Of a DNA stretch of 62,061 bases, positions 1-62,061 are shown piece by piece. The translations under genes were made by a program, and so were the position numbers. How positions within the stretch are numbered: the stretch's first letter is position 1; the number at the start of each line of letters is the position of its first letter. Below the pieces are notes generated by a model. It saw only the letters and a program-made list of their open reading frames with translations, did no database searches and was not told the origin of the DNA. The stretch lies in IMG/VR virus record IMGVR_UViG_3300021285_000001, one strand, 5' to 3'. The DNA is from a virus.

Positions 1-127
1 GCTTAACAGCAGGGAGTTGATTTCTTCCGTGTTCAGTTCTCTGATTTCGTCCATTTTTGCGTCCTCCTTTAGAATGGCAGGTCTTCGTCGGGCGGTACCT
101 CCGAGAAGTCGCTCGGCGTGGCGGCGG
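1..127. repeat. Terminal overlap, copy A
   Basis: Base-for-base identical to 61935-62061 when both ends are read. The length is typical of an assembler k-mer overlap. Confidence 0.95.
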
Positions 128-482
128 TGCTGTTTGGGGTGTTTTCTGTATGCTGCGGCTTGCTGTCTGCGGGCAGAATGTTGAGGATTTGGAATTCTAC
201 CGCCTTGCGCGGCTTGCCGTCTTTGTCCTCCCATTTTCGCGTCCTGACGGCGGCTTCGACGACTACCTTTCTGCCTTTGGTGAGGTATCGCGAGCAGAAT
301 TCGGCGGTGCTGCGCCACGCTACCATTGTGAGCCAGTCTGTCTCTGCCTTCTCTGCGTCTTTGCCTTTCGGTCGCTCTACGGCGAGGTTGAATGTGCAGG
401 TCGGGATTCCGCTTTGGGTCATTCGCAGTTCGGGGTCGCTGCCGATCCTGCCGGTGAATACGCTCTTGTTGATGTCAGCCAT
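69..482 (-). CDS. ssb: Single-stranded DNA-binding protein
   Basis: OB-fold SSB N-terminus (MADINKSVFTGRIGSDPELR, WLTMVAWR), acidic C-terminal tip PPDEDLPF, AAGGAG RBS. Confidence 0.9.
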   Translation of the reverse strand: MADINKSVFTGRIGSDPELRMTQSGIPTCTFNLAVERPKGKDAEKAETDWLTMVAWRSTAEFCSRYLTKGRKVVVEAAVRTRKWEDKDGKPRKAVEFQILNILPADSKPQHTENTPNSTAATPSDFSEVPPDEDLPF

Positions 483-1011
483 TGTCTTCGTCTCCTTCGT
501 AATATTTTACTATTTCATCGGCTTGCGCCTGTGAAATCCTTATGATTGGCATATTGTGCTTCTTGGCGAGTTCAATTTCCGCCTGCATACCTTCACTGAT
601 GCGGTCTCCGAATACCCAGAGTTCGTCGCACCGTTTCAGGACTTCGGCGGCGAGTTCCAGTCCGAGGTTTCGCTCGCCTGGGCTGAATTCGTCCATAAAC
701 CTTGTAAAAAGAAGGTGTGGGGCGATGGGCGTCGCGTGGCTGGCTACCGCTGCGCGGCTATACCATTCTGCGTTCCGCAGGTTTCGTTCCAGCCGCTTGC
801 GCCCCAGCTCGCCGGTGGCTCGCGGGTTGCAGGGGGAGCAGATATAAACGACGCGCTCGTAGTGGAGGTAATGTCCGGCGCACCAGCTCGCGCATCTCCG
901 CTTTTCTGCCGGTATGTAACTGTCGCAGGTCGCCGAGTTCATCTCTTTGGTGAGGCTTCCTGTTCGGCAGTTGCCGCAGAATTCTATCGGGTAAGTGTCG
1001 AAGGGCTTCAT
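475..1011 (-). CDS. Cys-rich N-terminus plus nucleoside 2-deoxyribosyltransferase-like (DUF4406-type) domain protein
   Basis: VYICSPCNP...APHLLFTRFMDE...CDELWVFGDRISEGMQAEIELAKKHNMPI resembles the DUF4406 / deoxyribosyltransferase-like pattern. Recognised by eye only. Confidence 0.45.
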   Translation of the reverse strand: MKPFDTYPIEFCGNCRTGSLTKEMNSATCDSYIPAEKRRCASWCAGHYLHYERVVYICSPCNPRATGELGRKRLERNLRNAEWYSRAAVASHATPIAPHLLFTRFMDEFSPGERNLGLELAAEVLKRCDELWVFGDRISEGMQAEIELAKKHNMPIIRISQAQADEIVKYYEGDEDNG

Positions 1012-1838
1012 TTCCCGTCCTCCTTCCCGTGGGTGAGCGTCTGCGGGAATTGCTGGATCAGGTCGTCGCCCCAGACGGCTCTCATCTCCTTGCTGTCCTT
1101 AATCAGGACGGCGGCTCCGGTCGCGCTGGCCGCGCTGATGATGTTCTCGATCCACTCGCGCTTCGGCGTGGTCTTTCCGCGTCGGTTGCCGGTCTCTGCG
1201 CCGATGATTACCCATTTGATGGCGGGTGGCAGTTTTCCATCCTTTCCGAACGCGCCCATCAGCGGCTCGATTGATAAAAAGCAGTTGTGCGCTTCGGAAT
1301 AGAAGAACGGCGTCGCGTCGTCCGTGATGGTCGTTCCGTACCAGTAGTTCTCTTTGGCGGGGAGTTGTCCTTTCGCTCCCGTGTCAATGAGGCGCTGCGG
1401 GTTTTTCGTCAGGAATAGGTAATTGTGCCACGGTGCCGCTTCGCAGGCTTCAAAAACGCGCCGGATCCATTCGTCCGGTACCCACGCTCCGAAAAGGTCA
1501 GCCATGCTGCAGACGAAAATGTTCGCGGGTTTCTTTTTCTGCGCGGGCATCGGCAGGCGGTATTCGTGAAGCGTCGGGGAGAAGCCGGTCGGGAATTGCA
1601 GGGGTGTTTTGCCTTCTGCTTTGAACGGCTCCGGCAGGACATAGAGGATGTTGCCCTTCATGTCCTTCGGGTCGTCCGGCAGCCATTGTTTGATCTGCCC
1701 GCTGCTCTTGTTCAGCCGGACGTCCCCGCAAAATCGGCGGGCGAGCTTCCTTGCGTAGCAATACTCGCAGGTGTGGAGGCATCCGGTTATCGGATTCCAC
1801 GTGAAGTCGCACCAGTCGATTGGGCTTTTGTTCATCAT
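1008..1838 (-). CDS. Phage Gp37/Gp68-family (DUF5131) protein with CX3CX2C cysteine motif
   Basis: N-terminus IDWCDFTWNPITGCLHTCEYCYARK is the family hallmark. C-L-H-T-C-E-Y-C matches the radical-SAM CX3CX2C spacing. Confidence 0.75.
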   Translation of the reverse strand: MMNKSPIDWCDFTWNPITGCLHTCEYCYARKLARRFCGDVRLNKSSGQIKQWLPDDPKDMKGNILYVLPEPFKAEGKTPLQFPTGFSPTLHEYRLPMPAQKKKPANIFVCSMADLFGAWVPDEWIRRVFEACEAAPWHNYLFLTKNPQRLIDTGAKGQLPAKENYWYGTTITDDATPFFYSEAHNCFLSIEPLMGAFGKDGKLPPAIKWVIIGAETGNRRGKTTPKREWIENIISAASATGAAVLIKDSKEMRAVWGDDLIQQFPQTLTHGKEDGK

Positions 1839-1924
1839 GTCGTTTCCTCCTTCTTGGCGGGGTTATAATCAAATCCCGCCGTTTTTGGTTTTAAGGTGTG
1901 GCTTTCGGTGGCTTTTTCTGCCCC

Positions 1925-2605
1925 TTATAACCACGATTGGTTGTTTCGGTCGTCCATCCACTTCCGGTATGTCTTGTAGTCCATGTCGCGGATTCGCTTC
2001 ATCACCGAAAGGATCAGCCATTTCTGCTCCTCGTGGGTCATCTCTCTGAAGGTCGGTTTCCGCTTTGTCCGCAGTCCTACGTATTGCCCTTTGTGGAGGT
2101 AGACCAGAATTCCGATGTCTGGCGGCACCAGCGGCTCGATCTCCTTGTAGATTTCCTCCGGCACGGCGTAGAAGTTCATGTTCCCGATGAAGTTGTGACC
2201 GTGTTCGCTCTTGAAGTCGCTCTTGCTGACTTTTATCTCGAAACAGGTCAGCAGGATCATCTGCGTTCCCATTTTGGTGATGCCGTTCCATTTGCAGGAG
2301 GTCTGTTCGCAGTAGGTTGGCAGCGGCTTCATTGCGTCGTGTCCGAGTTCACAGGTCAGGCTTTGTCTGAAGCCTTCCTTCCGCCACCCCGCAGGGCGGC
2401 AGATGTGCCGGTATTCAATGTCGCCGAAGTATTCCGATACCCTGACCGCGTCAACGATGCCACTCTGGGTCGTTCCGCACTCGGCGACCACCTCCAGCGC
2501 GGTGTGCTGTCCTCGAAACTTGTTGATCCTGATGTCGCCGATCTGGGCGGGCGACCATGCGAGGAGTGCCTGCTCGATGTTCTTGGTCATCTCCGTTTTA
2601 GCCAT
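1925..2605 (-). CDS. PD-(D/E)XK nuclease-fold protein, MmcB-like
   Basis: GIVDAVRV ... LLTCFEIKVSKSDFKSE ... NFYAVP fits a D...E.K nuclease core as in MmcB-type proteins. Confidence 0.45.
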   Translation of the reverse strand: MAKTEMTKNIEQALLAWSPAQIGDIRINKFRGQHTALEVVAECGTTQSGIVDAVRVSEYFGDIEYRHICRPAGWRKEGFRQSLTCELGHDAMKPLPTYCEQTSCKWNGITKMGTQMILLTCFEIKVSKSDFKSEHGHNFIGNMNFYAVPEEIYKEIEPLVPPDIGILVYLHKGQYVGLRTKRKPTFREMTHEEQKWLILSVMKRIRDMDYKTYRKWMDDRNNQSWL

Positions 2606-2954
2606 TGGCGCTGGTCTCCCTTCCGAAGCTGACCATTCCGCTTTCGAGCATTCGCGCCATCATCAGCTCGTTCAGCTCTAAAAACAGCAGGTCGCACGGG
2701 TCTTCCGTCTTGACCGTCTCACCGTTGACCGTGAGCGTCCCCGTTATGCTCCAGCATATTCCGTGTCGCTTTGTGCCTATCTCGATGCCGATGTCTCCGG
2801 TGTAAAATTCGGAGAATTCGCGCAGGATTTTCTCCGCTTCCTGTTTTGCCTTCTCAACGAGGCGCGGGACGTCGCGGGTGGTGCAGGAGAAGTAGTCGGG
2901 GTGTTCCTTCGAGTATTCCTCGTGGATCCGCTGGTGATATGTTATCGCGCTCAT
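2598..2954 (-). CDS. Hypothetical protein
   Basis: The internal Met (MSAITYHQ) has an AAGGAGG RBS. The upstream 67 codons of the tracked ORF overlap the VR2 gene and look like out-of-frame read-through. Confidence 0.5.
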   Translation of the reverse strand: MSAITYHQRIHEEYSKEHPDYFSCTTRDVPRLVEKAKQEAEKILREFSEFYTGDIGIEIGTKRHGICWSITGTLTVNGETVKTEDPCDLLFLELNELMMARMLESGMVSFGRETSANG

Positions 2955-2970
2955 TGTGTCGCCTCCTTCT

Positions 2971-2990
2971 CCGCCCCATGAAGGGGCTGG
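2971..2990 (-). promoter_or_regulatory. GC-rich hairpin 28 nt downstream of VR2 (DGR target-recognition-type element)
   Basis: ccgcccc-atgaa-ggggc(t)gg forms a 7-bp stem with one bulge. It is homologous to the hairpin at 28650-28670 and has identical 28-nt spacing from the VR end. Confidence 0.55.
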
Positions 2991-3001
2991 ATTTCGCTGA
3001 T

Positions 3002-3634
3002 TCACGGATTGATCAGGAAGCCGAACGCGACCCCGTAGGCGGAGTTCGCGATGTAGTAGTTGGCGGTGCCGTAGCTGTAGACATTCCAGAAGAAGTACGT
3101 GTAGCCCGTGTGCGGGGAACGGAGCCAGTAAAACCATGTACCGTTGTCTCCGCATTCTTTCACGCGGCTTTTCTCGGTGCTGTAAAGATTGAAGTGGATG
3201 TCTTCGTAGTCGCCTGTTCTGGGGTCGTTGGTGAGGTCGTCTCCGAACATCTCCGTCACGGAAGGGAGCCAGATTTCGTCGGGCGTTCCGCCCTCCACGA
3301 TTTTGCCGTTGATTTTCTGCTTGATTGCTCTGGGAACGATGACCGCTCTCAATTCATCCGGCAAAAGCGGGAGGATGTCCTCGCGCAGGTGGCGGCGCAT
3401 CTCCGAGGGGTTATATCCGCCTTTGTTCGTCCATTCCTTGTTCATTGCCCATTGCTCCGGCAGGCAGTCGTAGCAAACAACAGCGGCTGTGGCTCCGTAG
3501 ACGCCGGTGGCGGCGATCTCGTATTTGATTTCCTGTCCGTTCTTCAGCGTGTCGGTGATAACGGCTCCGAGGATGGGGTTTTCTGCGATTTCCTTCCAGT
3601 TGGTCTCTTTGGTGGTTTTGACTGTGATATTCAT
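3002..3634 (-). CDS. DGR variable protein 2 (small C-type-lectin-like/DUF6273-like target)
   Basis: C-terminus WFYWLRSPHTGYTYFFWNVYSYGTANYYIANSAYGVAFGFLINP parallels the fibre C-terminus and the TR. The upstream part (EIWLPSVTEM, MRRHLREDILPLLPDEL) parallels the fibre's penultimate domain. Confidence 0.8.
   Translation of the reverse strand: MNITVKTTKETNWKEIAENPILGAVITDTLKNGQEIKYEIAATGVYGATAAVVCYDCLPEQWAMNKEWTNKGGYNPSEMRRHLREDILPLLPDELRAVIVPRAIKQKINGKIVEGGTPDEIWLPSVTEMFGDDLTNDPRTGDYEDIHFNLYSTEKSRVKECGDNGTWFYWLRSPHTGYTYFFWNVYSYGTANYYIANSAYGVAFGFLINP
3019..3127 (-). repeat. DGR variable region 2 (VR2)
   Basis: Aligns to TR 28041-28152. By hand alignment there are 13 mismatches, all at TR coding-strand adenines, plus loss of one AAC codon from the (AAC)5 run. 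Confidence 0.85.
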
Positions 3635-3649
3635 TTTCGTTTCTCCTTT

Positions 3650-4723
3650 TCAAAAAAATCTATAATGGCAGCCTTCCGCGAGCTTCTCGTAGTTCTCGTT
3701 CAGAAGGTTGAGGGTCTTGATGATTCCCGCTGGTGTCAGATCGTAGGTCTTGGCGATCCACTCCGCTGCGATTTCGTCCATCATGGTGTTGTCCTCGGCG
3801 GTCGCTCTGCCGTTGGTCAGCTTGGTCTTTACATTGACGCTCACTGGCTGCGCCATTCCGATGGCGTAGGCAAGCTGCACCTCTACGCTCTGGATTTCGT
3901 CGAAGCGTTGAATGAGGTCGCAGGCGATTTTTCGAGCCATGTATGCGCCGCTGCGGTCTACCTTGCTGGGGTCTTTGCCGCTGAAGGCTCCGCCTCCTAC
4001 GGGGCAGTAGCCGCCGTATTGGTCGCATACGATCTTCCTTCCGGTCAGTCCTGCGTCCGCTTCGGGTCCGCCTATCGTCCACGGTCCCGCAGGATTGGCT
4101 ATGACCTTCGCTTTGTTGGTGTCGATTCCGCAGTCCCAGAGTATTTCGTGGATTCCGTGAATGACCGACATCTGCGCTATGCTTTCTTTGTGGCAGGCGC
4201 TCACAAGGACGGCTTTCACGCTGGAAATGTCGGGCGGCGCGTCAAGGTCGACGGTTACCTGGCACTTCGCGTCGCCTTTGAAGAAGGTATCGGGGTTGGT
4301 CTCGACGTCCTTTTCAATGGCCGCGATTATGCGGTTGGCAAGGTCAAAACCGAAGGGCAGGAGGCTCTCGGTCTCTCTGCAGGCGTATCCGTACATCATG
4401 CCCTGATCGCCAGCGCCCTGCGCTTCTCCTTCGCCGACGCCTGCGGCAATTTCGGGCGATTGCTTCTGTATGTAGGTCATGATGTGGTCGGCTTTGTATC
4501 CGAGTTTCTTTGCCACTCCGTTTACGATCTCGGCGTAGTTTATCTCGGCTCTGGTGGTGATTTCTCCGGCAAGGATTACGGTGGTATCCTTTACCAGCGT
4601 TTCGCAAGCCACGCGGCTGTCCTTATCTTGGCGCAGGCAGGCGTCGAGAACGGCGTCGCTGATCTGGTCTGCGTATTTGTCCGGGTGGTACCGGCTCACT
4701 TGTTCTGTACTGAATAGTCGCAT
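3650..4723 (-). CDS. metK: S-adenosylmethionine synthetase
   Basis: GEITT, GAGDQGMMYGYA and GGGAFSGKDPSKVDRS motifs. Start moved to MRLFSTEQ, which has a GAAGGAGG RBS. Confidence 0.93.
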   Translation of the reverse strand: MRLFSTEQVSRYHPDKYADQISDAVLDACLRQDKDSRVACETLVKDTTVILAGEITTRAEINYAEIVNGVAKKLGYKADHIMTYIQKQSPEIAAGVGEGEAQGAGDQGMMYGYACRETESLLPFGFDLANRIIAAIEKDVETNPDTFFKGDAKCQVTVDLDAPPDISSVKAVLVSACHKESIAQMSVIHGIHEILWDCGIDTNKAKVIANPAGPWTIGGPEADAGLTGRKIVCDQYGGYCPVGGGAFSGKDPSKVDRSGAYMARKIACDLIQRFDEIQSVEVQLAYAIGMAQPVSVNVKTKLTNGRATAEDNTMMDEIAAEWIAKTYDLTPAGIIKTLNLLNENYEKLAEGCHYRFF

Positions 4724-4736
4724 TGTCCAGCCTCCT

Positions 4737-5069
4737 TCAATCTTCAAACACTCTTATGAGGTCGCCCTGTATCCCGTATCCGAAGCACAGGCTTCCGTGG
4801 TCGCAAATAAGGGCGAGTTCTGGGGTTGTGAGCTTTGGCTCGTTTTTGTAAATGCGGTATAATGCGTGGTTGTATCCTGCTTTTCTGCCTATCACAACAT
4901 CGTAGTCACTGAAGCTGCAGTCGTCTCCGTCTTTTAGGTCAATCTTCACGTCGTTTCGGTAGACCTTATATCTATCGGTCAGCTCTTTGTGGATTTCGGC
5001 GTTCATCTGAGCTTTTTCTCTCTCGTTCTCCGTGAACGCAAAAGACGGGTATATTTTCTTTTCAATCAT
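4737..5069 (-). CDS. Hypothetical protein
   Basis: 110-aa ORF with normal composition, tightly packed in the operon. Confidence 0.5.
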   Translation of the reverse strand: MIEKKIYPSFAFTENEREKAQMNAEIHKELTDRYKVYRNDVKIDLKDGDDCSFSDYDVVIGRKAGYNHALYRIYKNEPKLTTPELALICDHGSLCFGYGIQGDLIRVFED

Positions 5070-5081
5070 ATTTATCCCTCC

Positions 5082-5288
5082 TTACTTCGCCTTCTTGAAC
5101 ACGCGCTTCCAGTTCAGGCTGAAGTTGCGGTTGATGTGCGTCCAGCCGGATCGTCTCATCACGGCTTTGGCTATGCTTCTGGCGAGGCTGCGGGGGTAGA
5201 CGCCGGACGGCTCGCTCTGCGGGTTACGTCTCTTGCGGAAGGCTTTCAGTTCCGCCTGTGTTCTGGTCTTTCTCTTATTGCTTTTCAT
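5082..5288 (-). CDS. Hypothetical small basic protein
   Basis: 68-aa Lys/Arg-rich ORF in the operon context. Confidence 0.4.
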   Translation of the reverse strand: MKSNKRKTRTQAELKAFRKRRNPQSEPSGVYPRSLARSIAKAVMRRSGWTHINRNFSLNWKRVFKKAK

Positions 5289-5454
5289 GGGTAGCTCCTC
5301 CTTTGGTATTGATGGTTATTTTGATTTCCTTTGTGTCTTCGTCAAAGGAAACGTACACGGTACCGTCCGGTTTTCCTCCGGCTTCAATGATGAACGCTGT
5401 CGGTATCTGAAGGCGGCATTTGCCGTCCATTTTCTTCTTTTCGCAGAGGATCAT
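5275..5454 (-). CDS. Hypothetical small protein (possible AbrB/SpoVT-like fold)
   Basis: Internal start MILCEKKK with a GGAGG RBS. CRLQIPTAFIIEAGGKPDGTVYVSFDED loosely resembles a swapped-hairpin DNA-binding domain. Confidence 0.35.
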   Translation of the reverse strand: MILCEKKKMDGKCRLQIPTAFIIEAGGKPDGTVYVSFDEDTKEIKITINTKGGATHEKQ

Positions 5455-5723
5455 ATCCACACCTCCACGATGACGGGGTCGTCTTCTTCCATCGGCGGCA
5501 GTTTCGTCATGTTGGGCGGTATTTTCGCCCTGATATCCTCCAGCGTGTCCGCCAGCGCCACGAGGTGCGTCGGGTGGTTTGCGTCCCATACCCGCGCCAC
5601 GTAGCTGCTGGGGTAGTCTGTCGGGTGGTCGTAAATGCAAATCATCGGCAGTCTGGCTGTTTTCGTCAGCCGGATGTAGTCAAACGCTCCGCCGACGATT
5701 CTGTCGTCTCGTTCTGTTGCCAT
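5451..5723 (-). CDS. Hypothetical protein
   Basis: 90-aa ORF with an ATGA-type overlap with its neighbour. Confidence 0.5.
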   Translation of the reverse strand: MATERDDRIVGGAFDYIRLTKTARLPMICIYDHPTDYPSSYVARVWDANHPTHLVALADTLEDIRAKIPPNMTKLPPMEEDDPVIVEVWI

Positions 5724-5736
5724 AGTGTCTCTCCTT

Positions 5737-5889
5737 TCAAAGAATGGCTACGGTGACGATGATGGCGATTGCCAGCACCACGCCTGCCACGAAGTAGGTC
5801 ACGCGCTCTTTCTGGGTCTTTGCTCCGATTGCTCCGCAGAAGTAAACTGCCATAAAAAGCATGAGCGCGATCTGAAGTGCTATTTTCAT
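5737..5889 (-). CDS. Small membrane protein (50 aa, below the ORF-track cutoff)
   Basis: Hand translation MKIALQIALMLFMAVYFCGAIGAKTQKERVTYFVAGVVLAIAIIVTVAIL gives two hydrophobic helices. AAGGAGG RBS; ATGA overlap with the recU-like stop. Confidence 0.45.
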   Translation of the reverse strand: MKIALQIALMLFMAVYFCGAIGAKTQKERVTYFVAGVVLAIAIIVTVAIL

Positions 5890-6485
5890 TGCTCCGTTCC
5901 TCCTTTCATCCTGTCTATGATTTCGAGGTATGGAAGCCCTGACGCGCCTCCGGTTTTGATTTCCCAGTCCGGCAGGAAATCGTCAGCGCTGGCGCTTGCC
6001 ATGCCCGGTGTCATCCATGTGAAGCCGCGAGCGTTGACGATTATCTGTTCGCATTTTCGCGCCTTCGGGTTTGGTTTGTGTCTCCATGCGTCTCTGGCCG
6101 CTTTCCAAAATTCCCACGGTACCGCGAAGAAGCGCCGGAGATCGAAGCTCACGATTACGATGCCGACCGCTGCGGGGTCTGCTATGTAGGCATCCATGTA
6201 TTCGGCTTGGTGTGGCTCTACACGGTCAAATGCGATTCTGTCGCCTTCCTCGTGCTTCGCCTCGACCGCTACGGGGGTGCTGCGGTATCTGCCGAGGTAG
6301 TCCACGCAGCTCTTTTCTTCGACCTTGCAGTTGACGACATTGCCGGTGTGGTCCCGCAGGGGGATGAATTCGGTCGGGACTTTGTGAACGCAGGCGATCC
6401 GCTTGTTCTGGTATTGCGCGTGGACGAATTTCAGGAAGTCCTCAAACGGTCGCCCTCGGTTGGCTCTGCTGTAGTCCTTCATCAC
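5886..6485 (-). CDS. recU: RecU-type Holliday junction resolvase
   Basis: RGRPFEDFL, VHKVPTEF, VDYLGRY, VAVEAKHEE and EPHQAEYM follow the RecU catalytic layout. Confidence 0.75.
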   Translation of the reverse strand: MMKDYSRANRGRPFEDFLKFVHAQYQNKRIACVHKVPTEFIPLRDHTGNVVNCKVEEKSCVDYLGRYRSTPVAVEAKHEEGDRIAFDRVEPHQAEYMDAYIADPAAVGIVIVSFDLRRFFAVPWEFWKAARDAWRHKPNPKARKCEQIIVNARGFTWMTPGMASASADDFLPDWEIKTGGASGLPYLEIIDRMKGGTEQ

Positions 6486-6799
6486 GCACCTCCGAGGACG
6501 CCGTCGGCGATTGCGTTGTCGATCTCTTTATGCAGGCGGTATGTGGTGCCGCCGCCGATTCCGTTTCCGCTGCCGACTTTGCCTTCGAGGTAGGCGATGA
6601 AGCGTTCCACGACCTCTCGGTCTGTTTTGCGCTTGGCGTTTTCTTCCTTCGCCAGACGCATCCCTTCGTCTATGCCGGTGCTATGCTGGCGATCCATCGT
6701 CTCGCATAGCTGCTGGTCGGTCATTTTCCGCAAACTGACGGCGCGGTCGTGAATGGCGCGTTCTTCGTCAGTCATGCGGCAGTTCTTCTTTTTTGCCAT
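6482..6799 (-). CDS. Hypothetical protein
   Basis: 105-aa ORF in the operon. Confidence 0.45.
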   Translation of the reverse strand: MAKKKNCRMTDEERAIHDRAVSLRKMTDQQLCETMDRQHSTGIDEGMRLAKEENAKRKTDREVVERFIAYLEGKVGSGNGIGGGTTYRLHKEIDNAIADGVLGGA

Positions 6800-7145
6800 T
6801 TGGATTTCCTCCTTGTTCTATTTGCTGTAGGTATTCTTTTATCGCCTCGGCGACGCTCTGTGCTACCGTTGTGGTTACCGCGTTTCCGAATTGTTTGTAT
6901 GCCTGGGTGTCGCTTACGACTTGTTTCCAGCCTTCGTCAATCGGGAACGCCTGAAGTCGTCCATACTCTCTTGGTGTGAGTTTTCGCACTCTGTATCGCT
7001 TCGGGTCAAAAATCTTTATATGGTGGGTGCCTCCGGCGACCGCTGTAAGGGTTGGCGATATGCCATCGGTGCTATGCACTCTTTTCCCGTGGTCGTGTCC
7101 GCTTTGGTCAAGCCTTCCGATTACTTCGATTTCTTTGTCAGTCAT
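6768..7145 (-). CDS. C5-cytosine DNA methyltransferase, C-terminal fragment/subunit (motifs IX-X)
   Basis: DGISPTLTAVAGG, RKLTPREYGRLQAFP and YKQFGNAV. It has its own AAGGAGG RBS 8 nt before the ATG, which overlaps the upstream stop (ATGA). Confidence 0.8.
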   Translation of the reverse strand: MTDKEIEVIGRLDQSGHDHGKRVHSTDGISPTLTAVAGGTHHIKIFDPKRYRVRKLTPREYGRLQAFPIDEGWKQVVSDTQAYKQFGNAVTTTVAQSVAEAIKEYLQQIEQGGNPNGKKEELPHD

Positions 7146-8413
7146 CTGCTGTCCCTCCTTTTATTTCGAGGACAGCGGTCATTCGCTGATTTCCGAAACC
7201 TTTGTAGTCCCTCGCCATAAGACATCCGGCGACGTCTGTGATTGCGTCTAATTCTTGCGCCTGCTTTGAGACGGCGATGCCTATTCGGACACTCTCTCCA
7301 GAATGTACATGGGCTGGGCTGTCTTGAGGCTTCGAGGATGTGCTGATAGTTGTGTTTCTTTGACAGCGACCCCCCCCCCGCGACTCGGAGCGTTCTTCCG
7401 ATTTCGTTCGGGTTGAGGAGACCTGTTTCGTCGCAGATTGCTTTTTCGACTTCCTCTGCTGGCTCGATGATCAGGTTATCCTTCAGCACCGTCGTGAGCG
7501 TGTTGGAGATTCCGTCAGTTCTTGGCTCCGGGGATTTCACGTCAGACCATTTCGCGTCCGTCTCTCCGGCTTCGTATTGCTTTCGGATCTCTTTGCCGTA
7601 TTCGTTTCTGGCGTTTCGTAGAGCGGTAGGCTCTGTTGGCGCGGTGTGAAGTTTGCCTTCTTTCAGCAATTTTTCAAGTGCCTTTTGGATGATGCCTTGC
7701 GCCTTTTCGTCTGAAATGTAGAATTTTTCATCCACATTTTCATCGAGGAAATCGGCGAGCCTCGGCACCTGGTGCCCTTCTTGTTTGCTTGGCATTTTTA
7801 CGGTGTCCGGCAGGTCTTGCCGTGTCGCTATGATGTAGTAGCGCTCGCGGTTTTGGGCTACGTCGAAGTATTTTGAATTATATAATTCGATGTGTCCGAT
7901 GTACCCGCGTCGGTGAAGTTCTTCCATAAGCGTCGGGATGAATTTCTTCAGCCCTTTTACGTTTTCTGCTACCAGGATCGCTGGCATCTGTTCTGGGGCG
8001 TTTTCTTTTGTCTCCTCAAGAAGTCGCATCATTTCAAAAAACATAGCGCTCCTGGTCTTTGCTTTGAAGCTCTGGCTTCCGCACTTCGGGCATTGGGTTG
8101 CGCCCTCTCCGCCGTCGTGTTCCCATTCGGTTTGGCACTCGTTGCAGATAAAAGCGAAGCCTGCCCGCTTTCCAGCGTTGGATAAGTCTTGGCAAGGGAA
8201 ACCGAAAGCCCAGACCGTTGCGGCTGGCACGTCCTTCCAGCACATCTCGCGGATGTCTGCTTCTTTGACGTGGTCTCCGAGGTTTTCTCGGTAGCTCTGA
8301 ACGGCGTATTTGTCAAAGTCCCAGGCTCCGACCACTCGGTATCCTGCGTTTCTGAAGCCGACCGCCATTCCGCCGCATCCGCAGAAGAAGTCGTTCATTG
8401 TCAGTTCGTGCAT
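7142..8413 (-). CDS. C5-cytosine DNA methyltransferase, N-terminal fragment/subunit (motifs I-VIII plus TRD-like repeats); frame disturbed after a G10 tract
   Basis: FFCGCGG (I), GFPCQDLS (IV), LVAENVKGL (VI) and QNRERYYI (VIII). The last 75 codons after RVAGGG are Arg-rich junk, whereas the frame one base over encodes CLMARDYKGFGNQRMTAVLE. Start set to MHELTMNDFF, which has an AAGGAGG RBS. Confidence 0.8.
   Translation of the reverse strand: MHELTMNDFFCGCGGMAVGFRNAGYRVVGAWDFDKYAVQSYRENLGDHVKEADIREMCWKDVPAATVWAFGFPCQDLSNAGKRAGFAFICNECQTEWEHDGGEGATQCPKCGSQSFKAKTRSAMFFEMMRLLEETKENAPEQMPAILVAENVKGLKKFIPTLMEELHRRGYIGHIELYNSKYFDVAQNRERYYIIATRQDLPDTVKMPSKQEGHQVPRLADFLDENVDEKFYISDEKAQGIIQKALEKLLKEGKLHTAPTEPTALRNARNEYGKEIRKQYEAGETDAKWSDVKSPEPRTDGISNTLTTVLKDNLIIEPAEEVEKAICDETGLLNPNEIGRTLRVAGGGSLSKKHNYQHILEASRQPSPCTFWRECPNRHRRLKAGARIRRNHRRRRMSYGEGLQRFRKSANDRCPRNKRRDSR
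7370..7379 (-). repeat. G10 homopolymer (C10 on plus strand) inside the C5-MTase gene
   Basis: Read directly; coordinates confirmed by codon arithmetic. Context on the minus strand is TCGC-G10-T. Confidence 0.9.
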
Positions 8414-8424
8414 CTTATTCCTCC

Positions 8425-9486
8425 TTATTTCGTTCTCCAGCTCTCCCAGTACATCTCCATTCCGGCGCACATCTCGCGGAGGCGGTCGAGGGTCTTTTCG
8501 GCGTTCCTCGTGTCTCCGAGTTTGCCGCCGTAGGTCGGCGTCATCCTGCGGATCAGTTCGTCTCCGGTGTAGTTGGTCGTTACGATGGTCGGCATATAAG
8601 CCTCGTACCGTGCGTTGATGATGGAGTAGATGTGGGTGTTTCCCCATTCGGTTGGTTGCTCGCTTCCGATGTCGTCAATGATGAGGAGGGGGATTTCCTC
8701 GTATAATCTCATGACTTCCGCTTCGGTCGCGGTGTCGTCCTTCTCGAAGGTGCTTTTTATCTTCGCCAGCAGGTCGATCATGGTCATACAAATGACCGCC
8801 GTTCCGCCCTGCATGAGTTGGTTGGCGATGGCGCAGGCGAGGTGTGTTTTGCCGGTGCCGTAGCTGCCGGTGATGAACAGCCCGTTCCGCTCCTTCTTCG
8901 GCGGTACCACGTTCCCGCGTTCGTCTTTGGTGGGGAGCATGATCGGGAAGCTGTCGGCGTATCTCTTGCACTTCTCGTATGCCTTCCGGTTGATGTCTGT
9001 TACCTCGAAACGGTCAAACGTCCGGTTTGCGAAGCGTCCACGGATCCCGCTCTCTCTGACGAGCCGTGCCACGCGCTTCCGCATCCATTCCATTTCCTTT
9101 TGGCGTTGTTCCTCGGCTTCGGCTTCCTTTTTCAGTCGTTCCTGTTCAGCCCAGTATTCCTGTGCCTTATCGCAGTCGCACCGTTCCGGCTCCTCAAACC
9201 ATAGAAAAACCTCATGCTTACCCTCGAAGTTCTTCAGTCCGTAGTGGTATAGCGTCTTTCCGCAGAATTGGCAGGTTTTCGGCTCCGGTGGATCCGTTCG
9301 CATCTTCCAGCCCTCTGCTATTGCTGTGTCGCTTCGGATTTGGAACCCGTTCGGCTCTTTGTCTTGGTCTTCATCCTCATTCGGATTTGAAGCCTGCGGG
9401 GGTGCCATTGCCGCCTTTTCTTCTCTGGTAAGCGGCACCGACATCGCTGCTGCTATCAGCCCGCCTATTGGCGTCATGTCTGCCAT
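8425..9486 (-). CDS. DnaC/IstB-like AAA+ helicase loader
   Basis: Walker A GSYGTGKTHLACAIANQL and Walker B LLIIDDIGSE, with an N-terminal CxxC-containing region. The exact start is uncertain because it overlaps the upstream ORF by about 110 nt. Confidence 0.85.
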   Translation of the reverse strand: MADMTPIGGLIAAAMSVPLTREEKAAMAPPQASNPNEDEDQDKEPNGFQIRSDTAIAEGWKMRTDPPEPKTCQFCGKTLYHYGLKNFEGKHEVFLWFEEPERCDCDKAQEYWAEQERLKKEAEAEEQRQKEMEWMRKRVARLVRESGIRGRFANRTFDRFEVTDINRKAYEKCKRYADSFPIMLPTKDERGNVVPPKKERNGLFITGSYGTGKTHLACAIANQLMQGGTAVICMTMIDLLAKIKSTFEKDDTATEAEVMRLYEEIPLLIIDDIGSEQPTEWGNTHIYSIINARYEAYMPTIVTTNYTGDELIRRMTPTYGGKLGDTRNAEKTLDRLREMCAGMEMYWESWRTK

Positions 9487-10201
9487 CGTCTCTCACCTCC
9501 TTGATTTCGTTGTCCCAGTAGCCGCCGTTCAGCCACGTCGCGGGGTATGGTATGTAGCGCCCATTTTCGCGCTGCCAGTCCTCGCTTCGCTTCTGAAGCT
9601 CGACGGCTTTCATGATCTTTTCAAAGAGCGCGGTGTTCGGTTTGATTTTCTTCCACGCTTTTACGGCGTTCTGTTTTGCCTTCTTGTTCGGGTAGGCTTC
9701 CCAGAAGGCGTCAAAGCGTTTTTCGAGCAGCGTCTCCGTTGACGGTGGCTGGTCGTCCGATTCCGCGTCGGCGTCCGCTGGTTTCGGGTCGCCGTTTTCT
9801 TCGTCTTTGTATGGTGCTGGCACAGTGCTTTCACTGTGCTTGTTTGGTGCTTCTTGTTCTCGGCATCCGGGCGGCGGGGGTATCTCGCTGTCTTTTTCCT
9901 TCATGTTGGGGTTTTGGTGCTTCGAGAAGTTGTCGATCTGGATGTATGCCGTTCCGTCCACCTCGTATCTGGTGATGAAGCCGGAGTCAGCGAGTTGCTG
10001 AAGCATTCCGTTCGCTTCCTCGGCGGTTACGTCGTCGTATCCCAGCAACGTCTTCTTAATTCGGAGAGGTCGGTCTTCAAGCCGCCCCTCTCGGTCTGCG
10101 ATGCACCATAGTCCGATGAACAGGAGCCGCGTCAGCGGGTCAAGCCCGCCCAGTATATCGTTGTCAAAGAACGCCGGTTTGATGTTTCTTGTTCTCGCCA
10201 C
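9377..10201 (-). CDS. Replication initiator / replisome organiser-like protein
   Basis: N-terminus NIKPAFFDNDILGGLDPLTRLLFIGLWCIADREGRLEDRP and C-terminal YPATWLNGGYWDNE are typical of phage replication organiser proteins. Located upstream of the loader. Confidence 0.6.
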   Translation of the reverse strand: MARTRNIKPAFFDNDILGGLDPLTRLLFIGLWCIADREGRLEDRPLRIKKTLLGYDDVTAEEANGMLQQLADSGFITRYEVDGTAYIQIDNFSKHQNPNMKEKDSEIPPPPGCREQEAPNKHSESTVPAPYKDEENGDPKPADADAESDDQPPSTETLLEKRFDAFWEAYPNKKAKQNAVKAWKKIKPNTALFEKIMKAVELQKRSEDWQRENGRYIPYPATWLNGGYWDNEIKEVRDDGRHDANRRADSSSDVGAAYQRRKGGNGTPAGFKSE

Positions 10202-10222
10202 TTGCGTTCCTCCTTCCTGTGG

Positions 10223-10924
10223 TTAGCATACGTACACCTCCGTGCCTGTCAGCTTCTGGACTGCCGTCTTGAAGCGGTCAGCGTCGCTGTTGTTGTTGGA
10301 AAGGTGCAGCAGGTATATTTGCTTTACGCTCCGCAGGTCGTTTGCTCGCAGCAGATCAAGGAAGTGTTCGAGGCTCATGTGGCTTTTGACCAGCCTCGGC
10401 ACGAGTTCCGGTGGAACGTAGCCCTTCCTTACGCTCTCCTCGATGATGTCCATGCTGTAGTTGCATTCTCCCATGATGTGTGTTAGTCCCTCGAAGCGGT
10501 ATTTGATGTAGTAGGTGTCTGTGAAATATAGGAGCTTCTCGCCGGTGGCTCTTGACGTCAGCAGGTAGCCGAGCGGCTCTTTCGCGTCGTGCTGGACATC
10601 GAAGGGAAGGACGGCAAACGTGCCGATCTGTATTTCCTTTAATGCCTCCACGGGCTTTGCACGATGCCCTGTGAGTTTGCTGGCGTCGAGCGTCCCTCTG
10701 CTGGCATAAATGTTCACGCCTGCTCTGGCGAGGTCTCCTGCGGCTTTGACGTGGTCTCCGTGTTCGTGTGTGATAAGGCAGCCAGTCAAATCACGAACGC
10801 GGAAATTCAGCGCCTTCTGTATGGCTTTCAGCGGGATCCCCGCATCGAGGAGCAGGGCTGTGGTGCCGTCGCTTACGCGGTAGGCGTTGCCGCTGCTTCC
10901 CGATGCGATGACCGTGATGTTCAT
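10223..10924 (-). CDS. Metallo-beta-lactamase-fold hydrolase
   Basis: ITHEHGDHVKA (HxHxDH) plus downstream His/Asp positions. Adjacent to the recT-like gene. Confidence 0.85.
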   Translation of the reverse strand: MNITVIASGSSGNAYRVSDGTTALLLDAGIPLKAIQKALNFRVRDLTGCLITHEHGDHVKAAGDLARAGVNIYASRGTLDASKLTGHRAKPVEALKEIQIGTFAVLPFDVQHDAKEPLGYLLTSRATGEKLLYFTDTYYIKYRFEGLTHIMGECNYSMDIIEESVRKGYVPPELVPRLVKSHMSLEHFLDLLRANDLRSVKQIYLLHLSNNNSDADRFKTAVQKLTGTEVYVC

Positions 10925-11985
10925 CAGAAGTCCATCCCGTCGTCCGGCTCTGCAGGTGCTGCCGTGCCTGCGTCGATAACTTCGCCGGTCTCGGTGTTCA
11001 CCGTCTTGGTCGGTGCCGAAAGCGCAGGCTTTTCCGGTGTGGTGTCGATGAGCGTCGCGTTGGCGCTGGCGGTGATCTCTGCCTGCGCTTCGATCTCTGC
11101 GTAGCGGGCTTCGCGCATCTTCATGTACTGGTAGCTGTCGTCTACCTTCTTCGGGTCTCTCGGCAGGTGCTTCGCGCTGAAGGCTTCGCGGATGATGGTC
11201 TTCCTGACCATTTCGTCCTTCCAGCCCTCGACTTCGGTCTCGACCTGTTTGCCATTCTCCCAGACCTTTGCCTTGCCGCCCCAGAAGTTCGCGCTGGCGT
11301 ATTTGGGCTTGCGCTTCTCGATGTCCTTCATCGACATGATGATGAGTTCGTTCTTGGTCGGGTCTTCAAATTCGAGGTAGGCGAAGCCGCCGACGATCTC
11401 GCCTCTGTCAAACGGCGCGGTGATCTCGAATTCGTAGTTCTCCACGCGGTTGCTGCCGCCCTTCTTGATGGGCTTGAAGTTGTCGGTGCTGTAGACGACC
11501 TCAATGGTTACGGCTGTCGGTACCTCGACCGCGTATTTCTCGGCAATGTAGCGGATTCCGTTGTATCCTTCCATCAGGGTGACGTCGTAGTTGTTGCGCT
11601 TGTTGTTCTTGTAAGGGATTGGGAACAGCATATTGTCCTGCGTCATGTCCAGTCCCATGCGGGCGTAATGCACAAGGTCAAGCGCGAGGTCGTTCAGGTT
11701 GACCGTGTTCCATGTAACCGGCAGGTCGTTGTCGTATTTGTGGTCTTTGTTGTTCTCGTTCTTGCGGATGCGCTCCTCCTCGGCTGCTTTGAGGGCGCGG
11801 TCGATTACGATGAAGTATCCCTGAATGAGCGTTCTCTGGTAGTCCGTTACCTGCATCGCTCCGGCGACGCTGCCGCCGAATTCCTTCAGGACGGTGTTGG
11901 TGAAGCGTTCGCTCATTGCGAGCTGCTCCTGCTTCGTGGTCGCGGGGGCTGTGTTCTCCGCTTTGGTGATTTCTTTGGTTGCCAT
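10924..11985 (-). CDS. recT: RecT-family single-strand annealing recombinase
   Basis: Central region (YARMGLD, LMEGYNGIRYIAEKY, GGFAYLEF, MVRKTIIREA) looks RecT-like. Start set to MATKEI, which has a GGAGG RBS. Confidence 0.7.
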   Translation of the reverse strand: MATKEITKAENTAPATTKQEQLAMSERFTNTVLKEFGGSVAGAMQVTDYQRTLIQGYFIVIDRALKAAEEERIRKNENNKDHKYDNDLPVTWNTVNLNDLALDLVHYARMGLDMTQDNMLFPIPYKNNKRNNYDVTLMEGYNGIRYIAEKYAVEVPTAVTIEVVYSTDNFKPIKKGGSNRVENYEFEITAPFDRGEIVGGFAYLEFEDPTKNELIIMSMKDIEKRKPKYASANFWGGKAKVWENGKQVETEVEGWKDEMVRKTIIREAFSAKHLPRDPKKVDDSYQYMKMREARYAEIEAQAEITASANATLIDTTPEKPALSAPTKTVNTETGEVIDAGTAAPAEPDDGMDF

Positions 11986-12004
11986 GTTTCTTTCCTCCAG
12001 TTTT

Positions 12005-12460
12005 TTATTCTGCATCTTCGACATCGAAGAGTGTCAGTTGATTTGGGTCCGGTGTGGCGGCTCTCTTTTCCGCCTGTTCCTTCATTTTGCAAACGTGACC
12101 GTATCCGTCTTCGACCGCCTGCTTGCTGGTCAGCAGTCCTCCGCATCGTTTGCACCTGCGGGCTTTAATGATGAACGTCTCCGGCTCGATCCGCTCTTTG
12201 TCGAGAATAATCAGCTTGAAGTAGGTCTCGCCGTCTTCGGCTCCCCAGTCCGGGTTACCAGTTCCTTTTTCCACTCTGGCTCTGACCTTGAGCGTCGGTG
12301 AGGTCGCAGAGTATCCGTTTCGGAGTGTGCATTCGATTTCCTCTCCGATGAACGGCTCCAGCCTTGCGCGGTAGTATGGCGTGTCGGCTCGGTATTCCTC
12401 CGTCTTGATGCCTCGGTCGATCAGGTCAAACCATTGTCTCTTAATCGGGAATATCAGCAT
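12005..12460 (-). CDS. ASCH (PUA-like) domain protein
   Basis: MLIFPIKRQWFDLIDRGIKTEEYR is the ASCH N-terminal signature. Cys-containing basic C-terminal tail. Confidence 0.6.
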   Translation of the reverse strand: MLIFPIKRQWFDLIDRGIKTEEYRADTPYYRARLEPFIGEEIECTLRNGYSATSPTLKVRARVEKGTGNPDWGAEDGETYFKLIILDKERIEPETFIIKARRCKRCGGLLTSKQAVEDGYGHVCKMKEQAEKRAATPDPNQLTLFDVEDAE

Positions 12461-14438
12461 TGTCTTCCACCTCCGTGCGGAGCTTCTTGTCGGCTTCGCT
12501 GACTACAAGGCGGATTGTCTGGGTGTCGCTCTCGGTTAGGTGTGTTACGCTTTCCGCGTTGTCGATGAACACCGGCATCTTGATTCCCCAGTGTTCTGAA
12601 AGGGTAGCGATGATCTCCAGCCCTGCGTTGATTCTGGCGGCGTTGTTGGCGAAGGTGTAAGGCACCAGCCTGCCGTCCGCGGTCGGGATCATGACCTCGC
12701 AGTCTTCTTTCAGCCCGCCGTTGATTTGTTCTTGGAAAAGGCGGAAGCGGACGCTCTTGAATTTGGCGTTGATTCTGTCTGTCAGGGCGCTGACCTTCTC
12801 TTTGGTGAAAAGGTCGCAAAGGTACAGCCCTTTTTCCAGTTCCTCAAATTCTGCACCGAGGCGTTTCTCCTGCTTTTCGAGTTCTCCGATCCGGCGCTGC
12901 TGGTTTTCCGCCATTGTGATCTGCATCAGCTTGTCTCGTTCCTCGCGTATCGCGTCGCCTACGGCTCTTATTTCGCGCTCTGCGGCGTTTTGTGCTTCGG
13001 TGGTCGCTTTACCCGCGTCGGCGAGTTTCACTTCCAGATCGGCGAGTTTCGCGCCCAGAACGGCGTATTCGTTGCTGTCCTCGTATAGTGTCTTCGGGGC
13101 GATCCTTCCGCGCAGGGCTTCGAGGGTTTCCTCTTTGGCTCTCTGCTCCTCCAGCATTTCCTCGTGTCTGGTCTTGAGGGCGCTGATTTCCGCTTTCAGC
13201 GCGGCGATTTGCTCTTTGCTGGCTTCGGTCTTGCCTCTGCGGTTGATTTCTTCGAGTTTCTTGCTCTTGCGGAGATTGAAGTCCTCGCGCATCTGTTCCA
13301 CACGGTCGGTGGGTAGCACCTGCCCGCAGGTGGGGCATACGCTCTGGCTTTCATCCCACATCTCGGCGCTGACGGTCTGGTATTCGGTTACCAGTTGCGC
13401 TCTGGCTCTTTCGAGGGCGTCGAGTGATGCCGCTTTGCGCCTGATCTCGATTTCGATGTCCTCGGCATCGTGCTTCGCTTTGCTGGCGGCTCTCTGGGCG
13501 AGAAGGATGTCGGCTTCGACCTCGGCGTTTTTGTCGTTCTCCGCCTTGATGTGCGCTGCTCTGCCTTCTGCGATCTGCGTCTTGACTTCTGCGATCTGCT
13601 GCCTGATGTCCGCTGTGGCGCTGTCGCTGGTGGCTGCCTCCGCTTTTTTCGTCATGAGGGATTCGCGCTTCTTCTCAAGGGCAGCGATATTTCTTTCGAT
13701 GTCTTCTGCGTTCAGCCCTGCAATGTCAGGGATTGCCTGCGACGCTTCGTCGATTCGTGCCGGTATCTCGGTGAGCTGCCGGTTGATCTCGGCACGTCTG
13801 GCCGCAGCGACCTTTCGGTATTCTTCGGTGGTGTAGTATTGCTCTGCCGTTCCGTTCATTTGGAGAAAGTCTGGCAGGTCTTTCAGTTCGGGATTTCCGG
13901 CGATGATTTCCTCATCCGTAATGTCGCCGCAAATCTCCAGCAGGATTTTCCGCCTCGCGTCCCATGCGAGCTGTTCGGGGAAGTAATCGGGCATTGTGAG
14001 CATCTTCGGCTTCTCGGCGTCGCCGCCGCAGAAGGCGAGGACGCTGGCGGTGAATTCCTTCTCCTTGACCGGCACTCCGTCGATCTCGTAGTCGACCGTG
14101 TGTCCGTCGAATTCTTCCCGCGCTGATCCGCGCTTCTTCTTGTAGATTTCCTTGTAGGTCTTTTTGAGGGTAACGACGCGCCCTTCGTCCGTGCTGAAGA
14201 TTGCCTCCGAGCTGTGTTCGAGGTGGTGAAGGTCGCCGTCCGCGCCTTTGGTCTTCGGGGTGAAGTTCTTCGCTGCGGTGCTTGCCTTGTCGAACAGGAG
14301 CCACGTCAGGGCGTTGTAGACGGTCGTTTTGCCGGTTGCGTTGTCGCCGTAAATGCTGGCGGACTGTCCGTTCTTGAAGTCAAGGGTCAGGGATTTGATG
14401 CCCTGAAAGTTGTTAAGCGTAAGCCGTAGCAGTCTCAT
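12441..14438 (-). CDS. Rad50/SbcC-like AAA ATPase with long coiled coil
   Basis: Walker A GDNATGKTTVYNAL, about 350 aa of heptad-rich coiled coil with a central CPTCGQ hook-like motif, and a C-terminal VFIDNAESV. Start at MRLLRL, which has an AAGGAG RBS. Confidence 0.85.
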   Translation of the reverse strand: MRLLRLTLNNFQGIKSLTLDFKNGQSASIYGDNATGKTTVYNALTWLLFDKASTAAKNFTPKTKGADGDLHHLEHSSEAIFSTDEGRVVTLKKTYKEIYKKKRGSAREEFDGHTVDYEIDGVPVKEKEFTASVLAFCGGDAEKPKMLTMPDYFPEQLAWDARRKILLEICGDITDEEIIAGNPELKDLPDFLQMNGTAEQYYTTEEYRKVAAARRAEINRQLTEIPARIDEASQAIPDIAGLNAEDIERNIAALEKKRESLMTKKAEAATSDSATADIRQQIAEVKTQIAEGRAAHIKAENDKNAEVEADILLAQRAASKAKHDAEDIEIEIRRKAASLDALERARAQLVTEYQTVSAEMWDESQSVCPTCGQVLPTDRVEQMREDFNLRKSKKLEEINRRGKTEASKEQIAALKAEISALKTRHEEMLEEQRAKEETLEALRGRIAPKTLYEDSNEYAVLGAKLADLEVKLADAGKATTEAQNAAEREIRAVGDAIREERDKLMQITMAENQQRRIGELEKQEKRLGAEFEELEKGLYLCDLFTKEKVSALTDRINAKFKSVRFRLFQEQINGGLKEDCEVMIPTADGRLVPYTFANNAARINAGLEIIATLSEHWGIKMPVFIDNAESVTHLTESDTQTIRLVVSEADKKLRTEVEDNADIPD

Positions 14439-14697
14439 GTGCTTTGCTCCTTTCAATCATTATCTGGCGGCTCCTTGCCACCGTGTAGTCGCTGAATTCA
14501 TCCTCGCTGATACGCTCCTGCACCAGTTTTCCGAGGTAGTAGGGTTTTCTGCGCTCTCCGTTCAGGTCTCCCTCGCGGCTGATGATACGCTCCAGCTTTT
14601 GCTGTGCGAGGGGGAGTGCGTGTCTCCATTCTTCGTCGGTTATCTCTCTGCCGAGGTATCCGCAGGCTTCGTCTCGTACTTCTTCTTCGTAGGTCAT
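14413..14697 (-). CDS. Hypothetical protein
   Basis: Start at MTYEEEV, 8 nt after AAGGAGG. The longer tracked ORF has no RBS. Confidence 0.45.
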   Translation of the reverse strand: MTYEEEVRDEACGYLGREITDEEWRHALPLAQQKLERIISREGDLNGERRKPYYLGKLVQERISEDEFSDYTVARSRQIMIERSKAHETATAYA

Positions 14698-14710
14698 GGT
14701 CATTCCTCCT

Positions 14711-15361
14711 TTAGTTTTCGTAGGGGCTTTCGAGGCTCCAGTCCCATTTCGTTCCGTTCGTGTAAGCGTTTCTGAAGGTGTTTGTGGATCCGTTGCCTTC
14801 AAACCATTGATATTCGAGCGGAAGGACGCGCCCTGTGTTTATGTATCCGGCTTTCTCGGCATACCAGCGTGTGAGGACGTCCTCTGCGATGGCTTTGAAT
14901 TCATCGGTCGCAGGGAAGCTGGCGTCATATCCCTGAAACTGGTTTTTGAAGGTTACGACGTGTTCGATTGTACCGCCGCAGGCGTAGCCGGTGCTGTCCA
15001 CCCTGTTGAGAACACACCAGACGACCGCCGCCTGCTGGGTCTTGCTCTTTACGCCTCTGGCTTCGCCCCAGATCAGCTTTGCGAGCATTTCAATGTCTTC
15101 TTGGTCTGGGTGCTGAATTTCCGGCAGCTCTGCTGCTTCGTCGGTTTTGAAGTATAAAAGGTTGATGACCTCCGGCTCTGTGCCTTGCATCTTGGTGATC
15201 GTCACGCTGGTTGCGCTTTCTTCCATCGCGTTTACTTTGTCTGGGATCGTTTCTTTTGTTCCGGCTGATGTTGCGGCTATGGTTGCTGCGATGATGATTC
15301 CGATTGCCAGTCCTACGACGGCTATTCCTATTTTTCTGATATCGATTCTCCTGATTCTCAT
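14711..15361 (-). CDS. Membrane-anchored SleB-type cell wall hydrolase
   Basis: N-terminal TM helix (IAVVGLAIGIIIAATIAA), then LLAKLIWGEARGV...AAVVWCVLNRVDS, typical of the SleB/CwlJ hydrolase family. Confidence 0.7.
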   Translation of the reverse strand: MRIRRIDIRKIGIAVVGLAIGIIIAATIAATSAGTKETIPDKVNAMEESATSVTITKMQGTEPEVINLLYFKTDEAAELPEIQHPDQEDIEMLAKLIWGEARGVKSKTQQAAVVWCVLNRVDSTGYACGGTIEHVVTFKNQFQGYDASFPATDEFKAIAEDVLTRWYAEKAGYINTGRVLPLEYQWFEGNGSTNTFRNAYTNGTKWDWSLESPYEN

Positions 15362-15378
15362 GGCTTGCTCCTTTCGTT

Positions 15379-15570
15379 TTAGCAGTAGACCCGCTCCAGC
15401 AGGTACCGCTTTGAAATCCGCCCTTTGACGGTGATTTTTCCTTTGTCCTCCAGTTCCTTGTTGAGCTTCTGCATGACCTTGTATGCGTGGCTCTCGCTGC
15501 AGTCGAGGAGGGAGGCGACATCTGTTACCCGCAGGAATTTCTGTTCTCCGGTTTCGGTCTTATTTTCCAT
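15379..15570 (-). CDS. Small helix-turn-helix DNA-binding protein (excisionase/MerR-like family)
   Basis: KFLRVTDVASLLDCSESHAYKVMQKLN...GRISKRYLLE matches the short phage/ICE HTH family. Confidence 0.6.
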   Translation of the reverse strand: MENKTETGEQKFLRVTDVASLLDCSESHAYKVMQKLNKELEDKGKITVKGRISKRYLLERVYC

Positions 15571-16060
15571 GTCGTTTTCCTCCTTTCAGATTTTTGCTGA
15601 TGAACAGCTTTGTCTCTTGTGCTACGACCTCGATGCGCTCCAGCGCTGTGGCGATCTGCGCGACCTGGTCGTATTCGTCCGGCGTGATGTTTCCGTCCTT
15701 CGCCACTTCAAGGATTGTCTCCCTGATTTTGCTGGTCTCGCCGAGGGCGGTCACTATGCAAATCGTCAAGCGGTCGAGGCTTCGCATCTCCGCTGGCGGC
15801 ACCGTCTTCTTTCCGAGGGGGCATACCTTCGAGCAGTAGTGGTTTATCAGTTGCGGGGCGTCGTATGTATCCGCCATGAGCATCACTTCTTCTGGGTATG
15901 GTGTGATCTGTCCGAGTTCGATCCGCGCCAGCCGTGTCCTGTCTATTCCGGTTTCCTCCGATGCTCCTTCTCGGCTCGCCAGTCGGTCGTTGCACGATGC
16001 GGCGGCGATTCGTGCTTTATAAAAGTCGTTGTCGGCGCACATCGTGGATTGTTTAGGCAT
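15560..16060 (-). CDS. XRE-type HTH regulator with C-terminal helical domain
   Basis: SEETGIDRTRLARIELGQITPYPEEV is an XRE HTH. Second gene of the cro-side operon. Confidence 0.55.
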   Translation of the reverse strand: MPKQSTMCADNDFYKARIAAASCNDRLASREGASEETGIDRTRLARIELGQITPYPEEVMLMADTYDAPQLINHYCSKVCPLGKKTVPPAEMRSLDRLTICIVTALGETSKIRETILEVAKDGNITPDEYDQVAQIATALERIEVVAQETKLFISKNLKGGKRHGK

Positions 16061-16137
16061 ATATTTCTGTGCCTCCTTCCGCTATAATTAAATCAATGAG
16101 TTCTCGCAATGTGAGGGTAGCTGGGGTCGCCTTGCGG

Positions 16138-16359
16138 TCAGTTCTCGTTTTCCGAGAGTTGTTCGTCAAAAAAAATTTGCGGGGTTACTCCGAAGCCGTC
16201 CATGATGATCTTCAGAAATTCGTCGGCGGTCATTCTGACCAGTCCTGTTTCGAGCTGGCTCATTCTCTTTGGGCTGATGCCTGCTCTCTTTCCGACGTGC
16301 GTCTGGGTGATTCCTCTGGCTTCGCGGTAATCTCGCACCATTTGGGCTGCTGTCTTCAT
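16138..16359 (-). CDS. Cro-like XRE-family repressor
   Basis: YREARGITQTHVGKRAGISPKRMSQLETG; 73 aa; divergent from the cI-like gene. Confidence 0.8.
   Translation of the reverse strand: MKTAAQMVRDYREARGITQTHVGKRAGISPKRMSQLETGLVRMTADEFLKIIMDGFGVTPQIFFDEQLSENEN
16144..16156. promoter_or_regulatory. Operator-type palindrome CTCGTTTTCCGAG (copy inside the 3' end of the cro-like gene)
   Basis: Identical 13-mer to 16414-16426. It has a CTCG-N5-CGAG dyad. Confidence 0.5.
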
Positions 16360-16375
16360 GGTCTACCTCCTTTCG

Positions 16376-16426
16376 CTCGTTTTTCGAGAATTCATTGTAC
16401 GCTCATTATAACACTCGTTTTCCGAG
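16376..16426. promoter_or_regulatory. Two operator palindromes CTCG-N5-CGAG (16376-16388 and 16414-16426)
   Basis: CTCGTTTTTCGAG lies in the cro leader and CTCGTTTTCCGAG fills the -35/-10 spacer of the leftward promoter. Confidence 0.6.
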
Positions 16427-16433
16427 AAGTCAA
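16405..16433 (-). promoter_or_regulatory. Leftward early promoter (cro side): TTGACT-17-TGtTATAAT
   Basis: Read on the minus strand: -35 at 16433-16428, 17-nt spacer, extended -10 at 16410-16405, about 45 nt upstream of the cro-like ATG. Confidence 0.7.
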
Positions 16434-16439
16434 TACTTT

Positions 16440-16490
16440 TCTCTAAAATTTCGAGAAAAATATTTCATTTTCCGAGAATTGTGTTATAAT
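16440..16490 (+). promoter_or_regulatory. Rightward repressor promoter with extended -10 (TGTTATAAT at 16482-16490) and degenerate operator copies
   Basis: TTTTCCGAGAA (16468-16478) sits in the spacer and TCTCTAAAATTTCGAGA lies at 16440-16456. The -35 is weak (ATTTCA). Confidence 0.5.
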
Positions 16491-16534
16491 CACTCTTGTA
16501 AATTGAGTTTTTTTGCTTTTTTGGAGGTGTTCCT

Positions 16535-16936
16535 ATGCTCTCGTTTGGCGAGCGTCTGAAAAGGGCGCGTGAAAGAAAAGGGATGACGCAGGCGCAGGTG
16601 GCGAAAGCGACCAGCATCAGCGACAAGTCTTTGTCCCGTTATGAAAACGGCGCATCTGCGCCCGATCCTGATACCATTCTCGAATTGATCAAGCTCTACG
16701 ATGTCTCTGCTGATTATATTATGGGGCTGTCTCCTGAAATGGGTCATGCTACTGATCCGGCTTCCGGCACCTCTCTTGCTGCTCCTCGTTTGGCTTCGGC
16801 TCCCGACGCTCACGAAATGCTGGAGGGGCTTTCTGGCGATGCCCGCAAAAAAGCGGAGGAGTACATCGAAATGTTGAAAACGCTCGATGAGGTAAAATCC
16901 GGCGAGAATTTCCTCGACGTTAAAAAGAAAGCCTGA
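16535..16936 (+). CDS. CI-like XRE-family repressor
   Basis: FGERLKRARERKGMTQAQVAKATSISDKSLSRYENG...YDVSADYIMG. Divergent from the cro-like gene; GGAGG RBS. Confidence 0.8.
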   Translation: MLSFGERLKRARERKGMTQAQVAKATSISDKSLSRYENGASAPDPDTILELIKLYDVSADYIMGLSPEMGHATDPASGTSLAAPRLASAPDAHEMLEGLSGDARKKAEEYIEMLKTLDEVKSGENFLDVKKKA

Positions 16937-16986
16937 AGCGCGAGCTTCGGCGGTATTTCGTGTTTTGGGATTGAGGTGGTTTTTGG

Positions 16987-17460
16987 TTGCGTCTGAATAT
17001 TGTATGTTCTGGTTGTCACCGTCGCTTTTCTATTGATGCTCCGAACGGGCAGGGCGAGCAGACGGTGCGCTGTCCTTATTGCTCTGCTCCTTGTATTCTG
17101 AATGTCCAGCGGACGGCTCCGGTCTCCGGTCCCGCTGCTGTGGCCGCAAAGGTCAGGCGCGGGGAGGTTGTTTCAAATGTTATCTGGATCGTCCTCGGTG
17201 TTCTTCAATGCGTCACGCTTTACGCCGCCGCTGCCGGTGTCTGGAATGTTATCAATGCGATTTTGGCTCTACGAAACGTGAAGCATATCCAGCCGGGGAA
17301 TGCTGGGGTTGTTCCTTATTTCGACCAGCGCAGGACGTGGCTCATCGTTCTGGCGGTCGTGAATATCGTCCTCGGTGGCGTTGTTGGTATTGTTCTTGTT
17401 CTGTGGGAGTGGCATCTCCGCGACTTCGTGCTGCGTAACCGTAGCGCGTTTGAGGGATGA
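16987..17460 (+). CDS. Zinc-ribbon membrane protein (prophage-expressed; possible exclusion/immunity function)
   Basis: CSGCHRRF...CPYCSAPC is followed by three hydrophobic helices. TTG start; lies between the repressor and the integrase. Confidence 0.5.
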   Translation: MRLNIVCSGCHRRFSIDAPNGQGEQTVRCPYCSAPCILNVQRTAPVSGPAAVAAKVRRGEVVSNVIWIVLGVLQCVTLYAAAAGVWNVINAILALRNVKHIQPGNAGVVPYFDQRRTWLIVLAVVNIVLGGVVGIVLVLWEWHLRDFVLRNRSAFEG

Positions 17461-17514
17461 GGTATTCGGTTTAAGGTTTAGGGTATAAGGTATGAGGTAT
17501 AAGGCAGTTTTTGT
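17454..17514 (+). repeat. Heptamer tandem array GGTWTRR x about 7, then GGCAGTTTTTGT (locus A)
   Basis: gggatga ggtattc ggtttaa ggtttag ggtataa ggtatga ggtataa ggcagtt, read directly. A related array lies at 57084-57145. Confidence 0.8.
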
Positions 17515-17562
17515 TTCGTGAAAACACGGTGCTTGCACCGTACTTGAAAGGGGGCGGGTCTG

Positions 17563-18675
17563 TTGGCTGCTTATAAAAACGAAAAACGCGGCACCTGGTA
17601 TGTGTCGTTCCGATATAAGGATTGGGATGGTACCCGCCGCCAGAAAAAGAAGGAAGGCTTCAAAACGCGGCGGGAGGCTCTGGACTGGGAGCGCGATTTT
17701 CTCGCGTCGAAGTCTGGCACTACCGCCATGTCCTTCGGTGCGCTCTGCGAGATTTATATGGCTGACTGCGCCACGCGCCTCCGTGCCACGACGGTCGAGA
17801 ATAAGCAATGGCTTTTTGATTCTAAAATCCTACCGGCGTTCCGTTCGGTTGCCGTCCGCGATATTACGCCCACGATGATTCGGCGCTGGCAGAACGATCT
17901 GCTCTCCGATCCGTTTGGCTATTCTCCGACCTACCTCAAAACGATAAATAATCAAATGTCGGCGGTGATGAATTATGCCGTCCGCTTCTATGGTCTTCCT
18001 CAAAATCCGGTACCGCTGTGCGGTCCCTTCGGAAAGAAAAAGGCGGAGGAGATGCAGTTCTGGACGCGGGACGAGTTCCGGCGCTTCATCGCCTGTGTAA
18101 AAAAACCAGCCGCACGGCTGGCTTTCGAGTTGCTATTCTGGACGGGTATGCGCTCTGGTGAGTTGATGGCGCTCACTCTGGCTGACGTCGATTTCGGGTC
18201 GTCCCATATCTCTATCACGAAAACGGCGGCGCAGGTGAACGGGGAGACGGTTATCAATCCTCCGAAAACGCCACGATCAAACCGGACGGTCGCGGTGCCT
18301 CGCTTCCTGCTGGCGCTGATCAGCGACTACGCCGACCGGCTTGTTGATTATGAGCCGCAGGATCGGCTGTTCTATTTTACAAAGCATTATCTGAAGTATG
18401 AGCTGGATGCGGCTGCTGCCGCTGCCGGTGTGAAACGTATCCGTGTTCACGACCTCCGGCACTCCCACGCTTCGCTCTTGATTGAGATGGGCTATTCGCC
18501 GCTGCTGGTGTCCGAGCGTCTGGGTCATGAAAATATCCAGACGACCCTGCAGACTTATTCCCATTTGTACCCCGACAAACAGGGCGAGGTGGTCTCTCGT
18601 TTGGAAAACGACGAAAGCGAGAATTACTCCGCCGTTCTCTCGGACTTCGAGAGGAAAATTGAAAATTTGCAGTAA
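17563..18675 (+). CDS. int: Tyrosine site-specific integrase
   Basis: N-terminal SAM-like domain (GTWYVSFRYKDWDG) and catalytic region RVHDLRHSHASLLIEMG...LGHENIQTTLQTYSHLY. TTG start after GAAAGGGGG. Confidence 0.92.
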   Translation: MAAYKNEKRGTWYVSFRYKDWDGTRRQKKKEGFKTRREALDWERDFLASKSGTTAMSFGALCEIYMADCATRLRATTVENKQWLFDSKILPAFRSVAVRDITPTMIRRWQNDLLSDPFGYSPTYLKTINNQMSAVMNYAVRFYGLPQNPVPLCGPFGKKKAEEMQFWTRDEFRRFIACVKKPAARLAFELLFWTGMRSGELMALTLADVDFGSSHISITKTAAQVNGETVINPPKTPRSNRTVAVPRFLLALISDYADRLVDYEPQDRLFYFTKHYLKYELDAAAAAAGVKRIRVHDLRHSHASLLIEMGYSPLLVSERLGHENIQTTLQTYSHLYPDKQGEVVSRLENDESENYSAVLSDFERKIENLQ

Positions 18676-18677
18676 AA

Positions 18678-18697
18678 TGTTACGCTTTTGGTACGCT
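18678..18697 (+). repeat. 20-nt direct repeat TGTTACGCTTTTGGTACGCT, copy 1 (candidate integrase arm site)
   Basis: Exact second copy at 18871-18890. Contains an internal TACGCT-N5-TACGCT. Confidence 0.6.
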
Positions 18698-18700
18698 GGA

Positions 18701-18755
18701 AATAAAAAAACACCCCGCAAGTCCTTATTTTATCGGGCTTACGGGGTTTCTTGTT
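18701..18755. terminator. Bidirectional stem-loop between int (+) and the RHH gene (-)
   Basis: A-run, then CCCCGCAAG (18713-18721) pairing with CTTACGGGG (18738-18746) with one mismatch and a 16-nt loop, then a T-rich run. Confidence 0.45.
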
Positions 18756-18780
18756 CTTATTCCCACTCTTTCGTAGTGGG

Positions 18781-19095
18781 TTATCTCTGGGTGTTCGGGG
18801 GCGTTTTTTCGCCCTCGATTTTATCTGTATTATCTGTATTTTCTCCGCTGGTTTCGTCTGCGGATTTTCTTGTTACGCTTTTGGTACGCTTCGGGGTGTC
18901 CTCGACTTCGATTCCTCGGCTCCGAAGGAGCGCGATGGCGGCTTCGTTGTAAAAGTCCGACCGGCTGTAGGCGGTCTCGGTTTCCGCTGCGTATTCTTCG
19001 ACGTGGGCGTCGATCAGGTCGATGATGTTGTTCGGCGCGTGAACGGTGATAGGCGTTCTCCGGCTGCCGCCCTTCATGGGTCTTCCGTATGCCAT
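18781..19095 (-). CDS. Ribbon-helix-helix (CopG/Arc-like) protein, candidate recombination directionality factor
   Basis: RRTPITVHAPNNIIDLIDAHVEE...SRSDFYNEAAIALL fits the RHH pattern. It is the last gene before attP/int. Confidence 0.5.
   Translation of the reverse strand: MAYGRPMKGGSRRTPITVHAPNNIIDLIDAHVEEYAAETETAYSRSDFYNEAAIALLRSRGIEVEDTPKRTKSVTRKSADETSGENTDNTDKIEGEKTPPNTQR
18871..18890 (+). repeat. 20-nt direct repeat TGTTACGCTTTTGGTACGCT, copy 2
   Basis: Exact copy of 18678-18697. Lies inside the 3' end of the RHH ORF. Confidence 0.6.
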
Positions 19096-19221
19096 TCGGT
19101 GTTCCTCCTTTCCGCCTGCGGTTTATTATATCATGAGGCAGGCTCTTTTTCAATGGGTTTCTCGGCTTTCGAGTTTCACGTGAAACAGGTCTTGAAAACC
19201 GAGAACGGGTTTGTAAAAAAA

Positions 19222-19371
19222 TTATTGCTTCCGGTTTTGTCTCCGCTTCTGGATCCATGCTCTGATGATTCCCTGCGGGTAGTGTGTCCACGCTATGGAA
19301 ACGATCAGGAAGGCGAAAAGCAGGGCGACGCCTCCGATGATGCCTCCGGCGATTATCAGAACGACTGTCAT
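19222..19371 (-). CDS. Small membrane protein (49 aa, below the ORF-track cutoff)
   Basis: Hand translation MTVVLIIAGGIIGGVALLFAFLIVSIAWTHYPQGIIRAWIQKRRQNRKQ. ATGA overlap with the upstream stop. Confidence 0.4.
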   Translation of the reverse strand: MTVVLIIAGGIIGGVALLFAFLIVSIAWTHYPQGIIRAWIQKRRQNRKQ

Positions 19372-19679
19372 GCGTCGTCCTTCTGCGCTGGGCTGTCTTC
19401 ATATTCAGCCAGCGTCTTGCACACCTCCGTGAAGAAGTCGCAGTCTTCCTTTTGGCATCCTGTTCCTTCGCACGGCTTTTTGAAGCATTCGGGGAAGTAT
19501 GGAAGCCCCAGCTCGTTTCGTGCTGTCAGCCTTCCGGTTGTTTCTCTCCTCTGAAGGTGTAGCGCCTCTTTTACCGTTTGCCACGCCTGCGCGATCTGCA
19601 GGTGGGCGAGGTCTACGGTGCTGTGGTCTGGCGGCGGTATGACCGCGTCCAGCGTTTCGATTGCTTCGTTGAGTTTCAT
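19368..19679 (-). CDS. Hypothetical Cys-rich protein
   Basis: Start at MKLNEAIETL with an AAGGAG RBS. Confidence 0.5.
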   Translation of the reverse strand: MKLNEAIETLDAVIPPPDHSTVDLAHLQIAQAWQTVKEALHLQRRETTGRLTARNELGLPYFPECFKKPCEGTGCQKEDCDFFTEVCKTLAEYEDSPAQKDDA

Positions 19680-19692
19680 GTCTTTGTCTCCT

Positions 19693-19914
19693 TTACCATT
19701 TTTGGTGGCGAAGCTCGCGCAAAAGCACCAGCGTCTCGCCGTCCACTCGGCATTCAAAGTATGCCTTGTCTCGGTCTCCGATTGCGGTGTTCAGGGCGCC
19801 TTCGTTCGGCAGTTCTGTCGGCTGGATCGTCCCGCATTTGCTGTAAATGAGGATTTTGTCGCCGGTGGGGAACAGGGAACGCTGCGCCTTCACCTTGTAG
19901 GTTTTCTGTCTCAT
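19693..19914 (-). CDS. Hypothetical protein
   Basis: 73-aa C-terminal part of the tracked ORF, starting at MRQKTYKVKAQ with a purine-rich RBS. Confidence 0.5.
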   Translation of the reverse strand: MRQKTYKVKAQRSLFPTGDKILIYSKCGTIQPTELPNEGALNTAIGDRDKAYFECRVDGETLVLLRELRHQKW

Positions 19915-20876
19915 TGTGCTTCCTTCCTTTCGTTTAAGAGTTCGCTGGGCGTTTTGTCTCGTATGGATACCCAGCCGGTGTTTTTCTCTTGGTCTGGCTT
20001 CCTCCGTATAAAGTGGGTGCAGGTGTCGCAGCTCTCTTTGTGCAGTTCGCACCCCACCGTCTTTATGTAGTGGAGGCAGAGGTCTTTTTGAAAATAATCC
20101 CGCAGGGCTTCTCGTTGCCTCCGGTAGTATCGTTTGCAATATTCGGGGTTTTGCAGTCTTTCGTATTTGCCCCTTACTGCGCTGCCGGATCGGTTGAGCT
20201 TTCGCCCGATTTCCTCCCAGCAATGTCCCGCCTCTCTCATCTGGAGGAGTGTTTCGACCTCGCTGTCCTGCCATTGCCGGTCGTAGTTCCGAATGGGGCG
20301 GTAAACCAGACCGAGCGTCATGATCCGCCTCTTGATTGCTCCTTCGGTGCGATTCATCAGGCAGCATAGGTCGTTGTAGGTGTACTTATATTGCTTGAGA
20401 TAAAATTCGAGGGCTTGGTCTTCGGCTTTCGTCCACGGTGTTTTCTTCATCTTGGCAAGATATGAGGCGCGTCTGGCTTCCTGCACCCATTCCGGCTCGA
20501 CGCCGAACGTTCCCTCGCTGAAGGCGTCAAAGTCGATCAGGTCTTTGTGCTGCTCCGCCCATTCCCAGAATTCGTCGATGTCTATCATGGCGTAGCGCTT
20601 ATCAATGCTTTTCTGGTAGTGGATCGGAAGTCCGAGGCGCACCCAGCGGTCTTTTATCCATCCGTAGCTGTTTCGCTTGCCGATGGCGTCGCAAAACTGC
20701 AGGAGGGTGATTCGCGTTCCGCTGTGAATGTGCCGTCCCAGCCCTCGGCGTCCCGCTTTGAGTTTGACGGCGTTCACGCTTCTGTTCAGGTGCTTTGCTA
20801 TTGCCGGTATCGAAACCTCGCCCCATCTGTTGTCGAGGTAGTCCAGTTCCTCCTTTGTCCAGTTTTTCGGTCCCAT
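19911..20876 (-). CDS. Myb/SANT-like HTH repeat protein (putative regulator)
   Basis: Repeated W-x-E-E-(L/D)...L..G.S...IA..L.RS..AV modules: WTKEELDYL...IAKHLNRSVNAVKLK, WTKAEDQAL and WQDSEVETLL...IGRKLNRSGSAVRGK. Confidence 0.5.
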   Translation of the reverse strand: MGPKNWTKEELDYLDNRWGEVSIPAIAKHLNRSVNAVKLKAGRRGLGRHIHSGTRITLLQFCDAIGKRNSYGWIKDRWVRLGLPIHYQKSIDKRYAMIDIDEFWEWAEQHKDLIDFDAFSEGTFGVEPEWVQEARRASYLAKMKKTPWTKAEDQALEFYLKQYKYTYNDLCCLMNRTEGAIKRRIMTLGLVYRPIRNYDRQWQDSEVETLLQMREAGHCWEEIGRKLNRSGSAVRGKYERLQNPEYCKRYYRRQREALRDYFQKDLCLHYIKTVGCELHKESCDTCTHFIRRKPDQEKNTGWVSIRDKTPSELLNERKEAQ

Positions 20877-20877
20877 T

Positions 20878-21615
20878 TCATCCCTCCGTTTCCTTGAATA
20901 CTCTCTCCATGTCGAGAACGTTCCCGTATGCTCCGTATTTTCGGTTTTTCCATTTTTTCATCGGGCGGTCGATCTGGCTTTGAATTTCTTTGAGTTGTTC
21001 CCAGTATTGCGGAAGGTAGCGGTAAATGTTCCGCAGTTCGCGCTGGTTTTTGTTGGCGCAGCACCAGCAGGAGACGCGGTCGAGGATGTCGTATAGGTCT
21101 ATGTATCCGCTCTCGGTCGCTTGCGTTTCCTCGTTCCAATCCCAGCCACGCTGTCGGCAGTATGCGAGGGCATCTGCTTCGGTCATGTCGTTTTCGATAA
21201 GGAGCGACCTCTTGTTTCCAGTGAGTTCTCGGCGGCGGTGCTGTTCATCAGAGGCTATCCCTATGTATTGGATTGCGCCTTCAGCGTATCGGTCGAGTGC
21301 CTGCGTCTTCCATGTCGTTCCCCATCGGCAAACGCCGCCGCACCAGCCGTAGCCGTTATGCTTGCCCTTTTGCTTGCTCTCTACCGGTCGTTCCAGCATA
21401 TCGTAAAGGAACGGGTTTGCTGGTTGCAGTTTGGTGAAGCCTATCCCGCGCTCCTGCAGGATCGGCTTCAGCTTCTCGAAAATGTTATAAATCGCCTTGA
21501 ATTCCATCCCCGTGTCGTAAAAGACCACCTCGTCGCAGGTGACGTCGTTCTCCAATATAAAAAGGATTTGCGCGAGGCTGTCCTTTCCGCCTGATACGTT
21601 GGCTATGTGTCTCAT
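20878..21615 (-). CDS. PAPS-reductase-family (PP-loop ATP pyrophosphatase) protein
   Basis: N-terminal NVSGGKDS PP-loop and a C-terminal Cys cluster (CWCCANK). Confidence 0.85.
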   Translation of the reverse strand: MRHIANVSGGKDSLAQILFILENDVTCDEVVFYDTGMEFKAIYNIFEKLKPILQERGIGFTKLQPANPFLYDMLERPVESKQKGKHNGYGWCGGVCRWGTTWKTQALDRYAEGAIQYIGIASDEQHRRRELTGNKRSLLIENDMTEADALAYCRQRGWDWNEETQATESGYIDLYDILDRVSCWCCANKNQRELRNIYRYLPQYWEQLKEIQSQIDRPMKKWKNRKYGAYGNVLDMERVFKETEG

Positions 21616-21908
21616 GCGTTTTCCTCCTTATTTTCTTCTTTGTGGACGAAGGCTATAAAAATACCGTATTCATCTGCCACGTGAATGACTTCGCCGTTCT
21701 TTAAGCGCTCTATGTCGCTGTCTGTGATTCCGATGTGGTAATTCCCGAAGATACTACCTTCGCAGCATACTCGGTTAATTTCCACAAAGTCGAACGGCTC
21801 GCGAAACCACTCTAATGAGGAAATGTCGCATTTCCCTTCTTTTTCCCACTTTTTGCAGTGTGGGTAGTCAAAAAATCTACATCCGTTGCATCCTTCTGGG
21901 ACTCTCAT
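21612..21908 (-). CDS. Hypothetical Cys-rich protein
   Basis: Start MRVPEGCNGC with an AAAGGAGG RBS. Confidence 0.45.
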   Translation of the reverse strand: MRVPEGCNGCRFFDYPHCKKWEKEGKCDISSLEWFREPFDFVEINRVCCEGSIFGNYHIGITDSDIERLKNGEVIHVADEYGIFIAFVHKEENKEENA

Positions 21909-21985
21909 TTTGTTTCCTCCTTTCGCCCTGCCATCTTCAGGCTGGGTAGGGCAGTTCCAAGCGACCGGCTCGCGCCGGTTTCGGC

Positions 21986-22150
21986 TCATTGGACTACGAT
22001 TATAACCTCCTCGTGGTCTGCATCCTTCCAGATGTCGTATTTTTCGTTGTGGTGGCAGTTTTCCTTTACCCACTTTTCGCAGTATTCTTTGGATCCTTCG
22101 ACGAGGATCACCCCGGTCTTCCGTTCCATTACTCCGTAGGTTGTTTTCAT
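21986..22150 (-). CDS. Hypothetical small protein
   Basis: Start MKTTYGVMERK with an AAAGGAGG RBS; 54 aa. Confidence 0.4.
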   Translation of the reverse strand: MKTTYGVMERKTGVILVEGSKEYCEKWVKENCHHNEKYDIWKDADHEEVIIVVQ

Positions 22151-22164
22151 CTCTGTATCCTCCT

Positions 22165-22329
22165 TTAGCATTCTTCGTCTGCTCTGTCGATCAGGCGGAC
22201 TATCTGTTTTACCGATAACCATTCCGGCTCTCCGAATTCGTTCCTGGCGTAGCAGCCAGTGTCGTCTTCGAGGTCGCCGTATTTTCTTTCCAGCAGTTCC
22301 TTCAGGTATTCGAGTGCTTCGTGTTTCAT
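22165..22329 (-). CDS. Hypothetical small protein (54 aa, below the track cutoff)
   Basis: Hand translation MKHEALEYLKELLERKYGDLEDDTGCYARNEFGEPEWLSVKQIVRLIDRADEEC. GAGGAGG RBS. Confidence 0.4.
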   Translation of the reverse strand: MKHEALEYLKELLERKYGDLEDDTGCYARNEFGEPEWLSVKQIVRLIDRADEEC

Positions 22330-22332
22330 TAT

Positions 22333-22509
22333 TCATTCCTCCTCTATGCGGAGCAGGGTCATTCCGCCGTATTTGCATTCGTCCGCGATTACCTGCGCCT
22401 TCTTCTCGGCGGAGGCTTTTGTCTTTGCCTCGACCGTTCTGGTGGTCTCATAGCCTCCGTTGGCGAGTTGCGGGTTGCTTCTCCAAAATGTAGCCGTGTA
22501 CTTTTTCAT
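22333..22509 (-). CDS. Hypothetical small protein (58 aa, below the track cutoff)
   Basis: Hand translation MKKYTATFWRSNPQLANGGYETTRTVEAKTKASAEKKAQVIADECKYGGMTLLRIEEE. AAGGAGG RBS. Confidence 0.4.
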   Translation of the reverse strand: MKKYTATFWRSNPQLANGGYETTRTVEAKTKASAEKKAQVIADECKYGGMTLLRIEEE

Positions 22510-22522
22510 GGTTTCTTCCTCC

Positions 22523-22720
22523 TTATGCTTTCAGAAGGTCGCGGAGCGTCTTCTGTGCGTTTTTGTTTCCTTTGGCGATTTCCTCGGTGTATCCTTTGCA
22601 AAGGATAACCTCATTCAGTCCGTTGACCGCGAGGGTGTAGGTGTGGTCGCCGTATTTTTTGTTTACTGCGTTCCAGAGGTCTGTTGTCTTTTGGCTGATC
22701 GCCGAAAGCCCTTTTTTCAT
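22523..22720 (-). CDS. Hypothetical small protein, first gene of the P2 operon
   Basis: Start MKKGLSAISQK with a CAGGAGG RBS. Confidence 0.45.
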   Translation of the reverse strand: MKKGLSAISQKTTDLWNAVNKKYGDHTYTLAVNGLNEVILCKGYTEEIAKGNKNAQKTLRDLLKA

Positions 22721-22871
22721 TCTTTTGTCCTCCTGTTTCGTTTTTCCGAGGGAAGTCTGCCGAGGTTGCCGTTCGTTCTCGCCGTCCGTGCCTCGCCGCA
22801 ATCCCCAGCCTGTTGGCTGCTTCCTGCCGGTCTCTGCTGCCGCTTTCCTGTTTTATCCTCGGCTTTCCTCT

Positions 22872-22916
22872 CTCGGTTTACGAGAACATTATAAACCGCC
22901 GTCGGTTTATTGTCAA
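22872..22916 (-). promoter_or_regulatory. Consensus promoter P2 (TTGACA-17-TATAAT) with a CTCG-N5-CGAG operator over the start site
   Basis: Minus strand: TTGACA at 22916-22911, 17-nt spacer, TATAAT at 22893-22888, then GTTCTCGTAAACCGAGAG (dyad 22872-22884). Confidence 0.7.
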
Positions 22917-23027
22917 TAGAAAATCGCCAGAAATACCACACAAAGATTTGTGCGTAAATCTGGCGATAGTACACTATTTTGCTGGCGGAAAGGAGCAGGG
23001 CGTTACTCCCCCTTAGACCCCCTCCCC
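22915..23027 (-). ncRNA. Candidate ~110-nt small RNA, running from promoter P1 to an intrinsic terminator
   Basis: Predicted start about 7 nt after the P1 -10. G-rich 5' hairpin (GGCGGAGGGGAG pairing with CUCCUUUCCGCC). A 43-nt imperfect hairpin at 22924-22966 (8-bp GC base UCGCCAGA/UCUGGCGA) is followed by UUUUCUAUU. No ORF or RBS. Confidence 0.4.
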
Positions 23028-23033
23028 TCCGCC

Positions 23034-23085
23034 ATCATACCACGGGGTTAAAAATCTGTCAAGACTTTTTTCTCATTTTTCGAGA
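23034..23085 (-). promoter_or_regulatory. Near-consensus promoter P1 (TTGACA-17-TGgTATGAT) with an operator-like TCTCATTTTTCGAGA just upstream
   Basis: Minus strand: -35 at 23062-23057 and -10 at 23039-23034. The operator-like dyad is at 23071-23085, 4 nt after the holin stop. Confidence 0.65.
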
Positions 23086-23088
23086 GTT

Positions 23089-23484
23089 TCAAGTCAAAAA
23101 ATTTTTTGAGGCTTTGACCTGCGCCTCAATCTGGGCGGTGAGCCACTCCTGCAGGCTGCCGTATGCAAGTTCGATATAGTCGGCGGCTTCTTTCGTGAGG
23201 AGTTGCTTTGCGGTGTCGTAGGAACGCTGGAACGCTTCGCGCTGGTTTTCGGGTGAGAATGTTCCGCTTTTCTTCAGCGTGTCCACGTAGGTCTGGTTGG
23301 TTACAGCTACCGCTTTCACCACGGCGTCGAGCGCGCCGTCAATGAGCGCCTTTGCGGTTTCGTTCGTGGTTTTCGCCTTTGCTTCTTCCTTCTTCGCGTT
23401 CAGGTAGTTGCAAAGGAACGCGGTTATTACGGGTACCGCTGCGGCGATGATCGCCTGCAGTAATGTGAGAAGTGCTTCCTTCAT
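23089..23484 (-). CDS. Holin-like protein (LL-H-type: one N-terminal TM helix plus a long hydrophilic tail)
   Basis: LLTLLQAIIAAAVPVITAFLC is followed by a helical charged region. Located directly after the endolysin; AAGGAG RBS. Confidence 0.6.
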   Translation of the reverse strand: MKEALLTLLQAIIAAAVPVITAFLCNYLNAKKEEAKAKTTNETAKALIDGALDAVVKAVAVTNQTYVDTLKKSGTFSPENQREAFQRSYDTAKQLLTKEAADYIELAYGSLQEWLTAQIEAQVKASKNFLT

Positions 23485-23665
23485 GGTGTGTGTTCTCCTT
23501 TATTTGATTTGTTTTTGGGTCGGTCTTGCAGCCTGTTCCTGAATAGGGGCAGGTGTCGCAGTCCTCTGGATCGCACCGTTCTTTGTTGTCGTCCACTAAT
23601 GCGATCAGCCAGACGACGACGGCTCCGATTCCGAGTAATGCGATTATGATTTGTCCCCACAGCAC
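23339..23665 (-). CDS. Small Cys-rich membrane protein (3' end uncertain)
   Basis: MLWGQIIIALLGIGAVVVWLIALV is followed by CDPEDCDTCPYSGTGC. Only the first ~55 codons look protein-like; the rest overlaps the holin gene out of frame. Confidence 0.4.
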   Translation of the reverse strand: MLWGQIIIALLGIGAVVVWLIALVDDNKERCDPEDCDTCPYSGTGCKTDPKTNQIKENTHHEGSTSHITAGDHRRSGTRNNRVPLQLPEREEGRSKGENHERNRKGAH

Positions 23666-23672
23666 GGTCTGC

Positions 23673-25217
23673 TCACCCCTTCGTGAAAGTTCCGGCGTCT
23701 ACCCAGCCGTAAACGGTGGAGCCGCTTCCGCTCACTCTCACGAGGTGGTACGGGTGCTTGCTCTTGCCGAGCTGGTAGATGGCGGTAATCTTCGCCTTGC
23801 CGGGTTTGCAGGCGGGTCCGCTGGTGGCGTTGGCGCTTCCGTAGTGGACTTTGCCGGTGTAGTTGACGATGTCGCCGACCTTCGGCGTCCACGGTTTGCT
23901 GGCGGGGACCGCGCACAGTTCGTTCACGCGTTTCTGGACTGCGTTGTAATCGTAGCCTGCTGCGGTGAGGCGCTGCTTGCGGTCGTTGCCGTTGCCCCAT
24001 TTGCCCGCGAGGACTTCTTTGGCGAGTTCGTCCACGGTCTTCTTGGTGCCGGTGGAGGGTGTCGTGGATCCGCTGCCGGTGTTCGTGGACGTTCCTGCGG
24101 TCTTTACGTTCTCGGTCTTGCCGGTGTAGGAAACATAGGGCAGTCTGCCGTGCTTCGTCCAGTTGCGGGTGTTGTAGCCGCTTCTGGTGTTGTTGCAGGC
24201 GGTGATTTGCACCTTGTTCGCCCACTTCGGCGAGCATTCGACGGCAAGCCCGCCGCCGACGTAGATGCCGATGTGTCCTTCCATCCATACGGCTTCGCCG
24301 ACTTCAATCTTCGAGAAGTCTGTGGAGACGTCCTTGCAGACCTTGATCATGCTGTCCGCGCCGATGTCCGGCACTCCGTTGACGGCGTATCCTGCGCCGC
24401 CGTAGGTCTTGCGGGCGTCTCCGTTCCAGCCCCAGAGCAGCCCTTTGATGAGGCAGACGCAGTCGAAGCCGAACGTGTCCGCGCTGGCCGCGTTGATCAT
24501 CGCCTTGCGGCTCGATTGGGCGTTGTAGGAGTGGTGGTTGATGTATCGGGTTTTGTTCGCCGCCGTCATGGGTGCGCCGAAGCAGCCCATAACGTAAAGG
24601 GTTTTATAATTCTTCGCCACGGCGATGGCTTTTTCGGCGAGTTGTGCGCCGGTGCTGATTTTGGTTGACATGGTGGTTGTCTCCTTTCCTGTGGATGTGT
24701 TCTTTGCGTATTTGTCGTAGTATGTCTGCCCGTAGCTGGCTCTTTTTGCCTGCACGGACGCGCCCTGATCTGCGGGGCGCTCATACTGCGTCAGCACGGC
24801 ATTGGAAGCCGTGAGGACGCTGGTGGCTGTTTTCAAAAGGGAGAGGAGGGACTTGTATCCTTCCTTCAGTTCCTTCATCAAAAAGCCGAGCTGCATCTCA
24901 AGGTCTCCGATGCTCGTTCGTGCATCTTTTGCGAAAACCTGCAGGTTTTGCTTGCGTGACCAGTATGTCCATTGTGCCAGTCCGTAGCCCGCGCTGTCCT
25001 TGACGAAGTTCGTATATTTCCCGCTGTCCACGGCGGCGGTGTACGATTCGTCGGTGTAGCCGAGTTTCTTCTCGTAGCTGTTCTGCAGGTTGTTCGGGCG
25101 GAGTCCGCTCTCGGCGTAAAGGTTGCCCATCAGACCGGCAGCGCCGCAGTCCGATAGCCCTTGCGCTTTGAGGTAATTCCAGATTTTTTGTTCGTTAGTC
25201 GTTCCTTTGAGTGCCAT
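23673..25217 (-). CDS. Modular endolysin (lysozyme-like N-domain, NlpC/P60-like Cys peptidase, Cpl-7-like and SH3b-like wall-binding modules)
   Basis: AAGLMGNLYAESGL...YGLAQWTY; FGFDCVCLIKGLLWGW...GHIGIYVGG; GKWGNGNDRKQRLTAAGYDYNAVQKRVNEL; C-terminal ...STVYGWVDAGTF. Start at MALKG, which has an AGGAGG RBS. Confidence 0.85.
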   Translation of the reverse strand: MALKGTTNEQKIWNYLKAQGLSDCGAAGLMGNLYAESGLRPNNLQNSYEKKLGYTDESYTAAVDSGKYTNFVKDSAGYGLAQWTYWSRKQNLQVFAKDARTSIGDLEMQLGFLMKELKEGYKSLLSLLKTATSVLTASNAVLTQYERPADQGASVQAKRASYGQTYYDKYAKNTSTGKETTTMSTKISTGAQLAEKAIAVAKNYKTLYVMGCFGAPMTAANKTRYINHHSYNAQSSRKAMINAASADTFGFDCVCLIKGLLWGWNGDARKTYGGAGYAVNGVPDIGADSMIKVCKDVSTDFSKIEVGEAVWMEGHIGIYVGGGLAVECSPKWANKVQITACNNTRSGYNTRNWTKHGRLPYVSYTGKTENVKTAGTSTNTGSGSTTPSTGTKKTVDELAKEVLAGKWGNGNDRKQRLTAAGYDYNAVQKRVNELCAVPASKPWTPKVGDIVNYTGKVHYGSANATSGPACKPGKAKITAIYQLGKSKHPYHLVRVSGSGSTVYGWVDAGTFTKG

Positions 25218-25575
25218 TTTGAGCCTCCTGTTCATTCATCGTGGCGCTCTCGCGCTGTTCTTGGTGGGCGCGGTCTTCCTGCTCCCACTTGCGTTCTTTG
25301 TTTCGCTCTTTGGTGGTCTTGATCCAGCCCATCACTCCGCACTCCCCGCCGAGGGCGGCGAATACGCAGGTTATAAGGGTGTCCGGTACCATGCCGGTCT
25401 CCCTGAAAAGCAGGATCATCTCAATGGTGAAAGCCACCAGAGCGACGCCGACGATTATCAGAATGATGTCCATCGTTCCGATGTGTCGGGGTTTCCTTGC
25501 GGCTTTCGCTTTGGCTCTGGCTCGTTTCTTCCGGCGTAGCCAGAGCCGCAGCTTGCCGCGTTTCTTTGCGGCCAT
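25195..25575 (-). CDS. Two-TM holin (SPP1-holin-like)
   Basis: MDIILIIVGVALVAFTIEMILLF and LITCVFAALGGECGVMGWIKT, with a charged C-terminal tail. Overlaps the endolysin start. Confidence 0.6.
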   Translation of the reverse strand: MAAKKRGKLRLWLRRKKRARAKAKAARKPRHIGTMDIILIIVGVALVAFTIEMILLFRETGMVPDTLITCVFAALGGECGVMGWIKTTKERNKERKWEQEDRAHQEQRESATMNEQEAQNGTQRND

Positions 25576-25590
25576 TTCTTCATCTCCTTG

Positions 25591-25866
25591 TCAGTTTTGC
25601 CGTTTTTCAAGGTCTTCGATGCGGTGGTTTGCGACCTTGATTTTTTCTTCGCAAAGAGACGCCTGTTCTTCGAGGTGGTATGTACGCTCTACGAGGTTGT
25701 TGTGCTTATCCACCTTTTTCTCCAGCTGCTCGATGCGGTACATTTGCAGTTCGTCCCGCTTCTCCAGTTCGGATAGAAGTTTCTTGTGGTTGGCATTGGA
25801 ATTGATAATGCAAACCACGATTGCGGCTGCTGCGCTTATCAAAGCCGCGCCGATTGTTCCCCACAT
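25591..25866 (-). CDS. Membrane-anchored coiled-coil lysis-cassette protein (BhlA/XhlA-like)
   Basis: N-terminal TM helix GAALISAAAAIVVCII, then a heptad coiled coil. Confidence 0.5.
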   Translation of the reverse strand: MWGTIGAALISAAAAIVVCIINSNANHKKLLSELEKRDELQMYRIEQLEKKVDKHNNLVERTYHLEEQASLCEEKIKVANHRIEDLEKRQN

Positions 25867-25938
25867 TGGTCTTCCTCCTTTCCGCAGGCGGTGTTGTGGA
25901 TCGGACGGAGCCGGATTTCTATGGCGTCCAGCTCCGCG

Positions 25939-26088
25939 TCAACGGGTTTCCGCAAGTCTGCAAATGTCTTTTTTTGCTTCGGCATCAACAGCGAGGCAAT
26001 TCTCAATGAAGAAGGTCTGCTCTCGGATGATTTGTGCCTGTGCCTCCGTGACCGCGCAGAGGCGGTCGATGATTTCGAGTGTGTTCAT
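25939..26088 (-). CDS. Hypothetical small protein (49 aa)
   Basis: Hand translation MNTLEIIDRLCAVTEAQAQIIREQTFFIENCLAVDAEAKKDICRLAETR. AAGGAG RBS. Confidence 0.3.
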   Translation of the reverse strand: MNTLEIIDRLCAVTEAQAQIIREQTFFIENCLAVDAEAKKDICRLAETR

Positions 26089-26112
26089 GCCTCTTGCGCT
26101 CCTTTCCGTCTT

Positions 26113-26244
26113 TTACTCTGCCGCCAGTTCTGCCAGACCGCTTTCTTCGAGAATTTCTCGAACCTGGTCTTTGAGCAGCTTCGGCACCTGTGCGAAGGTT
26201 TTTTTGCCGAGAATGATCTTTTGCGCCCATAACATTGCCATCAT
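26113..26244 (-). CDS. Small XkdX/CD1375-like phage protein
   Basis: MMAMLWAQKIILGKKTFAQVPKLLKDQVREILEESGLAELAAE matches the short protein commonly found between fibre and holin genes in Firmicutes phages. Confidence 0.45.
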   Translation of the reverse strand: MMAMLWAQKIILGKKTFAQVPKLLKDQVREILEESGLAELAAE

Positions 26245-26284
26245 CGTTTCGCCCTCCTTTCCGTATAAAATCCTGAAAATGAGT

Positions 26285-26692
26285 TTACTCGCCCGCATAG
26301 ACGACCTCGCTCATTTCCAGCAGGCATTCTTCGAGAAAGTCGTTCCGGTTTTCCAGTTCCTTGACCTTCTCCGTCAGTTCCGCCCTTGTAAGCACTTCCT
26401 CCTCGTCGGTGTCGTCGGGGATTTCAGGGTCTTCATCTTCCGGGTCTTCGCCTTTGATTTGGTCATACTCCTCTTTTGTGATGAATTCGGCGTATGGCTC
26501 TTTCTCCCCATGAGGCATATTCCCGTTGATGAGGTAGATGGTCTCGTTGTCCTCTCCGATGATGCCCTGTGCTTCTTCCTCGGTGCATCGAACGAGCATT
26601 CCGTTGCTCTGCCACCTGACGTAAACAAGGACTTCGATTTTCTCCGCCCCTGTGAGCCTGTCTTCTGCGTCAAACGTTTTAATGTAATGCAT
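26285..26692 (-). CDS. Hypothetical acidic protein
   Basis: Start MHYIKTF with an AAGGAGG RBS. Overlaps the RT stop by 14 nt. Confidence 0.5.
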   Translation of the reverse strand: MHYIKTFDAEDRLTGAEKIEVLVYVRWQSNGMLVRCTEEEAQGIIGEDNETIYLINGNMPHGEKEPYAEFITKEEYDQIKGEDPEDEDPEIPDDTDEEEVLTRAELTEKVKELENRNDFLEECLLEMSEVVYAGE

Positions 26693-27821
26693 ACGATTCT
26701 TCCTCCTTGAAAACAAAAAGTTTATTGAATAGGTCTCCTGCGTTCTGGATCGTGTGCCATGCGTTGAATTTCTGCGCGTAGCCTCGCCAGCTCTGCCAGC
26801 CGTTCCAGATGTCCCTGAAGGTTATCGTTCCTTCTTCGAGGCGCTTTTTCAGGCGCTTCATCTTCCGTCTCATCCGGGTGATGCTTTTCTTGCAGATTTT
26901 TCGGATAACCTTTCCGGTCTTGGTCAGGAATATCCGGGCTTTCAGCCATATAAAACCGTGCGAAAGTTTCACGAGCTGGGTCTTCTTCTGGTTGAGCGTG
27001 ATTTTCAGCATTTGGCAGATTTCCGCGATTCCCTCGCGGCACTTCTGCAGGTATTCCTTGCTTGGGTGGATGAGGTAGCCGTCGTCCATGTATCTGCCGT
27101 ATCCTCTTATCCGCAGGACTTCCTTCACGTAATGGTCGAGCCGGTTTGCCGAAGCCAGCGCCAGCACTTGGCTGATCTGGCTTCCCAGTCCGAGACCGAT
27201 GTCTCCGAAAGCGTCCACGAAATGCCCGGCGAGCTGCTTTATCTTTTCGTCCGTGAAGGTCTTCTCGAATATCCCCTTGACGATCTCGTGGGAGACGTTG
27301 TCGAAAAACTTTGAAAAGTCAAAAAGCAGGATGTAGCCTTCCTGTCCGTGCTTCCGGTAGTGTTCGTGCAGGTGCTGGGTCATGCGGCGCATACAGAAGT
27401 CGTAGCCTTTGTGCTTCATGCTCGCCCCGTTGTCGTAGACGAAGGTCGGGGTAAGCGCCGGAACGAGCGCGTTGTCGCATAGGCACCGTTGCACCACTCG
27501 CTCTCCGATGACGGTGCTGCGGATGTGTCGGTGTTTGCCTCGCTCGTAGAGGTCGAATTCGTAAAAGCCGGGGCTTCTGTATGTCCCGTTCTGCAGGCGC
27601 TGTCTGGTCTGAAAAATCGAAAGCGGGGCGGTGGATATGTACCGCTGGACGCTCGCCTTCCATGAAACGCCTCGCCTGCAGCACCGGTACGACCGGTAGA
27701 GGTTATCGTATGAAAATACGGCGTTGAAATTATCGGCTGTCTCAAGCCTTCGGGCTTTCTTTTCAGCCCTTGCCTTGATTCTCCTCTGGTATCGTTGTTC
27801 TTTTCTCTGTTCGCTTGTCAT
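26679..27821 (-). CDS. DGR-type reverse transcriptase
   Basis: ILLFDFSKFFDNVSH, DGR-characteristic LGLGSQISQVLA and GYGRYMDDGYLIH (YMDD). GGAGG RBS. The TR lies 219 nt upstream. Confidence 0.92.
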   Translation of the reverse strand: MTSEQRKEQRYQRRIKARAEKKARRLETADNFNAVFSYDNLYRSYRCCRRGVSWKASVQRYISTAPLSIFQTRQRLQNGTYRSPGFYEFDLYERGKHRHIRSTVIGERVVQRCLCDNALVPALTPTFVYDNGASMKHKGYDFCMRRMTQHLHEHYRKHGQEGYILLFDFSKFFDNVSHEIVKGIFEKTFTDEKIKQLAGHFVDAFGDIGLGLGSQISQVLALASANRLDHYVKEVLRIRGYGRYMDDGYLIHPSKEYLQKCREGIAEICQMLKITLNQKKTQLVKLSHGFIWLKARIFLTKTGKVIRKICKKSITRMRRKMKRLKKRLEEGTITFRDIWNGWQSWRGYAQKFNAWHTIQNAGDLFNKLFVFKEEESYALH

Positions 27822-28040
27822 ATAAAATCCTCCGTCACCCCGTACCCCTGTCGGAAGGTTGCGTATAGGGGCATAGCGTCACCGGCTATGAAACGCGGCA
27901 TCACCTTCAAGCCGCGCCATGCAAGCAGCGTCCAGCCGGACGCATCAGGGCGAATATTTACCTTTCGGATGGTTATGCTCTCCTTCTCTCCTGTCAAGTC
28001 TGATTTCGCCGTTTCCGGTTACTGTGTCTGCTTTGAGAGG

Positions 28041-28174
28041 AGCCGAACGCGACCCCGTAGGCGTTGTTCGCGTTGTTGTTGTTGTTGGCGTTGCCGTTGC
28101 TGTTGACATTCCAGAAGTTGTTCGTGTTGCCCGTGTTCGGGGAACGGAGCCACCAGTTCGTCGCTGCGCCGGTC
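28041..28174 (-). repeat. DGR template repeat (TR)
   Basis: 134-nt non-coding copy of VR1, rich in AAC codons including (AAC)5. The tracked ORF 27994-28197 is only this repeat read in frame. Confidence 0.9.
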
Positions 28175-28202
28175 AATGGTTGGCAGAGCATAACCATTAT
28201 TA

Positions 28203-28607
28203 TTACGGCAGTTTCGCGTATCGCGTCCTGTCCGATTTCATTACCGCTTTTATGAGGCGGTCTTCCTGATCTACCAGCCCCGCGAGTTCTTCTGCGGCGG
28301 TCGGTGTCATGATTCCGTCTTCGAGTAAAAGCTCTAACTGCGATATGTAGTCCTGCAGTTCTGCGCGGGCGCGGATGAAGAAGTCTCTCCTGATCTGCAC
28401 CTCATGCTGGTTTGCTGGAAATACAGAATTTGCTTGTTTTACGTCGCTGTGGATCCTGCGGGCTGTTGCCCAGAGTTCCTGCAAGCCGTAAAAGGTGTAG
28501 CGCTTTGGCGCGTTCACACATCGTCGGCGCGTCTTTGCTTCGAGGTCTCTTGCCGTGTGGATGAATTGCGCCTCGGATTCGTGTCTGTTTTTCAAGAGAA
28601 CGGACAT
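28203..28607 (-). CDS. Avd-like accessory variability determinant (basic helical-bundle protein)
   Basis: 134 aa, basic, predicted all-helical. It sits exactly between VR1 and the TR as in canonical DGR cassettes. Start MSVLLKN with an AAGGAGG RBS. Confidence 0.65.
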   Translation of the reverse strand: MSVLLKNRHESEAQFIHTARDLEAKTRRRCVNAPKRYTFYGLQELWATARRIHSDVKQANSVFPANQHEVQIRRDFFIRARAELQDYISQLELLLEDGIMTPTAAEELAGLVDQEDRLIKAVMKSDRTRYAKLP

Positions 28608-28649
28608 CGGTGTTCCTCCTTTCATTCACGATTTCCGCGCTTTCGGGTA

Positions 28650-28670
28650 TCCGCCCCACGAGGGGGCGGA
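28650..28670 (-). promoter_or_regulatory. GC-rich hairpin 28 nt downstream of VR1 (DGR target-recognition-type element)
   Basis: tccgcccc-acgag-ggggcgga: 8-bp stem, 5-nt loop, between the fibre stop and the avd-like start. Confidence 0.6.
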
Positions 28671-28687
28671 TTGCCCTTGATGTCTGA

Positions 28688-31600
28688 TTAAATGCAGAAG
28701 CCGAACGCGACCCCGTAGGCGTTGTTCGCGCCGTAGTTGCTGATGGCATTGCCGTAGCTGTCGACATACCAGAAGATGTACGTGAAGCCCGTGCCCGGGG
28801 AACGGAGCCACCAGTTCGTCGCCGCGCCGGACCCGAAGTTCAGCTTCTTGATCCTGCTCGTGTCGTTCGTGAAAACCGTAAACGTCGCATCGGATTCCAA
28901 AGAGTAGGGGGATGTGGTCGTTTGCGAGCCGATCTCCTTGACGCTCGGTATCCAGATTTTGTCCTCGGCGGGCGGATCCACGAGACCCGTCGCCTGGTAG
29001 CCGGTGTTCGAGTGAACGTAAACGGTCAGGATGAGCTGCTGCCATGTCGTCGGTAGGGCGTTGAAGATGCGGGCGTTCAGCCATGTTCTGAACGGCATCG
29101 CTTTCCATCCGCCTGCGTTGCTGTTCGCCGAGTTCATGACGTGCGTTTCCTCCAGCAGGTCTTTAAGCAGGAACGCGCAGTTGACGTATCTTTGGTTATC
29201 TGCACGAGTGAAGTTTCGGAACGCATACTGTGAGCTGCCGACCGCCTGCATCTTGAATGTCTGGCGCGGCCACGATACGAGTTCGCGGCAGGCGTCGTCT
29301 CCAAGGTCACCGTCCCACAGTTTTGCCCAGTAGACCGTTCCCTTGCCGTAATTGTCCACGTAGCCGTCGTTGGCGACCTGTGCGCCGAATACGAGCGGTG
29401 CTGTGTGTTCTGGCGCGGTGGTCTGTGTCAGGGCGCTGTAGGAGATTGCGTTGCCGTTCTTGTTGGATGCGTAGACATAGAGCGTGGCGTCTCCTTTTTT
29501 CTTCCTGATGACGGTGATCTGGCGCACTCCGTTGCTCGAAACCTGCAGGGCGGACGACGATCCGTATCTGACGCTTCCTCCTGTCGCGTATCTCAACAAG
29601 AAGCCGTTACTGTGGTAGCAAGCGGCAAGGCAGCCGCCTGCGGCGCTGCTGGTGTCGAATGCGAAATCTACCACGAGGGTGAAGGATTTGTCGCTGTCAA
29701 ACAGAAGGATGTCGTTGCTGTCGATCTGCGGTTTCAGGTAGTTCGTTCCGTCGAACGTCTGGGGGCTGTCAAGGCTCACGAGTTCATGTGCTGTTACGTT
29801 GCTGAAATCGAAATCACGCCCAGCCACAATGTCGATGGTGTCGCCGGAGGATACGACGTTGTTGTTTGCTCCTGTCGGCGACAGGATTTCGGTCGCCACC
29901 AGTGCATGGAGTTCGGTTGCGTTCATCTGCGCCAGCGTTTTGCCGGACGGAACGGTCGCGGATTCGTATTGTGCATAAACATCGAGGTCTCCGGTGATGT
30001 AGCCGGTCGATTTGTCCCAGCCTTTGAACAGGTAATAGGTGGCGTAGTCTCCGTCGCTTGGGTTCACCGGTGTGTTACCGGAATAAGCCACGCTGTCGCC
30101 ATATTCTGCCGTCTGTGTTTCGAGGAGCGTCGTTCCGTTGTAGAAGCGGACGGTGTATGTCCTCGTGGACGCTGCGTAGTGGGCGTAGATGGTCGTATTG
30201 GCGGTAATCGAGATCGCACTCAAGTCTGGGATGACCGACCCGCCGTCCGTCCAGCTCCAGCCGTCAAATGTGAATGTCTCCGCTGCTGTGCTGGGTTTCG
30301 TTGGCGTCGGGATCGGGTCAACATAGAGGTAGCGCGGGTCTGTCGGTGCCGAGCCTTGACCTACCCTCTGGGTGTTCAGCGTCGCTCCGTTGTAGTTCTT
30401 GAACGTGACGGTGTATGTCGGCACTTCGGTGTCGTAGGTGATCGTCAAGTTCGGGAACGCCGACCGTAATGCCGCGAGGTCGTCTGCGGTTATCATGGTT
30501 ACGTGAGCGGTGCCGGTCAATACGAAGTTGTCCGTGTTGTCGCCGCTTCCACTGATACCCGCGAGCGTTGCGAGGTGCTTCAGCAGGTTGGCGCTGTTCA
30601 TCGTCCAGTTCACGCCGATGAGACGTCCTCTGGTGAGGTTTGTGGCGTTGGTTACGAGCGTCAGCGTATCAATCAACGGGCAGTTCTCGATCCATACGCT
30701 CTGCAGGTTGGCGGCGCTCATGGTGAACGTCTCCAGTTCTGTGAGGTCTCTTGCGATGAGCTGTCGGAGCGCGTTCAGTTCTGCTACGCGCAGGGGCGCT
30801 CTCTGGGCGAATGTCACGCCGGTGATTGCCGACCCTGTGGTGTAGATTTCCTCCAGCGCCTTCAATGCCGATAGGTCGAGACCTTGCGCGAGGTTTGGCG
30901 TTCCGCGTAGGTCGATTTTCTCCATCAGGATGTTGTTTCCGAAGGAGACGCCGCCGTTCTCGGAGTTCAGCGAGGTGTTCTGGTACCCTTCTTCGCTTGA
31001 GCCGAGGATTGCCTGCTTCAGCTTCTTGGCTGACGACAGGTCGGCGAATTTCGTATAAAGGGCTGCGAGTGAGCCGATTGCCGCGATGTTGCTCGCGCTG
31101 TAGATGTAGGTTTCGAGATCGTTCAGGGACGCGCCTGCGGGCATTTCGATGTTGTATGTTTGCCCTCTGGTCGCTCTCACTCTGACGGTGCCTGCGTTGC
31201 CGTATTTGACCGTGATGTAAGTCGAGGCGTATGGAACGATCCCATTGATGTCTCCGGAAGGCTCCACGCCGCTCCACGTTTCCGGTGCGTTTGCGCGAAG
31301 GCTGATTCGGTCAGCGGTCGAAACGGACCCGCCGTATTTTGCGCTCATGTACGGCTCCTGGTATGTTTCAAACTGGATGAGCTGGTCTTCCTTCGTGCCG
31401 AGCATCGTCCTGATGTAGCGCTGCTCCTGTGCGAAAATGTACGGGGAGAAGTATTTTCCCCACATATCCTCGATGATGAGGGCTTCCGGTCTGTTGTCGC
31501 GGTATGCCTTCCATTTGGCGAGGATACGCTCTGCGCTGAACGCTCCGGCTGCTTCCAGTTGTTTGAACATCGTCTCCAGCTCGCTGCGGAAAAGGTCGCG

Positions 31601-34600
31601 CAGGTTACACCAGAGAACGCTGTCGGCTGCGTTGAAAACGTAAGCCGCGCCGACCATGTCGGTGTCTTCCATTCCGTAGGTGAACGTCAAGCCGCCGCTG
31701 TTGTCGTTACCGCTCATGGTATCGTTGTCGTAGTCCTTGCAGAAGTTCCACCGGTAGCCTCCGGCTGCGCTGTCGTATTCATAGGACACGAAGCAGTTCT
31801 TTGCGCGGTTATCCGGCAGCAGTCTGCGCTCGACCGTCAGGTAATGGTAGAGGAGGGAGTTCACGGAGAAATGGTCAGCGAGTTCCGCTCTGAATTTCGC
31901 GGCTCTGTATTCCTCGGTATCTGTCGTGTATTCCACTCCGCCGTAGGTTACGGGGTTGAGAAGCGCGTCGCCGGTGGCTGCTGCTCTGTTGGTCGAAACG
32001 ACCCACGAGAGGACGGTCTGCCATGCGGCTTTGTTCGCCGCTGTCGGCTTCTTCGGGTATCTGAATTCAAAGTTTGTATGGTCTTTGTCGTCGCCCCATG
32101 TCTCGGTTGATAAATCGTCCGACATAAAGCGGCATTGGAGCGCGTTGTTGTTGCTGATTTCGACACAGCACATATCTGGGTAGACCTTGGTATCCTGTCC
32201 GAATACGGCGTAGTTCTTTTTGCTGTTGCAAAGGTCGCCCGCGCCGTAGAGGATGGTTGCGCCCGGCTCCACCGTTCTCGCGCCGACGCTGATCGTTGTC
32301 TCTGCGGTGCTGGTGAAGAAGATCGCCGCTGCGTGTCCTTCGATTGTGTCGCGCACCTTTGGGTTGGCTGCTCTTGCAGGGTTGATGTACGGCTGGAACG
32401 CGTTGTAGTCGTCCGTCATGCAGACGTTGTTTGCGTTCTCGGACGACGCCACGTTCAGCTTGACATTCAGGTAATTGACGGGTATCGAGTTCGGGGTCAT
32501 CGCGTAGCCGGTGATGTCCTCTCCGTTACCGTTCTGCCACATGGTGGCGGTGCTGAAGTCGAGGTCAAGGTTTAGTGCCGCGAGAATGTATTCGAGGGAT
32601 GATGTTCCCTGCGCCTTCATCGTGACGCCTTGCGCCGTGAATTCGTATTCTGCGCCGCCGTTCCGGTAAATGAGCTGTACGGTGCAGGTTACCTCATCCG
32701 ATTTTGAAACGGTCATCCTGTCCGCCCAGATGTGGATGATGCGGAGTTCCGGCTTCACTTGTGAGAGTTTTGTTTCGTTGATGGTGCCGTTGTCGTTGAA
32801 GATGTCGTTTCTCTCGTAGCGGTTGACCATTTCCTCGGTGTCCGCGCAGTCTGCGATGAAATTGTCGAGGATTTCGTTCCGCGTGAGGGATGTCGAGTAC
32901 ATCTTCAGGTTGTAAATCCAGACGTCGCAGTCGGTCGAGCCGATTTTCAGGAGTTCGGGTGTTGTCTGCTGCCAGTTGTCCGCCGCCTCGTATGCGATTG
33001 CGCGGGACGGGACGCCTTCCAGCCAGATGACCGCCAGTTTGTCCTCGGCTTGCGATTCGATGTTGATGTCCATCTCGATCTTCTTTTCCTCGCAATACTG
33101 CACCGTTGCGGTCTGCAGGGTGGAGGAAAGGGTCGCCTGCTGTGCCTGCAGTTTGATGCCGACGCTGTCGGCTTTGCAGGTGGCGATCTCCGCGTCGTAG
33201 TCTCGGCACTCCGAAACCTTGAACGAGATTTTGATTTCCTTGCCGCTGGCTTTGGCATTGTCGTTGAACAGCGACCGGTCAAATGTCACGTAGCTGCCGC
33301 GTTTGATTACGAAGGCGGTCACGCCCTGATCGTCAAGTTGGAAGCCGCCCGATACCCAGTCAAAGTTCGGGCTGAATGCCAGCGGGTGGTTTAGCCCGTG
33401 TTCGTCTCTGTATCCGAAGCTGTCCCTGTCTGCTTCCGCGTTGGTGTGTCCAGTCGGGTCGAGGATCATCACAAGCCCACGCGTTACCGGCGTGATGTCG
33501 TAGGAGAGCGCCGTCACGGTCAGGGTGATGGTTGCCGATGTCGCCCCGCAGGTGATGGCGAGCGTCTCCGTACCGTCCTCGGTCGGTCTGTATGCCCATG
33601 TCTGGGTATCTCTGTCGACAGTTACGCTGGTGGATGCGCCGCCGACTACAGCGAGGGTTGCGGTCGCGGTTTCGTTCTGGGGGTCATAGATGCGGTATTT
33701 GATCGCCGCCGTGCTGTATTGCTCGACGGTGATTGCGCTCTGCAGAACAGCCACGATGGGCGTTGTGGTGCCTGCTGTTACCCAGATGCCGGTGTGCCGC
33801 AGCGGTGTGGTGGAGAGCGTTTCTCCGTCCACTGTTGTCTCGATCCACGCGGCGAGCGTGTGCGCTCCGTGTGTCTGTGCCGGTACCGTGATGGCTACGG
33901 CTCTGCCGCTCGATGAGATTACCTGGTTGTAAATCTCGGAGCCGTCGAGTGTTACCTTCACGGTTTTGTCGCCGGTGCCGGAAGGCACGAGGCGAAGGTT
34001 GAGGGCGTTGCTTCCGTGGTTTGCGAATTCCTCCACGTTCCACGCGAGGCTATAGCTGGCTACCGTTACCGTCCATGTCATGGACTTTGTGCCGCCGTAG
34101 CTGTCCTCGATTACGAGTTTTACGCTGTTCGCTGCGCCTGCGGTCAGGTAGGAGCGGCAGTTGAAGGAGCCGTTTCCCTGCGCGATGGTCGAAACCGACA
34201 CCCTTGTGCCGTTGACGTACCAGTTCGCCGAAAGGTTACCGGTGCTTTCGCCTGTGTCCGCGTCCACACTGGTGGCGCTGAACAGAATATCCATCTCGGC
34301 GGTCGCTTCCGTGATGGTGATCGTTCTCGACGCGAGGCGGTTTGTGATTGTGATTACCGACCCGGACCCGCCGCCTCCGCCGCCTCCGCCGATGAATGCG
34401 GGGTCTACCACATCCTCGCCGTTCAGCGTGATGTGCAGGTATCCGGTCTCTTGGTCGTAGCTGATACCGTCGAAGCCGACGCCGGTGTCGATGGGAATGT
34501 CGACCACGCTATCATCCCAGAACGTGATCGCGATCCCGGTTTCGGTCGCCACCACGTCTTTCACAAGGTTTGGCTTCATTGCCTCAATGCCTGCCTCGGT

Positions 34601-34777
34601 CTGGTATCCGCTGTTGATGCCTTTTGCTTTGAGTGCCGCGACGATGGCGTCAAGGGACGCTCTGCGGAGCGATTCTTTGGTGACGCCATTGACGGTTTCC
34701 TCCTGCGTCACGAGAACGCTGGCCGCATTCTTGACGCTGTTGGTTGCTTGTTTTTCGGTGATTTTTGTCGTTGCCAT
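28688..34777 (-). CDS. Giant (2029 aa) multidomain tail fibre / receptor-binding protein, DGR target 1
   Basis: LRR-like segment (LTELETFTMSAANLQSVWIENCPLIDTLTL...), two YTVTF/YTVRF...GW...YA repeats of the Listeria-Bacteroides type, a possible CotH-like middle region, and the C-terminal WWLRSP...AYGVAFGFCI lectin-like VR. Confidence 0.9.
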   Translation of the reverse strand: MATTKITEKQATNSVKNAASVLVTQEETVNGVTKESLRRASLDAIVAALKAKGINSGYQTEAGIEAMKPNLVKDVVATETGIAITFWDDSVVDIPIDTGVGFDGISYDQETGYLHITLNGEDVVDPAFIGGGGGGGGSGSVITITNRLASRTITITEATAEMDILFSATSVDADTGESTGNLSANWYVNGTRVSVSTIAQGNGSFNCRSYLTAGAANSVKLVIEDSYGGTKSMTWTVTVASYSLAWNVEEFANHGSNALNLRLVPSGTGDKTVKVTLDGSEIYNQVISSSGRAVAITVPAQTHGAHTLAAWIETTVDGETLSTTPLRHTGIWVTAGTTTPIVAVLQSAITVEQYSTAAIKYRIYDPQNETATATLAVVGGASTSVTVDRDTQTWAYRPTEDGTETLAITCGATSATITLTVTALSYDITPVTRGLVMILDPTGHTNAEADRDSFGYRDEHGLNHPLAFSPNFDWVSGGFQLDDQGVTAFVIKRGSYVTFDRSLFNDNAKASGKEIKISFKVSECRDYDAEIATCKADSVGIKLQAQQATLSSTLQTATVQYCEEKKIEMDINIESQAEDKLAVIWLEGVPSRAIAYEAADNWQQTTPELLKIGSTDCDVWIYNLKMYSTSLTRNEILDNFIADCADTEEMVNRYERNDIFNDNGTINETKLSQVKPELRIIHIWADRMTVSKSDEVTCTVQLIYRNGGAEYEFTAQGVTMKAQGTSSLEYILAALNLDLDFSTATMWQNGNGEDITGYAMTPNSIPVNYLNVKLNVASSENANNVCMTDDYNAFQPYINPARAANPKVRDTIEGHAAAIFFTSTAETTISVGARTVEPGATILYGAGDLCNSKKNYAVFGQDTKVYPDMCCVEISNNNALQCRFMSDDLSTETWGDDKDHTNFEFRYPKKPTAANKAAWQTVLSWVVSTNRAAATGDALLNPVTYGGVEYTTDTEEYRAAKFRAELADHFSVNSLLYHYLTVERRLLPDNRAKNCFVSYEYDSAAGGYRWNFCKDYDNDTMSGNDNSGGLTFTYGMEDTDMVGAAYVFNAADSVLWCNLRDLFRSELETMFKQLEAAGAFSAERILAKWKAYRDNRPEALIIEDMWGKYFSPYIFAQEQRYIRTMLGTKEDQLIQFETYQEPYMSAKYGGSVSTADRISLRANAPETWSGVEPSGDINGIVPYASTYITVKYGNAGTVRVRATRGQTYNIEMPAGASLNDLETYIYSASNIAAIGSLAALYTKFADLSSAKKLKQAILGSSEEGYQNTSLNSENGGVSFGNNILMEKIDLRGTPNLAQGLDLSALKALEEIYTTGSAITGVTFAQRAPLRVAELNALRQLIARDLTELETFTMSAANLQSVWIENCPLIDTLTLVTNATNLTRGRLIGVNWTMNSANLLKHLATLAGISGSGDNTDNFVLTGTAHVTMITADDLAALRSAFPNLTITYDTEVPTYTVTFKNYNGATLNTQRVGQGSAPTDPRYLYVDPIPTPTKPSTAAETFTFDGWSWTDGGSVIPDLSAISITANTTIYAHYAASTRTYTVRFYNGTTLLETQTAEYGDSVAYSGNTPVNPSDGDYATYYLFKGWDKSTGYITGDLDVYAQYESATVPSGKTLAQMNATELHALVATEILSPTGANNNVVSSGDTIDIVAGRDFDFSNVTAHELVSLDSPQTFDGTNYLKPQIDSNDILLFDSDKSFTLVVDFAFDTSSAAGGCLAACYHSNGFLLRYATGGSVRYGSSSALQVSSNGVRQITVIRKKKGDATLYVYASNKNGNAISYSALTQTTAPEHTAPLVFGAQVANDGYVDNYGKGTVYWAKLWDGDLGDDACRELVSWPRQTFKMQAVGSSQYAFRNFTRADNQRYVNCAFLLKDLLEETHVMNSANSNAGGWKAMPFRTWLNARIFNALPTTWQQLILTVYVHSNTGYQATGLVDPPAEDKIWIPSVKEIGSQTTTSPYSLESDATFTVFTNDTSRIKKLNFGSGAATNWWLRSPGTGFTYIFWYVDSYGNAISNYGANNAYGVAFGFCI
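28699..28832 (-). repeat. DGR variable region 1 (VR1)
   Basis: Same length as the TR. By hand alignment there are 17 mismatches, 16 at TR coding-strand adenines and 1 C-to-T. Confidence 0.9.
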
Positions 34778-34789
34778 TCTTTCTCCTCC

Positions 34790-37564
34790 TTATCTGAAAG
34801 CGATAAAACGGTAGGTTTCGTTGCTGGTGTTGGTCTTGATGTTGTACGAGGCGTATTCGTTGCAGTAGAAGCCGCCCGATGTAATCAAGAGTGCCGTGTG
34901 CGAATTGCTCCACGTGGTCTCGTGCGATACTGCCGTGCAGTTGACCGCTCTCACGCCTTTGTTGCCGACGCACATTCCGCCGTAGATGATGTCCTTATCC
35001 GTCATTCTGCCTCTGCCGTCCACGACGATGAGGGCGCTCGGCGTAAAGCCCAGCGAGATTGTTCTCTTGGTCGTTCCGTCTCCGGTGTAGGTGCCGAATA
35101 CTGCCGTTCCGGTCCCTATGTATTGGGCGAGCGATGCGGCGAACGCTTCAAGGCTGCCCGCGCCGGTGCCTCCTCGTGCAACAGGGAGGACGCCGCTTGT
35201 CATGTCGGACGCGGAGTGCTTATGTGCTGAAGTAGCCGCGCCGATTTTCGACGGCGTGATTCCGTGCGGGTTGCTTGCCTGCAGGTGGAGGATCAGGTTG
35301 TTGATTGCCTTTTTAACTTTTCCGAGAAATGTGTCCATCTTCTCTCCGCTCTCCGGCTCCTCAAGCGATGACGCCACGGTGTACTCGATTTTCATGTCCT
35401 CTGGCGCTACGTTCGCCACATTTCCCAGCCCGATTTTCTCCGGCGTGATGTTGTGCGGGTTTTCGTAGTCCTTCGTGTGATTCTCGAATTGTTCCTTTGT
35501 GACGTAGATCGCTCCTTCGCCGATGGTCGCGGTTACTTCCTCCGCATCGCCGACCATAACGAGGACGGTCAGGGTGATGTGGATCGTTCTGCCGAGGTTG
35601 TTGGCGGGGATCGTCTCGTAGTCGTCGCCGGTGTAGCAGTAGGCGTATAGGATTTCGTTTCCGTCTTCGTCCTCTGCAAAGACGCCGGTCTCCGACCAGT
35701 TGAAGGTCGTCCCTACCTCGGTGTTGTCAAACGCTCCGGTCAGGCTGACGTAGTTCGAGCCTTTGGAGAAGTTGCTGATGTCAATGGTGATCAGCGGGTT
35801 GACGAGGTCTTCCAGCGTGTCCTGCGTCGCGGGCGGTGATGCGCTACAGCTTATGGTCGTGCTGCTCTGCGCCCATTGCGTTCCGTTGTACTCGAACAGG
35901 ACGCGGTTTTCCGTGTCGTACCACCAGTCGCCTGCCGTTGGCGAAACGGGGGGCGATTGTGAATAAGTGAAGTTCTTCTCGGTGTCTTCCACCCAGCTCG
36001 TTACCCAGATTTTCAGTTTGCTTTCCGTGGTGTCGTACCAGAGATCTTCTTCGTTCGCTCTGACCGGCGCTGTGGCCGCGTAGGTGAAGGTGTCCTCGGT
36101 GTCTCTCTGGAAAAGCAGACCGTACTCTTTGAGCGCGTTGTTCGCGCTGTCAAACCACCAGTAGCCTGTCTGGGGGTTTGCCGGTGGGTTGCTGCTGTAG
36201 GTGAAGTTCTTCGAGCTGTCGGCGTTCCAGCCGTACCCGTAAACGTGCAGGCTGGTGTCATACCACCAGTCCCCGACTGACGGGTTAGCCGGTGCCGTTC
36301 CGTAGGTGAAGTTGTGTGTGGTGTCGTTTACCCAGTCCAGCCCGTATTCCTTCAGGGCGGAGTTTCCGGTATCGTACCACCAGTCGCCGAGCGTCGGAGT
36401 TTCCGGTGCTGTGGATCCGTAGTAGAACGGTTGCGCGTCCGCGTCCCAGTCGTTCGCGTACTCTTTGAGGGCGCTGTTGGTACTGTCGTACCACCAGTCT
36501 GCCAGAGTGGGCGATGCGGGTGCGGTCGCTCCGTAACTGAACGGCTGCGCGTCGCTGTCCCAGCCGTTTGCGTATTCCTTGAGCGCGTTGTTCGCGCTGT
36601 CGTACCACCAGTCGCCTATGGTCGCGGTGCCGGACGGCGCGTCTGCGCTGTATGTGATGGTCTGTGCGCTCGCTACCCAGTCGCTCTGGCTGTCGTCGTA
36701 GCAATAAAGCGCATCGTTCGCGGTATCGTACCAGTAGTCGCCGTCTGCCGGTGTGCCTGGTGCCGTGTCCGCGCAGGTGATCGCGATGCCTGCCTTCGCT
36801 CTCCACGCCGCGCCGTATCGTTTGAGGGTTTCGCCTGTGGTATCGTACCAGTAGTCGCCTGCGGTCGGGCTGCCCGGCTCGCTTCCGGCGCAGGTGATTG
36901 TGACGTCGCTTTTTGTCCGCCACGCTGCTCCGTATTTTTTCAAAGCCTCGCCGGTGGTGTCGTACCAATAATCGCCCGCGTTCGGTGATGCCGGTGCGCT
37001 TCCCGCGCAGGTCAGCACTACGCCCGTTTTATTGCCCCACAGAGCCGCGTAAACCTTCAGGGTGTTATTCTGTGTGTCATACCAGAAATCGCCCGCATTC
37101 GGCGAATTTGGGGCTTCTGCGGCGGCTGTGATGTTTATGCTGCTGTCGGTGTTCCATTTGTAGCCGTAAACATAAAGGGTCGCATTCGCCGTGTCGTACC
37201 AGTAATCGCCTACGCTGGGGGCGTTTGGCTCGGTGGTGGCGCAGGTGATGGTCGCGTCCGACGCCTTCCAGCCTTCGCTGTAATTGTTGAGGACGCCGGT
37301 CTCGGTGTTGTACCACAGGTCGCCTTCCGATGGATCGTCCGGCTCTGTGTCGCTGACGGTAATATTGCGGAGGCTTTCGTCCCAGCGCTTGCTGTAGCGG
37401 TACAGCGTAAGGTTGCCGGTGTCATACCAGTAGTCGCCGTCGTTCGGCTCCTCCGGCGCGGCACCGTTGCCGATTTTCAGTTTGGTGAAGTTCAGGGGGC
37501 TGCCGGATAGGGCTGAAATCAGCAGTCCTCTGCCTCCGTCTGTTAGTTTTGGAATTAAGCCCAT
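34790..37564 (-). CDS. Tail fibre protein with 14 tandem GD(Y/W)WYDT repeats
   Basis: N-terminus LTDGGRGLLISALSG..LNFTKLKIGNG is typical of fibre/baseplate attachment regions. Repeats are read from the translation. Confidence 0.8.
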   Translation of the reverse strand: MGLIPKLTDGGRGLLISALSGSPLNFTKLKIGNGAAPEEPNDGDYWYDTGNLTLYRYSKRWDESLRNITVSDTEPDDPSEGDLWYNTETGVLNNYSEGWKASDATITCATTEPNAPSVGDYWYDTANATLYVYGYKWNTDSSINITAAAEAPNSPNAGDFWYDTQNNTLKVYAALWGNKTGVVLTCAGSAPASPNAGDYWYDTTGEALKKYGAAWRTKSDVTITCAGSEPGSPTAGDYWYDTTGETLKRYGAAWRAKAGIAITCADTAPGTPADGDYWYDTANDALYCYDDSQSDWVASAQTITYSADAPSGTATIGDWWYDSANNALKEYANGWDSDAQPFSYGATAPASPTLADWWYDSTNSALKEYANDWDADAQPFYYGSTAPETPTLGDWWYDTGNSALKEYGLDWVNDTTHNFTYGTAPANPSVGDWWYDTSLHVYGYGWNADSSKNFTYSSNPPANPQTGYWWFDSANNALKEYGLLFQRDTEDTFTYAATAPVRANEEDLWYDTTESKLKIWVTSWVEDTEKNFTYSQSPPVSPTAGDWWYDTENRVLFEYNGTQWAQSSTTISCSASPPATQDTLEDLVNPLITIDISNFSKGSNYVSLTGAFDNTEVGTTFNWSETGVFAEDEDGNEILYAYCYTGDDYETIPANNLGRTIHITLTVLVMVGDAEEVTATIGEGAIYVTKEQFENHTKDYENPHNITPEKIGLGNVANVAPEDMKIEYTVASSLEEPESGEKMDTFLGKVKKAINNLILHLQASNPHGITPSKIGAATSAHKHSASDMTSGVLPVARGGTGAGSLEAFAASLAQYIGTGTAVFGTYTGDGTTKRTISLGFTPSALIVVDGRGRMTDKDIIYGGMCVGNKGVRAVNCTAVSHETTWSNSHTALLITSGGFYCNEYASYNIKTNTSNETYRFIAFR
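35849..37459 (-). repeat. Coding tandem repeats, about 36-38 aa x 14 (P..P..GDxWYDT.N..L..Y...W)
   Basis: Counted in the translation, aa ~36-572 of the 924-aa protein. Confidence 0.85.
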
Positions 37565-37584
37565 GATGCTTTGCTTCCTCCTTT

Positions 37585-38244
37585 CTATTTTTCGACGAAA
37601 ACGTTACCGTTTTCATCAGCCAGCGTATTGTTGAGTTCGTCCACGAGCCAGACCGCGTCTGTTACGCCTCTGCGGTCGTAGTCCGTGAGTTCGATGTTCT
37701 TGACCTCGTACATTGCCGCTGCGAGGTAAAGGGTCAGCGTTCCTTTCCTCGGCAGCTCGATGGAATATGCGAGGTGTGAGGGTTTTGCCGCCTCGATTTT
37801 GGAAATGAGCGCGGTGTAGTCTATCGTGCTATCTCCTTCGTCGATGCTCACCACGAAGCCATACGATTCGTTGTTCTCCTCGATGTTGATGCCTCTGCCG
37901 GTGAGCGTTTCGAGGATGTCCTCAAAAGTGGCGGGCGACAGTGGTCTCCGGCTGCCTCGCTTTGCCATGACTGCGTCTCTGCGTTCTTCGAGGTCTTTGG
38001 TTTCGTCTACCTCGATGCCGTAGCGCTCCTCCCAGTAGCGCATTCCCCACGTGCATCGTTCAAGGTGGCATTGGTCGCGCAGGCTCTCCACGAGCGCCCG
38101 CGCTTCTCCCATTTCAAGCCCCATGACCTGAAAGAGCCACTTGCCGACGTAGGATTTGTCGTAAATGGGAGACACGCGGCTGATCATCTGCTTGGCGGTC
38201 TCGTTGGTTGGGAATTCTTCGAGGTTGAATTTATCGTCTGCCAT
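37585..38244 (-). CDS. XkdU/DUF2313-like baseplate-associated tail protein
   Basis: YDKSYVGKWLFQVMGLEMG...RYWEERYGI...LEERRDAVMAK pattern. Positioned after baseplate J. Confidence 0.65.
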   Translation of the reverse strand: MADDKFNLEEFPTNETAKQMISRVSPIYDKSYVGKWLFQVMGLEMGEARALVESLRDQCHLERCTWGMRYWEERYGIEVDETKDLEERRDAVMAKRGSRRPLSPATFEDILETLTGRGINIEENNESYGFVVSIDEGDSTIDYTALISKIEAAKPSHLAYSIELPRKGTLTLYLAAAMYEVKNIELTDYDRRGVTDAVWLVDELNNTLADENGNVFVEK

Positions 38245-38247
38245 GCG

Positions 38248-39375
38248 CTACACCTCCGCGTCCGTGTTGAATGTGCCGAGTTCTGGGTATTCGTCTTGGC
38301 TCACGGTGATGTTTTCGGTCTCTCCGTTCAGGGTCAGGGTGCCGTAATCGCTTACGCCGTCCGTTGCCATGATGATGGATCCGACCTTGTTCCTCTTGAT
38401 CTCCTCGACGCCGCTCTTGAAGTAGGCGTTCAGGTTTGCCTTGATTTCGGTCGTTACGGCTGTGTAGTCCGCTCCGGTGTCGAGGGTAAGGTTGCAGGCG
38501 ACGTTGATTGGCTTCGGCGTCGGTGCTGTTACGGTAATGGTCGCCCCGATTGGCGCGAGGCGTTTGTCTCGGTCGTTCGGGGATATGATGTGGTTAACCA
38601 CGCCCTCGATGATTGTGCTGTTCGCTGGCTCTCCGTTTCGGTCGAGGACGATTATCTTTACCGTTCCGGCTCCGTTCCATTCGGGTATGATGGTGACGTC
38701 GCCGACGTCGTCGACCTCTTTTGCCCACCGTTTATAGTCGGCGTCGCTGCCCGCAAATGAAACATCAGAGTTTTCGCAGTATTCTCTGATGCGTTCCCGC
38801 AGTTCGTCGTCACTTTCCTCGGCGGCTCCGCCTGTCATGGCGGCTGTGTTGGTGACGCTATTGATACCTGTTATTGGCTGCACCATGATGACGATTGTCC
38901 CTGCGGCGACATTTCCGATTGTTCCGGCTTCTTGCGCCTGCACCTCCACGGTGGCGGTGCCGTCAAGTCCTACGGTCGTTTCATCGTCTGTTTCAAAGAT
39001 GATAGCCGACTGGTCTCCGTTTGCCGGTACCGCAAACAGGAAGCCTGCAGGTATTACCGTTCCGGGCGATCCGACGATGGAAAGTTCGCCAGCCGCTTTT
39101 ACAGCGTTTCTGCGCGTCAGTCCACACGGTTTCGCGTGGTAGTCGAGGTAAATGCCATAAGCGAACATATAGTGCATCAGTTTGACGGCTTCCATCATCT
39201 CGAATTCGAGGAGTTCCGCTTTTTCGAGGGCGGTCGGTTTCGTAAAGTCCCACGGGAAGCCGCCCTCTGTATCGTCGATGTCGTCGGGGAGGTTATCCAT
39301 CATGCGCTGGTGTATGGTCTCTGCGTCTTGCCCATCGAGCCACGCAGGTGCCACGAACGAATTATTGTCTGCCAT
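38248..39375 (-). CDS. Baseplate J-like protein (XkdT/gp47 family)
   Basis: N-terminal DAETIHQRMMDNLPDDIDDTEGGFPWDF...; size and synteny fit. Confidence 0.8.
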   Translation of the reverse strand: MADNNSFVAPAWLDGQDAETIHQRMMDNLPDDIDDTEGGFPWDFTKPTALEKAELLEFEMMEAVKLMHYMFAYGIYLDYHAKPCGLTRRNAVKAAGELSIVGSPGTVIPAGFLFAVPANGDQSAIIFETDDETTVGLDGTATVEVQAQEAGTIGNVAAGTIVIMVQPITGINSVTNTAAMTGGAAEESDDELRERIREYCENSDVSFAGSDADYKRWAKEVDDVGDVTIIPEWNGAGTVKIIVLDRNGEPANSTIIEGVVNHIISPNDRDKRLAPIGATITVTAPTPKPINVACNLTLDTGADYTAVTTEIKANLNAYFKSGVEEIKRNKVGSIIMATDGVSDYGTLTLNGETENITVSQDEYPELGTFNTDAEV

Positions 39376-39388
39376 GTGTTTCGCCTCC

Positions 39389-39841
39389 TTATGTGCTTTG
39401 ATATAAGACGCTGGCGGTCGTTTCCTCCCACTCCTTGCCTTTGACTGTGAATGTCATCCGCAGATCGTCTCCTTGCCACGAAAATTCAAAGTCTCGGACG
39501 TACTCGGTGTGGGTGTTGACCATGAGCGCCTCTGTGATGGTTTTTTCGAGCGCCGATTCCACGGCGGCTCTGTCGCCTTCGGCGAGTGCTGCTTCTCCTT
39601 CGATTCCGATGTCGGTCGAATATGCGAGGAAAGCGTCGCGCTCGGTCATTACGACCTTGCGGCACCATTGCATGAAGGCTTCCTTGCCGGTGGCTACGGT
39701 CATCCGGTAGGCTCCATCGCGCCTGAAATCTCCCGCGTCAAAGTCGAAGAAAACGCTCGGCTTGTATGTCCTGTTCTGGTTTTGCGCCGGTGTTTCGAGT
39801 TCTGGCACTTCAAAAACGGGGAAAAGGGTATTTTCTGCCAT
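39389..39841 (-). CDS. XkdS/DUF2634-like baseplate protein (gp25/W-like position)
   Basis: YKPSVFFDFDAGDFRRDG...; synteny between the XkdR-like and J-like genes. Confidence 0.65.
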   Translation of the reverse strand: MAENTLFPVFEVPELETPAQNQNRTYKPSVFFDFDAGDFRRDGAYRMTVATGKEAFMQWCRKVVMTERDAFLAYSTDIGIEGEAALAEGDRAAVESALEKTITEALMVNTHTEYVRDFEFSWQGDDLRMTFTVKGKEWEETTASVLYQST

Positions 39842-39854
39842 TGTTTTGAGCCTC

Positions 39855-40337
39855 CTATCCTATTGCCGTTGCCGGTAGAATAATATCCAGCACTATGGCG
39901 TCGTGCTGGACCCACGCCACGAGAACGCGGTCGCCTGGCTTCAGCCAGCGCATTTTTTCGGGAATGAGGACGCTGTGGCTATGTGTGCCTGCGCCTCCGT
40001 GTCCGTGCGCTCCGCCGCTGTGGGTGTGTGATCCGTCACCGCTGGTATGACCTCCGTGCGTTCCGCTGTCGTGGCTGTGGGAGCCGTTGACCTCGGTATG
40101 CTCGTGGTATCCGTTGCTCGTTGTCGAGGTCAGGACGCTGCCGGTGTTGCCCAGTGTGAGCTGGCGCAGCACGAGGTAGTCTGCCTTTGGTATCGGTATC
40201 GGGTAGGTGTTCGTCAGGAGGCTGTAGTCGCTCTGAATGACGCCGAAATCAAGCACGAGGTCGCTGTACGCTTCTCTGGTGCCGTCTATTCGCTCGTGTA
40301 GTATTCGTGCGAGATGATTCATTCCTTCGTCTGCCAT
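39855..40337 (-). CDS. XkdR/DUF2577-like baseplate protein with a His/Gly-rich insertion
   Basis: N-terminal VLDFGVIQSDYSLL and C-terminal LKPGDRVLVAWVQHDAIVLDII flank HEHTEVNGSHSHDSGTHGGHTSGDGSHTHSGGAHGHGGAGTHSHS. Confidence 0.55.
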   Translation of the reverse strand: MADEGMNHLARILHERIDGTREAYSDLVLDFGVIQSDYSLLTNTYPIPIPKADYLVLRQLTLGNTGSVLTSTTSNGYHEHTEVNGSHSHDSGTHGGHTSGDGSHTHSGGAHGHGGAGTHSHSVLIPEKMRWLKPGDRVLVAWVQHDAIVLDIILPATAIG

Positions 40338-40351
40338 TGCTTTGCCTCCTT

Positions 40352-41626
40352 TCAGCTTACTGTGTTTTCATCTACCCAGCCGTACACGTTCGAGCTGCCG
40401 CCGACGCCTGATTTGTAAACGCCGCCGATCAGCGCGTATTTGTGCTTGCCCTTCGGGTTGATGTTCTGGATCCACGCGGGTCCACCTGTCCGCAGTCCGC
40501 CTCTGGAGTTCGCGTCCATTGACGTGTAGTAGTGGTAACCTCCGGCGAATGTGCAGATGTCGCCGATTTTGTACTCCTTCTTTTTTGGCGCGGTCGCGGA
40601 GACCGGCTCATCCTTGACTGCTGTCGGGTCGTATTTCGCTATGCCCATTGACATAGTCCGGTTGCTCGCGTCGTGTTGAATTGATTTCACAAGCGCGTAG
40701 CCGGAATAAACACGCGAGGTCAGTTTGATTTTGTCGCCTTTCCGAATAAACGGGACGTCCGGCGCTTTCAGGTTGAGGGTTTCTTCCGGCTTTCCTTCTT
40801 CTTCGAGGATTTCCTTTGCGGCTGCGGTTGCGGTCGCCAGCGTGTCGTCATCGTCTCGGATGTAGATGCGCTGTCGTTTGCCGTATTCCGTCTTGCCGTT
40901 GATGACCGCCTCGACCTTCTGCCGCCCGTCGTCGTCTTCGGTTGCTACGACTTTGACCACCGTTACCATGTCGCCGGTGCTGATCTTGTATTTGGTCAGT
41001 TCGACGTTTTTCTCCTCCTCGAAGCAGTAGACGGTGGTGTTGTTCGCTTTCGGAACGACGGAAACCTTGCCTTTGTTCGCTCGGACGATGCACTCCCTTG
41101 CACCGTGCTTGTATGCTGTTTCCAGCAGTTCGAGAATGATGTCCGACAGGTATTCGTTCTTGAACGTGGTCTTTGCATTGGAGTTCGTCGGTCCCTCGTA
41201 TTTCTCGACCGGTATGCCCCAGTCGCTGAAAATGGAGGTTATTGCGGTTTTGGTGGAAACGCCCGCGCTTATGTATCGGTTATCCTGCGACGCCTGCAGG
41301 TCGTATAAGTCGTCGTAACCGCCCAGCTCTATGGAGTCCGTGCTTCCGCTGCGTGTCGGCGCCCAGTCCATAATCTTGCCCCGCGCCACTTCCTCTTTGG
41401 AGCTGCCGCTCTCTGCCGTGATTATGATCTGGCAGTTCGGCTTTGCGAGGCTTGATATGCGTTTGCCGCCGTGGAGAATGTTGGCGAGGGTAAGGGAGAC
41501 CCGCATGGCGAGTTCTCCCTCGTTTTCCTCCCAGCCCACATTTTGGGACACGTCCGTGATGTCGAGCTGCTCGCCGTTCTCTCGTAGGAGGTAGATTTTG
41601 TATGTGGTTTTGCTGATGTCTATCAT
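40352..41626 (-). CDS. XkdQ-like baseplate hub protein with a C-terminal SH3b-like module
   Basis: N-terminal YKIYLLRENGEQLDITDVSQNVGWEENEGELAMRVSLTLAN. C-terminal GDICTFAGGYHYY...SSNVYGWVDENTVS parallels the endolysin C-terminus. Confidence 0.7.
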   Translation of the reverse strand: MIDISKTTYKIYLLRENGEQLDITDVSQNVGWEENEGELAMRVSLTLANILHGGKRISSLAKPNCQIIITAESGSSKEEVARGKIMDWAPTRSGSTDSIELGGYDDLYDLQASQDNRYISAGVSTKTAITSIFSDWGIPVEKYEGPTNSNAKTTFKNEYLSDIILELLETAYKHGARECIVRANKGKVSVVPKANNTTVYCFEEEKNVELTKYKISTGDMVTVVKVVATEDDDGRQKVEAVINGKTEYGKRQRIYIRDDDDTLATATAAAKEILEEEGKPEETLNLKAPDVPFIRKGDKIKLTSRVYSGYALVKSIQHDASNRTMSMGIAKYDPTAVKDEPVSATAPKKKEYKIGDICTFAGGYHYYTSMDANSRGGLRTGGPAWIQNINPKGKHKYALIGGVYKSGVGGSSNVYGWVDENTVS

Positions 41627-41638
41627 GCGGCTTCCTCC

Positions 41639-42328
41639 TTACTTCGGCAGAACATACACCTGTCCGGCATAGATGAGATTCGGGTTGCTCCCGATCACCT
41701 TCTTGTTCAGGTTGTATATTTCCGTCCAGCGAGCGCCGGAGCCGAGCTGTGCCTTTGCAATGTTCCACAGGCAGTCGCCCTTTTTGACCGTGTAGGTTTC
41801 GGTCTGCTCCGACTTTGTGCTGGTGTCCGTCGTTTTGCTTGCTGGCCGCGAGCCGCTTGATATGTTGTTGCTGGTCTTCGCGCTCTGGGTCTGATTTGCT
41901 ACGGTCACCGTTTCCACTTTCACGTCCTTTGCTTCGATGAACGTGATCGAGTATTCGGCGTCGCCGCCTCCGCCCGTCCACGTGTAGTCGAAAGCGGAGA
42001 GGTAAACCTCGCTGTTCAGGTCGGTTTCGGTCAACATCAGAACGAGCCGCGTTCCGTTTTTACGCCACTTTTCGATGCAGTTGATCATCTCTTTTGGCGT
42101 GTGGTATAGGTGCTTCTTGATGAACGGCATATTTCTCATCGCCTTTCCGGGGAACGTTCCGCTCCACGAAAATTGGCGGAGTTTCTGGCCGCCTGGTATT
42201 TTGACTTCGCCTACGCTGATGAAGTTGTAGCTGATGAAGTTGCTCGTTGACTTCGCCTTCACCTTGTCGGGGAGCAGGCACCACGATAGCCTCCAGCCTG
42301 TGTCTTTTTCGGTCAGGTATAAGTCCAT
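41639..42328 (-). CDS. XkdP-like LysM-domain tail protein
   Basis: C-terminal LysM YTVKKGDCLWNIAKAQLGSGARWTEIYNLNKKVIGSNPNLIYAGQVYVLP. Confidence 0.8.
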   Translation of the reverse strand: MDLYLTEKDTGWRLSWCLLPDKVKAKSTSNFISYNFISVGEVKIPGGQKLRQFSWSGTFPGKAMRNMPFIKKHLYHTPKEMINCIEKWRKNGTRLVLMLTETDLNSEVYLSAFDYTWTGGGGDAEYSITFIEAKDVKVETVTVANQTQSAKTSNNISSGSRPASKTTDTSTKSEQTETYTVKKGDCLWNIAKAQLGSGARWTEIYNLNKKVIGSNPNLIYAGQVYVLPK

Positions 42329-42331
42329 GTG

Positions 42332-45300
42332 TTACGCCACTCCTTTCACCGGCATATTTGCGAAGACGCGGGCGAGCCGTTCTGCCAGTTCGTCTCCGAT
42401 GTCGTCCACCATCTCGCGGATGTGTGCCTTGATGAGTGCCACGAGGCTCTCTCCGTCAAAGCCAGCGTCTTTCGCTTGGATGATGAATTCGGGGTTTACT
42501 TCGACCTTGATCTCGACGTTGTTTCCTCCGCCTCCGGTCGCGGTCGCTGTACTTACGTCCGTGGTGTTGCCCACGATACCGCCGTCCTCGTAAGGCTGGA
42601 CGCCCAGAAGCTGTCCGGCGTTCATCCAAAGGTCAAGCCCTCGCGCTCTCTTGCTGGGTGACAGGGGGATGATGGCTTCCGCGCCGTCCTCGGCTACCAT
42701 CGCCATGTGCGGGCTGTTCATAATACCGCCCCATGCGTGTTTGCCGGTCGCGTCATTGTAGCCGGATGTGAACGCGCCTTTGATTCCGCTCCATAGGTTG
42801 CTGAACCAGTCGCCTATGCTGGAAAACCAGCCGGATATCGTACTGCCTATGCTGGAAAACCAGCCGGATATCGTACTGCCTATGCTGGAAATCCAGCGCG
42901 GTATGGTTTCTGTCACGAACGAAGTCACGCCGTTCCACAGTTGTGTGAAAAATCCGGGGATGGTCTCTGTGAAAAATGGCACGATATTGTTATTCCAGAC
43001 GCTGGTCACCCAGTTCGGCAGCGTCTCCGTGAAGAAGGTCACGATCCCGTTCCATAAGCCTTCAAAAAATGACGGTATGCTTTCGGTGAAAAACGGGACG
43101 ATATGATTGTTCCACGTGTCTGACGCCCATGTCGGGAGGGTGTCTGTGAAGAATGTTGATATTCCGTCCCACAGGTCTCCGAAAAATCCGGGGATCGTTT
43201 CTGTGAAGAAAATCTCTATTTTACCGCAGGCGTAACCGATGGCGTATGGGACGTCTTCGGTGAAGAAGTTCCCGATGCCTTCCCACATTTCGTCCCACTT
43301 TTCTGGGATCGTTTCCGTGAAAAAGGTCGATACCTTCTCCTTCAAGTTGCCCCACCATTGCGGTATGCTGTTGGTGAAGAAGTTTGAAATGCCGCCCCAC
43401 ATCTTGTTCCAGCCGTCCGGTATGGTCTTTGTGAAGAAGTTTCCGAGGTCTTCTGTGAAAAACTTCTTTGTGCTTTCCCATGCGTTGGACAGCCAGCCGC
43501 CTTCGTCCGTGCCGTCGCTGATGGCTTTTCCGGCAGAGTCTCCGCCCAGAAGTGCGCCGATACCACCGATTGCAAGTCCTATCAAAGCGCCAGCGCCTGC
43601 TCCGATGGGTCCGCCTGCAGCGCCGATTGCCGCGCCCGCGAGAGCGCCGCCTCCGGCTCCAAGACCGGCGATGCCGACCTTTGTGCCTGCGGTTACGTAT
43701 TCATCCTTTGCGGCTTTGCTGTCGCCTGCTTTATCCGCCTGTGTGCCTTGATATACGTCAATGCCGGAGGATATAAGCGTCAGGACGCCTGCAATGATGC
43801 CGCCGATTGCTCCTGCGCCGATTCCAGCCATTCCTGCGGCTGAAGACGCCGAGCCGCCGACTGCGCTGCCGACGCTTCCGAGCGCTCCGCCCAGTCCGCC
43901 TTCAACGGCGACGAGCGTTCCGTCTGCTCCGATAACGGACGATGTGCTTCCGAGTTGCAGAAGGCTTGACAGCCAGCTTCCCGCTGATGTCAGTCCTCCG
44001 GCTGCTGCGGCTCCGCCTGCGACCTCTCCGGTCAGGAGGGGTGTGCCGGATCCACCGCCCAGCAGAAGCTGTCCGCCAGATGTGAGAAGTTTTCCGCCTA
44101 TTGCGGCTCCTCCGAGCGACGGCAGGAGGTTTTTCAGGGCTGTGCCTATTCCGCTTCCGCCTCCGCTGCTTCTGGTCATGTCATTTACCGTTTTGCCGTA
44201 AACGTTCACGATGTTGCCGTTGACGGTTGCCGTAGTGCAGGTTGTTGTGAAGTCGCCGAGGCCGCCTCCGGTGCCTCCGTCTTTGCTTCCTTTTCCCTTG
44301 AACAGGCTTGTAAGGTCGTTTATTTTGCCCGCCAGTCCGGTGATAAGGTTGAAGCCCACGACGGCTCCGATTGCGATTACGACTTCCTTGTTGTTTTCTG
44401 CCCATTCCTTCAGGGCTTGGGTTATCTTTTCGGTGTCAAAACCTTTTTTGAAGCCCTCGATGAAGGCTCCGCCGACGCTGGTGCCGTCCTCTACGGTCTG
44501 ACTGATGTCAATTCCGAGGAGAGCGAGCAGTCCTGTGGTCAGTCCTGATCCGATGGCTTCACCGACATGGCTGGCTTTGTCTGCAAACCACGCCCTGCCG
44601 GTGCTGTCCCACCATTCGCCGAAAGGCTCCGCGATGATCTTGTTCCACGCGATTTTCACCTTGCCGAAAAAGTCCGCGTTTTTGAATTCGTCGCTGTCGA
44701 GTACCATACTCACGCGGTCGGCGAATTTCTCCACGGTTTCTATCGCTCCGTCTATCCACGTTTCGAGCGACGGGAGGATGTCCTCAAGCCACGAGCCTGC
44801 TTTGTCGGCTGCTCGTTCTACCAGCTTTGAAATGGCGGGCATTTTGGTGTTCAGCATTTTGAAGAAGCCGGTCACTCCGGGGGTCAGTTTGTTGCCGATC
44901 ATCTCACTGATGTCGCCCCATGAGTTTTTGAGACGCGCCATCTGTCCGGTCGGGGTGTTGCTCATGGCTTTCGCCATGCCGTCCCAGTTTTCTCGGATGA
45001 TGTCTTCGATGACGGCGACCTTCTCCATGTCGGTACCGCTTTTCAGGATTTCTTTCTGTGCGTCGGTAACCATGAAGCCCTTCTTCGTCATTGCGTCGTA
45101 GGCTCCGGTGGTCATCTTTGCGAGGTTGGTGGTGTAGTCCACGATTTGCTCTGTGGAAAGTTCCACGCCTCCTGACATACCCGCTGCGTAGTCCGCTACC
45201 ACGTCCATCATTCTGGTTATGGCTTCGGTCTCACTGAAGTATGTCGCCAGTTCTGCCGCCGCTCCGGTGAATGCGTCATCGGAGTACATGGTTGTCTTCT

Positions 45301-45784
45301 GGATGTTGTTTGCCTTGTCGAGGATTCTTTGAATTCCCGATTCGTCGATTCCCATGTTCTTGGCGGACACTCGGAGCTGCGTGGTCATTCGTGCGGCTTC
45401 TGCCGAAGCGTCCAGCGCGTTCTTGACCGTCAGCCCTCCGAGAATGGTTGAAACGGCGCTTGAAACGCCGAGTAGTTTTCCGAGGACGGAAATCATCGAC
45501 TTTACCGGCGCGGTCACTTTGTCGATTGCGCTGACGGTGAAGCTCCACGCCTTGCCTGCCACGCCTTTGACGGCTCCGCCGATTTTGCTGATGACGCCTG
45601 TCACCTTGTCGACGGCTTCGATGGCAACCTTCCACTTGGTCTTGTTCATTTCGTCAAGGCGTTTTTTGGTCTTCTCGTTTTGCTTATCGAACGCGGTCAT
45701 TTTTGCTTTTGCCGAGCTGACGCCGGGGTCGGTGTTATCCTTGACAGTTATGGGAATTTCAATCCTGAAGGTTTCCGCTGCCAT
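42332..45784 (-). CDS. Tape measure protein
   Basis: 1150 aa with helical N-terminal half, Gly/Ala-rich TM-like segments and FFTETIP..W repeats. Located after the chaperone frameshift pair. Confidence 0.9.
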   Translation of the reverse strand: MAAETFRIEIPITVKDNTDPGVSSAKAKMTAFDKQNEKTKKRLDEMNKTKWKVAIEAVDKVTGVISKIGGAVKGVAGKAWSFTVSAIDKVTAPVKSMISVLGKLLGVSSAVSTILGGLTVKNALDASAEAARMTTQLRVSAKNMGIDESGIQRILDKANNIQKTTMYSDDAFTGAAAELATYFSETEAITRMMDVVADYAAGMSGGVELSTEQIVDYTTNLAKMTTGAYDAMTKKGFMVTDAQKEILKSGTDMEKVAVIEDIIRENWDGMAKAMSNTPTGQMARLKNSWGDISEMIGNKLTPGVTGFFKMLNTKMPAISKLVERAADKAGSWLEDILPSLETWIDGAIETVEKFADRVSMVLDSDEFKNADFFGKVKIAWNKIIAEPFGEWWDSTGRAWFADKASHVGEAIGSGLTTGLLALLGIDISQTVEDGTSVGGAFIEGFKKGFDTEKITQALKEWAENNKEVVIAIGAVVGFNLITGLAGKINDLTSLFKGKGSKDGGTGGGLGDFTTTCTTATVNGNIVNVYGKTVNDMTRSSGGGSGIGTALKNLLPSLGGAAIGGKLLTSGGQLLLGGGSGTPLLTGEVAGGAAAAGGLTSAGSWLSSLLQLGSTSSVIGADGTLVAVEGGLGGALGSVGSAVGGSASSAAGMAGIGAGAIGGIIAGVLTLISSGIDVYQGTQADKAGDSKAAKDEYVTAGTKVGIAGLGAGGGALAGAAIGAAGGPIGAGAGALIGLAIGGIGALLGGDSAGKAISDGTDEGGWLSNAWESTKKFFTEDLGNFFTKTIPDGWNKMWGGISNFFTNSIPQWWGNLKEKVSTFFTETIPEKWDEMWEGIGNFFTEDVPYAIGYACGKIEIFFTETIPGFFGDLWDGISTFFTDTLPTWASDTWNNHIVPFFTESIPSFFEGLWNGIVTFFTETLPNWVTSVWNNNIVPFFTETIPGFFTQLWNGVTSFVTETIPRWISSIGSTISGWFSSIGSTISGWFSSIGDWFSNLWSGIKGAFTSGYNDATGKHAWGGIMNSPHMAMVAEDGAEAIIPLSPSKRARGLDLWMNAGQLLGVQPYEDGGIVGNTTDVSTATATGGGGNNVEIKVEVNPEFIIQAKDAGFDGESLVALIKAHIREMVDDIGDELAERLARVFANMPVKGVA
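42812..42891 (-). repeat. Perfect 33-bp tandem duplication (2.4 copies) in the tape measure gene
   Basis: gcctatgctggaaaaccagccggatatcgtact at 42812-42844 and 42845-42877, plus a 14-nt partial copy. Encodes SSIGSTISGWF x2. Confidence 0.9.
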
Positions 45785-45790
45785 GTATTA

Positions 45791-46467
45791 TCATTCCTCC
45801 TTCCTTCCTCGTATTTCGTTTTCCTCCTCCACTCGCAGGAGGGTGGAGGCAAACATAAAGGCTCGAACGCCGGGAGGCTTTGCCATGACCTCATCTGGGG
45901 GTATTCCTTGTCGCTGGAATATCTGATGCAGGATGGTGGCTTTGCCTCCGGCTTTTATTAGTTTTTTGCCACTTCCTCAAGGGTGGAGCTGTAGCCGCTG
46001 ATTTCGTCGAGTTTGTTCAGGACTGCGTCCTTCTCGCCGGGCTTCAGCACCTTGCCGATGAGTTCGTAACCGGTTACGACGTCGAGCTTCTTCCATGCTT
46101 CCTTGTTGTTCCAGATTTTCTCTCTGTCTTCGTCAATGGTCGCCTGGTAGATCAGGTCGCTGCGGTATGCGGCGGTGTCGGTGTCCTCCGGCACCTTGAT
46201 TCCGACCTGCTTGTTGCGGACGTAGCGGGTGTGCTTCTCGCGGCACTTCACGTATTCGTCCTCGGAAAGCGGGCGGATGTGGAATTTCAAGAGAACGGTG
46301 CCGTTACGGACGATCTCAATGGGGACGATTTCATCTTCGTCGTTCTTGAAGTTCGCCGCTGCGAGCAGTCCGCCCAGTATGTCGTTCTCGTAGGTACGCA
46401 TAGTGTTCTGCGTGGTTTCTTCGTCCATCTCGATTTCTTCGATGGTGTTCTTCTTGGTTTCAGCCAT
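45791..46467 (-). CDS. Tail assembly chaperone, -1 frameshift-extended product (G-T analogue)
   Basis: After A_AAA_AAC the -1 frame stays open for 56 codons (LIKAGGKATILHQIFQRQGIPPDEVMAKPPGVRAFMFASTLLRVEEENEIRGRKEE) and stops 6 nt before the TMP ATG. Confidence 0.6.
45958..46467 (-). CDS. Tail assembly chaperone (XkdN-like), zero-frame product
   Basis: Lies between the tube and tape measure genes; 169 aa, acidic N-terminus; ends at a slippery heptamer. Confidence 0.7.
   Translation of the reverse strand: MAETKKNTIEEIEMDEETTQNTMRTYENDILGGLLAAANFKNDEDEIVPIEIVRNGTVLLKFHIRPLSEDEYVKCREKHTRYVRNKQVGIKVPEDTDTAAYRSDLIYQATIDEDREKIWNNKEAWKKLDVVTGYELIGKVLKPGEKDAVLNKLDEISGYSSTLEEVAKN
45961..45967 (-). 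promoter_or_regulatory. -1 programmed ribosomal frameshift heptamer A_AAA_AAC
   Basis: Canonical X_XXY_YYZ heptamer in the correct phase, immediately before the chaperone stop codon. Confidence 0.6.
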
Positions 46468-46506
46468 TTTGGTCTGCCTCCTTATTTCATTTTTGGTGTT
46501 TTAGTT

Positions 46507-46541
46507 AAAAAAAGCCGAGGCGATCCGAAAACCGCCCCGGC
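46507..46541 (-). terminator. Intrinsic terminator/attenuator between the tube and chaperone genes
   Basis: Minus strand GCCGGGGCGG-uuuucgga-UCGCCUCGGC (10-bp stem with two G-U pairs) followed by U7. Confidence 0.55.
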
Positions 46542-46561
46542 TGCGGGGCTTCGCTTTCAGA

Positions 46562-47017
46562 TCAGGCGGTGAGAAGTTTCTGGAGTGCGGGCGGCTCGTT
46601 TACGGTGAAGCTCCACGCTCTCTTGATAAGGTCTCCCACGGTGAGATTCTGAAGGTCGATTGTGCCGGTCGGAATGCACGAGCGGTAATTCATGCGCTGC
46701 TCGCTGCCGTTCCTGCCCTTGACAAGCCCCTGAAAATTCCAGCACGGCATTTTGCCTTTCGCAAGCGCCGAGACGAATTCCTGAATGAATGCGTCGTCCT
46801 CGATTACGACCTGCGAGAACGTGAGGGTCACAGCGTAGGACTGCGCTGCCTCGTGTTCCTGCATATCGCCGAGCGGCTGGTATTTTGCGTTGGTTACGTT
46901 TACCTGTGCCTGAAAGCTCTCGACTGTCGCCAGCATCGTGCCAGCGTCGTTGTAGAGAGCGCCGTCTTTGCCCGTCAGCACTTTGCGGCTGTCAACGGGT
47001 CCTCTGGTGTTAAGCAT
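46562..47017 (-). CDS. Tail tube protein (XkdM-like)
   Basis: 151 aa, directly after the sheath gene; sequence of XkdM type (VLTGKDGALY...ESFQAQVNVTNAKYQPLG). Confidence 0.8.
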   Translation of the reverse strand: MLNTRGPVDSRKVLTGKDGALYNDAGTMLATVESFQAQVNVTNAKYQPLGDMQEHEAAQSYAVTLTFSQVVIEDDAFIQEFVSALAKGKMPCWNFQGLVKGRNGSEQRMNYRSCIPTGTIDLQNLTVGDLIKRAWSFTVNEPPALQKLLTA

Positions 47018-47034
47018 TTATTGTTCCTCCCTTC

Positions 47035-48459
47035 TTATTCTTCCGGTGCGAAGCGGAAGCGGTAGGTCAGGTAGAATTTCTCGATGCTGTCGATGTCGTC
47101 TACCGCAATGACAAACCACGCGCTGTCGCCCTTCGCCGGATTTGCTTCGTCCTCGGTCATCGTTCCGGCGCTGATCTTCTTTTCAGCAGCCATCGTGTCG
47201 AGGATGCCCTGTCCGGCAGCGACGATTGCGGCTCTGCCATCGGTGTCGTTGTTGACTTTGCCGACGAGAGTGTCTACCGTGTCGCCGACCCTCTGCATCA
47301 GCTCGAAGCGGGTCTTTACGCGGCGGATTTTCTTCCAGCCGTCGTCTTCGTCGCCGCTGGGGGTGATGAGAGTGTTGATGCCCTGCTCGATCCAAACCTG
47401 ACCGGCGCTGTTGGTTGTCAAAACGAGACAGCCGCTCTGGAGCGCCGCTTCGATCTGGGTGTTGGTGAGTGCTTCGGAAAGCGAAGCGTAGCCGCTTACT
47501 ACGTAATGCGTTACGCTCTGGTTTGCCGGAACAGCCGCGATGATGCCACCGATGCGGGCTGCGTTCTTCCAGCCCTCGATGGTGTTGCCCTCGTTGTCTT
47601 CCGCGCCGTTAAGGACGTAGATGATCTTGGCGTTGTTGAACGCTGCCGCCTGCGCCATTCTCACGGCGAGGGTGTTCGACACCGATTTGGAAACGGAGAG
47701 GACGGTCATCGGGTAAGTTCCCGCTGCGTAGATGCGGTTGATGAACGCTTCCACGACTGCGTGGATGGCGGTGTCTTCGCTGTCTACGCAGAAAACGTTG
47801 AACGCGTAAGGCTCCAGCGCTGCGAGGGCGGTGGAGTATGCCTCGGTGTTGACGGTCGGGTCTGTGCCTGCCGTGAACGCGCTCTGGGTGATGGTTGCGA
47901 GGGTGCCGTTGCCGTCAGCCACTTTGGTGGCGGTGAAGTTCTCGCTGGCCGCGAACGCTGCCACGAGAGCCGCTGCCTCGCCACCGGTCGCAGCCTTCTC
48001 GAAGGTGATCTTCTCGAATTCTGCGGTGCCGTCGTAGATGATGCACTCTCTCTTGCTGGTGTTCACGAGGCTGTCGCGGATGGTTGCCGTGAATGCTCTC
48101 GTTCCCACGTATTTCGCCGTAATGGTTACGACGTTGACTGCTTCGGTCGCGCTGTCTTTCAGCGTGATGGTTGCGGCTGTGCCGCCCGTGCCTACGCGCA
48201 CGAAGTAGCCCCTTGTTGCTCCGCCGAGGAACATGGTGTCAATCAAGCCCTGCGTTTTGCCCGTGCCTGCGCCGAAAATCTTCTTGACGCTGGTGCTGGG
48301 GTCAAAAATAACAGCCTGATTGAGCGGTCCCCAGTTCGCCTGAATTACGCCGGCGATGATCCCGTTTCTCGCACCGGCAGCGACGATGCCTCCGCCGTTC
48401 TCGATGCGGTGATATTCACCGGGGCGGATTTTGGTTTCTCCCACTGTGAAAGTTCCCAT
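47035..48459 (-). CDS. Tail sheath protein (XkdK-like)
   Basis: 474 aa. N-terminus GEYHRIENGG...GIIAGVIQANWGP; synteny. Confidence 0.88.
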   Translation of the reverse strand: MGTFTVGETKIRPGEYHRIENGGGIVAAGARNGIIAGVIQANWGPLNQAVIFDPSTSVKKIFGAGTGKTQGLIDTMFLGGATRGYFVRVGTGGTAATITLKDSATEAVNVVTITAKYVGTRAFTATIRDSLVNTSKRECIIYDGTAEFEKITFEKAATGGEAAALVAAFAASENFTATKVADGNGTLATITQSAFTAGTDPTVNTEAYSTALAALEPYAFNVFCVDSEDTAIHAVVEAFINRIYAAGTYPMTVLSVSKSVSNTLAVRMAQAAAFNNAKIIYVLNGAEDNEGNTIEGWKNAARIGGIIAAVPANQSVTHYVVSGYASLSEALTNTQIEAALQSGCLVLTTNSAGQVWIEQGINTLITPSGDEDDGWKKIRRVKTRFELMQRVGDTVDTLVGKVNNDTDGRAAIVAAGQGILDTMAAEKKISAGTMTEDEANPAKGDSAWFVIAVDDIDSIEKFYLTYRFRFAPEE

Positions 48460-48462
48460 AGG

Positions 48463-48675
48463 TTAGTTGACCTCCTTTTTACGGAATGTTTCGATGATTT
48501 TGGTTGCTGCGCTTTTCGTGGTTTTGGTTACGCCTGCCACTCGCAGCGCGGCGGTTACGATGTCAGGCGACGCGCCGAACAGAGAGCCTGCGCTTGCCGC
48601 GAATTCCTCCACGGTGTATTCAGGCTCTGCCGGAATTTCCGGCACCGTCTCGGCGGCTCTCTTGGTGTTTGCCAT
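48463..48675 (-). CDS. Hypothetical small virion-module protein
   Basis: 70-aa ORF immediately upstream of the sheath gene. Confidence 0.45.
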   Translation of the reverse strand: MANTKRAAETVPEIPAEPEYTVEEFAASAGSLFGASPDIVTAALRVAGVTKTTKSAATKIIETFRKKEVN

Positions 48676-48676
48676 G

Positions 48677-49564
48677 TTAATCGCCTCCTGTGTTTTTATG
48701 CTCCCTGTTTGCGTGAAGCAGGGGGTGTGAATAGGGCGCTCTCCTCAAAATGCCGAAACGTGCATAAATTCGGAGTTGCCCTGTTGAAAGTGCATCAAGA
48801 GTGTTGTCGGCTTTCAGGCTCTGCAGGAACATCGGGGATGTGTCCAGCATGATGACCTCTCCGGCGAGCGCCAGAATGTCCACGAGGCGTTTCAGCCATG
48901 TGGTTTCTTCTCCTCCTGCGAAAATGTGACAGGCTATGGTTGCGTCCATCCATGCCACGGTGTTCGTTTCCCTCTGCGTCTGGATCGTCTCCAGCCGGAA
49001 ATAAAACGCCGGTGTCTCCTGCGAAGGTGTGAATGTTCTCGCCGTTGGTTTCTTGCCTCCGATGATTTCCGCTTCCGGTATCGTCTGCTCGATGAAGTGA
49101 TTCATCGCCAGAACGGGGTCGGGGTCGGTGGAAATTTGGGAGGGGAAGGCGTACAGGTCAAACGTGAGGGTGATTCCGGTTATAATGCCGTCTGTTCCTT
49201 CTCGCGCTTCCGTGAATACGTCGCTCCTTGCCCACGCCATGCTGTATGGCGGTGCGCCGTCCGGTGTGATGAAAATACCGCAGAGGAGCTGTCGCACGGT
49301 CGGCTCCAGTTCCTCTGGCGGCGTTCCGTCTTCGGTACTCATGATGTTGAGGGTGAGGACGCCGCTGGTTTTGCGCTCTGGGTTGCTGACATAGTCCACG
49401 ATGTAGTCAATTCGCGGGTATTGCTTCCGCTGATTCCAGCCGGTCGCGGTGTCGTCCGGTGCCGTCTGGTAAAATACAGCGGGGGCTTTGCCGAATTTCG
49501 CCAGAGTGCTTTTCAGGGTGTTGTCTTCGGTCAGTCGGCTGTAGATGATGTCTTCAAGGGTCAT
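48677..49564 (-). CDS. Putative tail completion/terminator protein
   Basis: Assigned by position between the head-tail joining genes and the sheath gene. N-terminus resembles DUF3168-type proteins. Confidence 0.4.
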   Translation of the reverse strand: MTLEDIIYSRLTEDNTLKSTLAKFGKAPAVFYQTAPDDTATGWNQRKQYPRIDYIVDYVSNPERKTSGVLTLNIMSTEDGTPPEELEPTVRQLLCGIFITPDGAPPYSMAWARSDVFTEAREGTDGIITGITLTFDLYAFPSQISTDPDPVLAMNHFIEQTIPEAEIIGGKKPTARTFTPSQETPAFYFRLETIQTQRETNTVAWMDATIACHIFAGGEETTWLKRLVDILALAGEVIMLDTSPMFLQSLKADNTLDALSTGQLRIYARFGILRRAPYSHPLLHANREHKNTGGD

Positions 49565-49866
49565 TGTTCATCGCCTTCTTCCTCCGGGTCGGGATCCGGC
49601 TCTGGGTCGTATTCCGTCTCGGTCAGGTCTGCGCTCCACGAAAGCGTCCACAGTCCGTCCTTGATTTCTTCGGCGGTGATGGTGAAGTAGTTCGTTACGT
49701 TCCCGCCATCGCCTATGTAAAGGACGCGGATTTCGTCGGTGGTTACCCTTGCGACGATTCCGTTGTGTGCTTTCTTCCATGCGGCGTATTTGGCTCTGAT
49801 GAAGTCGCCCTTTGCGATCTTCTGCGTGTCGATTGCCGTTACGGTGCTGGTTGTGAGTATTGACAT
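49561..49866 (-). CDS. Hypothetical head-tail module protein
   Basis: Start MSILTTST with a GAGGAGG RBS. Confidence 0.45.
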   Translation of the reverse strand: MSILTTSTVTAIDTQKIAKGDFIRAKYAAWKKAHNGIVARVTTDEIRVLYIGDGGNVTNYFTITAEEIKDGLWTLSWSADLTETEYDPEPDPDPEEEGDEQ

Positions 49867-49880
49867 TGGCGTTCCTCCTC

Positions 49881-50321
49881 TCATTTAGTTTCTAATTCCG
49901 AGAAAATCCGCGCGACCTTCGGTCTTGCCGTTTCGATGACTTTCTCTTTGTATGGTCTGGGTGCAATTTTGCCGCCTGGCGTTCCTTCGTCGAGTAGTTT
50001 GGCGTATGGGACGTCTGAATAAATCCCTGCCGTGTACTCTCCGGTCTTCGTACCTACGGCGCTGATGCCCCACGACATTCGGAGCATTCCCGTTCTGACC
50101 GCTGGCGGCTCTCCGGGTGCCGATGCCGTATAGGTTGCTCTTGTGCCGGGCTTTCTGTAGGTGCGTCCGCTCCTTTGCCCGCGCAGGACATTGAGGGCGG
50201 CGTTTCGCAGTTCGTTGGCTGCCCGCACAGCGCAGGATTTTGCCTTTGTGTCGGTCTCCTTTACGGTCTGCTGAATGCGCCGCTGCACTTCCGCCTCGAT
50301 GTTAGTCCAGTTGATTTCCAT
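49881..50321 (-). CDS. HK97 gp10-family tail component
   Basis: GEPPAVRTGMLRMSW and PYAKLLDEGT are family hallmarks. The start is either MEINW (11 nt after the RBS) or MHTM. Confidence 0.65.
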   Translation of the reverse strand: MEINWTNIEAEVQRRIQQTVKETDTKAKSCAVRAANELRNAALNVLRGQRSGRTYRKPGTRATYTASAPGEPPAVRTGMLRMSWGISAVGTKTGEYTAGIYSDVPYAKLLDEGTPGGKIAPRPYKEKVIETARPKVARIFSELETK

Positions 50322-50673
50322 CGTGTGCATCGCTCCTTTCCTCGCAGTAGTAAAGCGTCCAGATGTTCTGTTCGCCCGGATTATCCACGCCCTGAACGTA
50401 AAACGCACGATTTCCCATGATGAGGCGGTCTCCGGCTTTCGCCTTCGGCGCTCCTTCATGGCTTATAACGTGGGTGATCGGGTGTTCCATCTGGTGATAC
50501 TTTAGCTGCTGCTCCGGTGTCGCTCCGCACAGGGTGGCGTGGATGTCTATCGGCGGCTTGCTCGCGTAGTCCTCCTTGACGCGCCCTCTGCTGGTGGTGG
50601 TTTCCTCCTTGACCTCGACCGTGAAATCTTTCCAGAGACCTTCTGGTCTGTGGTATCCGGGTCTATGGTACAA
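50302..50673 (-). CDS. Putative head closure / head-tail adaptor protein
   Basis: TTG start 8 nt after AAGGAGG; size and position fit. Confidence 0.45.
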   Translation of the reverse strand: MYHRPGYHRPEGLWKDFTVEVKEETTTSRGRVKEDYASKPPIDIHATLCGATPEQQLKYHQMEHPITHVISHEGAPKAKAGDRLIMGNRAFYVQGVDNPGEQNIWTLYYCEERSDAHDGNQLD

Positions 50674-51100
50674 GGTGTCCGCCTCCTTTCTTCTCCGTTC
50701 CTCCTGCGTTTGGGTTATTGTGTATGCCCTCGTAGAAGTAATGGTCGCCGTTTATGGCTGCCGCGTTCGCACTCGGAACGGTGCAGCCTGCGATTTCGGC
50801 TTTGAGCTGGTCGTACATCGCTTTCCAGTCCTCGTAGCGTTGCCGCAAGGATAGGGTCATGGGTCCGACCTTTTCGTCCACCTCGAACGAAAAACGGCGC
50901 ATGATGCTCTCAACGAGCGCCAGCTTCGCTTTGCGCCATTTGTTGGGGTAAGCATTCAGCACAGCCTCGTACTCCTCATCGGAGAGCGCGGCGGCTTGAC
51001 CTTCACCGCCGACCTCGGTGTCGCCGAGTTCAAAGCGCATCCGGTCTTTTCCGCGCTCCCCGATTTTGGTGGGGTCGTAGGAGTATGTGCCTCTTGCCAT
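50663..51100 (-). CDS. Putative head-tail connector protein
   Basis: Position after the capsid block. It ends in TAG, a genuine TAG terminator in this genome. Confidence 0.4.
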   Translation of the reverse strand: MARGTYSYDPTKIGERGKDRMRFELGDTEVGGEGQAAALSDEEYEAVLNAYPNKWRKAKLALVESIMRRFSFEVDEKVGPMTLSLRQRYEDWKAMYDQLKAEIAGCTVPSANAAAINGDHYFYEGIHNNPNAGGTEKKGGGHLVP

Positions 51101-51540
51101 TACTCCTCACCGCCCTTGTCGTCTTCGGGCTGAAGTTCTTCGACCCGTTTTCTGATCGCCTTCTTGACGTTCTGTGCTTTCGTGCAGGCGTCAATGATGA
51201 TCAGCGCGTCTTCGGAGGTGATCTCCGCTACCGCTGCCAGCAGGTCGTCGGTCTTCATCTGCAAGACTTCGACGGCTTTCACGATGTCCTCACGGCTCGC
51301 AGGAAGCCCCAGAACGCCGTTTTCGGTCTGAATGGGTAATTCTATCCCCTCGACCTCTTTCGTCGTTTTTTGGGCTAATTCTGCGCGGACAGCGGGGGCT
51401 TCGTCTGCTTTGGCGATAGTTCCGTTCCGCAAAAGGGCAGGAACGCGGGAAGGGAGAACGGCTTCAGCCGGAATAATGGATCCCGCCGTGTAGCCGATTC
51501 CGTTGAACACGGTGTTCTTCAGTGCAATGTAGCCGTTCAT
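51100..51540 (-). CDS. Hypothetical structural-module protein
   Basis: 146-aa ORF directly after the major capsid gene. Confidence 0.4.
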   Translation of the reverse strand: MNGYIALKNTVFNGIGYTAGSIIPAEAVLPSRVPALLRNGTIAKADEAPAVRAELAQKTTKEVEGIELPIQTENGVLGLPASREDIVKAVEVLQMKTDDLLAAVAEITSEDALIIIDACTKAQNVKKAIRKRVEELQPEDDKGGEE

Positions 51541-51553
51541 CTGTTCTCCCTCC

Positions 51554-52576
51554 TTATACGCAGTTCTTGAGGTAGATCGCGAGGTCGTCGCTGGTCTTCT
51601 TCATGTCGCTGGACATGAGACCTTCGATGAATTCGCTGTGGGTACCCTTTTCGCCTTCGTACTGGTCGAATGCGACGTGCTGACCGTTGCCCAGCATATC
51701 CCACGTGAAGATGTAGCCTGCGGACGGCTCATCAATTGCGGGGGCGTTGGTGGTGTAGCAAAGGAGAGCGCCTTTGGTGTCGCAGATGAATTCCATGTCT
51801 TCCGCCTGACCGAGACCGGCTGCGTTGTAGGTGCTTTCAAGCACAACGACTTCGTCCAGTCCGAAAAGCTGCGCCAGCACGTTGGTGTTGACGATAGCAG
51901 GGTTGGCGGTGCTGCCCATGTACTTCACGCGCTCGATGATGTCGCCGTGGTTGCGGAGGGCATTGTACGCCTCAATGCCGAGGGCGAGCTTATTCGGGGT
52001 GCGGCGACCGGACAGTTTGATGTCCTTCTTCCTCTCATCGAAGAAGTGAACGGGGTCAAAGTTGGCGTCGCTGAATTTCAGGAATTCCTTACCGCTGGGG
52101 CTGGACGCTTTGCCTTCCCACTCGTTAGCCCATACGCCGCTCTTGAAGAAGTTCTTCGCAAAGAGGACATCCTGATGCAGGAGCATCTGCTCGGAAGCGA
52201 AGCGCACCTTTGCTCTGCGGGGATCCGCTACGCCGGGGGCGTGAGAACGCTGGAAGTCGAGGGTGTTGATCTGGTCGATGCCGACGATGATCTGGTCGAC
52301 TTCGCACTTGTAGGTGTCGTCGGTCTGTCCCATTACGGCGGGCTGTACCTTGCCGAAGGCGGGCTTGCGGCTCACGTTGTCGCGGGCGAGGTCAGCCTTG
52401 CTGAATTTGTAGTAGTAGCTCGCGGACTGCGCTACCGGGCAGATCGGGAAGATTTTCGTTGCCACGAAATCCGCAGGGTTGGCGAAAAACGCCATTGACA
52501 GGTTGGTGAGGTAGTTGTTCGGCTTCCATCCTTTGGCGATGGCCGCCTGAATAGCTCCGTTGTTCTTGGTGTTCAT
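51554..52576 (-). CDS. Major capsid protein
   Basis: 340 aa, strong RBS, follows the decoration/scaffold genes; composition and synteny fit. Confidence 0.78.
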   Translation of the reverse strand: MNTKNNGAIQAAIAKGWKPNNYLTNLSMAFFANPADFVATKIFPICPVAQSASYYYKFSKADLARDNVSRKPAFGKVQPAVMGQTDDTYKCEVDQIIVGIDQINTLDFQRSHAPGVADPRRAKVRFASEQMLLHQDVLFAKNFFKSGVWANEWEGKASSPSGKEFLKFSDANFDPVHFFDERKKDIKLSGRRTPNKLALGIEAYNALRNHGDIIERVKYMGSTANPAIVNTNVLAQLFGLDEVVVLESTYNAAGLGQAEDMEFICDTKGALLCYTTNAPAIDEPSAGYIFTWDMLGNGQHVAFDQYEGEKGTHSEFIEGLMSSDMKKTSDDLAIYLKNCV

Positions 52577-52589
52577 TCGTTATTCCTCC

Positions 52590-53108
52590 TTATTCGGTCG
52601 CGTCGGCAGCGCATTTCCACTTGGACGATGCGTTGTCGTACTTGAGAATTTTGCCGTCCGCGATGTCCGTCAAGTCGACGTCAGCGATGTCGGACATGGA
52701 AACGGTCGGGCTGTCGTTGCTGGGCTTCATGCCCTTGCTGATCTGCACCGGGATGACCTCACCGGCAGCGGTCGCTGCTTTGAGGGCATAGCCGATGATG
52801 AATTTGCCAGCGGTGGCGGTCTTCGCCTTGCCGTTGGCGTCGGTCATAACTTCCGCGCCTGCGGCGATAGCGCCGGACGCGACCATGAGACCGATGTCCT
52901 TGATCTGGACGGTGATATCATCGCCAGCGGCTTTGTTGCCTTCCTCTGCAGGAAGGAGACCGAGCGCGGTTTCGCCTTCGGTGTCGCAGATGGCGATTTT
53001 GCCGTAGCTGTCAAACTTTACGGCGTAGAACGATTTGTCGGTCAAAGCTGCGGCGCTTTCGCCCACGATGACCGGGCTGTCGTTGATGGTAGTTCCGTAG
53101 TAATTCAT
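52590..53108 (-). CDS. DUF2190-like head decoration protein
   Basis: Gly/Ala-rich beta-type sequence (GAIAAGAEVMTDANGKAKTATAGKFIIGYAL) immediately upstream of the capsid gene. Confidence 0.6.
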   Translation of the reverse strand: MNYYGTTINDSPVIVGESAAALTDKSFYAVKFDSYGKIAICDTEGETALGLLPAEEGNKAAGDDITVQIKDIGLMVASGAIAAGAEVMTDANGKAKTATAGKFIIGYALKAATAAGEVIPVQISKGMKPSNDSPTVSMSDIADVDLTDIADGKILKYDNASSKWKCAADATE

Positions 53109-53119
53109 GGTTATCCTCC

Positions 53120-54064
53120 TTATCTGTTCTGCTCGTATTCTGCTACGAGGTCAGGGTGCTGTTCGCAGGCTTTTTCGATAGCCTGTGCGCGGGTCATGGT
53201 AGGCGCTGCCTTCATGATTTCGTCCGCGTGCTTCTCGATCTGATTCCATGCGTCGGGCTGGCCGCTTCTGGACGATCCGATCTCGTTGAACGCACCGGAC
53301 TTCTCAACGGAAGCGAGGGAAGCGTCAAGAACGCCGATCATGTCGTCGTAGGCGGTGCCGCCAGCGGCTTTGAGCGTTTTGAGGGTTTTTGCGAGTTCCT
53401 CCGGCTTTTTGCCGAGGATTTCGTACTTCTTCGCCACTTCGGTGAGTTCGCGCTCCTCTGCGGCGTCCGCTCTCTTGCGGAGTTCCTTCAGCTCTGCGGC
53501 TACGGCGGGGTGCAAGCCCTTATAAATGTCTTCGCCGCCTTCGTCGTCAGAAGCAGCGGGAGCAGCCTTTTCGGTGGGCTTGGGGTCGTCGTTCTTCTCG
53601 GTACCCTTGTTCACGTCATCAGCTGCGGGGGTGTTGTCGTCTTCCTGAACGCCCGCCTTCTTCTCGATTGCTTCGAGCTGCGCGAGTTCTTCAGGGGTGA
53701 GTTTGCTCTTGTCGATTTTCATGTCTGTATCGACTCCTTTCTTTGATTTGTTGGTTTCGTCGCCGGTGTCTCCTCCGGCAGGGTTATTGTCAGGGGCGGC
53801 TGGCTGCTGATCTTCCGCAGTTGGGTCGCCCGCAGGGGGTGTCGCACTTTCGTCTTCGGAAAAGCCGAGGGCTTTGCCGATGGCAAGCAGTACGCGCTTG
53901 ATGACACCCGCTTCCTTCTCGGTTACAGTGATCGCCGCGTCTTCCGATTTTTCGGTCGGTTTCTCCTCCGGCTTGCTTTTGAAGAGAAGAACATCGGCGC
54001 GTTTGTTGTCTCCTTCGGGAACGAATGCCACCTTTGTGATTTCCAGATTTTCGAGCCTCTGCAT
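53120..54064 (-). CDS. Scaffolding protein
   Basis: Acidic, helical, low-complexity 314-aa protein between the XkdF-like and decoration genes. Confidence 0.6.
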   Translation of the reverse strand: MQRLENLEITKVAFVPEGDNKRADVLLFKSKPEEKPTEKSEDAAITVTEKEAGVIKRVLLAIGKALGFSEDESATPPAGDPTAEDQQPAAPDNNPAGGDTGDETNKSKKGVDTDMKIDKSKLTPEELAQLEAIEKKAGVQEDDNTPAADDVNKGTEKNDDPKPTEKAAPAASDDEGGEDIYKGLHPAVAAELKELRKRADAAEERELTEVAKKYEILGKKPEELAKTLKTLKAAGGTAYDDMIGVLDASLASVEKSGAFNEIGSSRSGQPDAWNQIEKHADEIMKAAPTMTRAQAIEKACEQHPDLVAEYEQNR

Positions 54065-54129
54065 CGCGTTTTACCTCCTTTCTGCGGAATTTATAAACAA
54101 AGGCGGGGGAGAACGCCTCGGTTTAACTA

Positions 54130-54537
54130 TTAAAGTTCCACGCGGCTGGCGGTGCCTTCGATGGAGAACATGGTGTAGGTGCCGTCTTTGATTTTCTTCC
54201 AGACATCGGTGTCTGTGACTTCAAAGCCTACCCACCAGCCCTCCGGCATCACTCCGGCTGGAATTCCGAGGGCTTCTGCCTTCTCTTTGGTGAATACCAT
54301 ACTCTCAATCACGACGCCGATTCCTCCGCGCTCGTGGTTGTCGCTGCCCTCACGGTACAGCTTCACGAAGCGGTAGGCTGCCTTTTCGATTTCTGAAACG
54401 TCCACCACATCGCCGCTGTGGTCTACCAGTTGCTCTCCGTTTTTGGTTTTGCATTGGTAAGCCCAGCCGAAGGCGATCTGCTTATCCTCGTTCTGCTTTT
54501 GGATTTTGAATAATCCCTGAATAGTTCCTTGTTCCAT
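54130..54537 (-). CDS. XkdF-like putative prohead protease domain protein
   Basis: IAFGWAY...DHSGDVV...AAYRFV...HERGGIGVVIESMVFT pattern; position after the Mu-F-like gene. Confidence 0.55.
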   Translation of the reverse strand: MEQGTIQGLFKIQKQNEDKQIAFGWAYQCKTKNGEQLVDHSGDVVDVSEIEKAAYRFVKLYREGSDNHERGGIGVVIESMVFTKEKAEALGIPAGVMPEGWWVGFEVTDTDVWKKIKDGTYTMFSIEGTASRVEL

Positions 54538-54551
54538 GACGGTCTCCTTTC

Positions 54552-55520
54552 TTAATCGTCAGCCTCCACGTAGCACAGGGCGCATCTGCAGCGCGGGTGT
54601 GCCGGTGGTGTCTGCTTCTGCCCGTCGTATAATGACCTTCCGGCAAATTGGAAGGCGTCGCCGAGTTCGATTTCCTCTCCGTCAAGTGCGCCGCATATCG
54701 AGCAGACGCCCTCATCGGCTGCCGTACTCCATTTCGCTTTCATGCGAGGGAGAAGTCCTTCGTCTACGGCTTGGCGGACGGCATCGTCCGCGCCTTTGTT
54801 GTAGGCGTAGGCGAGTTCGGTCTCGGCTATCATCTGCGCCCGCTCGCGGTGCTGTCTGGCTGCGTAGCGGACGGCGGATTCCTTTGCGCGTTTGGCTGCC
54901 TGCTTTTCGGCGGTAGCCTCTTTCATGTCCGGATATTTTTCCATGAGGTGTTTTTTGAGCCGGTCCCGCGTCTGCTCGTAAAAGTGCAGGTTTGCGAGGG
55001 ACTGCGGCTCGTTCAGCCCTATGGTCGGTCTGATGATTCGGGCGAGTTCGTCAACGGTCATATTGCCGTTGGCGGTGTATTGTATCATTGTCGATACGGC
55101 TTCCTGTGCCTCCGCGCTCATCTGCGTTATCCATTCGGCTCCGTGGACGGTGATCCAGTTCTCTATGCCGGTGAGCATGGGCGTATAAACGTCCGCGCCT
55201 GCCAGCATAGCCGCCGCGAGGTCTTTTCCGCCTGCGGTGGTCGCGTTGATCAGGATGTCCTTCAGGTATTTGTTGAAAAACACAGCGTAATCCTGCCGCC
55301 AGTCCTTGAAGGTTTCCTCCGTGAGCGTTCCGCGTAGGATCGCCTCGCGCAGTTCCTTGTAGGTGATGGCTGCCTGCTGGTCTTTCCACGTCCGAACGAG
55401 AAAGCGCACGAGCTGCGGGTTTTTGGCATCTAAAAAGGAATTGAGGCGGTGAAGGGCTTCGTACTGCGCCCTTGACTTAACCTTTACCAGGTGATGTGGT
55501 TTGCGCTTTGACGCCGTCAT
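54552..55520 (-). CDS. Head morphogenesis protein (Mu F / SPP1 gp7 family)
   Basis: C-terminal CSICGALDGEEI...PPAHPRCRCALCYVE hallmark. Confidence 0.85.
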   Translation of the reverse strand: MTASKRKPHHLVKVKSRAQYEALHRLNSFLDAKNPQLVRFLVRTWKDQQAAITYKELREAILRGTLTEETFKDWRQDYAVFFNKYLKDILINATTAGGKDLAAAMLAGADVYTPMLTGIENWITVHGAEWITQMSAEAQEAVSTMIQYTANGNMTVDELARIIRPTIGLNEPQSLANLHFYEQTRDRLKKHLMEKYPDMKEATAEKQAAKRAKESAVRYAARQHRERAQMIAETELAYAYNKGADDAVRQAVDEGLLPRMKAKWSTAADEGVCSICGALDGEEIELGDAFQFAGRSLYDGQKQTPPAHPRCRCALCYVEADD

Positions 55521-57022
55521 CCGCCTCGCCTCCCCAGCCGTTTTCGAGCGGCTCTTGCTTTTTCGAGGTCGTCTTCATCTTCGTCCTCGGTGTCGTCCTC
55601 GCCATCTGTGGCTTCGTCTTCCTTATGGTCTTTCGGGTCGCCATGATAGGTGGTGGGGACTTTTGCTTCTCCGTCTGTGCTTATGTTGGCTGCCGGAGTA
55701 GCTCCTGCGTTCTGTTGCTGACCGTTCGTGTCGGTGCCTCCGTCGCTGGCGGAGGTGTCCTCGGCATCTTCCCACTCTCCGAGGCGTTCCGGCATTCCGG
55801 CTTGTTCGCGGACGAAATCTTCCACGCCTTCGTCCGGCAGGAGTGCGCCGCAGGTGATCATCTTGTGGATGAAGTCACCCAGCTTTTCGAGGTTTGCGTC
55901 CTCGACATCGCCGTGTACGAGGTAGGGGTAGTCGGTTATGCCTTTGAAGTGGTCGCCGTTGATGTCAATCAGCGCGGGGATCGCTTGGTTGTTGAAAACC
56001 TCGCAGATGATGTCGAGGTAGCTGCCGATTGCCATTGCAAACATTTTTGTTTTGTCACTCGAAAGTGCGAAACTGCCGACGTTCTGGTGTCCCAGAAGGA
56101 TGAAGTCCGCCATGCAGGTCATGGCGATTCGGCTATCGTATCTCTCGATGATGGTGCTGGTGTCAAACTGTCGCTGCCCGCCTGTGGACAGGAGTTTCAA
56201 TTCCCAGCCGTTCGGAACGACCAGCCCTTCGAGGCTGTCTCGGCGGATGTTCTGGACGATTCGCTCCGCTGCGGCTTTGGCTGCTTGCAGTTCGGGGTCT
56301 TCTTCGCTCCATATGTCGATTCCTTCCGGCGCGGTCAGGACAGGGAAACCTGCGAGGTCTCGCTCTATGCCGATGCCCTCAATCTCCTGAATTCTGCGCT
56401 TGAAGTACCAGTCGCGGTAGGCGTTGCGGAGAATGCTTCGCCCTTCGGGGTTTCCTTTTCGGCTCTTGGTCTTGAAAAGTAGCAGCTTCTCGATGGGGAT
56501 TGTTATCAATCCGAAGTCGGGAGGCGGATTCTGCACGATGCCGGTGATGTTGTCGTGGTCGTCGTATAGCCATTCGTAGAGCGTGTCTTGGCTTCTGATC
56601 GGGAGTTTCTGCCAGCCGATCAGCCCGTCTGTGTATTTGCTACGCAGGCGCGGGTCGTTCCGTTTTCCGCATCTGCGCTTGTAGACGATTTCGTGTGCGC
56701 TCCAGCCGTAGGTCAGGAACGAAAGGATTTCGCTGATGGTGTCGCTCCACGTGTCGCTCATGTCGTCCATGCACGAGAGGATGAAGTCTTTCGCTTCTTC
56801 GTCTGCCGGTGTGCTTCCACCCGGCTGAACGTCCCACGTCGCTTGGCGTATCAGCATTTCAATGGAGAATAGGATCGCACCGATTGTGTCGTCGTTCTCG
56901 CTCATCTCCTGAAAGACCGCCATTCCTTTGCGTCCTTGCAGTTCTTTGAGGAATTCCTCATAAAAAAAGCCGCCGTATCGCTTTTGACCGAGCCGTCCGA
57001 GTTCTTTTAGGCTGTTTGCCAT
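55517..57022 (-). CDS. Portal protein (Mu gp29/DUF935-like)
   Basis: Start MANSLKEL with an AAGGAGG RBS. The upstream 49 codons of the tracked ORF merely translate the heptamer array. Confidence 0.85.
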   Translation of the reverse strand: MANSLKELGRLGQKRYGGFFYEEFLKELQGRKGMAVFQEMSENDDTIGAILFSIEMLIRQATWDVQPGGSTPADEEAKDFILSCMDDMSDTWSDTISEILSFLTYGWSAHEIVYKRRCGKRNDPRLRSKYTDGLIGWQKLPIRSQDTLYEWLYDDHDNITGIVQNPPPDFGLITIPIEKLLLFKTKSRKGNPEGRSILRNAYRDWYFKRRIQEIEGIGIERDLAGFPVLTAPEGIDIWSEEDPELQAAKAAAERIVQNIRRDSLEGLVVPNGWELKLLSTGGQRQFDTSTIIERYDSRIAMTCMADFILLGHQNVGSFALSSDKTKMFAMAIGSYLDIICEVFNNQAIPALIDINGDHFKGITDYPYLVHGDVEDANLEKLGDFIHKMITCGALLPDEGVEDFVREQAGMPERLGEWEDAEDTSASDGGTDTNGQQQNAGATPAANISTDGEAKVPTTYHGDPKDHKEDEATDGEDDTEDEDEDDLEKARAARKRLGRRGG

Positions 57023-57083
57023 TCTGTTTCCTCCTTTCTTCGGGTTATCTATGCAAATGCACCCGGTCGGGGTGCGGTTTGCT

Positions 57084-57145
57084 GGTATGAGGTTTAGGGT
57101 ATATCGGTTTAAGGTATAGGGTTTAAGGTTTAAGGCAGTTTTTGT
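57084..57145 (+). repeat. Heptamer tandem array GGTWTRR x about 7, then GGCAGTTTTTGT (locus B)
   Basis: ggtatga ggtttag ggtatatc ggtttaa ggtatag ggtttaa ggtttaa ggcagtt. Lies between the terL stop and the portal start. Confidence 0.8.
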
Positions 57146-57200
57146 GTGGTGCTTTTTCTGTGCTTGCATAATGCTGGCACGGTGCTTGTATGATGTCGCC

Positions 57201-58700
57201 TTATCTTCCGCGCCAGTAGCTCTGTTTCGTCAGCGCCGTCGTGCTTGGCGGTGCTGACATCAGCGGTTTATCCATCAGGTATAAAATGCCTTGAACGAGG
57301 GCGTCCGTCGTGTCCTTGTAGGTGCCTTTCGGAAAAATCAAAAGGTCGCGGATCAAGTCGTTTACCCACGGGTGTGTCTTCGGGTCTGGGAAGTGAATGT
57401 TTCCCGCCTCGAAGTATGGGGTTACGCTGATTGCGCGTTCCTCTTTGCTTCCTTTCGGGTTGAATTCCACCATGCCGGGGATTTCTTTTTTCAAAAGGTC
57501 AACGATGGCGGGTCCGTTTGCTTTGTTCTCGACCACCTTCGCTCTGGCTCGCGGCCACTTGCCGGAAAGGGTGCGAACAGCCGCCACGCTCTCCGTGAAG
57601 GTCATCTTGTCGTTTTCAAGGTCTTTGATGTAAATGTCCGCGCCTTTGCGTCCCATGACGAAACCGGCGACCTTTGCGCTGCCTTCGCTCTTGGTGAACG
57701 CCATATCCCAGCTCTGTATGTCCTGCGTCTGCGGTGCTGCTCCGTCGCTGTAGAAGTTGTTCAGCCATTCCCGCTTGAATATGACGCCTTCTGCTGGTGC
57801 CGGTACCTGTTGGAATTGTCCGGCGTATTGCAGGCTGCCCATGCTCTTTTTCAGCCCTGCGAGGACTTCGCTGTCGAAGCGCTGGGGGTTTAATATGTCG
57901 CCCTCCTCGCGGACGATCTCCTTCTTGCTTATCGGGAAGGTTACGATTGTCCGCTGCGGTGCTTCGGCGGGGAGGCATAGGTGGGTGTATCCGAGGTCTT
58001 CCGACAGGATGTATCCGGTCAGATCGTTCTCGTGTAGCCTCTGCATTATGATGATGAACGCGCCGGTCTTCGGGTCGTTCAGTCGCGTCTGGAGCGTGTT
58101 TTTGAAGAAGTTAATGCTGTTTTGCCGCTCCGTCTCGCTGTTCGCCATCAGCGGGTTTTGCGGGTCGTCTATGATGATGACGTCGGCACCGTTACCGGTT
58201 ACCGCGCCGCCTACGCTGGTGGAGTACATCATGCCGTGGTGGTTGTTCTCGAATTCGTTTTGACGGTTGACGTCGTATTTGAGTTGGAAGCGGTCGCCCC
58301 ATTGCTCTTGGTACCACGGGCTGTCGATTATGTCTCTTGATAGGATGTTGTGCTTGCGGGACAGGCTGTCGCTGTAACTTACCTTGATGAAGCGCTTCTC
58401 TGGGTGCTTCGTCCATGTCCATACGGGGTAGCACACGGTCGCCTCGATGGACTTCATGTGTCGGGGTGGGATGTTAATGATCAGGCGGCGGATTTCGCCG
58501 TCGTTGACTGCCTGCAGGTGTTCCGCGATCAGCGCGATGTGCCAGTTGTCGACGTAGGTCGTGCCTGGCTCTATGACCTTCCACGCTTGCTTGATGAAAT
58601 CGTCAAGGCTTCGCTCCGCCTTTTCTCTCATCACGGCTTTGTGGAGGGCGTCGGCATCAAACGCCGGGCTTTGAATGTACTTTGCCCAGTAGCTGTTCAA
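57201..58700 (-). CDS. Terminase large subunit
   Basis: ATPase region (RRLIINIPPRHMKS, ADVIIIDDPQNP) and a C-terminal nuclease half. TTG start, overlapping the small-subunit ORF. Confidence 0.9.
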   Translation of the reverse strand: MNSYWAKYIQSPAFDADALHKAVMREKAERSLDDFIKQAWKVIEPGTTYVDNWHIALIAEHLQAVNDGEIRRLIINIPPRHMKSIEATVCYPVWTWTKHPEKRFIKVSYSDSLSRKHNILSRDIIDSPWYQEQWGDRFQLKYDVNRQNEFENNHHGMMYSTSVGGAVTGNGADVIIIDDPQNPLMANSETERQNSINFFKNTLQTRLNDPKTGAFIIIMQRLHENDLTGYILSEDLGYTHLCLPAEAPQRTIVTFPISKKEIVREEGDILNPQRFDSEVLAGLKKSMGSLQYAGQFQQVPAPAEGVIFKREWLNNFYSDGAAPQTQDIQSWDMAFTKSEGSAKVAGFVMGRKGADIYIKDLENDKMTFTESVAAVRTLSGKWPRARAKVVENKANGPAIVDLLKKEIPGMVEFNPKGSKEERAISVTPYFEAGNIHFPDPKTHPWVNDLIRDLLIFPKGTYKDTTDALVQGILYLMDKPLMSAPPSTTALTKQSYWRGR

Positions 58701-59361
58701 GTTGTGTCAGCTCCTCATCGGAAAGGTCGGACAGGTCGTGTTCCGTCTGGACGGAAACCTTCACCGTTCCTTTGTGGGCGAGCGTTCCGCTCACGTTCTG
58801 GTTTTCGGTGCTTTCGCCTCTGCTTAACCTCTCGATTTTCACCCCGACGTCCGCCAGCCTTATGAGGTCGCCAGCGGAGATTTCTTCCTCCGGTATCTTC
58901 AGGAGGCGCGATGTGGCTTTCCTGATCATCTGCGCTCCGAGTAGGGCGTGGTCTTCGGTCATCTTAATGATGGCGCTCTCGTGTGCTTGCCTGATGCGCT
59001 TTTCAAGGTCGAGGTCGTATGCCTCGCACCGTGCGCCCCAGTCGAATTTCACCGATAGTTCTTCGAGCGGTCGCTTGCTTTTCAGTTCCAGCTCGTTGGC
59101 GAGTTTCTGCAGGCTTCGCTTCTTGATCTTCCTGCCGTATTGCGGTATGCCTTTGCTGTCGGATGTCTCCGGCTTGCCGTCATACGCCATGTCGCGGTAG
59201 AGGCAGAATTTTGTGTATTGGTCTGCGCTCTCGTTCGGCAGCTGCTCCCAGATGTCCTCCGGCATCTCCCGCTCCGGTTTCTTCGCCGGTGGCTTCTTCT
59301 TCGGTGCCGGTTTCTTCTTGGCGCTGGTGGCAGGCTTCTTTTTCTGTGTGCTTGCTGCCAT
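58657..59361 (-). CDS. Putative terminase small subunit
   Basis: Lys-rich N-terminus, helical body, immediately upstream of terL. Assigned by position. Confidence 0.5.
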   Translation of the reverse strand: MAASTQKKKPATSAKKKPAPKKKPPAKKPEREMPEDIWEQLPNESADQYTKFCLYRDMAYDGKPETSDSKGIPQYGRKIKKRSLQKLANELELKSKRPLEELSVKFDWGARCEAYDLDLEKRIRQAHESAIIKMTEDHALLGAQMIRKATSRLLKIPEEEISAGDLIRLADVGVKIERLSRGESTENQNVSGTLAHKGTVKVSVQTEHDLSDLSDEELTQLEQLLGKVHSKPGV

Positions 59362-59506
59362 GTCGTGTCCTCCTTTCCTGATTTTTGGGTATAAGAAAAG
59401 GCAGACCGTTTCCAGCCTGCCCTTTAATGGGTTATTCGGTTAAGTAGTCGCCGGATCGCTTTCGCCATTCGGCGCAGCGCCCGCTTCGCGGCCACTATGA
59501 AGGCTA

Positions 59507-60511
59507 TTAGTACCCCCCCCCCGCGATTGCGTTGGCTTTTTCGTTCTCCTGCTTGAGTTCGATGTATTGGTGGGTCTTTCCGTTCCTCTCGCAGGTTACG
59601 CCGACGTTTCCGGTGAGTTTGACGTAGCTGTTGATGATTACGTCGCAGTATCGGGGGTCGAGTTCTATGGTGTAGCACCGTCTTCCGGTGAGTTCTGCTC
59701 CGCGCAGCGTGGATCCGCTGCCTCCGAAGAAGTCAATCACGAGGTCGCCTGTTTCGGTGCTGTTGTCGATTGCTCTGATCGCAAGTTCCACGGGCTTCTG
59801 GGTCGGGTGTTCAGCGTTGGTCTCTCTGCTGACCTCCCACGTGTCGGTGCTTCGGTCGGTCTCGGTGGAGTAAAGGCTGACGCTGCGTCCTTCCGATAGC
59901 CTGATGTAGCGGATTTTCTTTCCCTTCGGCGGTTTCTCCGCTATGTAGACCTTGTTGCCAGCGCCGTCCGTGAGGACTACGCCGCCAGAGAGGACGGTTG
60001 CTGTTCCGTCTTCGGCTCGGAGGACTACCTTCCACGTGGTGCGCTGGGCGCGGTCTCCGTAGAAGTGTGCGCTCTGTCCGGCTTTCTCTGCGTAGAAGCA
60101 CGGCTCGTGCGCCCATTGGTAGTCGGCGTGTCCGAGTACCGGCGCGTTCTTTACCCAGATGATGTATTGCTTCTCGACGATGCCTGCCGCTGTCATTGCG
60201 TCCTCAAAGTCGCGGCGCGTGCTGCTGGCGTGCCAGATGTAAAAGGCGGCGTCGTCTTTGGTGTACTTGGCGTAGTTCTTGAACGCCGGAATGAGCAGGG
60301 TCTTCATCAAGTCGTCGCCGGTGAGGTCGTCGTTCTTGATTTTGTCAAACTTCCCGCTCTGGCTCTCGTAGGATACGCCGTAGGGCGGGTCTGTGTTGAC
60401 GAGGTCTGCCTTTTCGCCGTTCATCAGCCGCTCGACGGTCTTTTCGTCGGTCGCGCTTCCGCATATCAAACGGTGGACGCCGAGTTGCCAGAGGTCTCCG
60501 GCTTTGCTCAT
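59507..60511 (-). CDS. N6-adenine/N4-cytosine DNA methyltransferase (beta-class, DPPY)
   Basis: LVNTDPPYGVSYE (motif IV) precedes DFFGGSGSTLRGA (motif I). No RBS before its ATG. It is in frame with the ParB ORF across one TAG. Confidence 0.9.
   Translation of the reverse strand: MSKAGDLWQLGVHRLICGSATDEKTVERLMNGEKADLVNTDPPYGVSYESQSGKFDKIKNDDLTGDDLMKTLLIPAFKNYAKYTKDDAAFYIWHASSTRRDFEDAMTAAGIVEKQYIIWVKNAPVLGHADYQWAHEPCFYAEKAGQSAHFYGDRAQRTTWKVVLRAEDGTATVLSGGVVLTDGAGNKVYIAEKPPKGKKIRYIRLSEGRSVSLYSTETDRSTDTWEVSRETNAEHPTQKPVELAIRAIDNSTETGDLVIDFFGGSGSTLRGAELTGRRCYTIELDPRYCDVIINSYVKLTGNVGVTCERNGKTHQYIELKQENEKANAIAGGGY
59513..59522 (-). repeat. G10 homopolymer four codons before the methyltransferase stop
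   Basis: Encodes ...IAGGGY*. Minus-strand context is TCGC-G10-T, the same 15-mer as at 7366-7380. Confidence 0.9.
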
Positions 60512-60592
60512 TGGGATGTTGTCGGGGGTCTCGACCGTTGCGTCTGCATGGTCGTCTTCCGTATCGTCCGCTCCTGAAAGCGCGGCGATGAT

Positions 60593-60595
60593 CTA
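60593..60595 (-). other. In-frame amber (TAG) codon separating the ParB domain from the methyltransferase
   Basis: 81 nt (27 sense codons, no other stop) connect this TAG to the MTase ATG in the same frame. Confidence 0.9.
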
Positions 60596-61078
60596 CGCGA
60601 TGTCTTCCTCGGTGTAGCCGGTGAGTTCTATCGGTGCCTCGCCGGTGTCCATGTCGTTGATTAGGTCAATCAGTCGCCCTGTGTCGAGCGTTGCCAGTTC
60701 CGCGAGGCGGTTGTCGGCGATCAAGTCCGCCCATTCCTCTGCGTCGTTGGCATACTCTTGGTAATCTACGGGGACTTCCTTCCAATGCCGGAACGCGGCG
60801 GCTGCGAGCCGTCCGTGTCCCTTTACAATGAAGCCGCTCCGCTTGCTTATGGTTATGGGCTGCCTCCAGCCCGTTGCCTCGATAATCTTTGCCAGCATTT
60901 CCACCTGTTCGGGGCTGTGCTGGTTGGGATTCTTCGGGTTTGGGATCGCTTTTTCTATTCCCACGATTTCGTCGTGAGAGCAGAAGACCGGCACACCGTC
61001 AGCGGTGGTCGCTTTCGGTGTGGCTGTGGTCTCGTAGTCGATCTCGGTGAATGTGTTTTTCGGCTTTTTCTTTGCCAT
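60593..61078 (-). CDS. ParB-like nuclease/N-terminal domain protein
   Basis: IPNPKNPNQHSPEQVEMLAKIIEATGWRQPITIS...VKGHGRLAAA. Start at MAKKK, 8 nt after GGAGG. Confidence 0.8.
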   Translation of the reverse strand: MAKKKPKNTFTEIDYETTATPKATTADGVPVFCSHDEIVGIEKAIPNPKNPNQHSPEQVEMLAKIIEATGWRQPITISKRSGFIVKGHGRLAAAAFRHWKEVPVDYQEYANDAEEWADLIADNRLAELATLDTGRLIDLINDMDTGEAPIELTGYTEEDIA

Positions 61079-61165
61079 TTCCCATTCCTCCATGCTATCA
61101 TTTTATCACTTTTCTATTGCCGATTAAATGCCCACATTTTGCACCGTGCTTGTATGGTGCTTTCA

Positions 61166-61777
61166 TCATTCCACGTTCAGCCCGTCAATGCCGAAAATCA
61201 AGGCAGAAAGAGGCTTGACGGCGTTGGTGATGTCCTTGTAAATGGTGCGGTTTTCTATGCACTCATTCTCCGCGATTTGCTGGGCAGTTAATTTTTGGTC
61301 GTCGATATACATTGCCATAATCACTCGGTACCGGCGCATCTCCTCCGGCTTGCCGCTCTGCTCGCAGCTTATCCGGTAGAAGTTGAGCATTTCCTCGATG
61401 TGGTGCAGGATGACGATTGTCCGCTGCTGGCTCTTTTTGATGCCTTCGACGTAGGCTCCGTCGTTCAGCATGATGTCGTCCAGTCCGTCGAGGATGTCGA
61501 TGGCGCTCTCGCGCACCTGCTTGGCGTTGTAAATCGCGCCCTCCGCGTGTTTCTTGAACAGGCGGTAGTTCTTCAGGAGCAGTCTCGTGTTGTGGAGCCG
61601 TCTGTCGTATCGGCTCTTGCGGCTCTTGTCGCGCTCCTCGGCGAGGTAGTCCATAGCCGCCTTGATTCCGATTTGTATCCCTTGCTCGATGCCGCGCTGA
61701 ACAGCGACCTCCAGCACCCTCGCCCCGACCGCCGCTATGCTCATCGCTTCGCTGCCCATGCTCTCTTTACTGTTCAT
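61166..61777 (-). CDS. Putative late-gene transcriptional activator (sigma-70 region-4-like HTH, ArpU/RinA-like position)
   Basis: C-terminal LTAQQIAENECIENRTIYKDITNAVKPL HTH. Located just upstream of the packaging genes. Confidence 0.45.
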   Translation of the reverse strand: MNSKESMGSEAMSIAAVGARVLEVAVQRGIEQGIQIGIKAAMDYLAEERDKSRKSRYDRRLHNTRLLLKNYRLFKKHAEGAIYNAKQVRESAIDILDGLDDIMLNDGAYVEGIKKSQQRTIVILHHIEEMLNFYRISCEQSGKPEEMRRYRVIMAMYIDDQKLTAQQIAENECIENRTIYKDITNAVKPLSALIFGIDGLNVE

Positions 61778-61988
61778 GCTTTCCATCTCCTCTCTGAAGC
61801 CACGCGAGGCAGTCTTCGAGCGACGTGAAGTCTTCCGTCCATGCGTCGCCGGTGCTGTTGTCCACGCCGACGTAGATGTCGCCGTCTTTGTGGTAAAAGC
61901 GCCCGATGGGGGAATAGTTACCGTCGCCGTTCCCGCTTAACAGCAGGGAGTTGATTTCTTCCGTGTTCAGTTCTCTGATTTCGTCCAT
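61767..61988 (-). CDS. Hypothetical protein
   Basis: 73-aa ORF following ssb across the circular junction. Its first 54 nt are duplicated at window positions 1-54. Confidence 0.45.
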   Translation of the reverse strand: MDEIRELNTEEINSLLLSGNGDGNYSPIGRFYHKDGDIYVGVDNSTGDAWTEDFTSLEDCLAWLQRGDGKHEQ

Positions 61989-62061
61989 TTTTGCGTCCTC
62001 CTTTAGAATGGCAGGTCTTCGTCGGGCGGTACCTCCGAGAAGTCGCTCGGCGTGGCGGCGG
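61935..62061. repeat. Terminal overlap, copy B
   Basis: Identical to 1-127. It duplicates the SSB 3' end and the start of the 61767-61988 ORF. Confidence 0.95.

Follow-up and report, generated by a model that had tools for sequence, protein, structure and literature searches.

The 210-aa ORF in the replication region of the phage genome analyzed here is very probably an active second target of the genome's DGR and a member of a known family, with the evidence of activity coming from variation between samples and not from reads within one population. Below, "the window" denotes the whole 62,061-nt stretch of DNA that was analyzed. A reading made from the sequence alone had placed the ORF at 3,002 to 3,634, with a VR at 3,019 to 3,127 (here VR2) aligned to positions 28,041 to 28,152 of the template repeat (TR), and these coordinates and counts proved exact (Table 1).

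The window is the circularly assembled genome of a temperate gut phage (61,934 bp; bases 1 to 127 are repeated at 61935 to 62061), and a megablast search with 25 kb of it returned no matches to GenBank phages. All 71 genes kept by a codon-usage gene call trained on minus-strand ORFs are on the minus strand, and the lysogeny module consists of plus-strand genes (a CI-like HTH gene, a 157-aa ORF, and a tyrosine integrase gene). The minus-strand order begins with genes for a regulator, SbcC-like and RecT-like proteins, an MBL hydrolase, a DnaC-like protein, a C5-methylase, RecU, a 110-aa ORF, and metK. It proceeds through the 210-aa ORF, a 118-aa ORF, and MmcB-like, DUF5131, DUF7768, and SSB genes and then, across the circular junction, through ParB-like/methylase genes to those of TerL and portal. 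The tape measure, Baseplate_J, Mu Gp48, 924-aa repeat protein, and 2029-aa protein genes follow, and Avd, TR, RT, and endolysin come after them. The 210-aa ORF had been described as lying between metK and the MmcB-like gene. The first neighbor is correct, but the 118-aa ORF separates the gene from the second. The terminase gene is located about 6.2 kb downstream of the 210-aa ORF across the circular junction.

Two repeats were observed elsewhere in the genome. A 63-nt direct repeat (78% identical; 17475-17537 and 57106-57168) carries short GGTATAAG/GGTTTAAG-type iterons and has one copy just upstream of the integrase gene and the other in the gap from TerL to portal; the repeat may represent a set of regulator-binding or arm-type sites. 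The 924-aa protein (34790-37564), encoded upstream of the giant fiber, contains about 11 tandem units of 114 to 117 nt with a conserved DTVSYHQWSP-like core and has no Pfam match.

The DGR cassette contains an RT in which the DGR-type motifs [I/L]GxxxSQ and YxDD are present as LGSQISQ and YMDD; one member of the RT cluster, P0136, comes from a 1.07-Mb contig. TR encodes WLRSPNTGNTNNFWNVNSNGNANNNNNANNAYGVAFG, and none of its 34 adenines occupies a third codon position. The gene immediately upstream of TR is Avd-like, an identity taken from a weak profile match alone, and a Pfam search of its product gave no matches. VR1 is 87% identical to TR over 135 nt; within the 112 nt common to VR2, 14 of its 15 mismatches are at TR adenines. 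The protein that carries VR1 has its DUF6273 domain at aa 1869 to 2028.

Table 1. Positions of the DGR components, the second target, and neighboring genes in the window
Feature	Position	Strand	Basis or remark
Gene of the 210-aa standalone DUF6273 protein, probable second DGR target	3002..3634	-	ORF; Pfam PF19789
VR2, 109 nt, residues 170-206	3019..3127	-	aligned to TR 28041-28152
IMH-like 3′ end of VR2, GGGGTCGCGTTCGGCTTC	3017..3034	-	same GC-rich end as VR1
GC-rich hairpin TCCAGCCCC-TTCAT-GGGGCGGA	2970..2991	-	fold; ~25 nt 3′ of VR2; seven pairs, one bulged A
703-nt cassette (RBS, gene, VR2, IMH, hairpin, next gene's RBS)	2955..3657	-	absent from L010
metK	3650-4747	-	upstream neighbor of the 210-aa ORF
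118-aa ORF	2598-2954	-	downstream neighbor of the 210-aa ORF
MmcB-like gene	1925-2605	-	comes after the 118-aa ORF
Template repeat (TR)	28038..28172	-	repeat families and alignment; 28041-28152 common to VR2
DGR reverse transcriptase (RT)	26679..27821	-	Pfam RVT_1; phrog_1423, E = 6e-80; motifs LGSQISQ and YMDD
Avd-like accessory protein, 140 aa	28203..28625	-	phrog_3206 "Avd protein of DGR," E = 1.6e-7
VR1	28696..28830	-	3′-terminal part of the gene (28688-34777) of the 2029-aa protein
GC hairpin ATCCGCCCC-CTCGT-GGGGCGGAT	28649..28671	-	26 nt 3′ of VR1
TerL	57201-58700	-	
Cro-like HTH gene	16138-16359	-	preceded by the promoter match
Strongest sigma70-like match in the region	16433-16405	-	11 of 12; precedes the Cro-like gene
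CI-like HTH protein	16535-16936	+	lysogeny module
157-aa ORF	16987-17460	+	lysogeny module
Tyrosine integrase	17563-18675	+	lysogeny module

The aligned stretch of VR2 comprises the last 37 codons of the ORF. A local alignment of VR2 with TR has 13 mismatches, every one of them opposite a TR adenine (10 A>T and 3 A>C), and a single 3-nt gap, which lies inside the (AAC)5 run and leaves VR2 one codon short. The adenine-only pattern of mismatches is highly significant (hypergeometric P = 1.5e-8, 32 A among 109 aligned TR bases). Moreover, the TR pattern with N at adenines occurs at only three sites in the window, namely TR, VR1, and VR2, versus 0.05 expected by chance. These results support the proposal that the same TR wrote VR2. 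The stretch of 5′ TR homology that VR2 lacks relative to VR1 is 20 nt (VR1-TR homology extends to 28172), a trivial departure from the 22 nt given earlier. Chance similarity and plain duplication of the fiber tip were considered and rejected: the two proteins are about 30 to 37% identical outside the VR, while the VRs match TR at non-A bases.

VR2 also has the 3′ elements of a DGR target. In the window and in every relative examined, GGCTTC ends all VR1 and VR2 sequences where the TRs have GGCTCC. Each of the two VRs is followed by a GC hairpin (Table 1), unlike TR, 3′ of which no hairpin was found. In close relatives, the VR2 hairpin reads CCGTCCC-TTCAT-GGGACGG; in the window, it reads CCAGCCCC-TTCAT-GGGGCGG and thus differs by a compensatory T-A to C-G change and the bulged A. 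Among homologous genes from other phages, 13 of 15 have a perfect 6- to 9-bp GC stem 15 to 25 nt past the stop codon. Wu et al. 2018 (PMC5758913) describe an IMH and a GC inverted repeat as elements of DGR targets. The bulged hairpin or the missing codon could reduce the homing efficiency of the window VR2.

Comparisons among relatives suggest ongoing rewriting of VR2. When the gene of the window is set against that of relative L001, 18 differences fall in the 109-nt VR2 and 11 in the remaining 524 nt (Fisher P = 3e-8); 14 of the 18 are at TR-adenine positions, and the flanks are about 95% identical. The 90%-identity cluster of the window protein has eight members, or alleles, which hardly differ outside the VR and, within it, are different at each AAC-templated position. 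The relatives have two TR alleles, which can be told apart at non-adenine positions. VR2 allele P0122 (L016-18) bears the markers TGGCTTCGC, GTG, AGCGGCGGC, GT, and CAGTACGGCG of the TR allele of L020/L022/L024, and the window VR2 bears the markers of the window TR. The L016-18 VR2 and the L020/L022/L024 TR allele come from the same three samples, and the longest recorded contig is 57,223 nt for both P0122 and the protein of that TR allele. Information transfer from TR predicts that TR, VR1, and VR2 will change together at non-A bases in this way. In L001 (10508-10626) and L002 (1457-1575), VR2 combines both TR alleles, matching L020 at its 5′ markers and the window at a 3′ marker; such chimeras could reflect partial homing or a recombinant TR.

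The length of the AAC run is variable as well. Relative to TR, the difference is 0 in the window VR1 and −1 codon in the window VR2; +1 in L009 VR1, −1 in L012 VR1, and +1 in P0123 VR2; +2 in L020 VR1 and 0 in L021 VR1; and +1 in L024 VR1 and +3 in L016 VR2. Hence, VR and TR differ in length in seven of nine pairs of this phage group, VR1 included. All of the differences are inside the (AAC)n run and consist of whole NNC, or AAC-derived, codons, and VR2 alleles of 210, 212, and 213 aa are found inside one 90% cluster. In-frame TR/VR indels adjacent to AAC repeats, present in about 7% of DGRs, have been attributed to template slippage (Wu et al. 2018, PMC5758913). The codon missing from VR2 had been put down to either slippage or decay; the NNC-codon differences in most pairs, VR1 among them, support slippage, or reiterative copying of the (AAC)n run, and disfavor decay. 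In-frame length variation in the AAC run therefore appears to be a routine output of this DGR, whose diversity goes beyond substitutions.

The protein is small and consists of a single recognizable domain, Pfam PF19789 (DUF6273; residues 64 to 202, E = 5e-17, 62.6 bits against a gathering cutoff of 23.5), with VR2 at the C-terminal end of it. One such domain is common to the 210-aa and 2029-aa proteins (aa 51-208 and 1868-2029, 37% identity), and not the last two domains of the giant fiber, as had been proposed. In an AlphaFold2 model built from 84 sequences, the protein is one compact globular domain (pLDDT 93, pTM 0.90) in which VR2 corresponds to the last beta-strands, and an N-terminal beta-prism or beta-sandwich attachment domain is absent. 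No transmembrane segment or signal peptide was detected (maximum Kyte-Doolittle 19-residue mean of 1.4, hydrophilic N terminus), which agrees with the earlier description of a small, soluble-looking protein without a fiber shaft. A receptor-masking lipoprotein similar to Llp of phage T5 was considered and rejected, as a signal or lipobox sequence is absent.

DUF6273 has been described in published work as C-type-lectin-like. Foldseek matched the model to many small viral DUF6273 proteins (TM 0.7 to 0.8), and its one meaningful match in the PDB was the DUF6273 N-terminal domain of the T. ramosa IgA peptidase, a domain to which the paper on that peptidase gives no binding role. The family is large: 222 homologs of the 210-aa protein were found, mostly of about 205 to 215 aa, and an exhaustive HMMER search at E ≤ 1e-3 matched the representatives of 1962 clusters (50% identity), 412 of which reach E ≤ 1e-10. 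Of the best 150 HMMER representatives, 96 by our count are 180 to 270 aa in size and match over nearly their full length. Several 90% clusters of small DUF6273 proteins contain 1000 to 3700 distinct sequences each, as is expected of hypervariable genes. Judging from MAG titles, most hosts are Clostridia of the gut and rumen. When IMG/VR was searched with a peptide pattern for the 210-aa protein, no matches were returned, and the window's nearest relative in that database lacks the gene.

The position of the small gene is kept in at least four phage backbones. It comes after SSB, recombinase, RecU, or methylase genes, 3 to 6 kb upstream of the terminase gene and co-oriented with it, in the window phage and its close relatives, in L003 (a Mu_F/portal phage), in L004 and many IMG/VR contigs of the P22-portal/Terminase_3 group, in L005 and L027 (GpA-terminase), in Roseburia phage Shimadzu, and in Dulem virus 34. 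The 210-aa protein has the features of this standalone class: a size of about 200 to 235 aa, full-length homology, a location in the replication/methylase block, and no TR or RT within 10 kb. None of the homologs in the phages compared is in a tail module. The sequence-only reading had reasoned that its proposal would fail if homologs were placed as fiber or baseplate components; instead, unrelated phages keep the gene in the replication module. No TR or RT was found within ±10 kb of 22 to 23 homologous genes, which suggests that these homologs are remote targets too, or orphans.

Other arrangements were also observed. L044, which carries a distant homolog (10001-10537), has a second VR-like 3′ end about 10 kb downstream, at about 20270-20404, with 23 mismatches and no adenine bias; because that bias is absent, the copy is probably a second VR and not a TR. 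Another phage group (L065, L090, and L106 in IMG/VR) has two small DUF6273 genes of 227 to 230 aa, one of which is 1.5 kb upstream of RT and the other 7 to 10 kb downstream, past the endolysin gene. In a scan of IMG/VR with the IMH-like 18-mer of a related group, both target size classes were recovered, at times on one contig.

The gene of the 210-aa protein is not present throughout its own lineage. L010 (IMGVR_UViG_3300028797_000179) has about 91% nucleotide identity to the window, an identical TR, VR1, and the same fiber and RT, and it has 13 nt in place of the 703-nt cassette between metK and the 118-aa gene. The gene is therefore accessory and dispensable in the lineage. The slot directly upstream of metK varies among relatives: it holds a 110-aa phrog_10455 protein in the window (4737-5069), an Acb2/Tad1-hairpin protein in L001 (8495-8899) and L013 (1519-1899), and a Lar restriction-alleviation protein in L016-19 (L016 1467-1910). 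A Tad2-like gene is located 1 to 2 kb upstream in the L004 group. These neighbors suggest an accessory, counter-defense-rich zone around the VR2 gene. Elsewhere in the early block, the MBL-fold hydrolase (window 10223-10924) has an L001 ortholog with a weak match to Pfam Anti-Pycsar Apyc1 and may be a further counter-defense gene. In L001, metK (8912-9985) was called as two ORFs of 282 and 68 aa, due to either a frameshift or an assembly error.

The location of the gene also bears on when it may be expressed. It had been assigned to an early operon, and its placement agrees with that: it is part of a co-directional array downstream of the Cro-like gene and the sigma70-like match, among recombination, replication, and methylase genes. 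Early expression, however, was deduced solely from gene order, and the late genes are on the same strand, with terminase only those few kilobases away. A promoter and terminator scan around the gene gave no signal beyond shuffle expectation and is, therefore, silent on timing.

From the established DGR mechanism, we infer that TR RNA (28038-28172) would be reverse-transcribed by an Avd-RT complex with misincorporation opposite adenines and that the resulting cDNA would replace VR2 as well as VR1. VR2 would be recognized through its own IMH-like GC-rich end and the hairpin downstream of it, and homing would rewrite residues 170 to 206, with slippage or reiterative copying on (AAC)n adding or removing whole NNC codons. 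The product of the self-contained accessory cassette would be a DUF6273 protein of one domain that lacks an export signal. As for its role, we tentatively suggest, at somewhat less than even confidence, that it may act as a diversifiable extracellular ligand binder, produced in the lytic phase and, at lysis, either set free or attached to virions, that is, as an accessory adhesin or receptor binder. An extracellular role is favored because DUF6273 is found elsewhere in secreted and surface proteins and in fiber tips and because the same TR serves the fiber tip. Against it are the lack of a signal peptide and the location of the gene outside the structural module.

Three other explanations were weighed. 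VR2 could be an inactive relic that was written once by TR, or arose as a duplicate of the fiber tip, and has drifted since, with its missing codon as a mark of decay. Its one-codon deficit, its 20 nt less of 5′ homology than VR1, and its bulged hairpin stem are in keeping with such a history. Drift, however, would strike all bases, while every mismatch is at an adenine; the IMH-like end and the hairpin are retained; the eight cluster members have different VR2 alleles in genes that are nearly identical elsewhere; and, in relatives, VR2 agrees at the non-A markers with the TR allele that goes with it. VR1, an undisputed target, shows comparable length differences, which match the slippage described by Wu et al. 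2018 (PMC5758913). On this evidence, we regard a relic as very unlikely. The 210-aa protein could instead be an essential, Mtd-like structural receptor-binding subunit that docks on the tail fiber and is encoded out of place. Its predicted fold and the position of the VR at the C terminus of a lectin-like domain are analogous to Mtd, and receptor binding has been favored for small DUF6273 targets (PMC10743442; 10.1101/2024.10.15.618418). Yet L010 has the same fiber, TR, and RT without the gene, so virions of this lineage can function without the protein. The single globular domain of the model, which is devoid of an N-terminal attachment domain, and the homologs, which are never in a tail module, add to the case against such a subunit, and we consider it quite unlikely.

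Alternatively, the protein could be an early-expressed, hypervariable binder that acts inside the cell in counter-defense or host takeover, with variants that track host defense or other cytoplasmic proteins. The absence of a signal peptide and a transmembrane segment, the placement in the early/replication block beside metK and DNA methylases, and the Acb2/Tad1-like, Lar-like, and Tad2-like neighbors in relatives would all suit such a binder, as would the presence/absence polymorphism that is typical of accessory counter-defense genes. This support is circumstantial throughout, however: the pre-terminase region is also rich in unrelated morons, the shared TR implies a similar kind of binding surface in the protein and the fiber tip, and no published example of an intracellular target of a phage DGR was found. 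Hence, we view an intracellular role for the 210-aa protein as unlikely. Its extension to the whole group, in which the small DUF6273 proteins of gut Clostridia phages would be cytoplasmic, DGR-programmable, antibody-like binders for counter-defense or host takeover, strikes us as an improbable conjecture; if true, it would mean that the specificity of the binder is redrawn by the same TR that retargets the tail fiber.

Whatever the role of its product, the window offers a clean natural case in which one TR would serve two very different proteins whose genes are separated by 25 kb and have an IMH and a hairpin apiece, and the 703-nt cassette may be useful for defining a minimal portable DGR target. 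Comparison with other systems sharpens the question of role: small hypervariable lectin-like proteins are abundant, are encoded in a pre-terminase accessory block, and carry no export signal, and the 210-aa one is dispensable in its lineage.

Mtd of Bordetella phage BPP-1, a further DGR target, is a protein of 381 aa with N-terminal beta-prism and beta-sandwich domains that is encoded beside the cassette and sits on the tail fibers. The 210-aa protein resembles Mtd in having a C-terminal, putatively lectin-fold DGR surface, an IMH with a downstream hairpin, and A-specific mutagenesis. The N-terminal attachment domains and the cassette-adjacent gene, in contrast, are features of Mtd only, since the 210-aa protein has a single domain, is encoded 25 kb from the cassette, and is missing from L010 despite the same fiber.

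Closer counterparts are found among DUF6273 targets. Like the window, the Faecalibacterium phages Toutatisvirus, Lelie, and CP11 have one TR and a large and a small DUF6273 target with the VR at the C-terminal end of DUF6273. The second target of Toutatisvirus is 17,480 nt from TR. The large target of Toutatisvirus is Hoc-like/tentaclin and its small target is core (98.8% of genomes), whereas the small gene of the window phage is accessory, and a tblastn search (E ≤ 0.05) detected no similarity between the 210-aa protein and the small targets of Toutatis, Lelie, and CP11. The tgt2 proteins of nd4 and nd12 are small, DUF6273-only second targets of 234 and 294 aa (Baykov et al. 2023, PMC10743442), in which the VR is a beta-hairpin on a C-type-lectin-like domain (PMC10743442). 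Both targets of nd4/nd12 are inside the DGR cassette, in contrast to the window phage, whose second target is in the replication block 25 kb away.

The nearest precedent is orf43 of Roseburia phage Shimadzu, which is homologous to the 210-aa protein (residues 22 to 209, 29% identity, pairwise E = 4e-18). Like the 210-aa protein, it has a C-terminal VR and shares one TR with a tail gene; it is 209 aa long and is encoded in the replication module, between a DNA methyltransferase gene and erf, about 12 kb from RT. VR2 of orf43 is mutated in virion reads, isolates, and mouse viromes, and both VRs of Shimadzu diversify (bioRxiv 10.1101/575076, Cornuault et al.). The window phage differs from Shimadzu in its backbone, its TR, the distance of about 25 kb, and a primary target of 2029 aa. 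More broadly, in the survey of Wu et al. 2018 (PMC5758913), a second target that is not adjacent but lies within 50 kb was recorded for many phage-associated DGRs. The window phage is like the phage DGRs of that survey (PMC5758913) in its non-adjacent second target and its in-frame AAC-run indels, but such indels occur in seven of nine VR-TR pairs of its group versus about 7% of the surveyed DGRs. The earlier statement that a target of this kind is "not the usual receptor-binding role" thus overstated its novelty, as non-adjacent second phage targets and homologs of the 210-aa protein were already documented. A second remote target is already represented in the literature by homologs, and the understanding of DGRs is unchanged.

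Follow-up and report, generated by a model that had tools for sequence, protein, structure and literature searches.

A reverse transcriptase (RT) gene lying beside a short repeat that copies the end of a tail-module gene raises the question of whether the locus is a complete diversity-generating retroelement (DGR) that has been at work, and of which genes it diversifies. The locus lies in a viral stretch of 62,061 nt (IMG/VR record IMGVR_UViG_3300021285_000001), referred to here at its full length as the window. Judged from its sequence, it is very probably a complete DGR of a temperate phage of the myovirus type infecting gut or rumen Clostridia; as the DGR of a tailed phage of gut Clostridia, it is a complete, recently active and well-preserved example of a known system. 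Every sequence-level hallmark examined was found: the RT, a template repeat (TR) with variable repeats (VRs), the placement of VRs and TR, Avd, an IMH-like end with a hairpin, a spacer RNA and, in comparisons between assemblies, signs of homing. All DGR features lie on the minus strand, those of the initial annotation at their original coordinates, and the canonical phage layout that it had recognized holds, the order target-VR, hairpin, avd, TR, spacer RNA, RT being that of BPP-1. To this the analysis adds a second VR, perhaps already implied by the label VR1, an RT-2 spacer RNA with a duplex bracketing the TR, a hairpin after each VR, and recent activity. It provides the anatomy of the locus, the adenine-specific differences between its repeats, covariation of its RNA, concerted evolution from TR to VR and hypervariability in the population.

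Reverse transcriptase, Avd and template repeat

The RT gene (26679-27821) is intact and encodes 380 aa matching Pfam RVT_1 (1.4e-13) and PHROG 1423 (6e-80). The motifs claimed for it are present, LGSQISQ at residue 212 and YMDD at residue 244. Group II intron and retron RTs carry QGxxxSP where DGR RTs have LGxxxSQ. The criterion for the DGR clade was YxDD together with [LIV]GxxxSQ in motif 4, the assignment being made from motifs and matches. A retron, group II intron or defence-type (DRT/Abi) RT lying next to the repeats by coincidence is an explanation of negligible probability. It could draw on similarity to NCBIfam models, among them a group II intron RT/maturase model (TIGR04416, 77 bits against a cut-off of 300), a retron RT model (44 bits against 235) and Drt models, but all of these scores fall far under the curated cut-offs. 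RT-2 is the only Rfam match in the window, none of the families of group II intron or retron RNAs reaching threshold, and the enzyme carries LGxxxSQ. Among solved structures it matches the BPP-1 DGR RT, bRT, best (8ub7_A, 2.7e-14), with group II intron RTs matching more weakly (4.6e-9). Nearly all loci of the RT family with enough upstream sequence contain a TR/VR pair mismatched at adenines. The named phages related to the RT among the matches listed (Roseburia phage Shimadzu, nd12 and nd4, and Faecalibacterium phages Toutatis, Lelie, Pioen and Brigit) are all known DGR carriers, and Bordetella records are also present.

The accessory gene (28203-28607) starts at an ATG at 28607 preceded by a GGAGG ribosome-binding site and encodes 134 aa, the mechanical open reading frame from 28625 giving 140 aa. 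The initial annotation had described a basic helical protein in the Avd position. The product has a pI of 9.2, its AlphaFold2 model contains four helices (pLDDT 85), and it matches PHROG 3206, 'Avd protein of DGR' (1.6e-7). Among 31 homologues, 11 hit Pfam PF05635. Foldseek aligned the model with 2gsc, 2rld, 8ub7_B/E and 4dwl at probability 1.0, with a target-normalised TM of 0.82 for 4dwl and 8ub7_B/E; the structures on which it superposes are BPP-1 Avd and members of the 23S-rRNA-IVP family. The protein thus models as an Avd-type four-helix bundle.

The TR (28041-28174) is non-coding and lies between avd and the RT gene, ending 219 nt upstream of the RT start codon as had been reported. It contains 39 adenines in 134 nt and, in keeping with its description as packed with AAC, 15 in-frame AAC codons including (AAC)5; none of its codons can mutate to a stop.

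Two target genes and their variable repeats

VR1 (28699-28832) forms the final ~45 codons of the large target gene (28688-34777), and its last base is followed by 8 nt and the stop codon (28688-28690). An ungapped recount of TR against VR1 reproduced the 17 mismatches counted by hand, 16 at TR adenines and one C-to-T change; given 39 adenines among the 134 nt, a hypergeometric test puts the chance of 16 or more out of 17 at 2.6e-9. The sole exception (TR 28090, VR 28748) is synonymous, AAC to AAT. The outermost mismatch (TR 28173) probably falls just outside the true 5' boundary of the repeat, since the VR1 of a relative also has T here, at the point where homology ends.

The large target protein (2029 aa) ends in a DUF6273 domain (aa 1869-2028; Pfam PF19789, 7e-19), a published DGR target domain. 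Its gene stands at the end of the baseplate/tail module, after baseplate wedge genes and a gene for a 924-aa protein with tail-fibre matches. The initial annotation had called it a fibre; the position stands, and the name reflects position only, the protein's own PHROG matches being all of unknown function.

A second copy of the repeat, VR2 (3019-3127), was located 25 kb from the DGR core in a small target gene (3002-3634) encoding 210 aa with a single DUF6273 domain (PF19789, 5.3e-17); its AlphaFold2 model has a pLDDT of 94, and its best BFVD matches are DUF6273 phage proteins. A Foldseek comparison of the DUF6273 model with solved C-type lectins, whose fold (or an Ig-like one) displays the variable region in DGR targets, returned no significant link. 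VR2 matches TR 28041-28152 with a 3-nt, one-codon deletion in the (AAC)5 tract, and all 13 of its substitutions fall at TR adenines (P = 1.5e-8). Its last base is followed by 14 nt and the stop codon. By analogy with BPP-1, both targets may bind receptors.

The GC-rich, IMH-like 3' end GGGGTCGCGTTCGGCT is conserved in TR, VR1 and VR2 and is followed by CC in the TR (the IMH* variant) versus TC in both VRs. Beyond each VR lies a hairpin. That of VR1 (28649-28671) is GC-rich, with a 9-bp stem, a 5-nt loop CTCGT and a folding z-score of -4.7, and lies 27 nt beyond the point where VR1 homology ends. The VR2 hairpin (2971-2990) is an imperfect GC-rich one (CC-A-GCCCC / TTCAT / GGGGC-GG) with a z-score of only -2.0, 28 nt past the end of VR2 homology and hence at about the same distance. 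Stems of at least 7 bp follow 44 of 55 VR sequences across the RT family, differing in sequence. The loops CTCGT and TTCAT depart from the 4-nt GRNA consensus of BPP-type DGRs (PMC3240598). A role for these hairpins in homing would be by analogy with BPP-1.

That the repeats are ordinary paralogous DUF6273 C-termini, with one decayed copy beside a selfish RT and a relic element that no longer carries out mutagenic homing, is very improbable and has already been largely refuted. The length difference between VR2 and the TR would suit such a relic, as would the one non-adenine mismatch of VR1 and a single T-to-C difference between the VR1 sequences of two close relatives, L085 and L086. Against it, TR adenines take almost all mismatches in both VRs, the RT, Avd and RT-2 RNA are all intact, and the TR does not vary where the VRs do. 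In a relative with ~90% DNA identity (L001), the TR is 100% identical to that of the window and VR1 differs at TR-adenine sites. In L085 and L086, whose Avd protein is identical to the window's, the non-adenine changes of the TR are mirrored in VR1. The GGC, GTC and CAG codons specific to the TR of a further relative, L152, reappear in its VR1 and in the VR2 of protein P0242, paired with L152 on the basis that its listed contig is equally long (57,223 bp). Non-adenine TR polymorphisms have thus been copied into both VRs in different lineages, and this mirroring in close relatives is the reason for counting the locus as recently active. In the 90%-identity protein clusters of both targets, the hypervariable columns gather within the final ~45 residues, where they coincide with TR-adenine codons; across ~25 relatives, it is to such codons that hypervariability is confined. 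The hypervariable tip proposed earlier for the large target is therefore borne out, as VR1 is the hypervariable part of its cluster, and VR2 is likewise hypervariable among the members of its own. These differences between assemblies point to an active DGR in the recent past.

Spacer RNA, proposed mechanism and loop length

The spacer (Sp) between TR and RT (27815-28036) is a full-length Rfam RT-2 RNA (RF03077) running into the RT start codon; cmscan gave 147.2 bits, against a gathering score of 40, over model positions 1-222 of 222. In Rfam, RF03077 (Weinberg et al. 2017) is entered as a motif of the sRNA type found close to RT genes, and no function is assigned to it. In the window and at 19 of 20 related genome loci, where it lies directly upstream of the RT, the RT-2 RNA is instead the DGR spacer. 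Moreover, positions ~48-66, unpaired in Rfam, covary as a duplex with a strand upstream of the TR that the model does not include.

In the window, this duplex joins the Sp strand AGAGCATAACCAT (27969-27981), a candidate 'cPRT Stop' strand, with ATGGTTATGCTCT (28185-28197) between the avd stop codon and the TR. The two pair perfectly over 13 bp, and the pairing is predicted when the whole RNA is folded to its minimum free energy. Among 33 distinct relatives, 99% of cells are paired, a figure inflated because the segments had initially been picked out by searching for complementarity, and compensatory changes occur in 9 of 12 pairs. Controls slid by 1-3 columns are paired at 43-54%, which together with the constant position of the duplex argues against an artefact. 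This 12-13-bp duplex is a candidate analogue of the BPP-1 'cPRT Stop'.

A shorter candidate template:primer duplex between Sp AGGAG (27988-27992) and CTCCT in the TR 3' flank (28038-28042) is predicted in the minimum-free-energy fold, and AGGAG is followed by a conserved linker, AGAAGG (27982-27987). Relatives contain the compensatory variants CTACTC/GAGTAG, ATCCTA/TAGGAT, ATCCTG/CAGGAT and ATTCTA/TAGAAT, although the register is noisy across the family and support is weaker than for the stop duplex.

These features suggest a model whereby a transcript of the avd 3' end, TR and spacer folds with the 13-bp duplex bracketing the TR and the 3' flank paired to AGGAG. By analogy with BPP-1, this template:primer pairing would allow cis-primed reverse transcription by an RT-Avd complex, starting near G28043; both the priming chemistry and the exact initiation nucleotide follow that analogy. 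The RT would copy the TR faithfully except at adenines, which would be randomised, and the cDNA would replace the homologous 3' coding ends of the genes for the 2029-aa tail-module protein (VR1) and the 210-aa DUF6273 protein (VR2), each VR being marked by GGGGTCGCGTTCGGCT and by the hairpin ~27 nt downstream. Up to ~2.7e22 protein variants would be possible, with a stop codon in none. Slippage on (AAC)4-5 may also alter the length of one surface loop.

Such length variation was observed: the (AAC)4-5 tract corresponds to VR loops of ~3-7 NNC codons. In-frame length variation at AAC repeats has already been described (Wu et al. 2018), with length differences in ~7% of the DGRs surveyed there, and published work attributes such variation to slippage of the RT at AAC repeats (PMC5758913, PMC12875486). 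In the phage lineage studied here, TR and VR differ in length in 6 of 7 distinct pairs (L085 and L086 counted as one). Differences of one to three codons might also arise without RT slippage, by replication slippage of the TR (AAC)n microsatellite and drift of the TR after homing. The TR is itself polymorphic, with (AAC)5 in the window, L001 and L159 and (AAC)4 in L085, L086 and L152, as such drift would produce. We nevertheless regard this explanation as unlikely. In a single genome, ERZ28633714 scaffold_128, the TR has 5 units, VR1 4 and VR2 6; L152 has 4 units in its TR and 6 in VR1, and P0242 has 7, while no TR with 6-7 units was seen among those compared in the phage lineage. The extra codons are all NNC, as expected of re-copied, adenine-mutagenised AAC units.

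RT slippage leads to a tentative proposal, to which we give rather less than even weight: the RT-2 RNA may be the defining cis-RNA of a large Clostridia-phage DGR lineage, in which RT slippage on (AAC)n is a selected second mode of diversification. If true, the RT-2 lineage would share an architecture in which 12-13 bp clamp the TR, the linker AGAAGG is conserved and the primer helix is short, and slippage would vary binding-loop length (~3-7 codons) in two targets at once instead of being an occasional error.

Relation to known elements

The prototype DGR of Bordetella phage BPP-1 (mtd-avd-TR-brt) resembles the element in gene order, in adenine-specific TR/VR differences, in its RT, the best solved homologue, and in the Avd fold. 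In the bRT-Avd-RNA structure (bioRxiv 10.1101/2023.10.23.563531), the BPP-1 spacer RNA likewise base-pairs at two places, one being the TR 3' flank and the other a stretch upstream of the TR. The spacer here is, however, RT-2 and not the RT-10 motif placed in BPP-1 by Weinberg et al. (PMC5737381). The upstream strand of the bracketing duplex follows the avd stop codon, whereas in BPP-1 it lies inside avd; the primer-stop linker is a conserved 6-nt AGAAGG instead of 2 nt; and hairpin loops measure 5-6 nt (CTCGT/CTTTGT type) instead of being 4-nt GRNA. DUF6273 serves as the target domain rather than Mtd, in two targets of which one lies 25 kb away.

Roseburia phage Shimadzu has the highest-scoring RT of any named phage among the matches listed (48% amino acid identity over residues 30-370) and, of the deposited phages, is alone in showing detectable DNA similarity, in the spacer RNA and TR 3' region (68% identity). 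It is nevertheless a different phage, the similarity being restricted to the DGR core.

The closest parallels in target organization are gut Firmicutes phages in which one TR serves two targets: Faecalibacterium phages Lelie and CP11 (PMC11792537), and nd4 and nd12 (PMC10743442). RT identity to these phages is only 30-36%, with no nucleotide similarity. Target2 of nd4/nd12 is a single-domain DUF6273 protein like the 210-aa protein described here, but the VR of their larger target, tentaclin, is near the N-terminus, whereas both VRs of the present element are C-terminal (PMC10743442). Lelie and CP11 are described as encoding a large and a small target, both with DUF6273 and with the VR at its C-terminus (PMC11792537); pairs of large and small DUF6273 targets are thus already known from Faecalibacterium phages.

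Components of the retroelement

All genes in the region of the diversity-generating retroelement (DGR) lie on the minus strand. When the template repeat (TR, 28041–28174, minus strand) was realigned without gaps to the variable repeat of the large target (VR1, 28699–28832, minus strand), the count in the initial annotation was reproduced: 17 mismatches, 16 at TR adenines and one C-to-T. With 39 adenines in the 134-nt TR, this restriction has a hypergeometric P of 2.6e-9. The sole non-A mismatch (TR 28090, VR1 28748) is synonymous. The outermost mismatch, at TR 28173, probably falls just outside the true repeat; this is the single caveat to a description of the locus that was otherwise correct throughout, including the AAC-packed TR (15 in-frame AAC codons, (AAC)5 included). 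Under adenine randomisation no TR codon can become a stop codon, and about 2.7e22 protein variants are possible. The rare non-A differences between TR and VR include C-to-T changes at the third base of AAC (window 28748, AAC to AAT; VR1 of the related locus L085, AAC to ACT), and VR1 of another relative, L086, differs from that of L085 by one T-to-C (TAC to CAC). A 67-aa ATG-started ORF (27994–28197, minus strand) encloses the TR in the VR reading frame, and the source assembly calls a 65-aa gene with a DUF6273 Pfam match at the same site; both are probably artefacts of the TR rather than a real gene.

The end of the TR lies 219 nt upstream of the reverse transcriptase (RT) gene (26679–27821, minus strand), whose 380-aa product contains the motifs LGSQISQ (residue 212) and YMDD (residue 244), the distance and motifs being those read from the sequence earlier. 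The profile searches proposed at that stage matched the RT to Pfam RVT_1 and a phage RT PHROG (6e-80); the NCBIfam models for group II, retron and Drt enzymes scored far below their cut-offs, and nothing in NCBIfam exceeded any curated cut-off. The closest solved structure is the Bordetella phage DGR RT (8ub7_A, 2.7e-14), with group II intron RTs weaker. A tblastn search of deposited phages retrieved known DGR carriers, the top-scoring named phage being Roseburia phage Shimadzu (48% identity); identity to named-phage RTs is only 30–48%.

Related elements display further arrangements. Among L057, L068, L071 and L072 there are elements in which two VRs lie no more than about 3 kb from the TR, and in L071 the RT is preceded by several tandem TR-like copies. 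In a Christensenella MAG, a related DGR RT is followed after about 3 kb by a type II hammerhead ribozyme (L128, 6959–7020); in another MAG, a tmRNA gene (L118, 5291–5676) comes about 1.2 kb after the RT gene and may indicate where a prophage integrates. In the window, the 3' end of the RT gene is overlapped by 14 nt by an acidic 135-aa ORF (26285–26692, minus strand) that is conserved among close relatives and opens the lysis module. Its sole Pfam signal is a faint XkdX-like one (E = 0.32), and it may be a tail/lysis-module gene rather than a DGR accessory gene.

The basic ORF noted in the position of the accessory variability determinant (Avd) encodes 134 aa (pI 9.2, minus strand) from an ATG at 28607 preceded by GGAGG; a 140-aa mechanical ORF was rejected in favor of this start. 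Its assignment was borne out by a match to the PHROG "Avd protein of DGR" (1.6e-7). The window's Avd has no match in Pfam or NCBIfam; Pfam PF05635 is reached by 11 of 31 Avd homologues. Sequence searches of the PDB with the ORF, single or profile, returned nothing meaningful, and the structural link came via fold comparison only: the AF2 model (four helices, pLDDT 85) superposes with probability 1.0 on 23S-rRNA-IVP family structures and on Avd of BPP-1, the Bordetella phage carrying the prototype DGR (4dwl, 8ub7_B/E).

Spacer RNA and cis elements

The entire TR–RT spacer of the window is spanned by a full-length match to Rfam RT-2 (27815–28036, minus strand; 147 bits against a gathering score of 40), and of 20 genome loci whose RTs are 43–75% identical, 19 have RT-2 immediately before the RT. 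Weinberg et al. tied RT-10 alone to a DGR and put forward a DGR role for the other RT motifs as speculation (PMC5737381). Our analysis would assign RT-2 a function as a DGR spacer and putative cis-priming RNA, and provides a covariation-backed secondary-structure map that includes a long-range helix beyond the Rfam model.

This helix was predicted by folding a transcript that runs from the 3' end of avd to the start of the RT gene: 28185–28197, just upstream of the TR, pairs over 13 bp with 27969–27981, in a stretch of RT-2 that is unpaired in Rfam (both minus strand). A 12-bp helix is kept at matching positions in 33 distinct family members with 99% of cells paired, a figure to be read with the caveat that the segments were first found by a complementarity search; controls slid by 1–3 columns were only 43–54% paired, and 9 of the 12 pairs show compensatory changes. 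The duplex corresponds to the avd:spacer "cPRT Stop" of the BPP-1 RNP, and the study describing it predicted duplexes of this type for 207 DGRs (bioRxiv 10.1101/2023.10.23.563531).

A candidate primer duplex is predicted between CTCCT (28038–28042), at the 3' flank of the TR, and AGGAG (27988–27992), which immediately precedes a conserved AGAAGG linker (both minus strand). Its position fits the end of TR/VR homology, where, after GGCT, the TR reads CC and the VRs read TC. Compensatory versions occur in relatives (CTACTC/GAGTAG, ATCCTA/TAGGAT, ATCCTG/CAGGAT and ATTCTA/TAGAAT). A formal covariation claim was abandoned, as 1-nt register shifts between subfamilies made a fixed-register count too noisy.

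The hairpin reported downstream of VR1 is present at 28649–28671 (minus strand); it is GC-rich and lies 27 nt past the end of VR1 homology. The second variable repeat, VR2, has a GC-rich hairpin 28 nt past its homology end (2971–2990, minus strand). In the family, 44 of 55 VR sequences have a stem of at least 7 bp downstream; the stems vary in sequence, and the loops are of the CTTTGT/CTCGT/CTTGT type, which differ from the GRNA tetraloops of BPP-type elements (PMC3240598).

Two targets and their variation

VR2 (3019–3127, minus strand) was found by searching the window with an adenine-masked TR. It occupies the 3' end of a small target gene (3002–3634, minus strand; 210 aa), 25 kb away from the DGR, and differs from the TR by 13 substitutions over 109 aligned positions, all at TR adenines (P = 1.5e-8), and by one 3-nt deletion within the (AAC)5 tract. 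The small target consists of one DUF6273 domain (5.3e-17), the domain that also forms the C-terminus of the 2029-aa large target (28688–34777; Pfam, 7e-19). Its AF2 model (pLDDT 94) matches DUF6273 phage proteins in BFVD. A Foldseek comparison with the PDB left a C-type-lectin fold unconfirmed; the only significant solved match, 9qa6 (E = 3.8e-4, probability 1.0, query TM 0.61), suggests that the Thomasclavelia ramosa IgA peptidase contains a DUF6273-like domain. Directly upstream of the small target is a phage S-adenosylmethionine synthetase gene (3650–4747, minus strand; all three MetK Pfam domains, 1e-42), a pairing retained in relatives L153–L157.

The large target gene follows genes for tail sheath, tape measure, baseplate wedge and a 924-aa protein that matches tail fibres, and is followed by lysis genes; this gene context indicates a phage of myovirus type. 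Relatives were found in gut and rumen Clostridia MAGs; no deposited phage shows nucleotide-level similarity. A DGR cassette that is essentially the same, with identical Avd, lies within a 1.07-Mb scaffold (L086; ENA ERZ28653857, scaffold_1, 1,066,176 bp); therefore the phage is temperate and exists as a prophage. This scaffold could name the host.

Evidence for activity comes from comparisons between assemblies and cluster members. Locus L001 (~90% DNA identity) has a TR identical to that of the window and a spacer differing at one base, and the differences between its VR1 and that of the window fall at TR-adenine sites. L085 and L086, assemblies with identical Avd protein, carry several non-A TR changes and the same ones in their VR1. 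In L152, the TR-specific codons GGC, GTC and CAG recur in VR1 and in VR2 of protein P0242, which is listed on a contig of equal length; this suggests that TR sequence is written over both VRs. When members of the 90%-identity clusters were aligned (11 sequences for the small target, 14 for the large), variation was found to cluster at TR-adenine codons of the final ~45 residues. A degenerate A-to-N TR pattern recovered one relative contig only, the same in IMG/VR and the JGI metagenome collection, and a related-locus search of IMG/VR with the small target returned nothing; the population sample was drawn from exact-protein look-ups and cluster listings. Small DUF6273 90%-identity clusters (P0227, P0192, P0235 and P0198) hold hundreds to thousands of distinct members (up to 3753), the footprint that DGR hypervariation should leave in public metagenomes.

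In most comparisons made, TR and VR differed in how many NNC codons they have at the (AAC)n tract; extra codons always preserved the NNC pattern. The window has 5 units in TR, 5 in VR1 and 4 in VR2; L001 has 5 in TR and 6 in VR1; L085 and L086 have 4 and 5, no VR2 having been recovered for these three. The corresponding TR, VR1 and VR2 values are 5, 4 and 6 in ERZ28633714 scaffold_128 and 4, 6 and 7 in k141_1778617 (L152, with VR2 from P0242, on a contig of equal length). Microsatellite drift of the TR is a partial alternative to a change during copying: TR length itself varies (4–5 units), but drift leaves unexplained both the VRs of 6–7 units and the opposite-sign TR/VR differences within one genome. 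In-frame indels at the AAY tract occur in 6 of ~60 RT-family loci in IMG/VR. The phenomenon is not new: Wu et al. (2018) reported TR and VR of unequal length in ~7% of DGRs, the differences mostly adjoining AAC and including in-frame indels by AAC repeats, and proposed RT slippage (PMC5758913), an idea repeated in PMC12875486. Because in-frame loop length changes at a high rate at the AAC tract, this lineage is well suited to tests of RT slippage.

Relation to known systems

By every sequence-level criterion tested, the element is a DGR, and a clean natural example in which all cis and trans parts can be read from sequence. The additions are modest: recognition of RT-2 as the spacer RNA of this lineage of DGRs, a long-range helix supported by covariation, and loop lengths that vary unusually often in both targets. 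Current understanding of DGRs is unchanged by these findings. One TR serves two targets 25 kb apart; likewise, Faecalibacterium phages Lelie and CP11 have one TR with large and small DUF6273 targets (PMC11792537), and the second targets of phages nd4/nd12 are also single-domain DUF6273 proteins (PMC10743442).

Follow-up and report, generated by a model that had tools for sequence, protein, structure and literature searches.

The window analysed here, the whole 62,061 nucleotides of the phage record IMGVR_UViG_3300021285_000001, carries on its minus strand a ParB-like open reading frame (ORF) that ends in TAG and is followed by a DNA methyltransferase (MTase) ORF. The arrangement raises the question of whether two genes, one gene broken by a nonsense mutation, or one gene with a TAG that is read through are present at this locus. 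Our best explanation, in which we have good confidence, is that a phage gene for a ParB-N6-adenine DNA methyltransferase fusion carries a natural amber (nonsense) mutation and not a programmed stop.

Anatomy of the interrupted gene

The locus comprises the following features, given in the direction of reading:
61086-61091, minus strand: Shine-Dalgarno (SD) sequence GGAGGA of the ParB start, with an anti-SD duplex energy of -9.3 kcal/mol
60596-61078, minus strand: ParB/Srx-fold N-terminal part of the fusion gene, from the ORF, PHROG and phrog_498 profiles and the AF2 model of a relative
60593-60595, minus strand: in-frame amber codon TAG, codon 162, derived from GAG (Glu) by G-to-T at 60595
60512-60592, minus strand: 27 in-frame stop-free sense codons, IIAALSGADDTEDDHADATVETPDNIP, covering the end of the last ParB-side helix and an acidic disordered interdomain linker
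60508-60549, minus strand: out-of-frame 13-codon mini-ORF with ATG at 60549-60547, its TGA overlapping the MTase ATG as ATGA
59507-60511, minus strand: complete N6_N4 (beta-class, DPPY) DNA methyltransferase domain (PF01555, phrog_498), as an ORF from an internal Met without SD
59513-59522, minus strand: G10 homopolymer three codons before the MTase stop, hypervariable, selecting one of three alternative C-termini
59424-59512, minus strand: alternative-frame C-terminal tail VLIAFIVAAKRALRRMAKAIRRLLNRITH, within ORF 59424-59678, read at G8 or G11
59396-59425, minus strand: hairpin of 13 bp followed by a U-run, which by folding looks like an intrinsic terminator

The ParB ORF (61078-60596) starts with ATG at 61078-61076 and has 161 sense codons with the C-terminus ...LTGYTEEDIA, directly followed by the TAG. 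The MTase ORF lies in the same frame and extends over 334 codons from ATG at 60511-60509 to TAA at 59509-59507. The original prediction had described this run of LTGYTEEDIA-TAG and 27 stop-free, same-frame codons up to the ATG at 60511, and the sequence confirms it. The prediction had also remarked that the MTase ATG, unlike nearly every other start, has no Shine-Dalgarno sequence, and its anti-SD duplex energy of +0.4 kcal/mol is indeed the worst of the 52 starts examined, most of which are at -9 to -16 kcal/mol. The frame anatomy alone is nevertheless weak evidence of a fusion, because a shared frame (1 in 3) together with 27 open codons (about 0.27) is expected by chance in roughly 9% of cases. 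The fusion reading is settled by homology and not by this anatomy.

The two parts match the same family, phrog_498, in a collinear manner: the ParB part aligns with profile positions 8-160 (E=1.1e-35) and the MTase part with positions 190-448. An N-terminal ParB/Srx-fold domain is identified by PHROG ParB-like families (E=1.9e-29) and by the AF2 model of the intact relative P0001, while the Pfam ParB_N match is sub-threshold with 19.3 bits against a curated cut-off of 26.3. In this model the core residues 20-125 have a pLDDT mostly above 90, the amber column falls inside a helix spanning residues 157-167, and the linker residues 168-195 have low pLDDT and no predicted secondary structure. The MTase part gives 93.7 bits with PF01555 (cut-off 26.7) over profile positions 2-219 of 221, and its translation contains the catalytic TDPPYG and the SAM-binding FFGGSGST (FxGxG), both invariant in alignment A1. 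Judged from its sequence, the part after the TAG still looks like a complete catalytic domain. The family feature absent here is a single uninterrupted ORF for both domains.

The gene thus shares domain order and family with the phage ParB-CTPase-fold/N6_N4 MTase fusions (PF02195 + PF01555; phrog_498). Those fusions are encoded in one ORF, whereas here the ORF is cut at codon 162 and the ParB part alone is expected to be efficiently translated; under standard decoding its 161 codons should give the sole product. That such fusions are a common phage architecture, as had been proposed, agrees with a survey in which ParB-fold/N6N4-MTase fusions are frequent in phages, enriched in prophage regions and given a possible anti-defence role (PMC12704722).

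A scan for consensus promoters and terminators detected nothing on the coding strand; the hairpin at 59396-59425 emerged from folding instead (MFE -19.8 kcal/mol, z = -3.8), and 0 of 200 shuffled sequences folded equally well. It looks like the end of the transcription unit ahead of a terminase small-subunit gene, and the gene downstream of it matches terminase small subunit phrog_6299.

The gene in relatives and the origin of the TAG

Homologues were represented by the best 120 of 7,531 matches (E <= 1e-10). These 120 proteins are 456-595 aa long and cover 73-99% of the fused query, at least 91% in all but one case. The ParB-MTase gene was uninterrupted in all 120 and in each of the 12 fused proteins that share its 90% cluster. 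Of 85 other loci fetched, 84 likewise had it intact, the sole broken relative being a Selenomonas locus with a poly-G frameshift. Among genome-derived prophage copies 13 of 14 were uninterrupted. Identity to uninterrupted members reached 97%, and of the 27 spacer residues, 26 are the same in P0123, a fused sister protein. In deposited phage genomes, a DNA search recovered nothing closer than MTase matches from Faecalibacterium and Roseburia phages, which were distant, with 66-70% identity and no more than 22% of the query covered.

A naturally split two-gene architecture was rejected, given that no split relatives were found, that the MTase start has the worst SD of the 52 and that its Met is not conserved. 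Homologues consisting of two separate genes with a ribosome binding site before the MTase were looked for and not found. The Met column of the MTase start holds M in 82 of the 120 homologues and F, I, Y, A, V, L or T in the other 38, which also rejects a conserved internal start that would give free MTase in all relatives. The proposal of a fusion gene carrying an amber codon therefore stands: the homologues are uninterrupted fusions with a sense codon at the TAG position.

The alignment to these fusions, which the original prediction had suggested for finding the residue at the TAG position, gave Glu in the closest relatives and variable sense residues elsewhere. The codon is GAG in L001, L002 and L008, GAA in the sister genome L006 and in L007, and TAG in L003-L005; Glu occupies the position in all 12 fused members of the 90% cluster. 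In the 120 proteins and in 71 loci outside the TAG-bearing clone this column never holds a stop, and its residue varies widely (A, E, G, D, K, S, R, N, Q). Since the closest relatives have Glu (GAG or GAA), the TAG arose by a single G-to-T change.

In addition to the window, the TAG was found in L003 (SRR7110433), L004 (ERZ27247011) and L005 (SRR7110579), altogether four assemblies from at least three runs. Searching the literature for the sample accessions gave no match. The four contigs are 100% identical over 10-20 kb, and they therefore represent one clone and not an assembly error. Long persistence of the allele is unsupported, because all contigs carrying it are identical. The clone is a complete circular genome of roughly 61.9 kb from a gut Clostridia phage, and its repeated recovery gives no sign of obvious harm from the amber allele. 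Of the three explanations offered in the original prediction, the first, a recent nonsense mutation, is favoured: the TAG is a derived state that lies a single step from GAG and occurs in one clone only.

The substitutions on the two branches were few. On the window branch, 2-7 synonymous changes stand beside 1 nonsense and 2 missense changes, the missense pair lying downstream of the TAG; on the sister branch, all 8-9 changes are synonymous. With such small counts the asymmetry (hypergeometric p about 0.03-0.12) is a weak sign that the window branch may be under relaxed constraint. The only missense change in the MTase ORF is D499N, a state found in relatives, and as the ORF is otherwise intact there is no clear decay. 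The absence of decay fits a very recent mutation and equally fits continued use of the MTase.

Expected products and alternative readings

In one clone, a G-to-T transversion converted Glu162 (GAG) to TAG, in the last helix before the disordered linker. With the standard code, translation would end at codon 162, giving a ParB/Srx-fold fragment of 161 aa and 18 kDa. The MTase domain, 37 kDa if made alone, would be produced at trace level only, through near-cognate readthrough or when ribosomes reinitiate 81 nt downstream after termination, and the allele would correspond to a state of 'ParB on, MTase largely off'. This would be a loss-of-function or strongly reduced-function variant, recent or tolerated, of a gene that is presumably not essential to the phage. 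Disruptions were also observed in relatives of the C5-MTase gene of this phage, by a CAG-to-TAG change in L091, an 11-bp deletion in L092 and a frameshift in L094, and in the ParB-MTase linker of L114, by a G9 tract; the recurrence of broken MTase genes in related phages supports the nonsense-allele reading. Classical phage amber (am) mutants, of T4 or lambda, are sense-to-TAG changes in an intact ORF whose full-length product requires a suppressor. Like them, the allele described here consists of one sense-to-TAG substitution in an ORF that is otherwise intact; it differs from them by its natural origin in a metagenomic clone, by the probable dispensability of the gene and by the lack of any indicated suppressor host.

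An unlikely alternative is an adaptive split, in which ParB is made from its normal start and the MTase is re-expressed at a useful level by termination-reinitiation, possibly via the 13-codon mini-ORF. The ATG of the mini-ORF was created by a clone-specific G-to-T change at 60548, and the ancestral-like sequence has no start codon in that frame. This new ATG at 60549, together with the ATGA at the start of the MTase, could bring back part of the MTase expression. ATGA overlaps (a gap of -4) are common between genes of this genome, the MTase domain is intact, and a second lineage (L114) is also broken in the fusion linker, where a G9 tract disrupts the frame. The SD of the mini-ORF is, however, weak, at -3.5 kcal/mol where a typical gene has about -11, and the split design was seen in no relative. 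Moreover, 6 of the 243 possible spacer substitutions (~2.5%) create such an ATG, which for the two clone-specific spacer changes amounts to a 5-8% coincidence, and the observation was made post hoc. The mini-ORF as a translational-coupling bridge is speculative.

Suppression or programmed readthrough would imply that the TAG is decoded by a suppressor tRNA from the host or a co-infecting phage, by pyrrolysine or through its context, such that full-length ParB-MTase of 523 aa, about 58 kDa, is made conditionally and ParB alone otherwise. The ORF downstream of the TAG is intact, and the amber position accepts almost any residue, so that a readthrough product would work whichever amino acid was inserted. 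TAG-recoded phages are known from gut metagenomes, and the clone itself persists in several samples. Yet we regard this reading as very unlikely. The complete genome is without tRNA: ARAGORN detected 0 tRNA or tmRNA genes in the whole 62 kb, an Rfam scan of the window gave only an RT-2 RNA and no tRNA match, and a phage-encoded suppressor tRNA (anticodon CUA), a hallmark of recoding, is absent by both methods. About 7 of the 80 ORFs in a mechanical ORF chain terminate in TAG, and several of these are followed by SD-led genes. The TAG at 50663 overlaps the SD-led start of the next gene, and L001, L003 and L006 conserve it as a stop. Reading TAG as sense barely altered the longest ORFs or the ORF-length spectrum.

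Stop-codon-recoded gut phages (code 15, TAG = Gln) contain many in-frame TAGs, usually encode a suppressor tRNA, and have gene calls that collapse under code 11. The phage studied here is likewise a gut phage with an in-frame TAG in a gene, but that TAG is the only one recognised in the window, and under code 11 the ORF chain is normal and dense, with SD-led starts and one interrupted gene only. Genome-wide or partial TAG reassignment was rejected on the lack of tRNA, the TAG stops conserved elsewhere and the unaffected ORF lengths; the original prediction had likewise judged genome-wide reassignment unlikely, from the TAA, TGA and genuine TAG (50663) ends of other genes and from the intact long late ORFs. 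Pyrrolysine and programmed readthrough were also rejected: conservation of the stop, a hallmark of programmed readthrough, was not observed in the 120 proteins or the 71 loci outside the clone, and with none of about 200 homologues having a stop here there is nothing conserved to be 'programmed'. The related prophages were located in MAGs of ordinary gut bacteria, namely Clostridia, Oscillospiraceae and Ruminococcus. In view of the missing tRNA, the conserved TAG stops and these ordinary hosts, recoding and programmed readthrough are unsupported, and the suppressor- or readthrough-dependent regulation and host-specific decoding that had been offered as further explanations found no positive support.

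Finally, an artefact is extremely unlikely, whether an error of sequencing or assembly or a minority variant raised to consensus. The TAG differs from the relatives by a single base and the evidence consists of consensus assemblies, but the same base occurs in four otherwise identical contigs from different pipelines and at least three runs or analyses. Nor is G-to-T the kind of error that homopolymers produce, and the TAG is linked to two further clone-specific missense changes.

Poly-G tracts and the meaning of the allele

The only two G10 tracts of the genome are both located inside DNA MTase genes, one in the ParB-MTase (59513-59522) and one in the C5-MTase (7370-7379). In relatives the ParB-MTase tract ranges from G7 to G15. 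Compared between consensus assemblies, tract lengths differ despite 100% identical flanks (400 nt upstream, 150 nt downstream), with G9/G10 in L010/L012, G9/G12 in L011/L042 and G9/G8 in L022/L024; an in-ORF repeat tract of variable length between otherwise identical sequences is thus present. The proteins P0124 and P0134 are identical up to the tract and different beyond it. In the window the alternative tail is out of frame, G10 giving ...GGGY-stop, while it occurs in P0001, P0003, P0005, P0128, P0134 and L102-L104. It forms a predicted helix at residues 521-549 in the AF2 model of P0001, and its basic amphipathic character is maintained in the diverged relatives L018 and L021. The ParB-MTase tract swaps only the last 1-29 residues; in the C5-MTase, roughly 30-80 residues at the C-terminal end of the first ORF change with the tract.

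In the phasevarions of Type I/III R-M systems, phase-variable DNA methyltransferases are driven by simple sequence repeats (bioRxiv 10.1101/2020.06.18.137471). The phage tracts are alike in being frame-shifting homopolymers inside MTase ORFs and length-variable between otherwise identical sequences, and differ in lying in orphan phage MTases of gut Clostridia phages instead of host mod/hsd genes. Because the ParB-MTase tract is at the extreme 3' end, the C-terminal tail is swapped and the enzyme would probably not be switched off, in contrast to the phasevarions. A literature search for poly-G phase variation in phage MTases yielded host systems only (Campylobacter, Neisseria, Moraxella, Helicobacter).

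It is conceivable, though doubtful, that the C5-MTase and ParB-MTase genes are phage contingency loci and that the amber is one selected 'uncoupled ParB / low-MTase' state with an ATGA-coupled mini-ORF. This reading draws on the tracts, which diverged relatives have at the same sites and which select between C-termini that hold their character, and on other lineages, where a poly-G tract breaks the ParB-MTase linker or the C5-MTase has amber or frameshift alleles. Gut Clostridia phages would then stochastically diversify or switch off their own methylation, as a phage-borne analogue of the phasevarion, probably because they move back and forth between hosts, some restricting unmethylated and others methylated DNA.

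For the nonsense allele itself, the gene is to be annotated as a disrupted ParB-MTase fusion and not as two genes. To read recoding into a metagenomic phage, a lone in-frame amber does not suffice; it takes several such codons, a suppressor tRNA or a conserved stop. The TAG clone and its sister genomes are 96-99% identical in aligned blocks of the ParB-MTase and the adjoining packaging and head genes, and differ elsewhere, including in MTase gene content. Together with the GAG and GAA sisters the clone constitutes a natural experiment, in which a methylome contrast would point to the target motif of a widespread uncharacterised enzyme family and might also reveal what the ParB domain does alone. 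If the poly-G tracts in both MTase genes were confirmed at the level of reads, repeat-driven phase variation of methylation would reach beyond bacterial R-M systems and include orphan methyltransferases of phages.

Anatomy and homology of the interrupted gene

All genes of the window are carried by the minus strand, and the interrupted gene is composed as follows:

61091-61086, minus: Shine-Dalgarno (SD) sequence of the ParB ORF, GGAGGA
start ATG 61078, minus: ParB ORF, 161 sense codons ending ...ELTGYTEEDIA
60595-60593, minus: amber codon TAG, directly after the ParB ORF
between the TAG and the methyltransferase (MTase) ATG, minus: spacer of 27 codons without a stop, keeping the ParB frame, IIAALSGADDTEDDHADATVETPDNIP
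ATG 60511 to TAA 59509-59507, minus: MTase ORF, 334 codons

The original prediction had described this arrangement with exact coordinates, and its claim that the MTase ATG lacks an SD sequence was confirmed: anti-SD pairing at this start (+0.4 kcal/mol) was the weakest among the 52 starts scored, most of which ranged from -9 to -16 kcal/mol. Such an anatomy has a chance of about 1 in 10 of arising fortuitously, and homology must therefore bear the argument for a fusion.

Pfam ParB_N matched the first ORF at 19.3 bits, under its cut-off, and N6_N4_Mtase matched the second at 93.7 bits with the profile nearly fully covered. Both ORFs matched phrog_498, the PHROG family of ParB-MTase fusions, in a collinear manner at profile positions 8-160 (ParB) and 190-448 (MTase). 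A search of a 5.8-billion-protein collection with the conceptual fusion gave 7,531 matches at E <= 1e-10. The best 120 of these were all single proteins of 456-595 aa rather than products of separate genes, with a query coverage of 73-99% (at least 91% in all except one). The collinear profile match and the single-protein homologues bear out the earlier reading of one fusion gene carrying an amber codon. In a published survey, fusions of a ParB fold and an N6N4-MTase are listed as typical of phages and prophages (PMC12704722).

Origin and decoding of the amber codon

The exact 161-aa ParB fragment was encoded by seven contigs. The TAG was present in all three of those fetched (SRR7110433, SRR7110579 and ERZ27247011), which matched the window at 100% identity over 10-20 kb; the base is therefore reproducible, yet all these contigs stand for a single clone. 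The window, whose ends overlap by 127 bp (1-127 and 61935-62061), is circular and complete, and the genome is therefore approximately 61.9 kb; loci of other samples crossed the junction without a break.

The 90%-identity cluster contained both window ORFs and 25 other members. The alignment to fused homologues proposed with the original prediction placed Glu at the TAG position in all 12 further cluster members read (...EEDIAEIIAAL...). In the DNA, the codon is GAA in the sister genome (L006/L007) and GAG in the relatives L001, L002 and L008. The sister was the closest fused relative aligned: 19 differences separate the two copies of the 1,572-nt gene, and the blast blocks around it are 98-99% identical. 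Polarisation with two outgroups assigned the G-to-T change at 60595 to the window branch. In the alignment of 120 proteins and in 71 further loci this position was always sense, and its residue was highly variable (A, E, G, D, K, S, R, N, Q). Hydrophobic residues are conserved on either side of it (D-[LI]-x-X-I-I-A-A-[LMI]). In the AlphaFold2 model of an intact relative (P0001), codon 162 falls within the last short helix (157-167), between a confident ParB/Srx core (20-125) and a disordered acidic linker (168-195), which is followed by the MTase domain.

TAG terminated about 7 of the 80 ORFs of a mechanical ORF chain, with SD-led genes directly after several of them, and the ORF-length spectrum was almost unaltered with TAG taken as sense, in agreement with the earlier view that genome-wide reassignment is unlikely. 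The stop TAG at 50663, previously regarded as genuine, is retained by L001, L003 and L006. ARAGORN found no tRNA in the genome, and a stop at the amber position was retained by no relative in the 71 further loci or the 120-protein alignment; suppressor or readthrough dependence and host-specific decoding, both offered in the original prediction, thus gained no support. Related prophages were found in ordinary gut Clostridia, Oscillospiraceae and Ruminococcus MAGs. A programmed event at the TAG is likewise unsupported. There is no evidence of altered decoding. The amber is most likely a natural mutation, recent or tolerated, which affects a single clone in a gene that is normally a ParB-MTase fusion. 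Of the options proposed it is the least exotic, and a recent nonsense mutation is favoured by the window-branch origin of the substitution at 60595 and its occurrence in one clone.

The sole Rfam match in the genome, an RT-2 RNA, lies in what looks like a diversity-generating retroelement (DGR; window 26679-28165, 28650-28790 and 2985-3127, minus):

26679-27821, minus: reverse transcriptase ORF, matching phrog_1423
27815-28036, minus: RT-2 RNA, 147 bits
~28030-28165, minus: template repeat, compared with two variable repeats

Mismatches between the template and the variable repeats were mostly at template A positions. The C-terminus of the 2029-aa tail protein holds one variable repeat, and that of a 210-aa DUF6273 protein the other.

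Probable consequences for ParB and the MTase

The product of standard decoding would be a ParB fragment of 161 aa. From Met190 onward the MTase domain is complete; a ribosome-binding site is lacking there and the start is not conserved (M in 82 of the best 120 of 7,531 homologues), and because of this MTase output would be low in the TAG clone. No decay was seen in the downstream MTase ORF. The window branch carried one nonsense change and, downstream of the TAG, the two missense changes Q177H and D499N, versus 2-7 synonymous changes, and the sister branch carried no non-synonymous versus 8-9 synonymous changes. By our own hypergeometric estimate from those counts the asymmetry has p ~0.03-0.12, and therefore hints only weakly at relaxed constraint on the window branch; the D499N state occurs also in relatives.

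At 60548, a G-to-T change specific to the clone (Q177H) makes an out-of-frame ATG (60547-60549, minus). The 13-codon ORF that starts there ends in a TGA (60508-60510), which shares an ATGA with the MTase start, as is frequent between genes in this genome. This ORF might, with low probability, be a coupling bridge to the MTase and possibly compensatory, but it has a weak SD (-3.5 kcal/mol), and with 6 of 243 possible spacer substitutions yielding such an ATG it may be coincidence.

Poly-G tracts and disruption of MTase genes

Only two G/C homopolymers of at least 8 bases were detected in the genome, both G10 on the coding strand and both inside DNA MTase genes, which make up approximately 5% of the genome (p ~0.003 for two of two, our own rough estimate):

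59513-59522, minus: G10 tract of the ParB-MTase, three codons ahead of its stop
7370-7379, minus: G10 tract of the C5-MTase, inside ORF 7142-8413 (PF00145)

The ParB-MTase tract was present in 21 loci fetched on viral contigs of other genomes, with C-terminal segments 66-94% identical to that of the window, and absent from more distant relatives among the fetched loci. Its length ranged from G7 to G15 in relatives. Tract length alone differed between 100% identical flanks in L010/L012 (G9/G10), L011/L042 (G9/G12) and L022/L024 (G9/G8), and the near-identical proteins P0124/P0134, P0133/P0127 and P0002/P0003 diverged only past the tract. The three frames after the tract lead to three different C-terminal ends:

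1 residue (...GGGY-stop), the state of the window
acidic tail of ~24 aa
basic amphipathic helix of 25-29 aa (window 59424-59512, minus)

The basic amphipathic character of the last was kept in diverged relatives (L001-L061 and L100-L104 covered), and a terminator-like hairpin lies exactly where its frame stops.

The C5-MTase is split into the 423-aa ORF 7142-8413 and a following 125-aa PF00145 ORF (6768-7145, minus) with an ATGA overlap. Poly-G of G6-G12 was found at the homologous site in relatives L086-L095, most of them with a second tract (G7-G9) ~200-350 nt downstream, and conserved peptides occurred in more than one frame. Three of these ten relatives displayed further, mutually independent disruptions:

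L091: CAG-to-TAG amber at C5-MTase codon 242, relative to L090
L092: 11-bp deletion in the C5-MTase
L094: frameshift in the C5-MTase

Disruption of MTase genes is thus recurrent within this phage group. In a Selenomonas MAG contig (L114, CAMURM010000001.1), a G9 tract at 1202-1210 in the ParB-MTase linker breaks the fusion as assembled, and the frame would be restored by G8 or G11; this is either a second way to uncouple ParB from the MTase or a MAG homopolymer error.

The anti-restriction gene content of the early region (window ~1-9900) is mosaic relative to L001 and L006. The C5-MTase of this clone stands in the place of a 321-aa N6_N4 MTase in these two relatives, a SAM synthetase (MetK-like) is encoded in the phage group, and Lar restriction-alleviation proteins or an Acb2/Tad1-like protein are additional in some relatives.

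Judged from their sequences, the MTase genes of this phage group are unstable. The pattern of poly-G tracts and disruptions, as read from consensus assemblies, suggests that selection on phage methylation fluctuates, a picture with which the amber allele is consistent.
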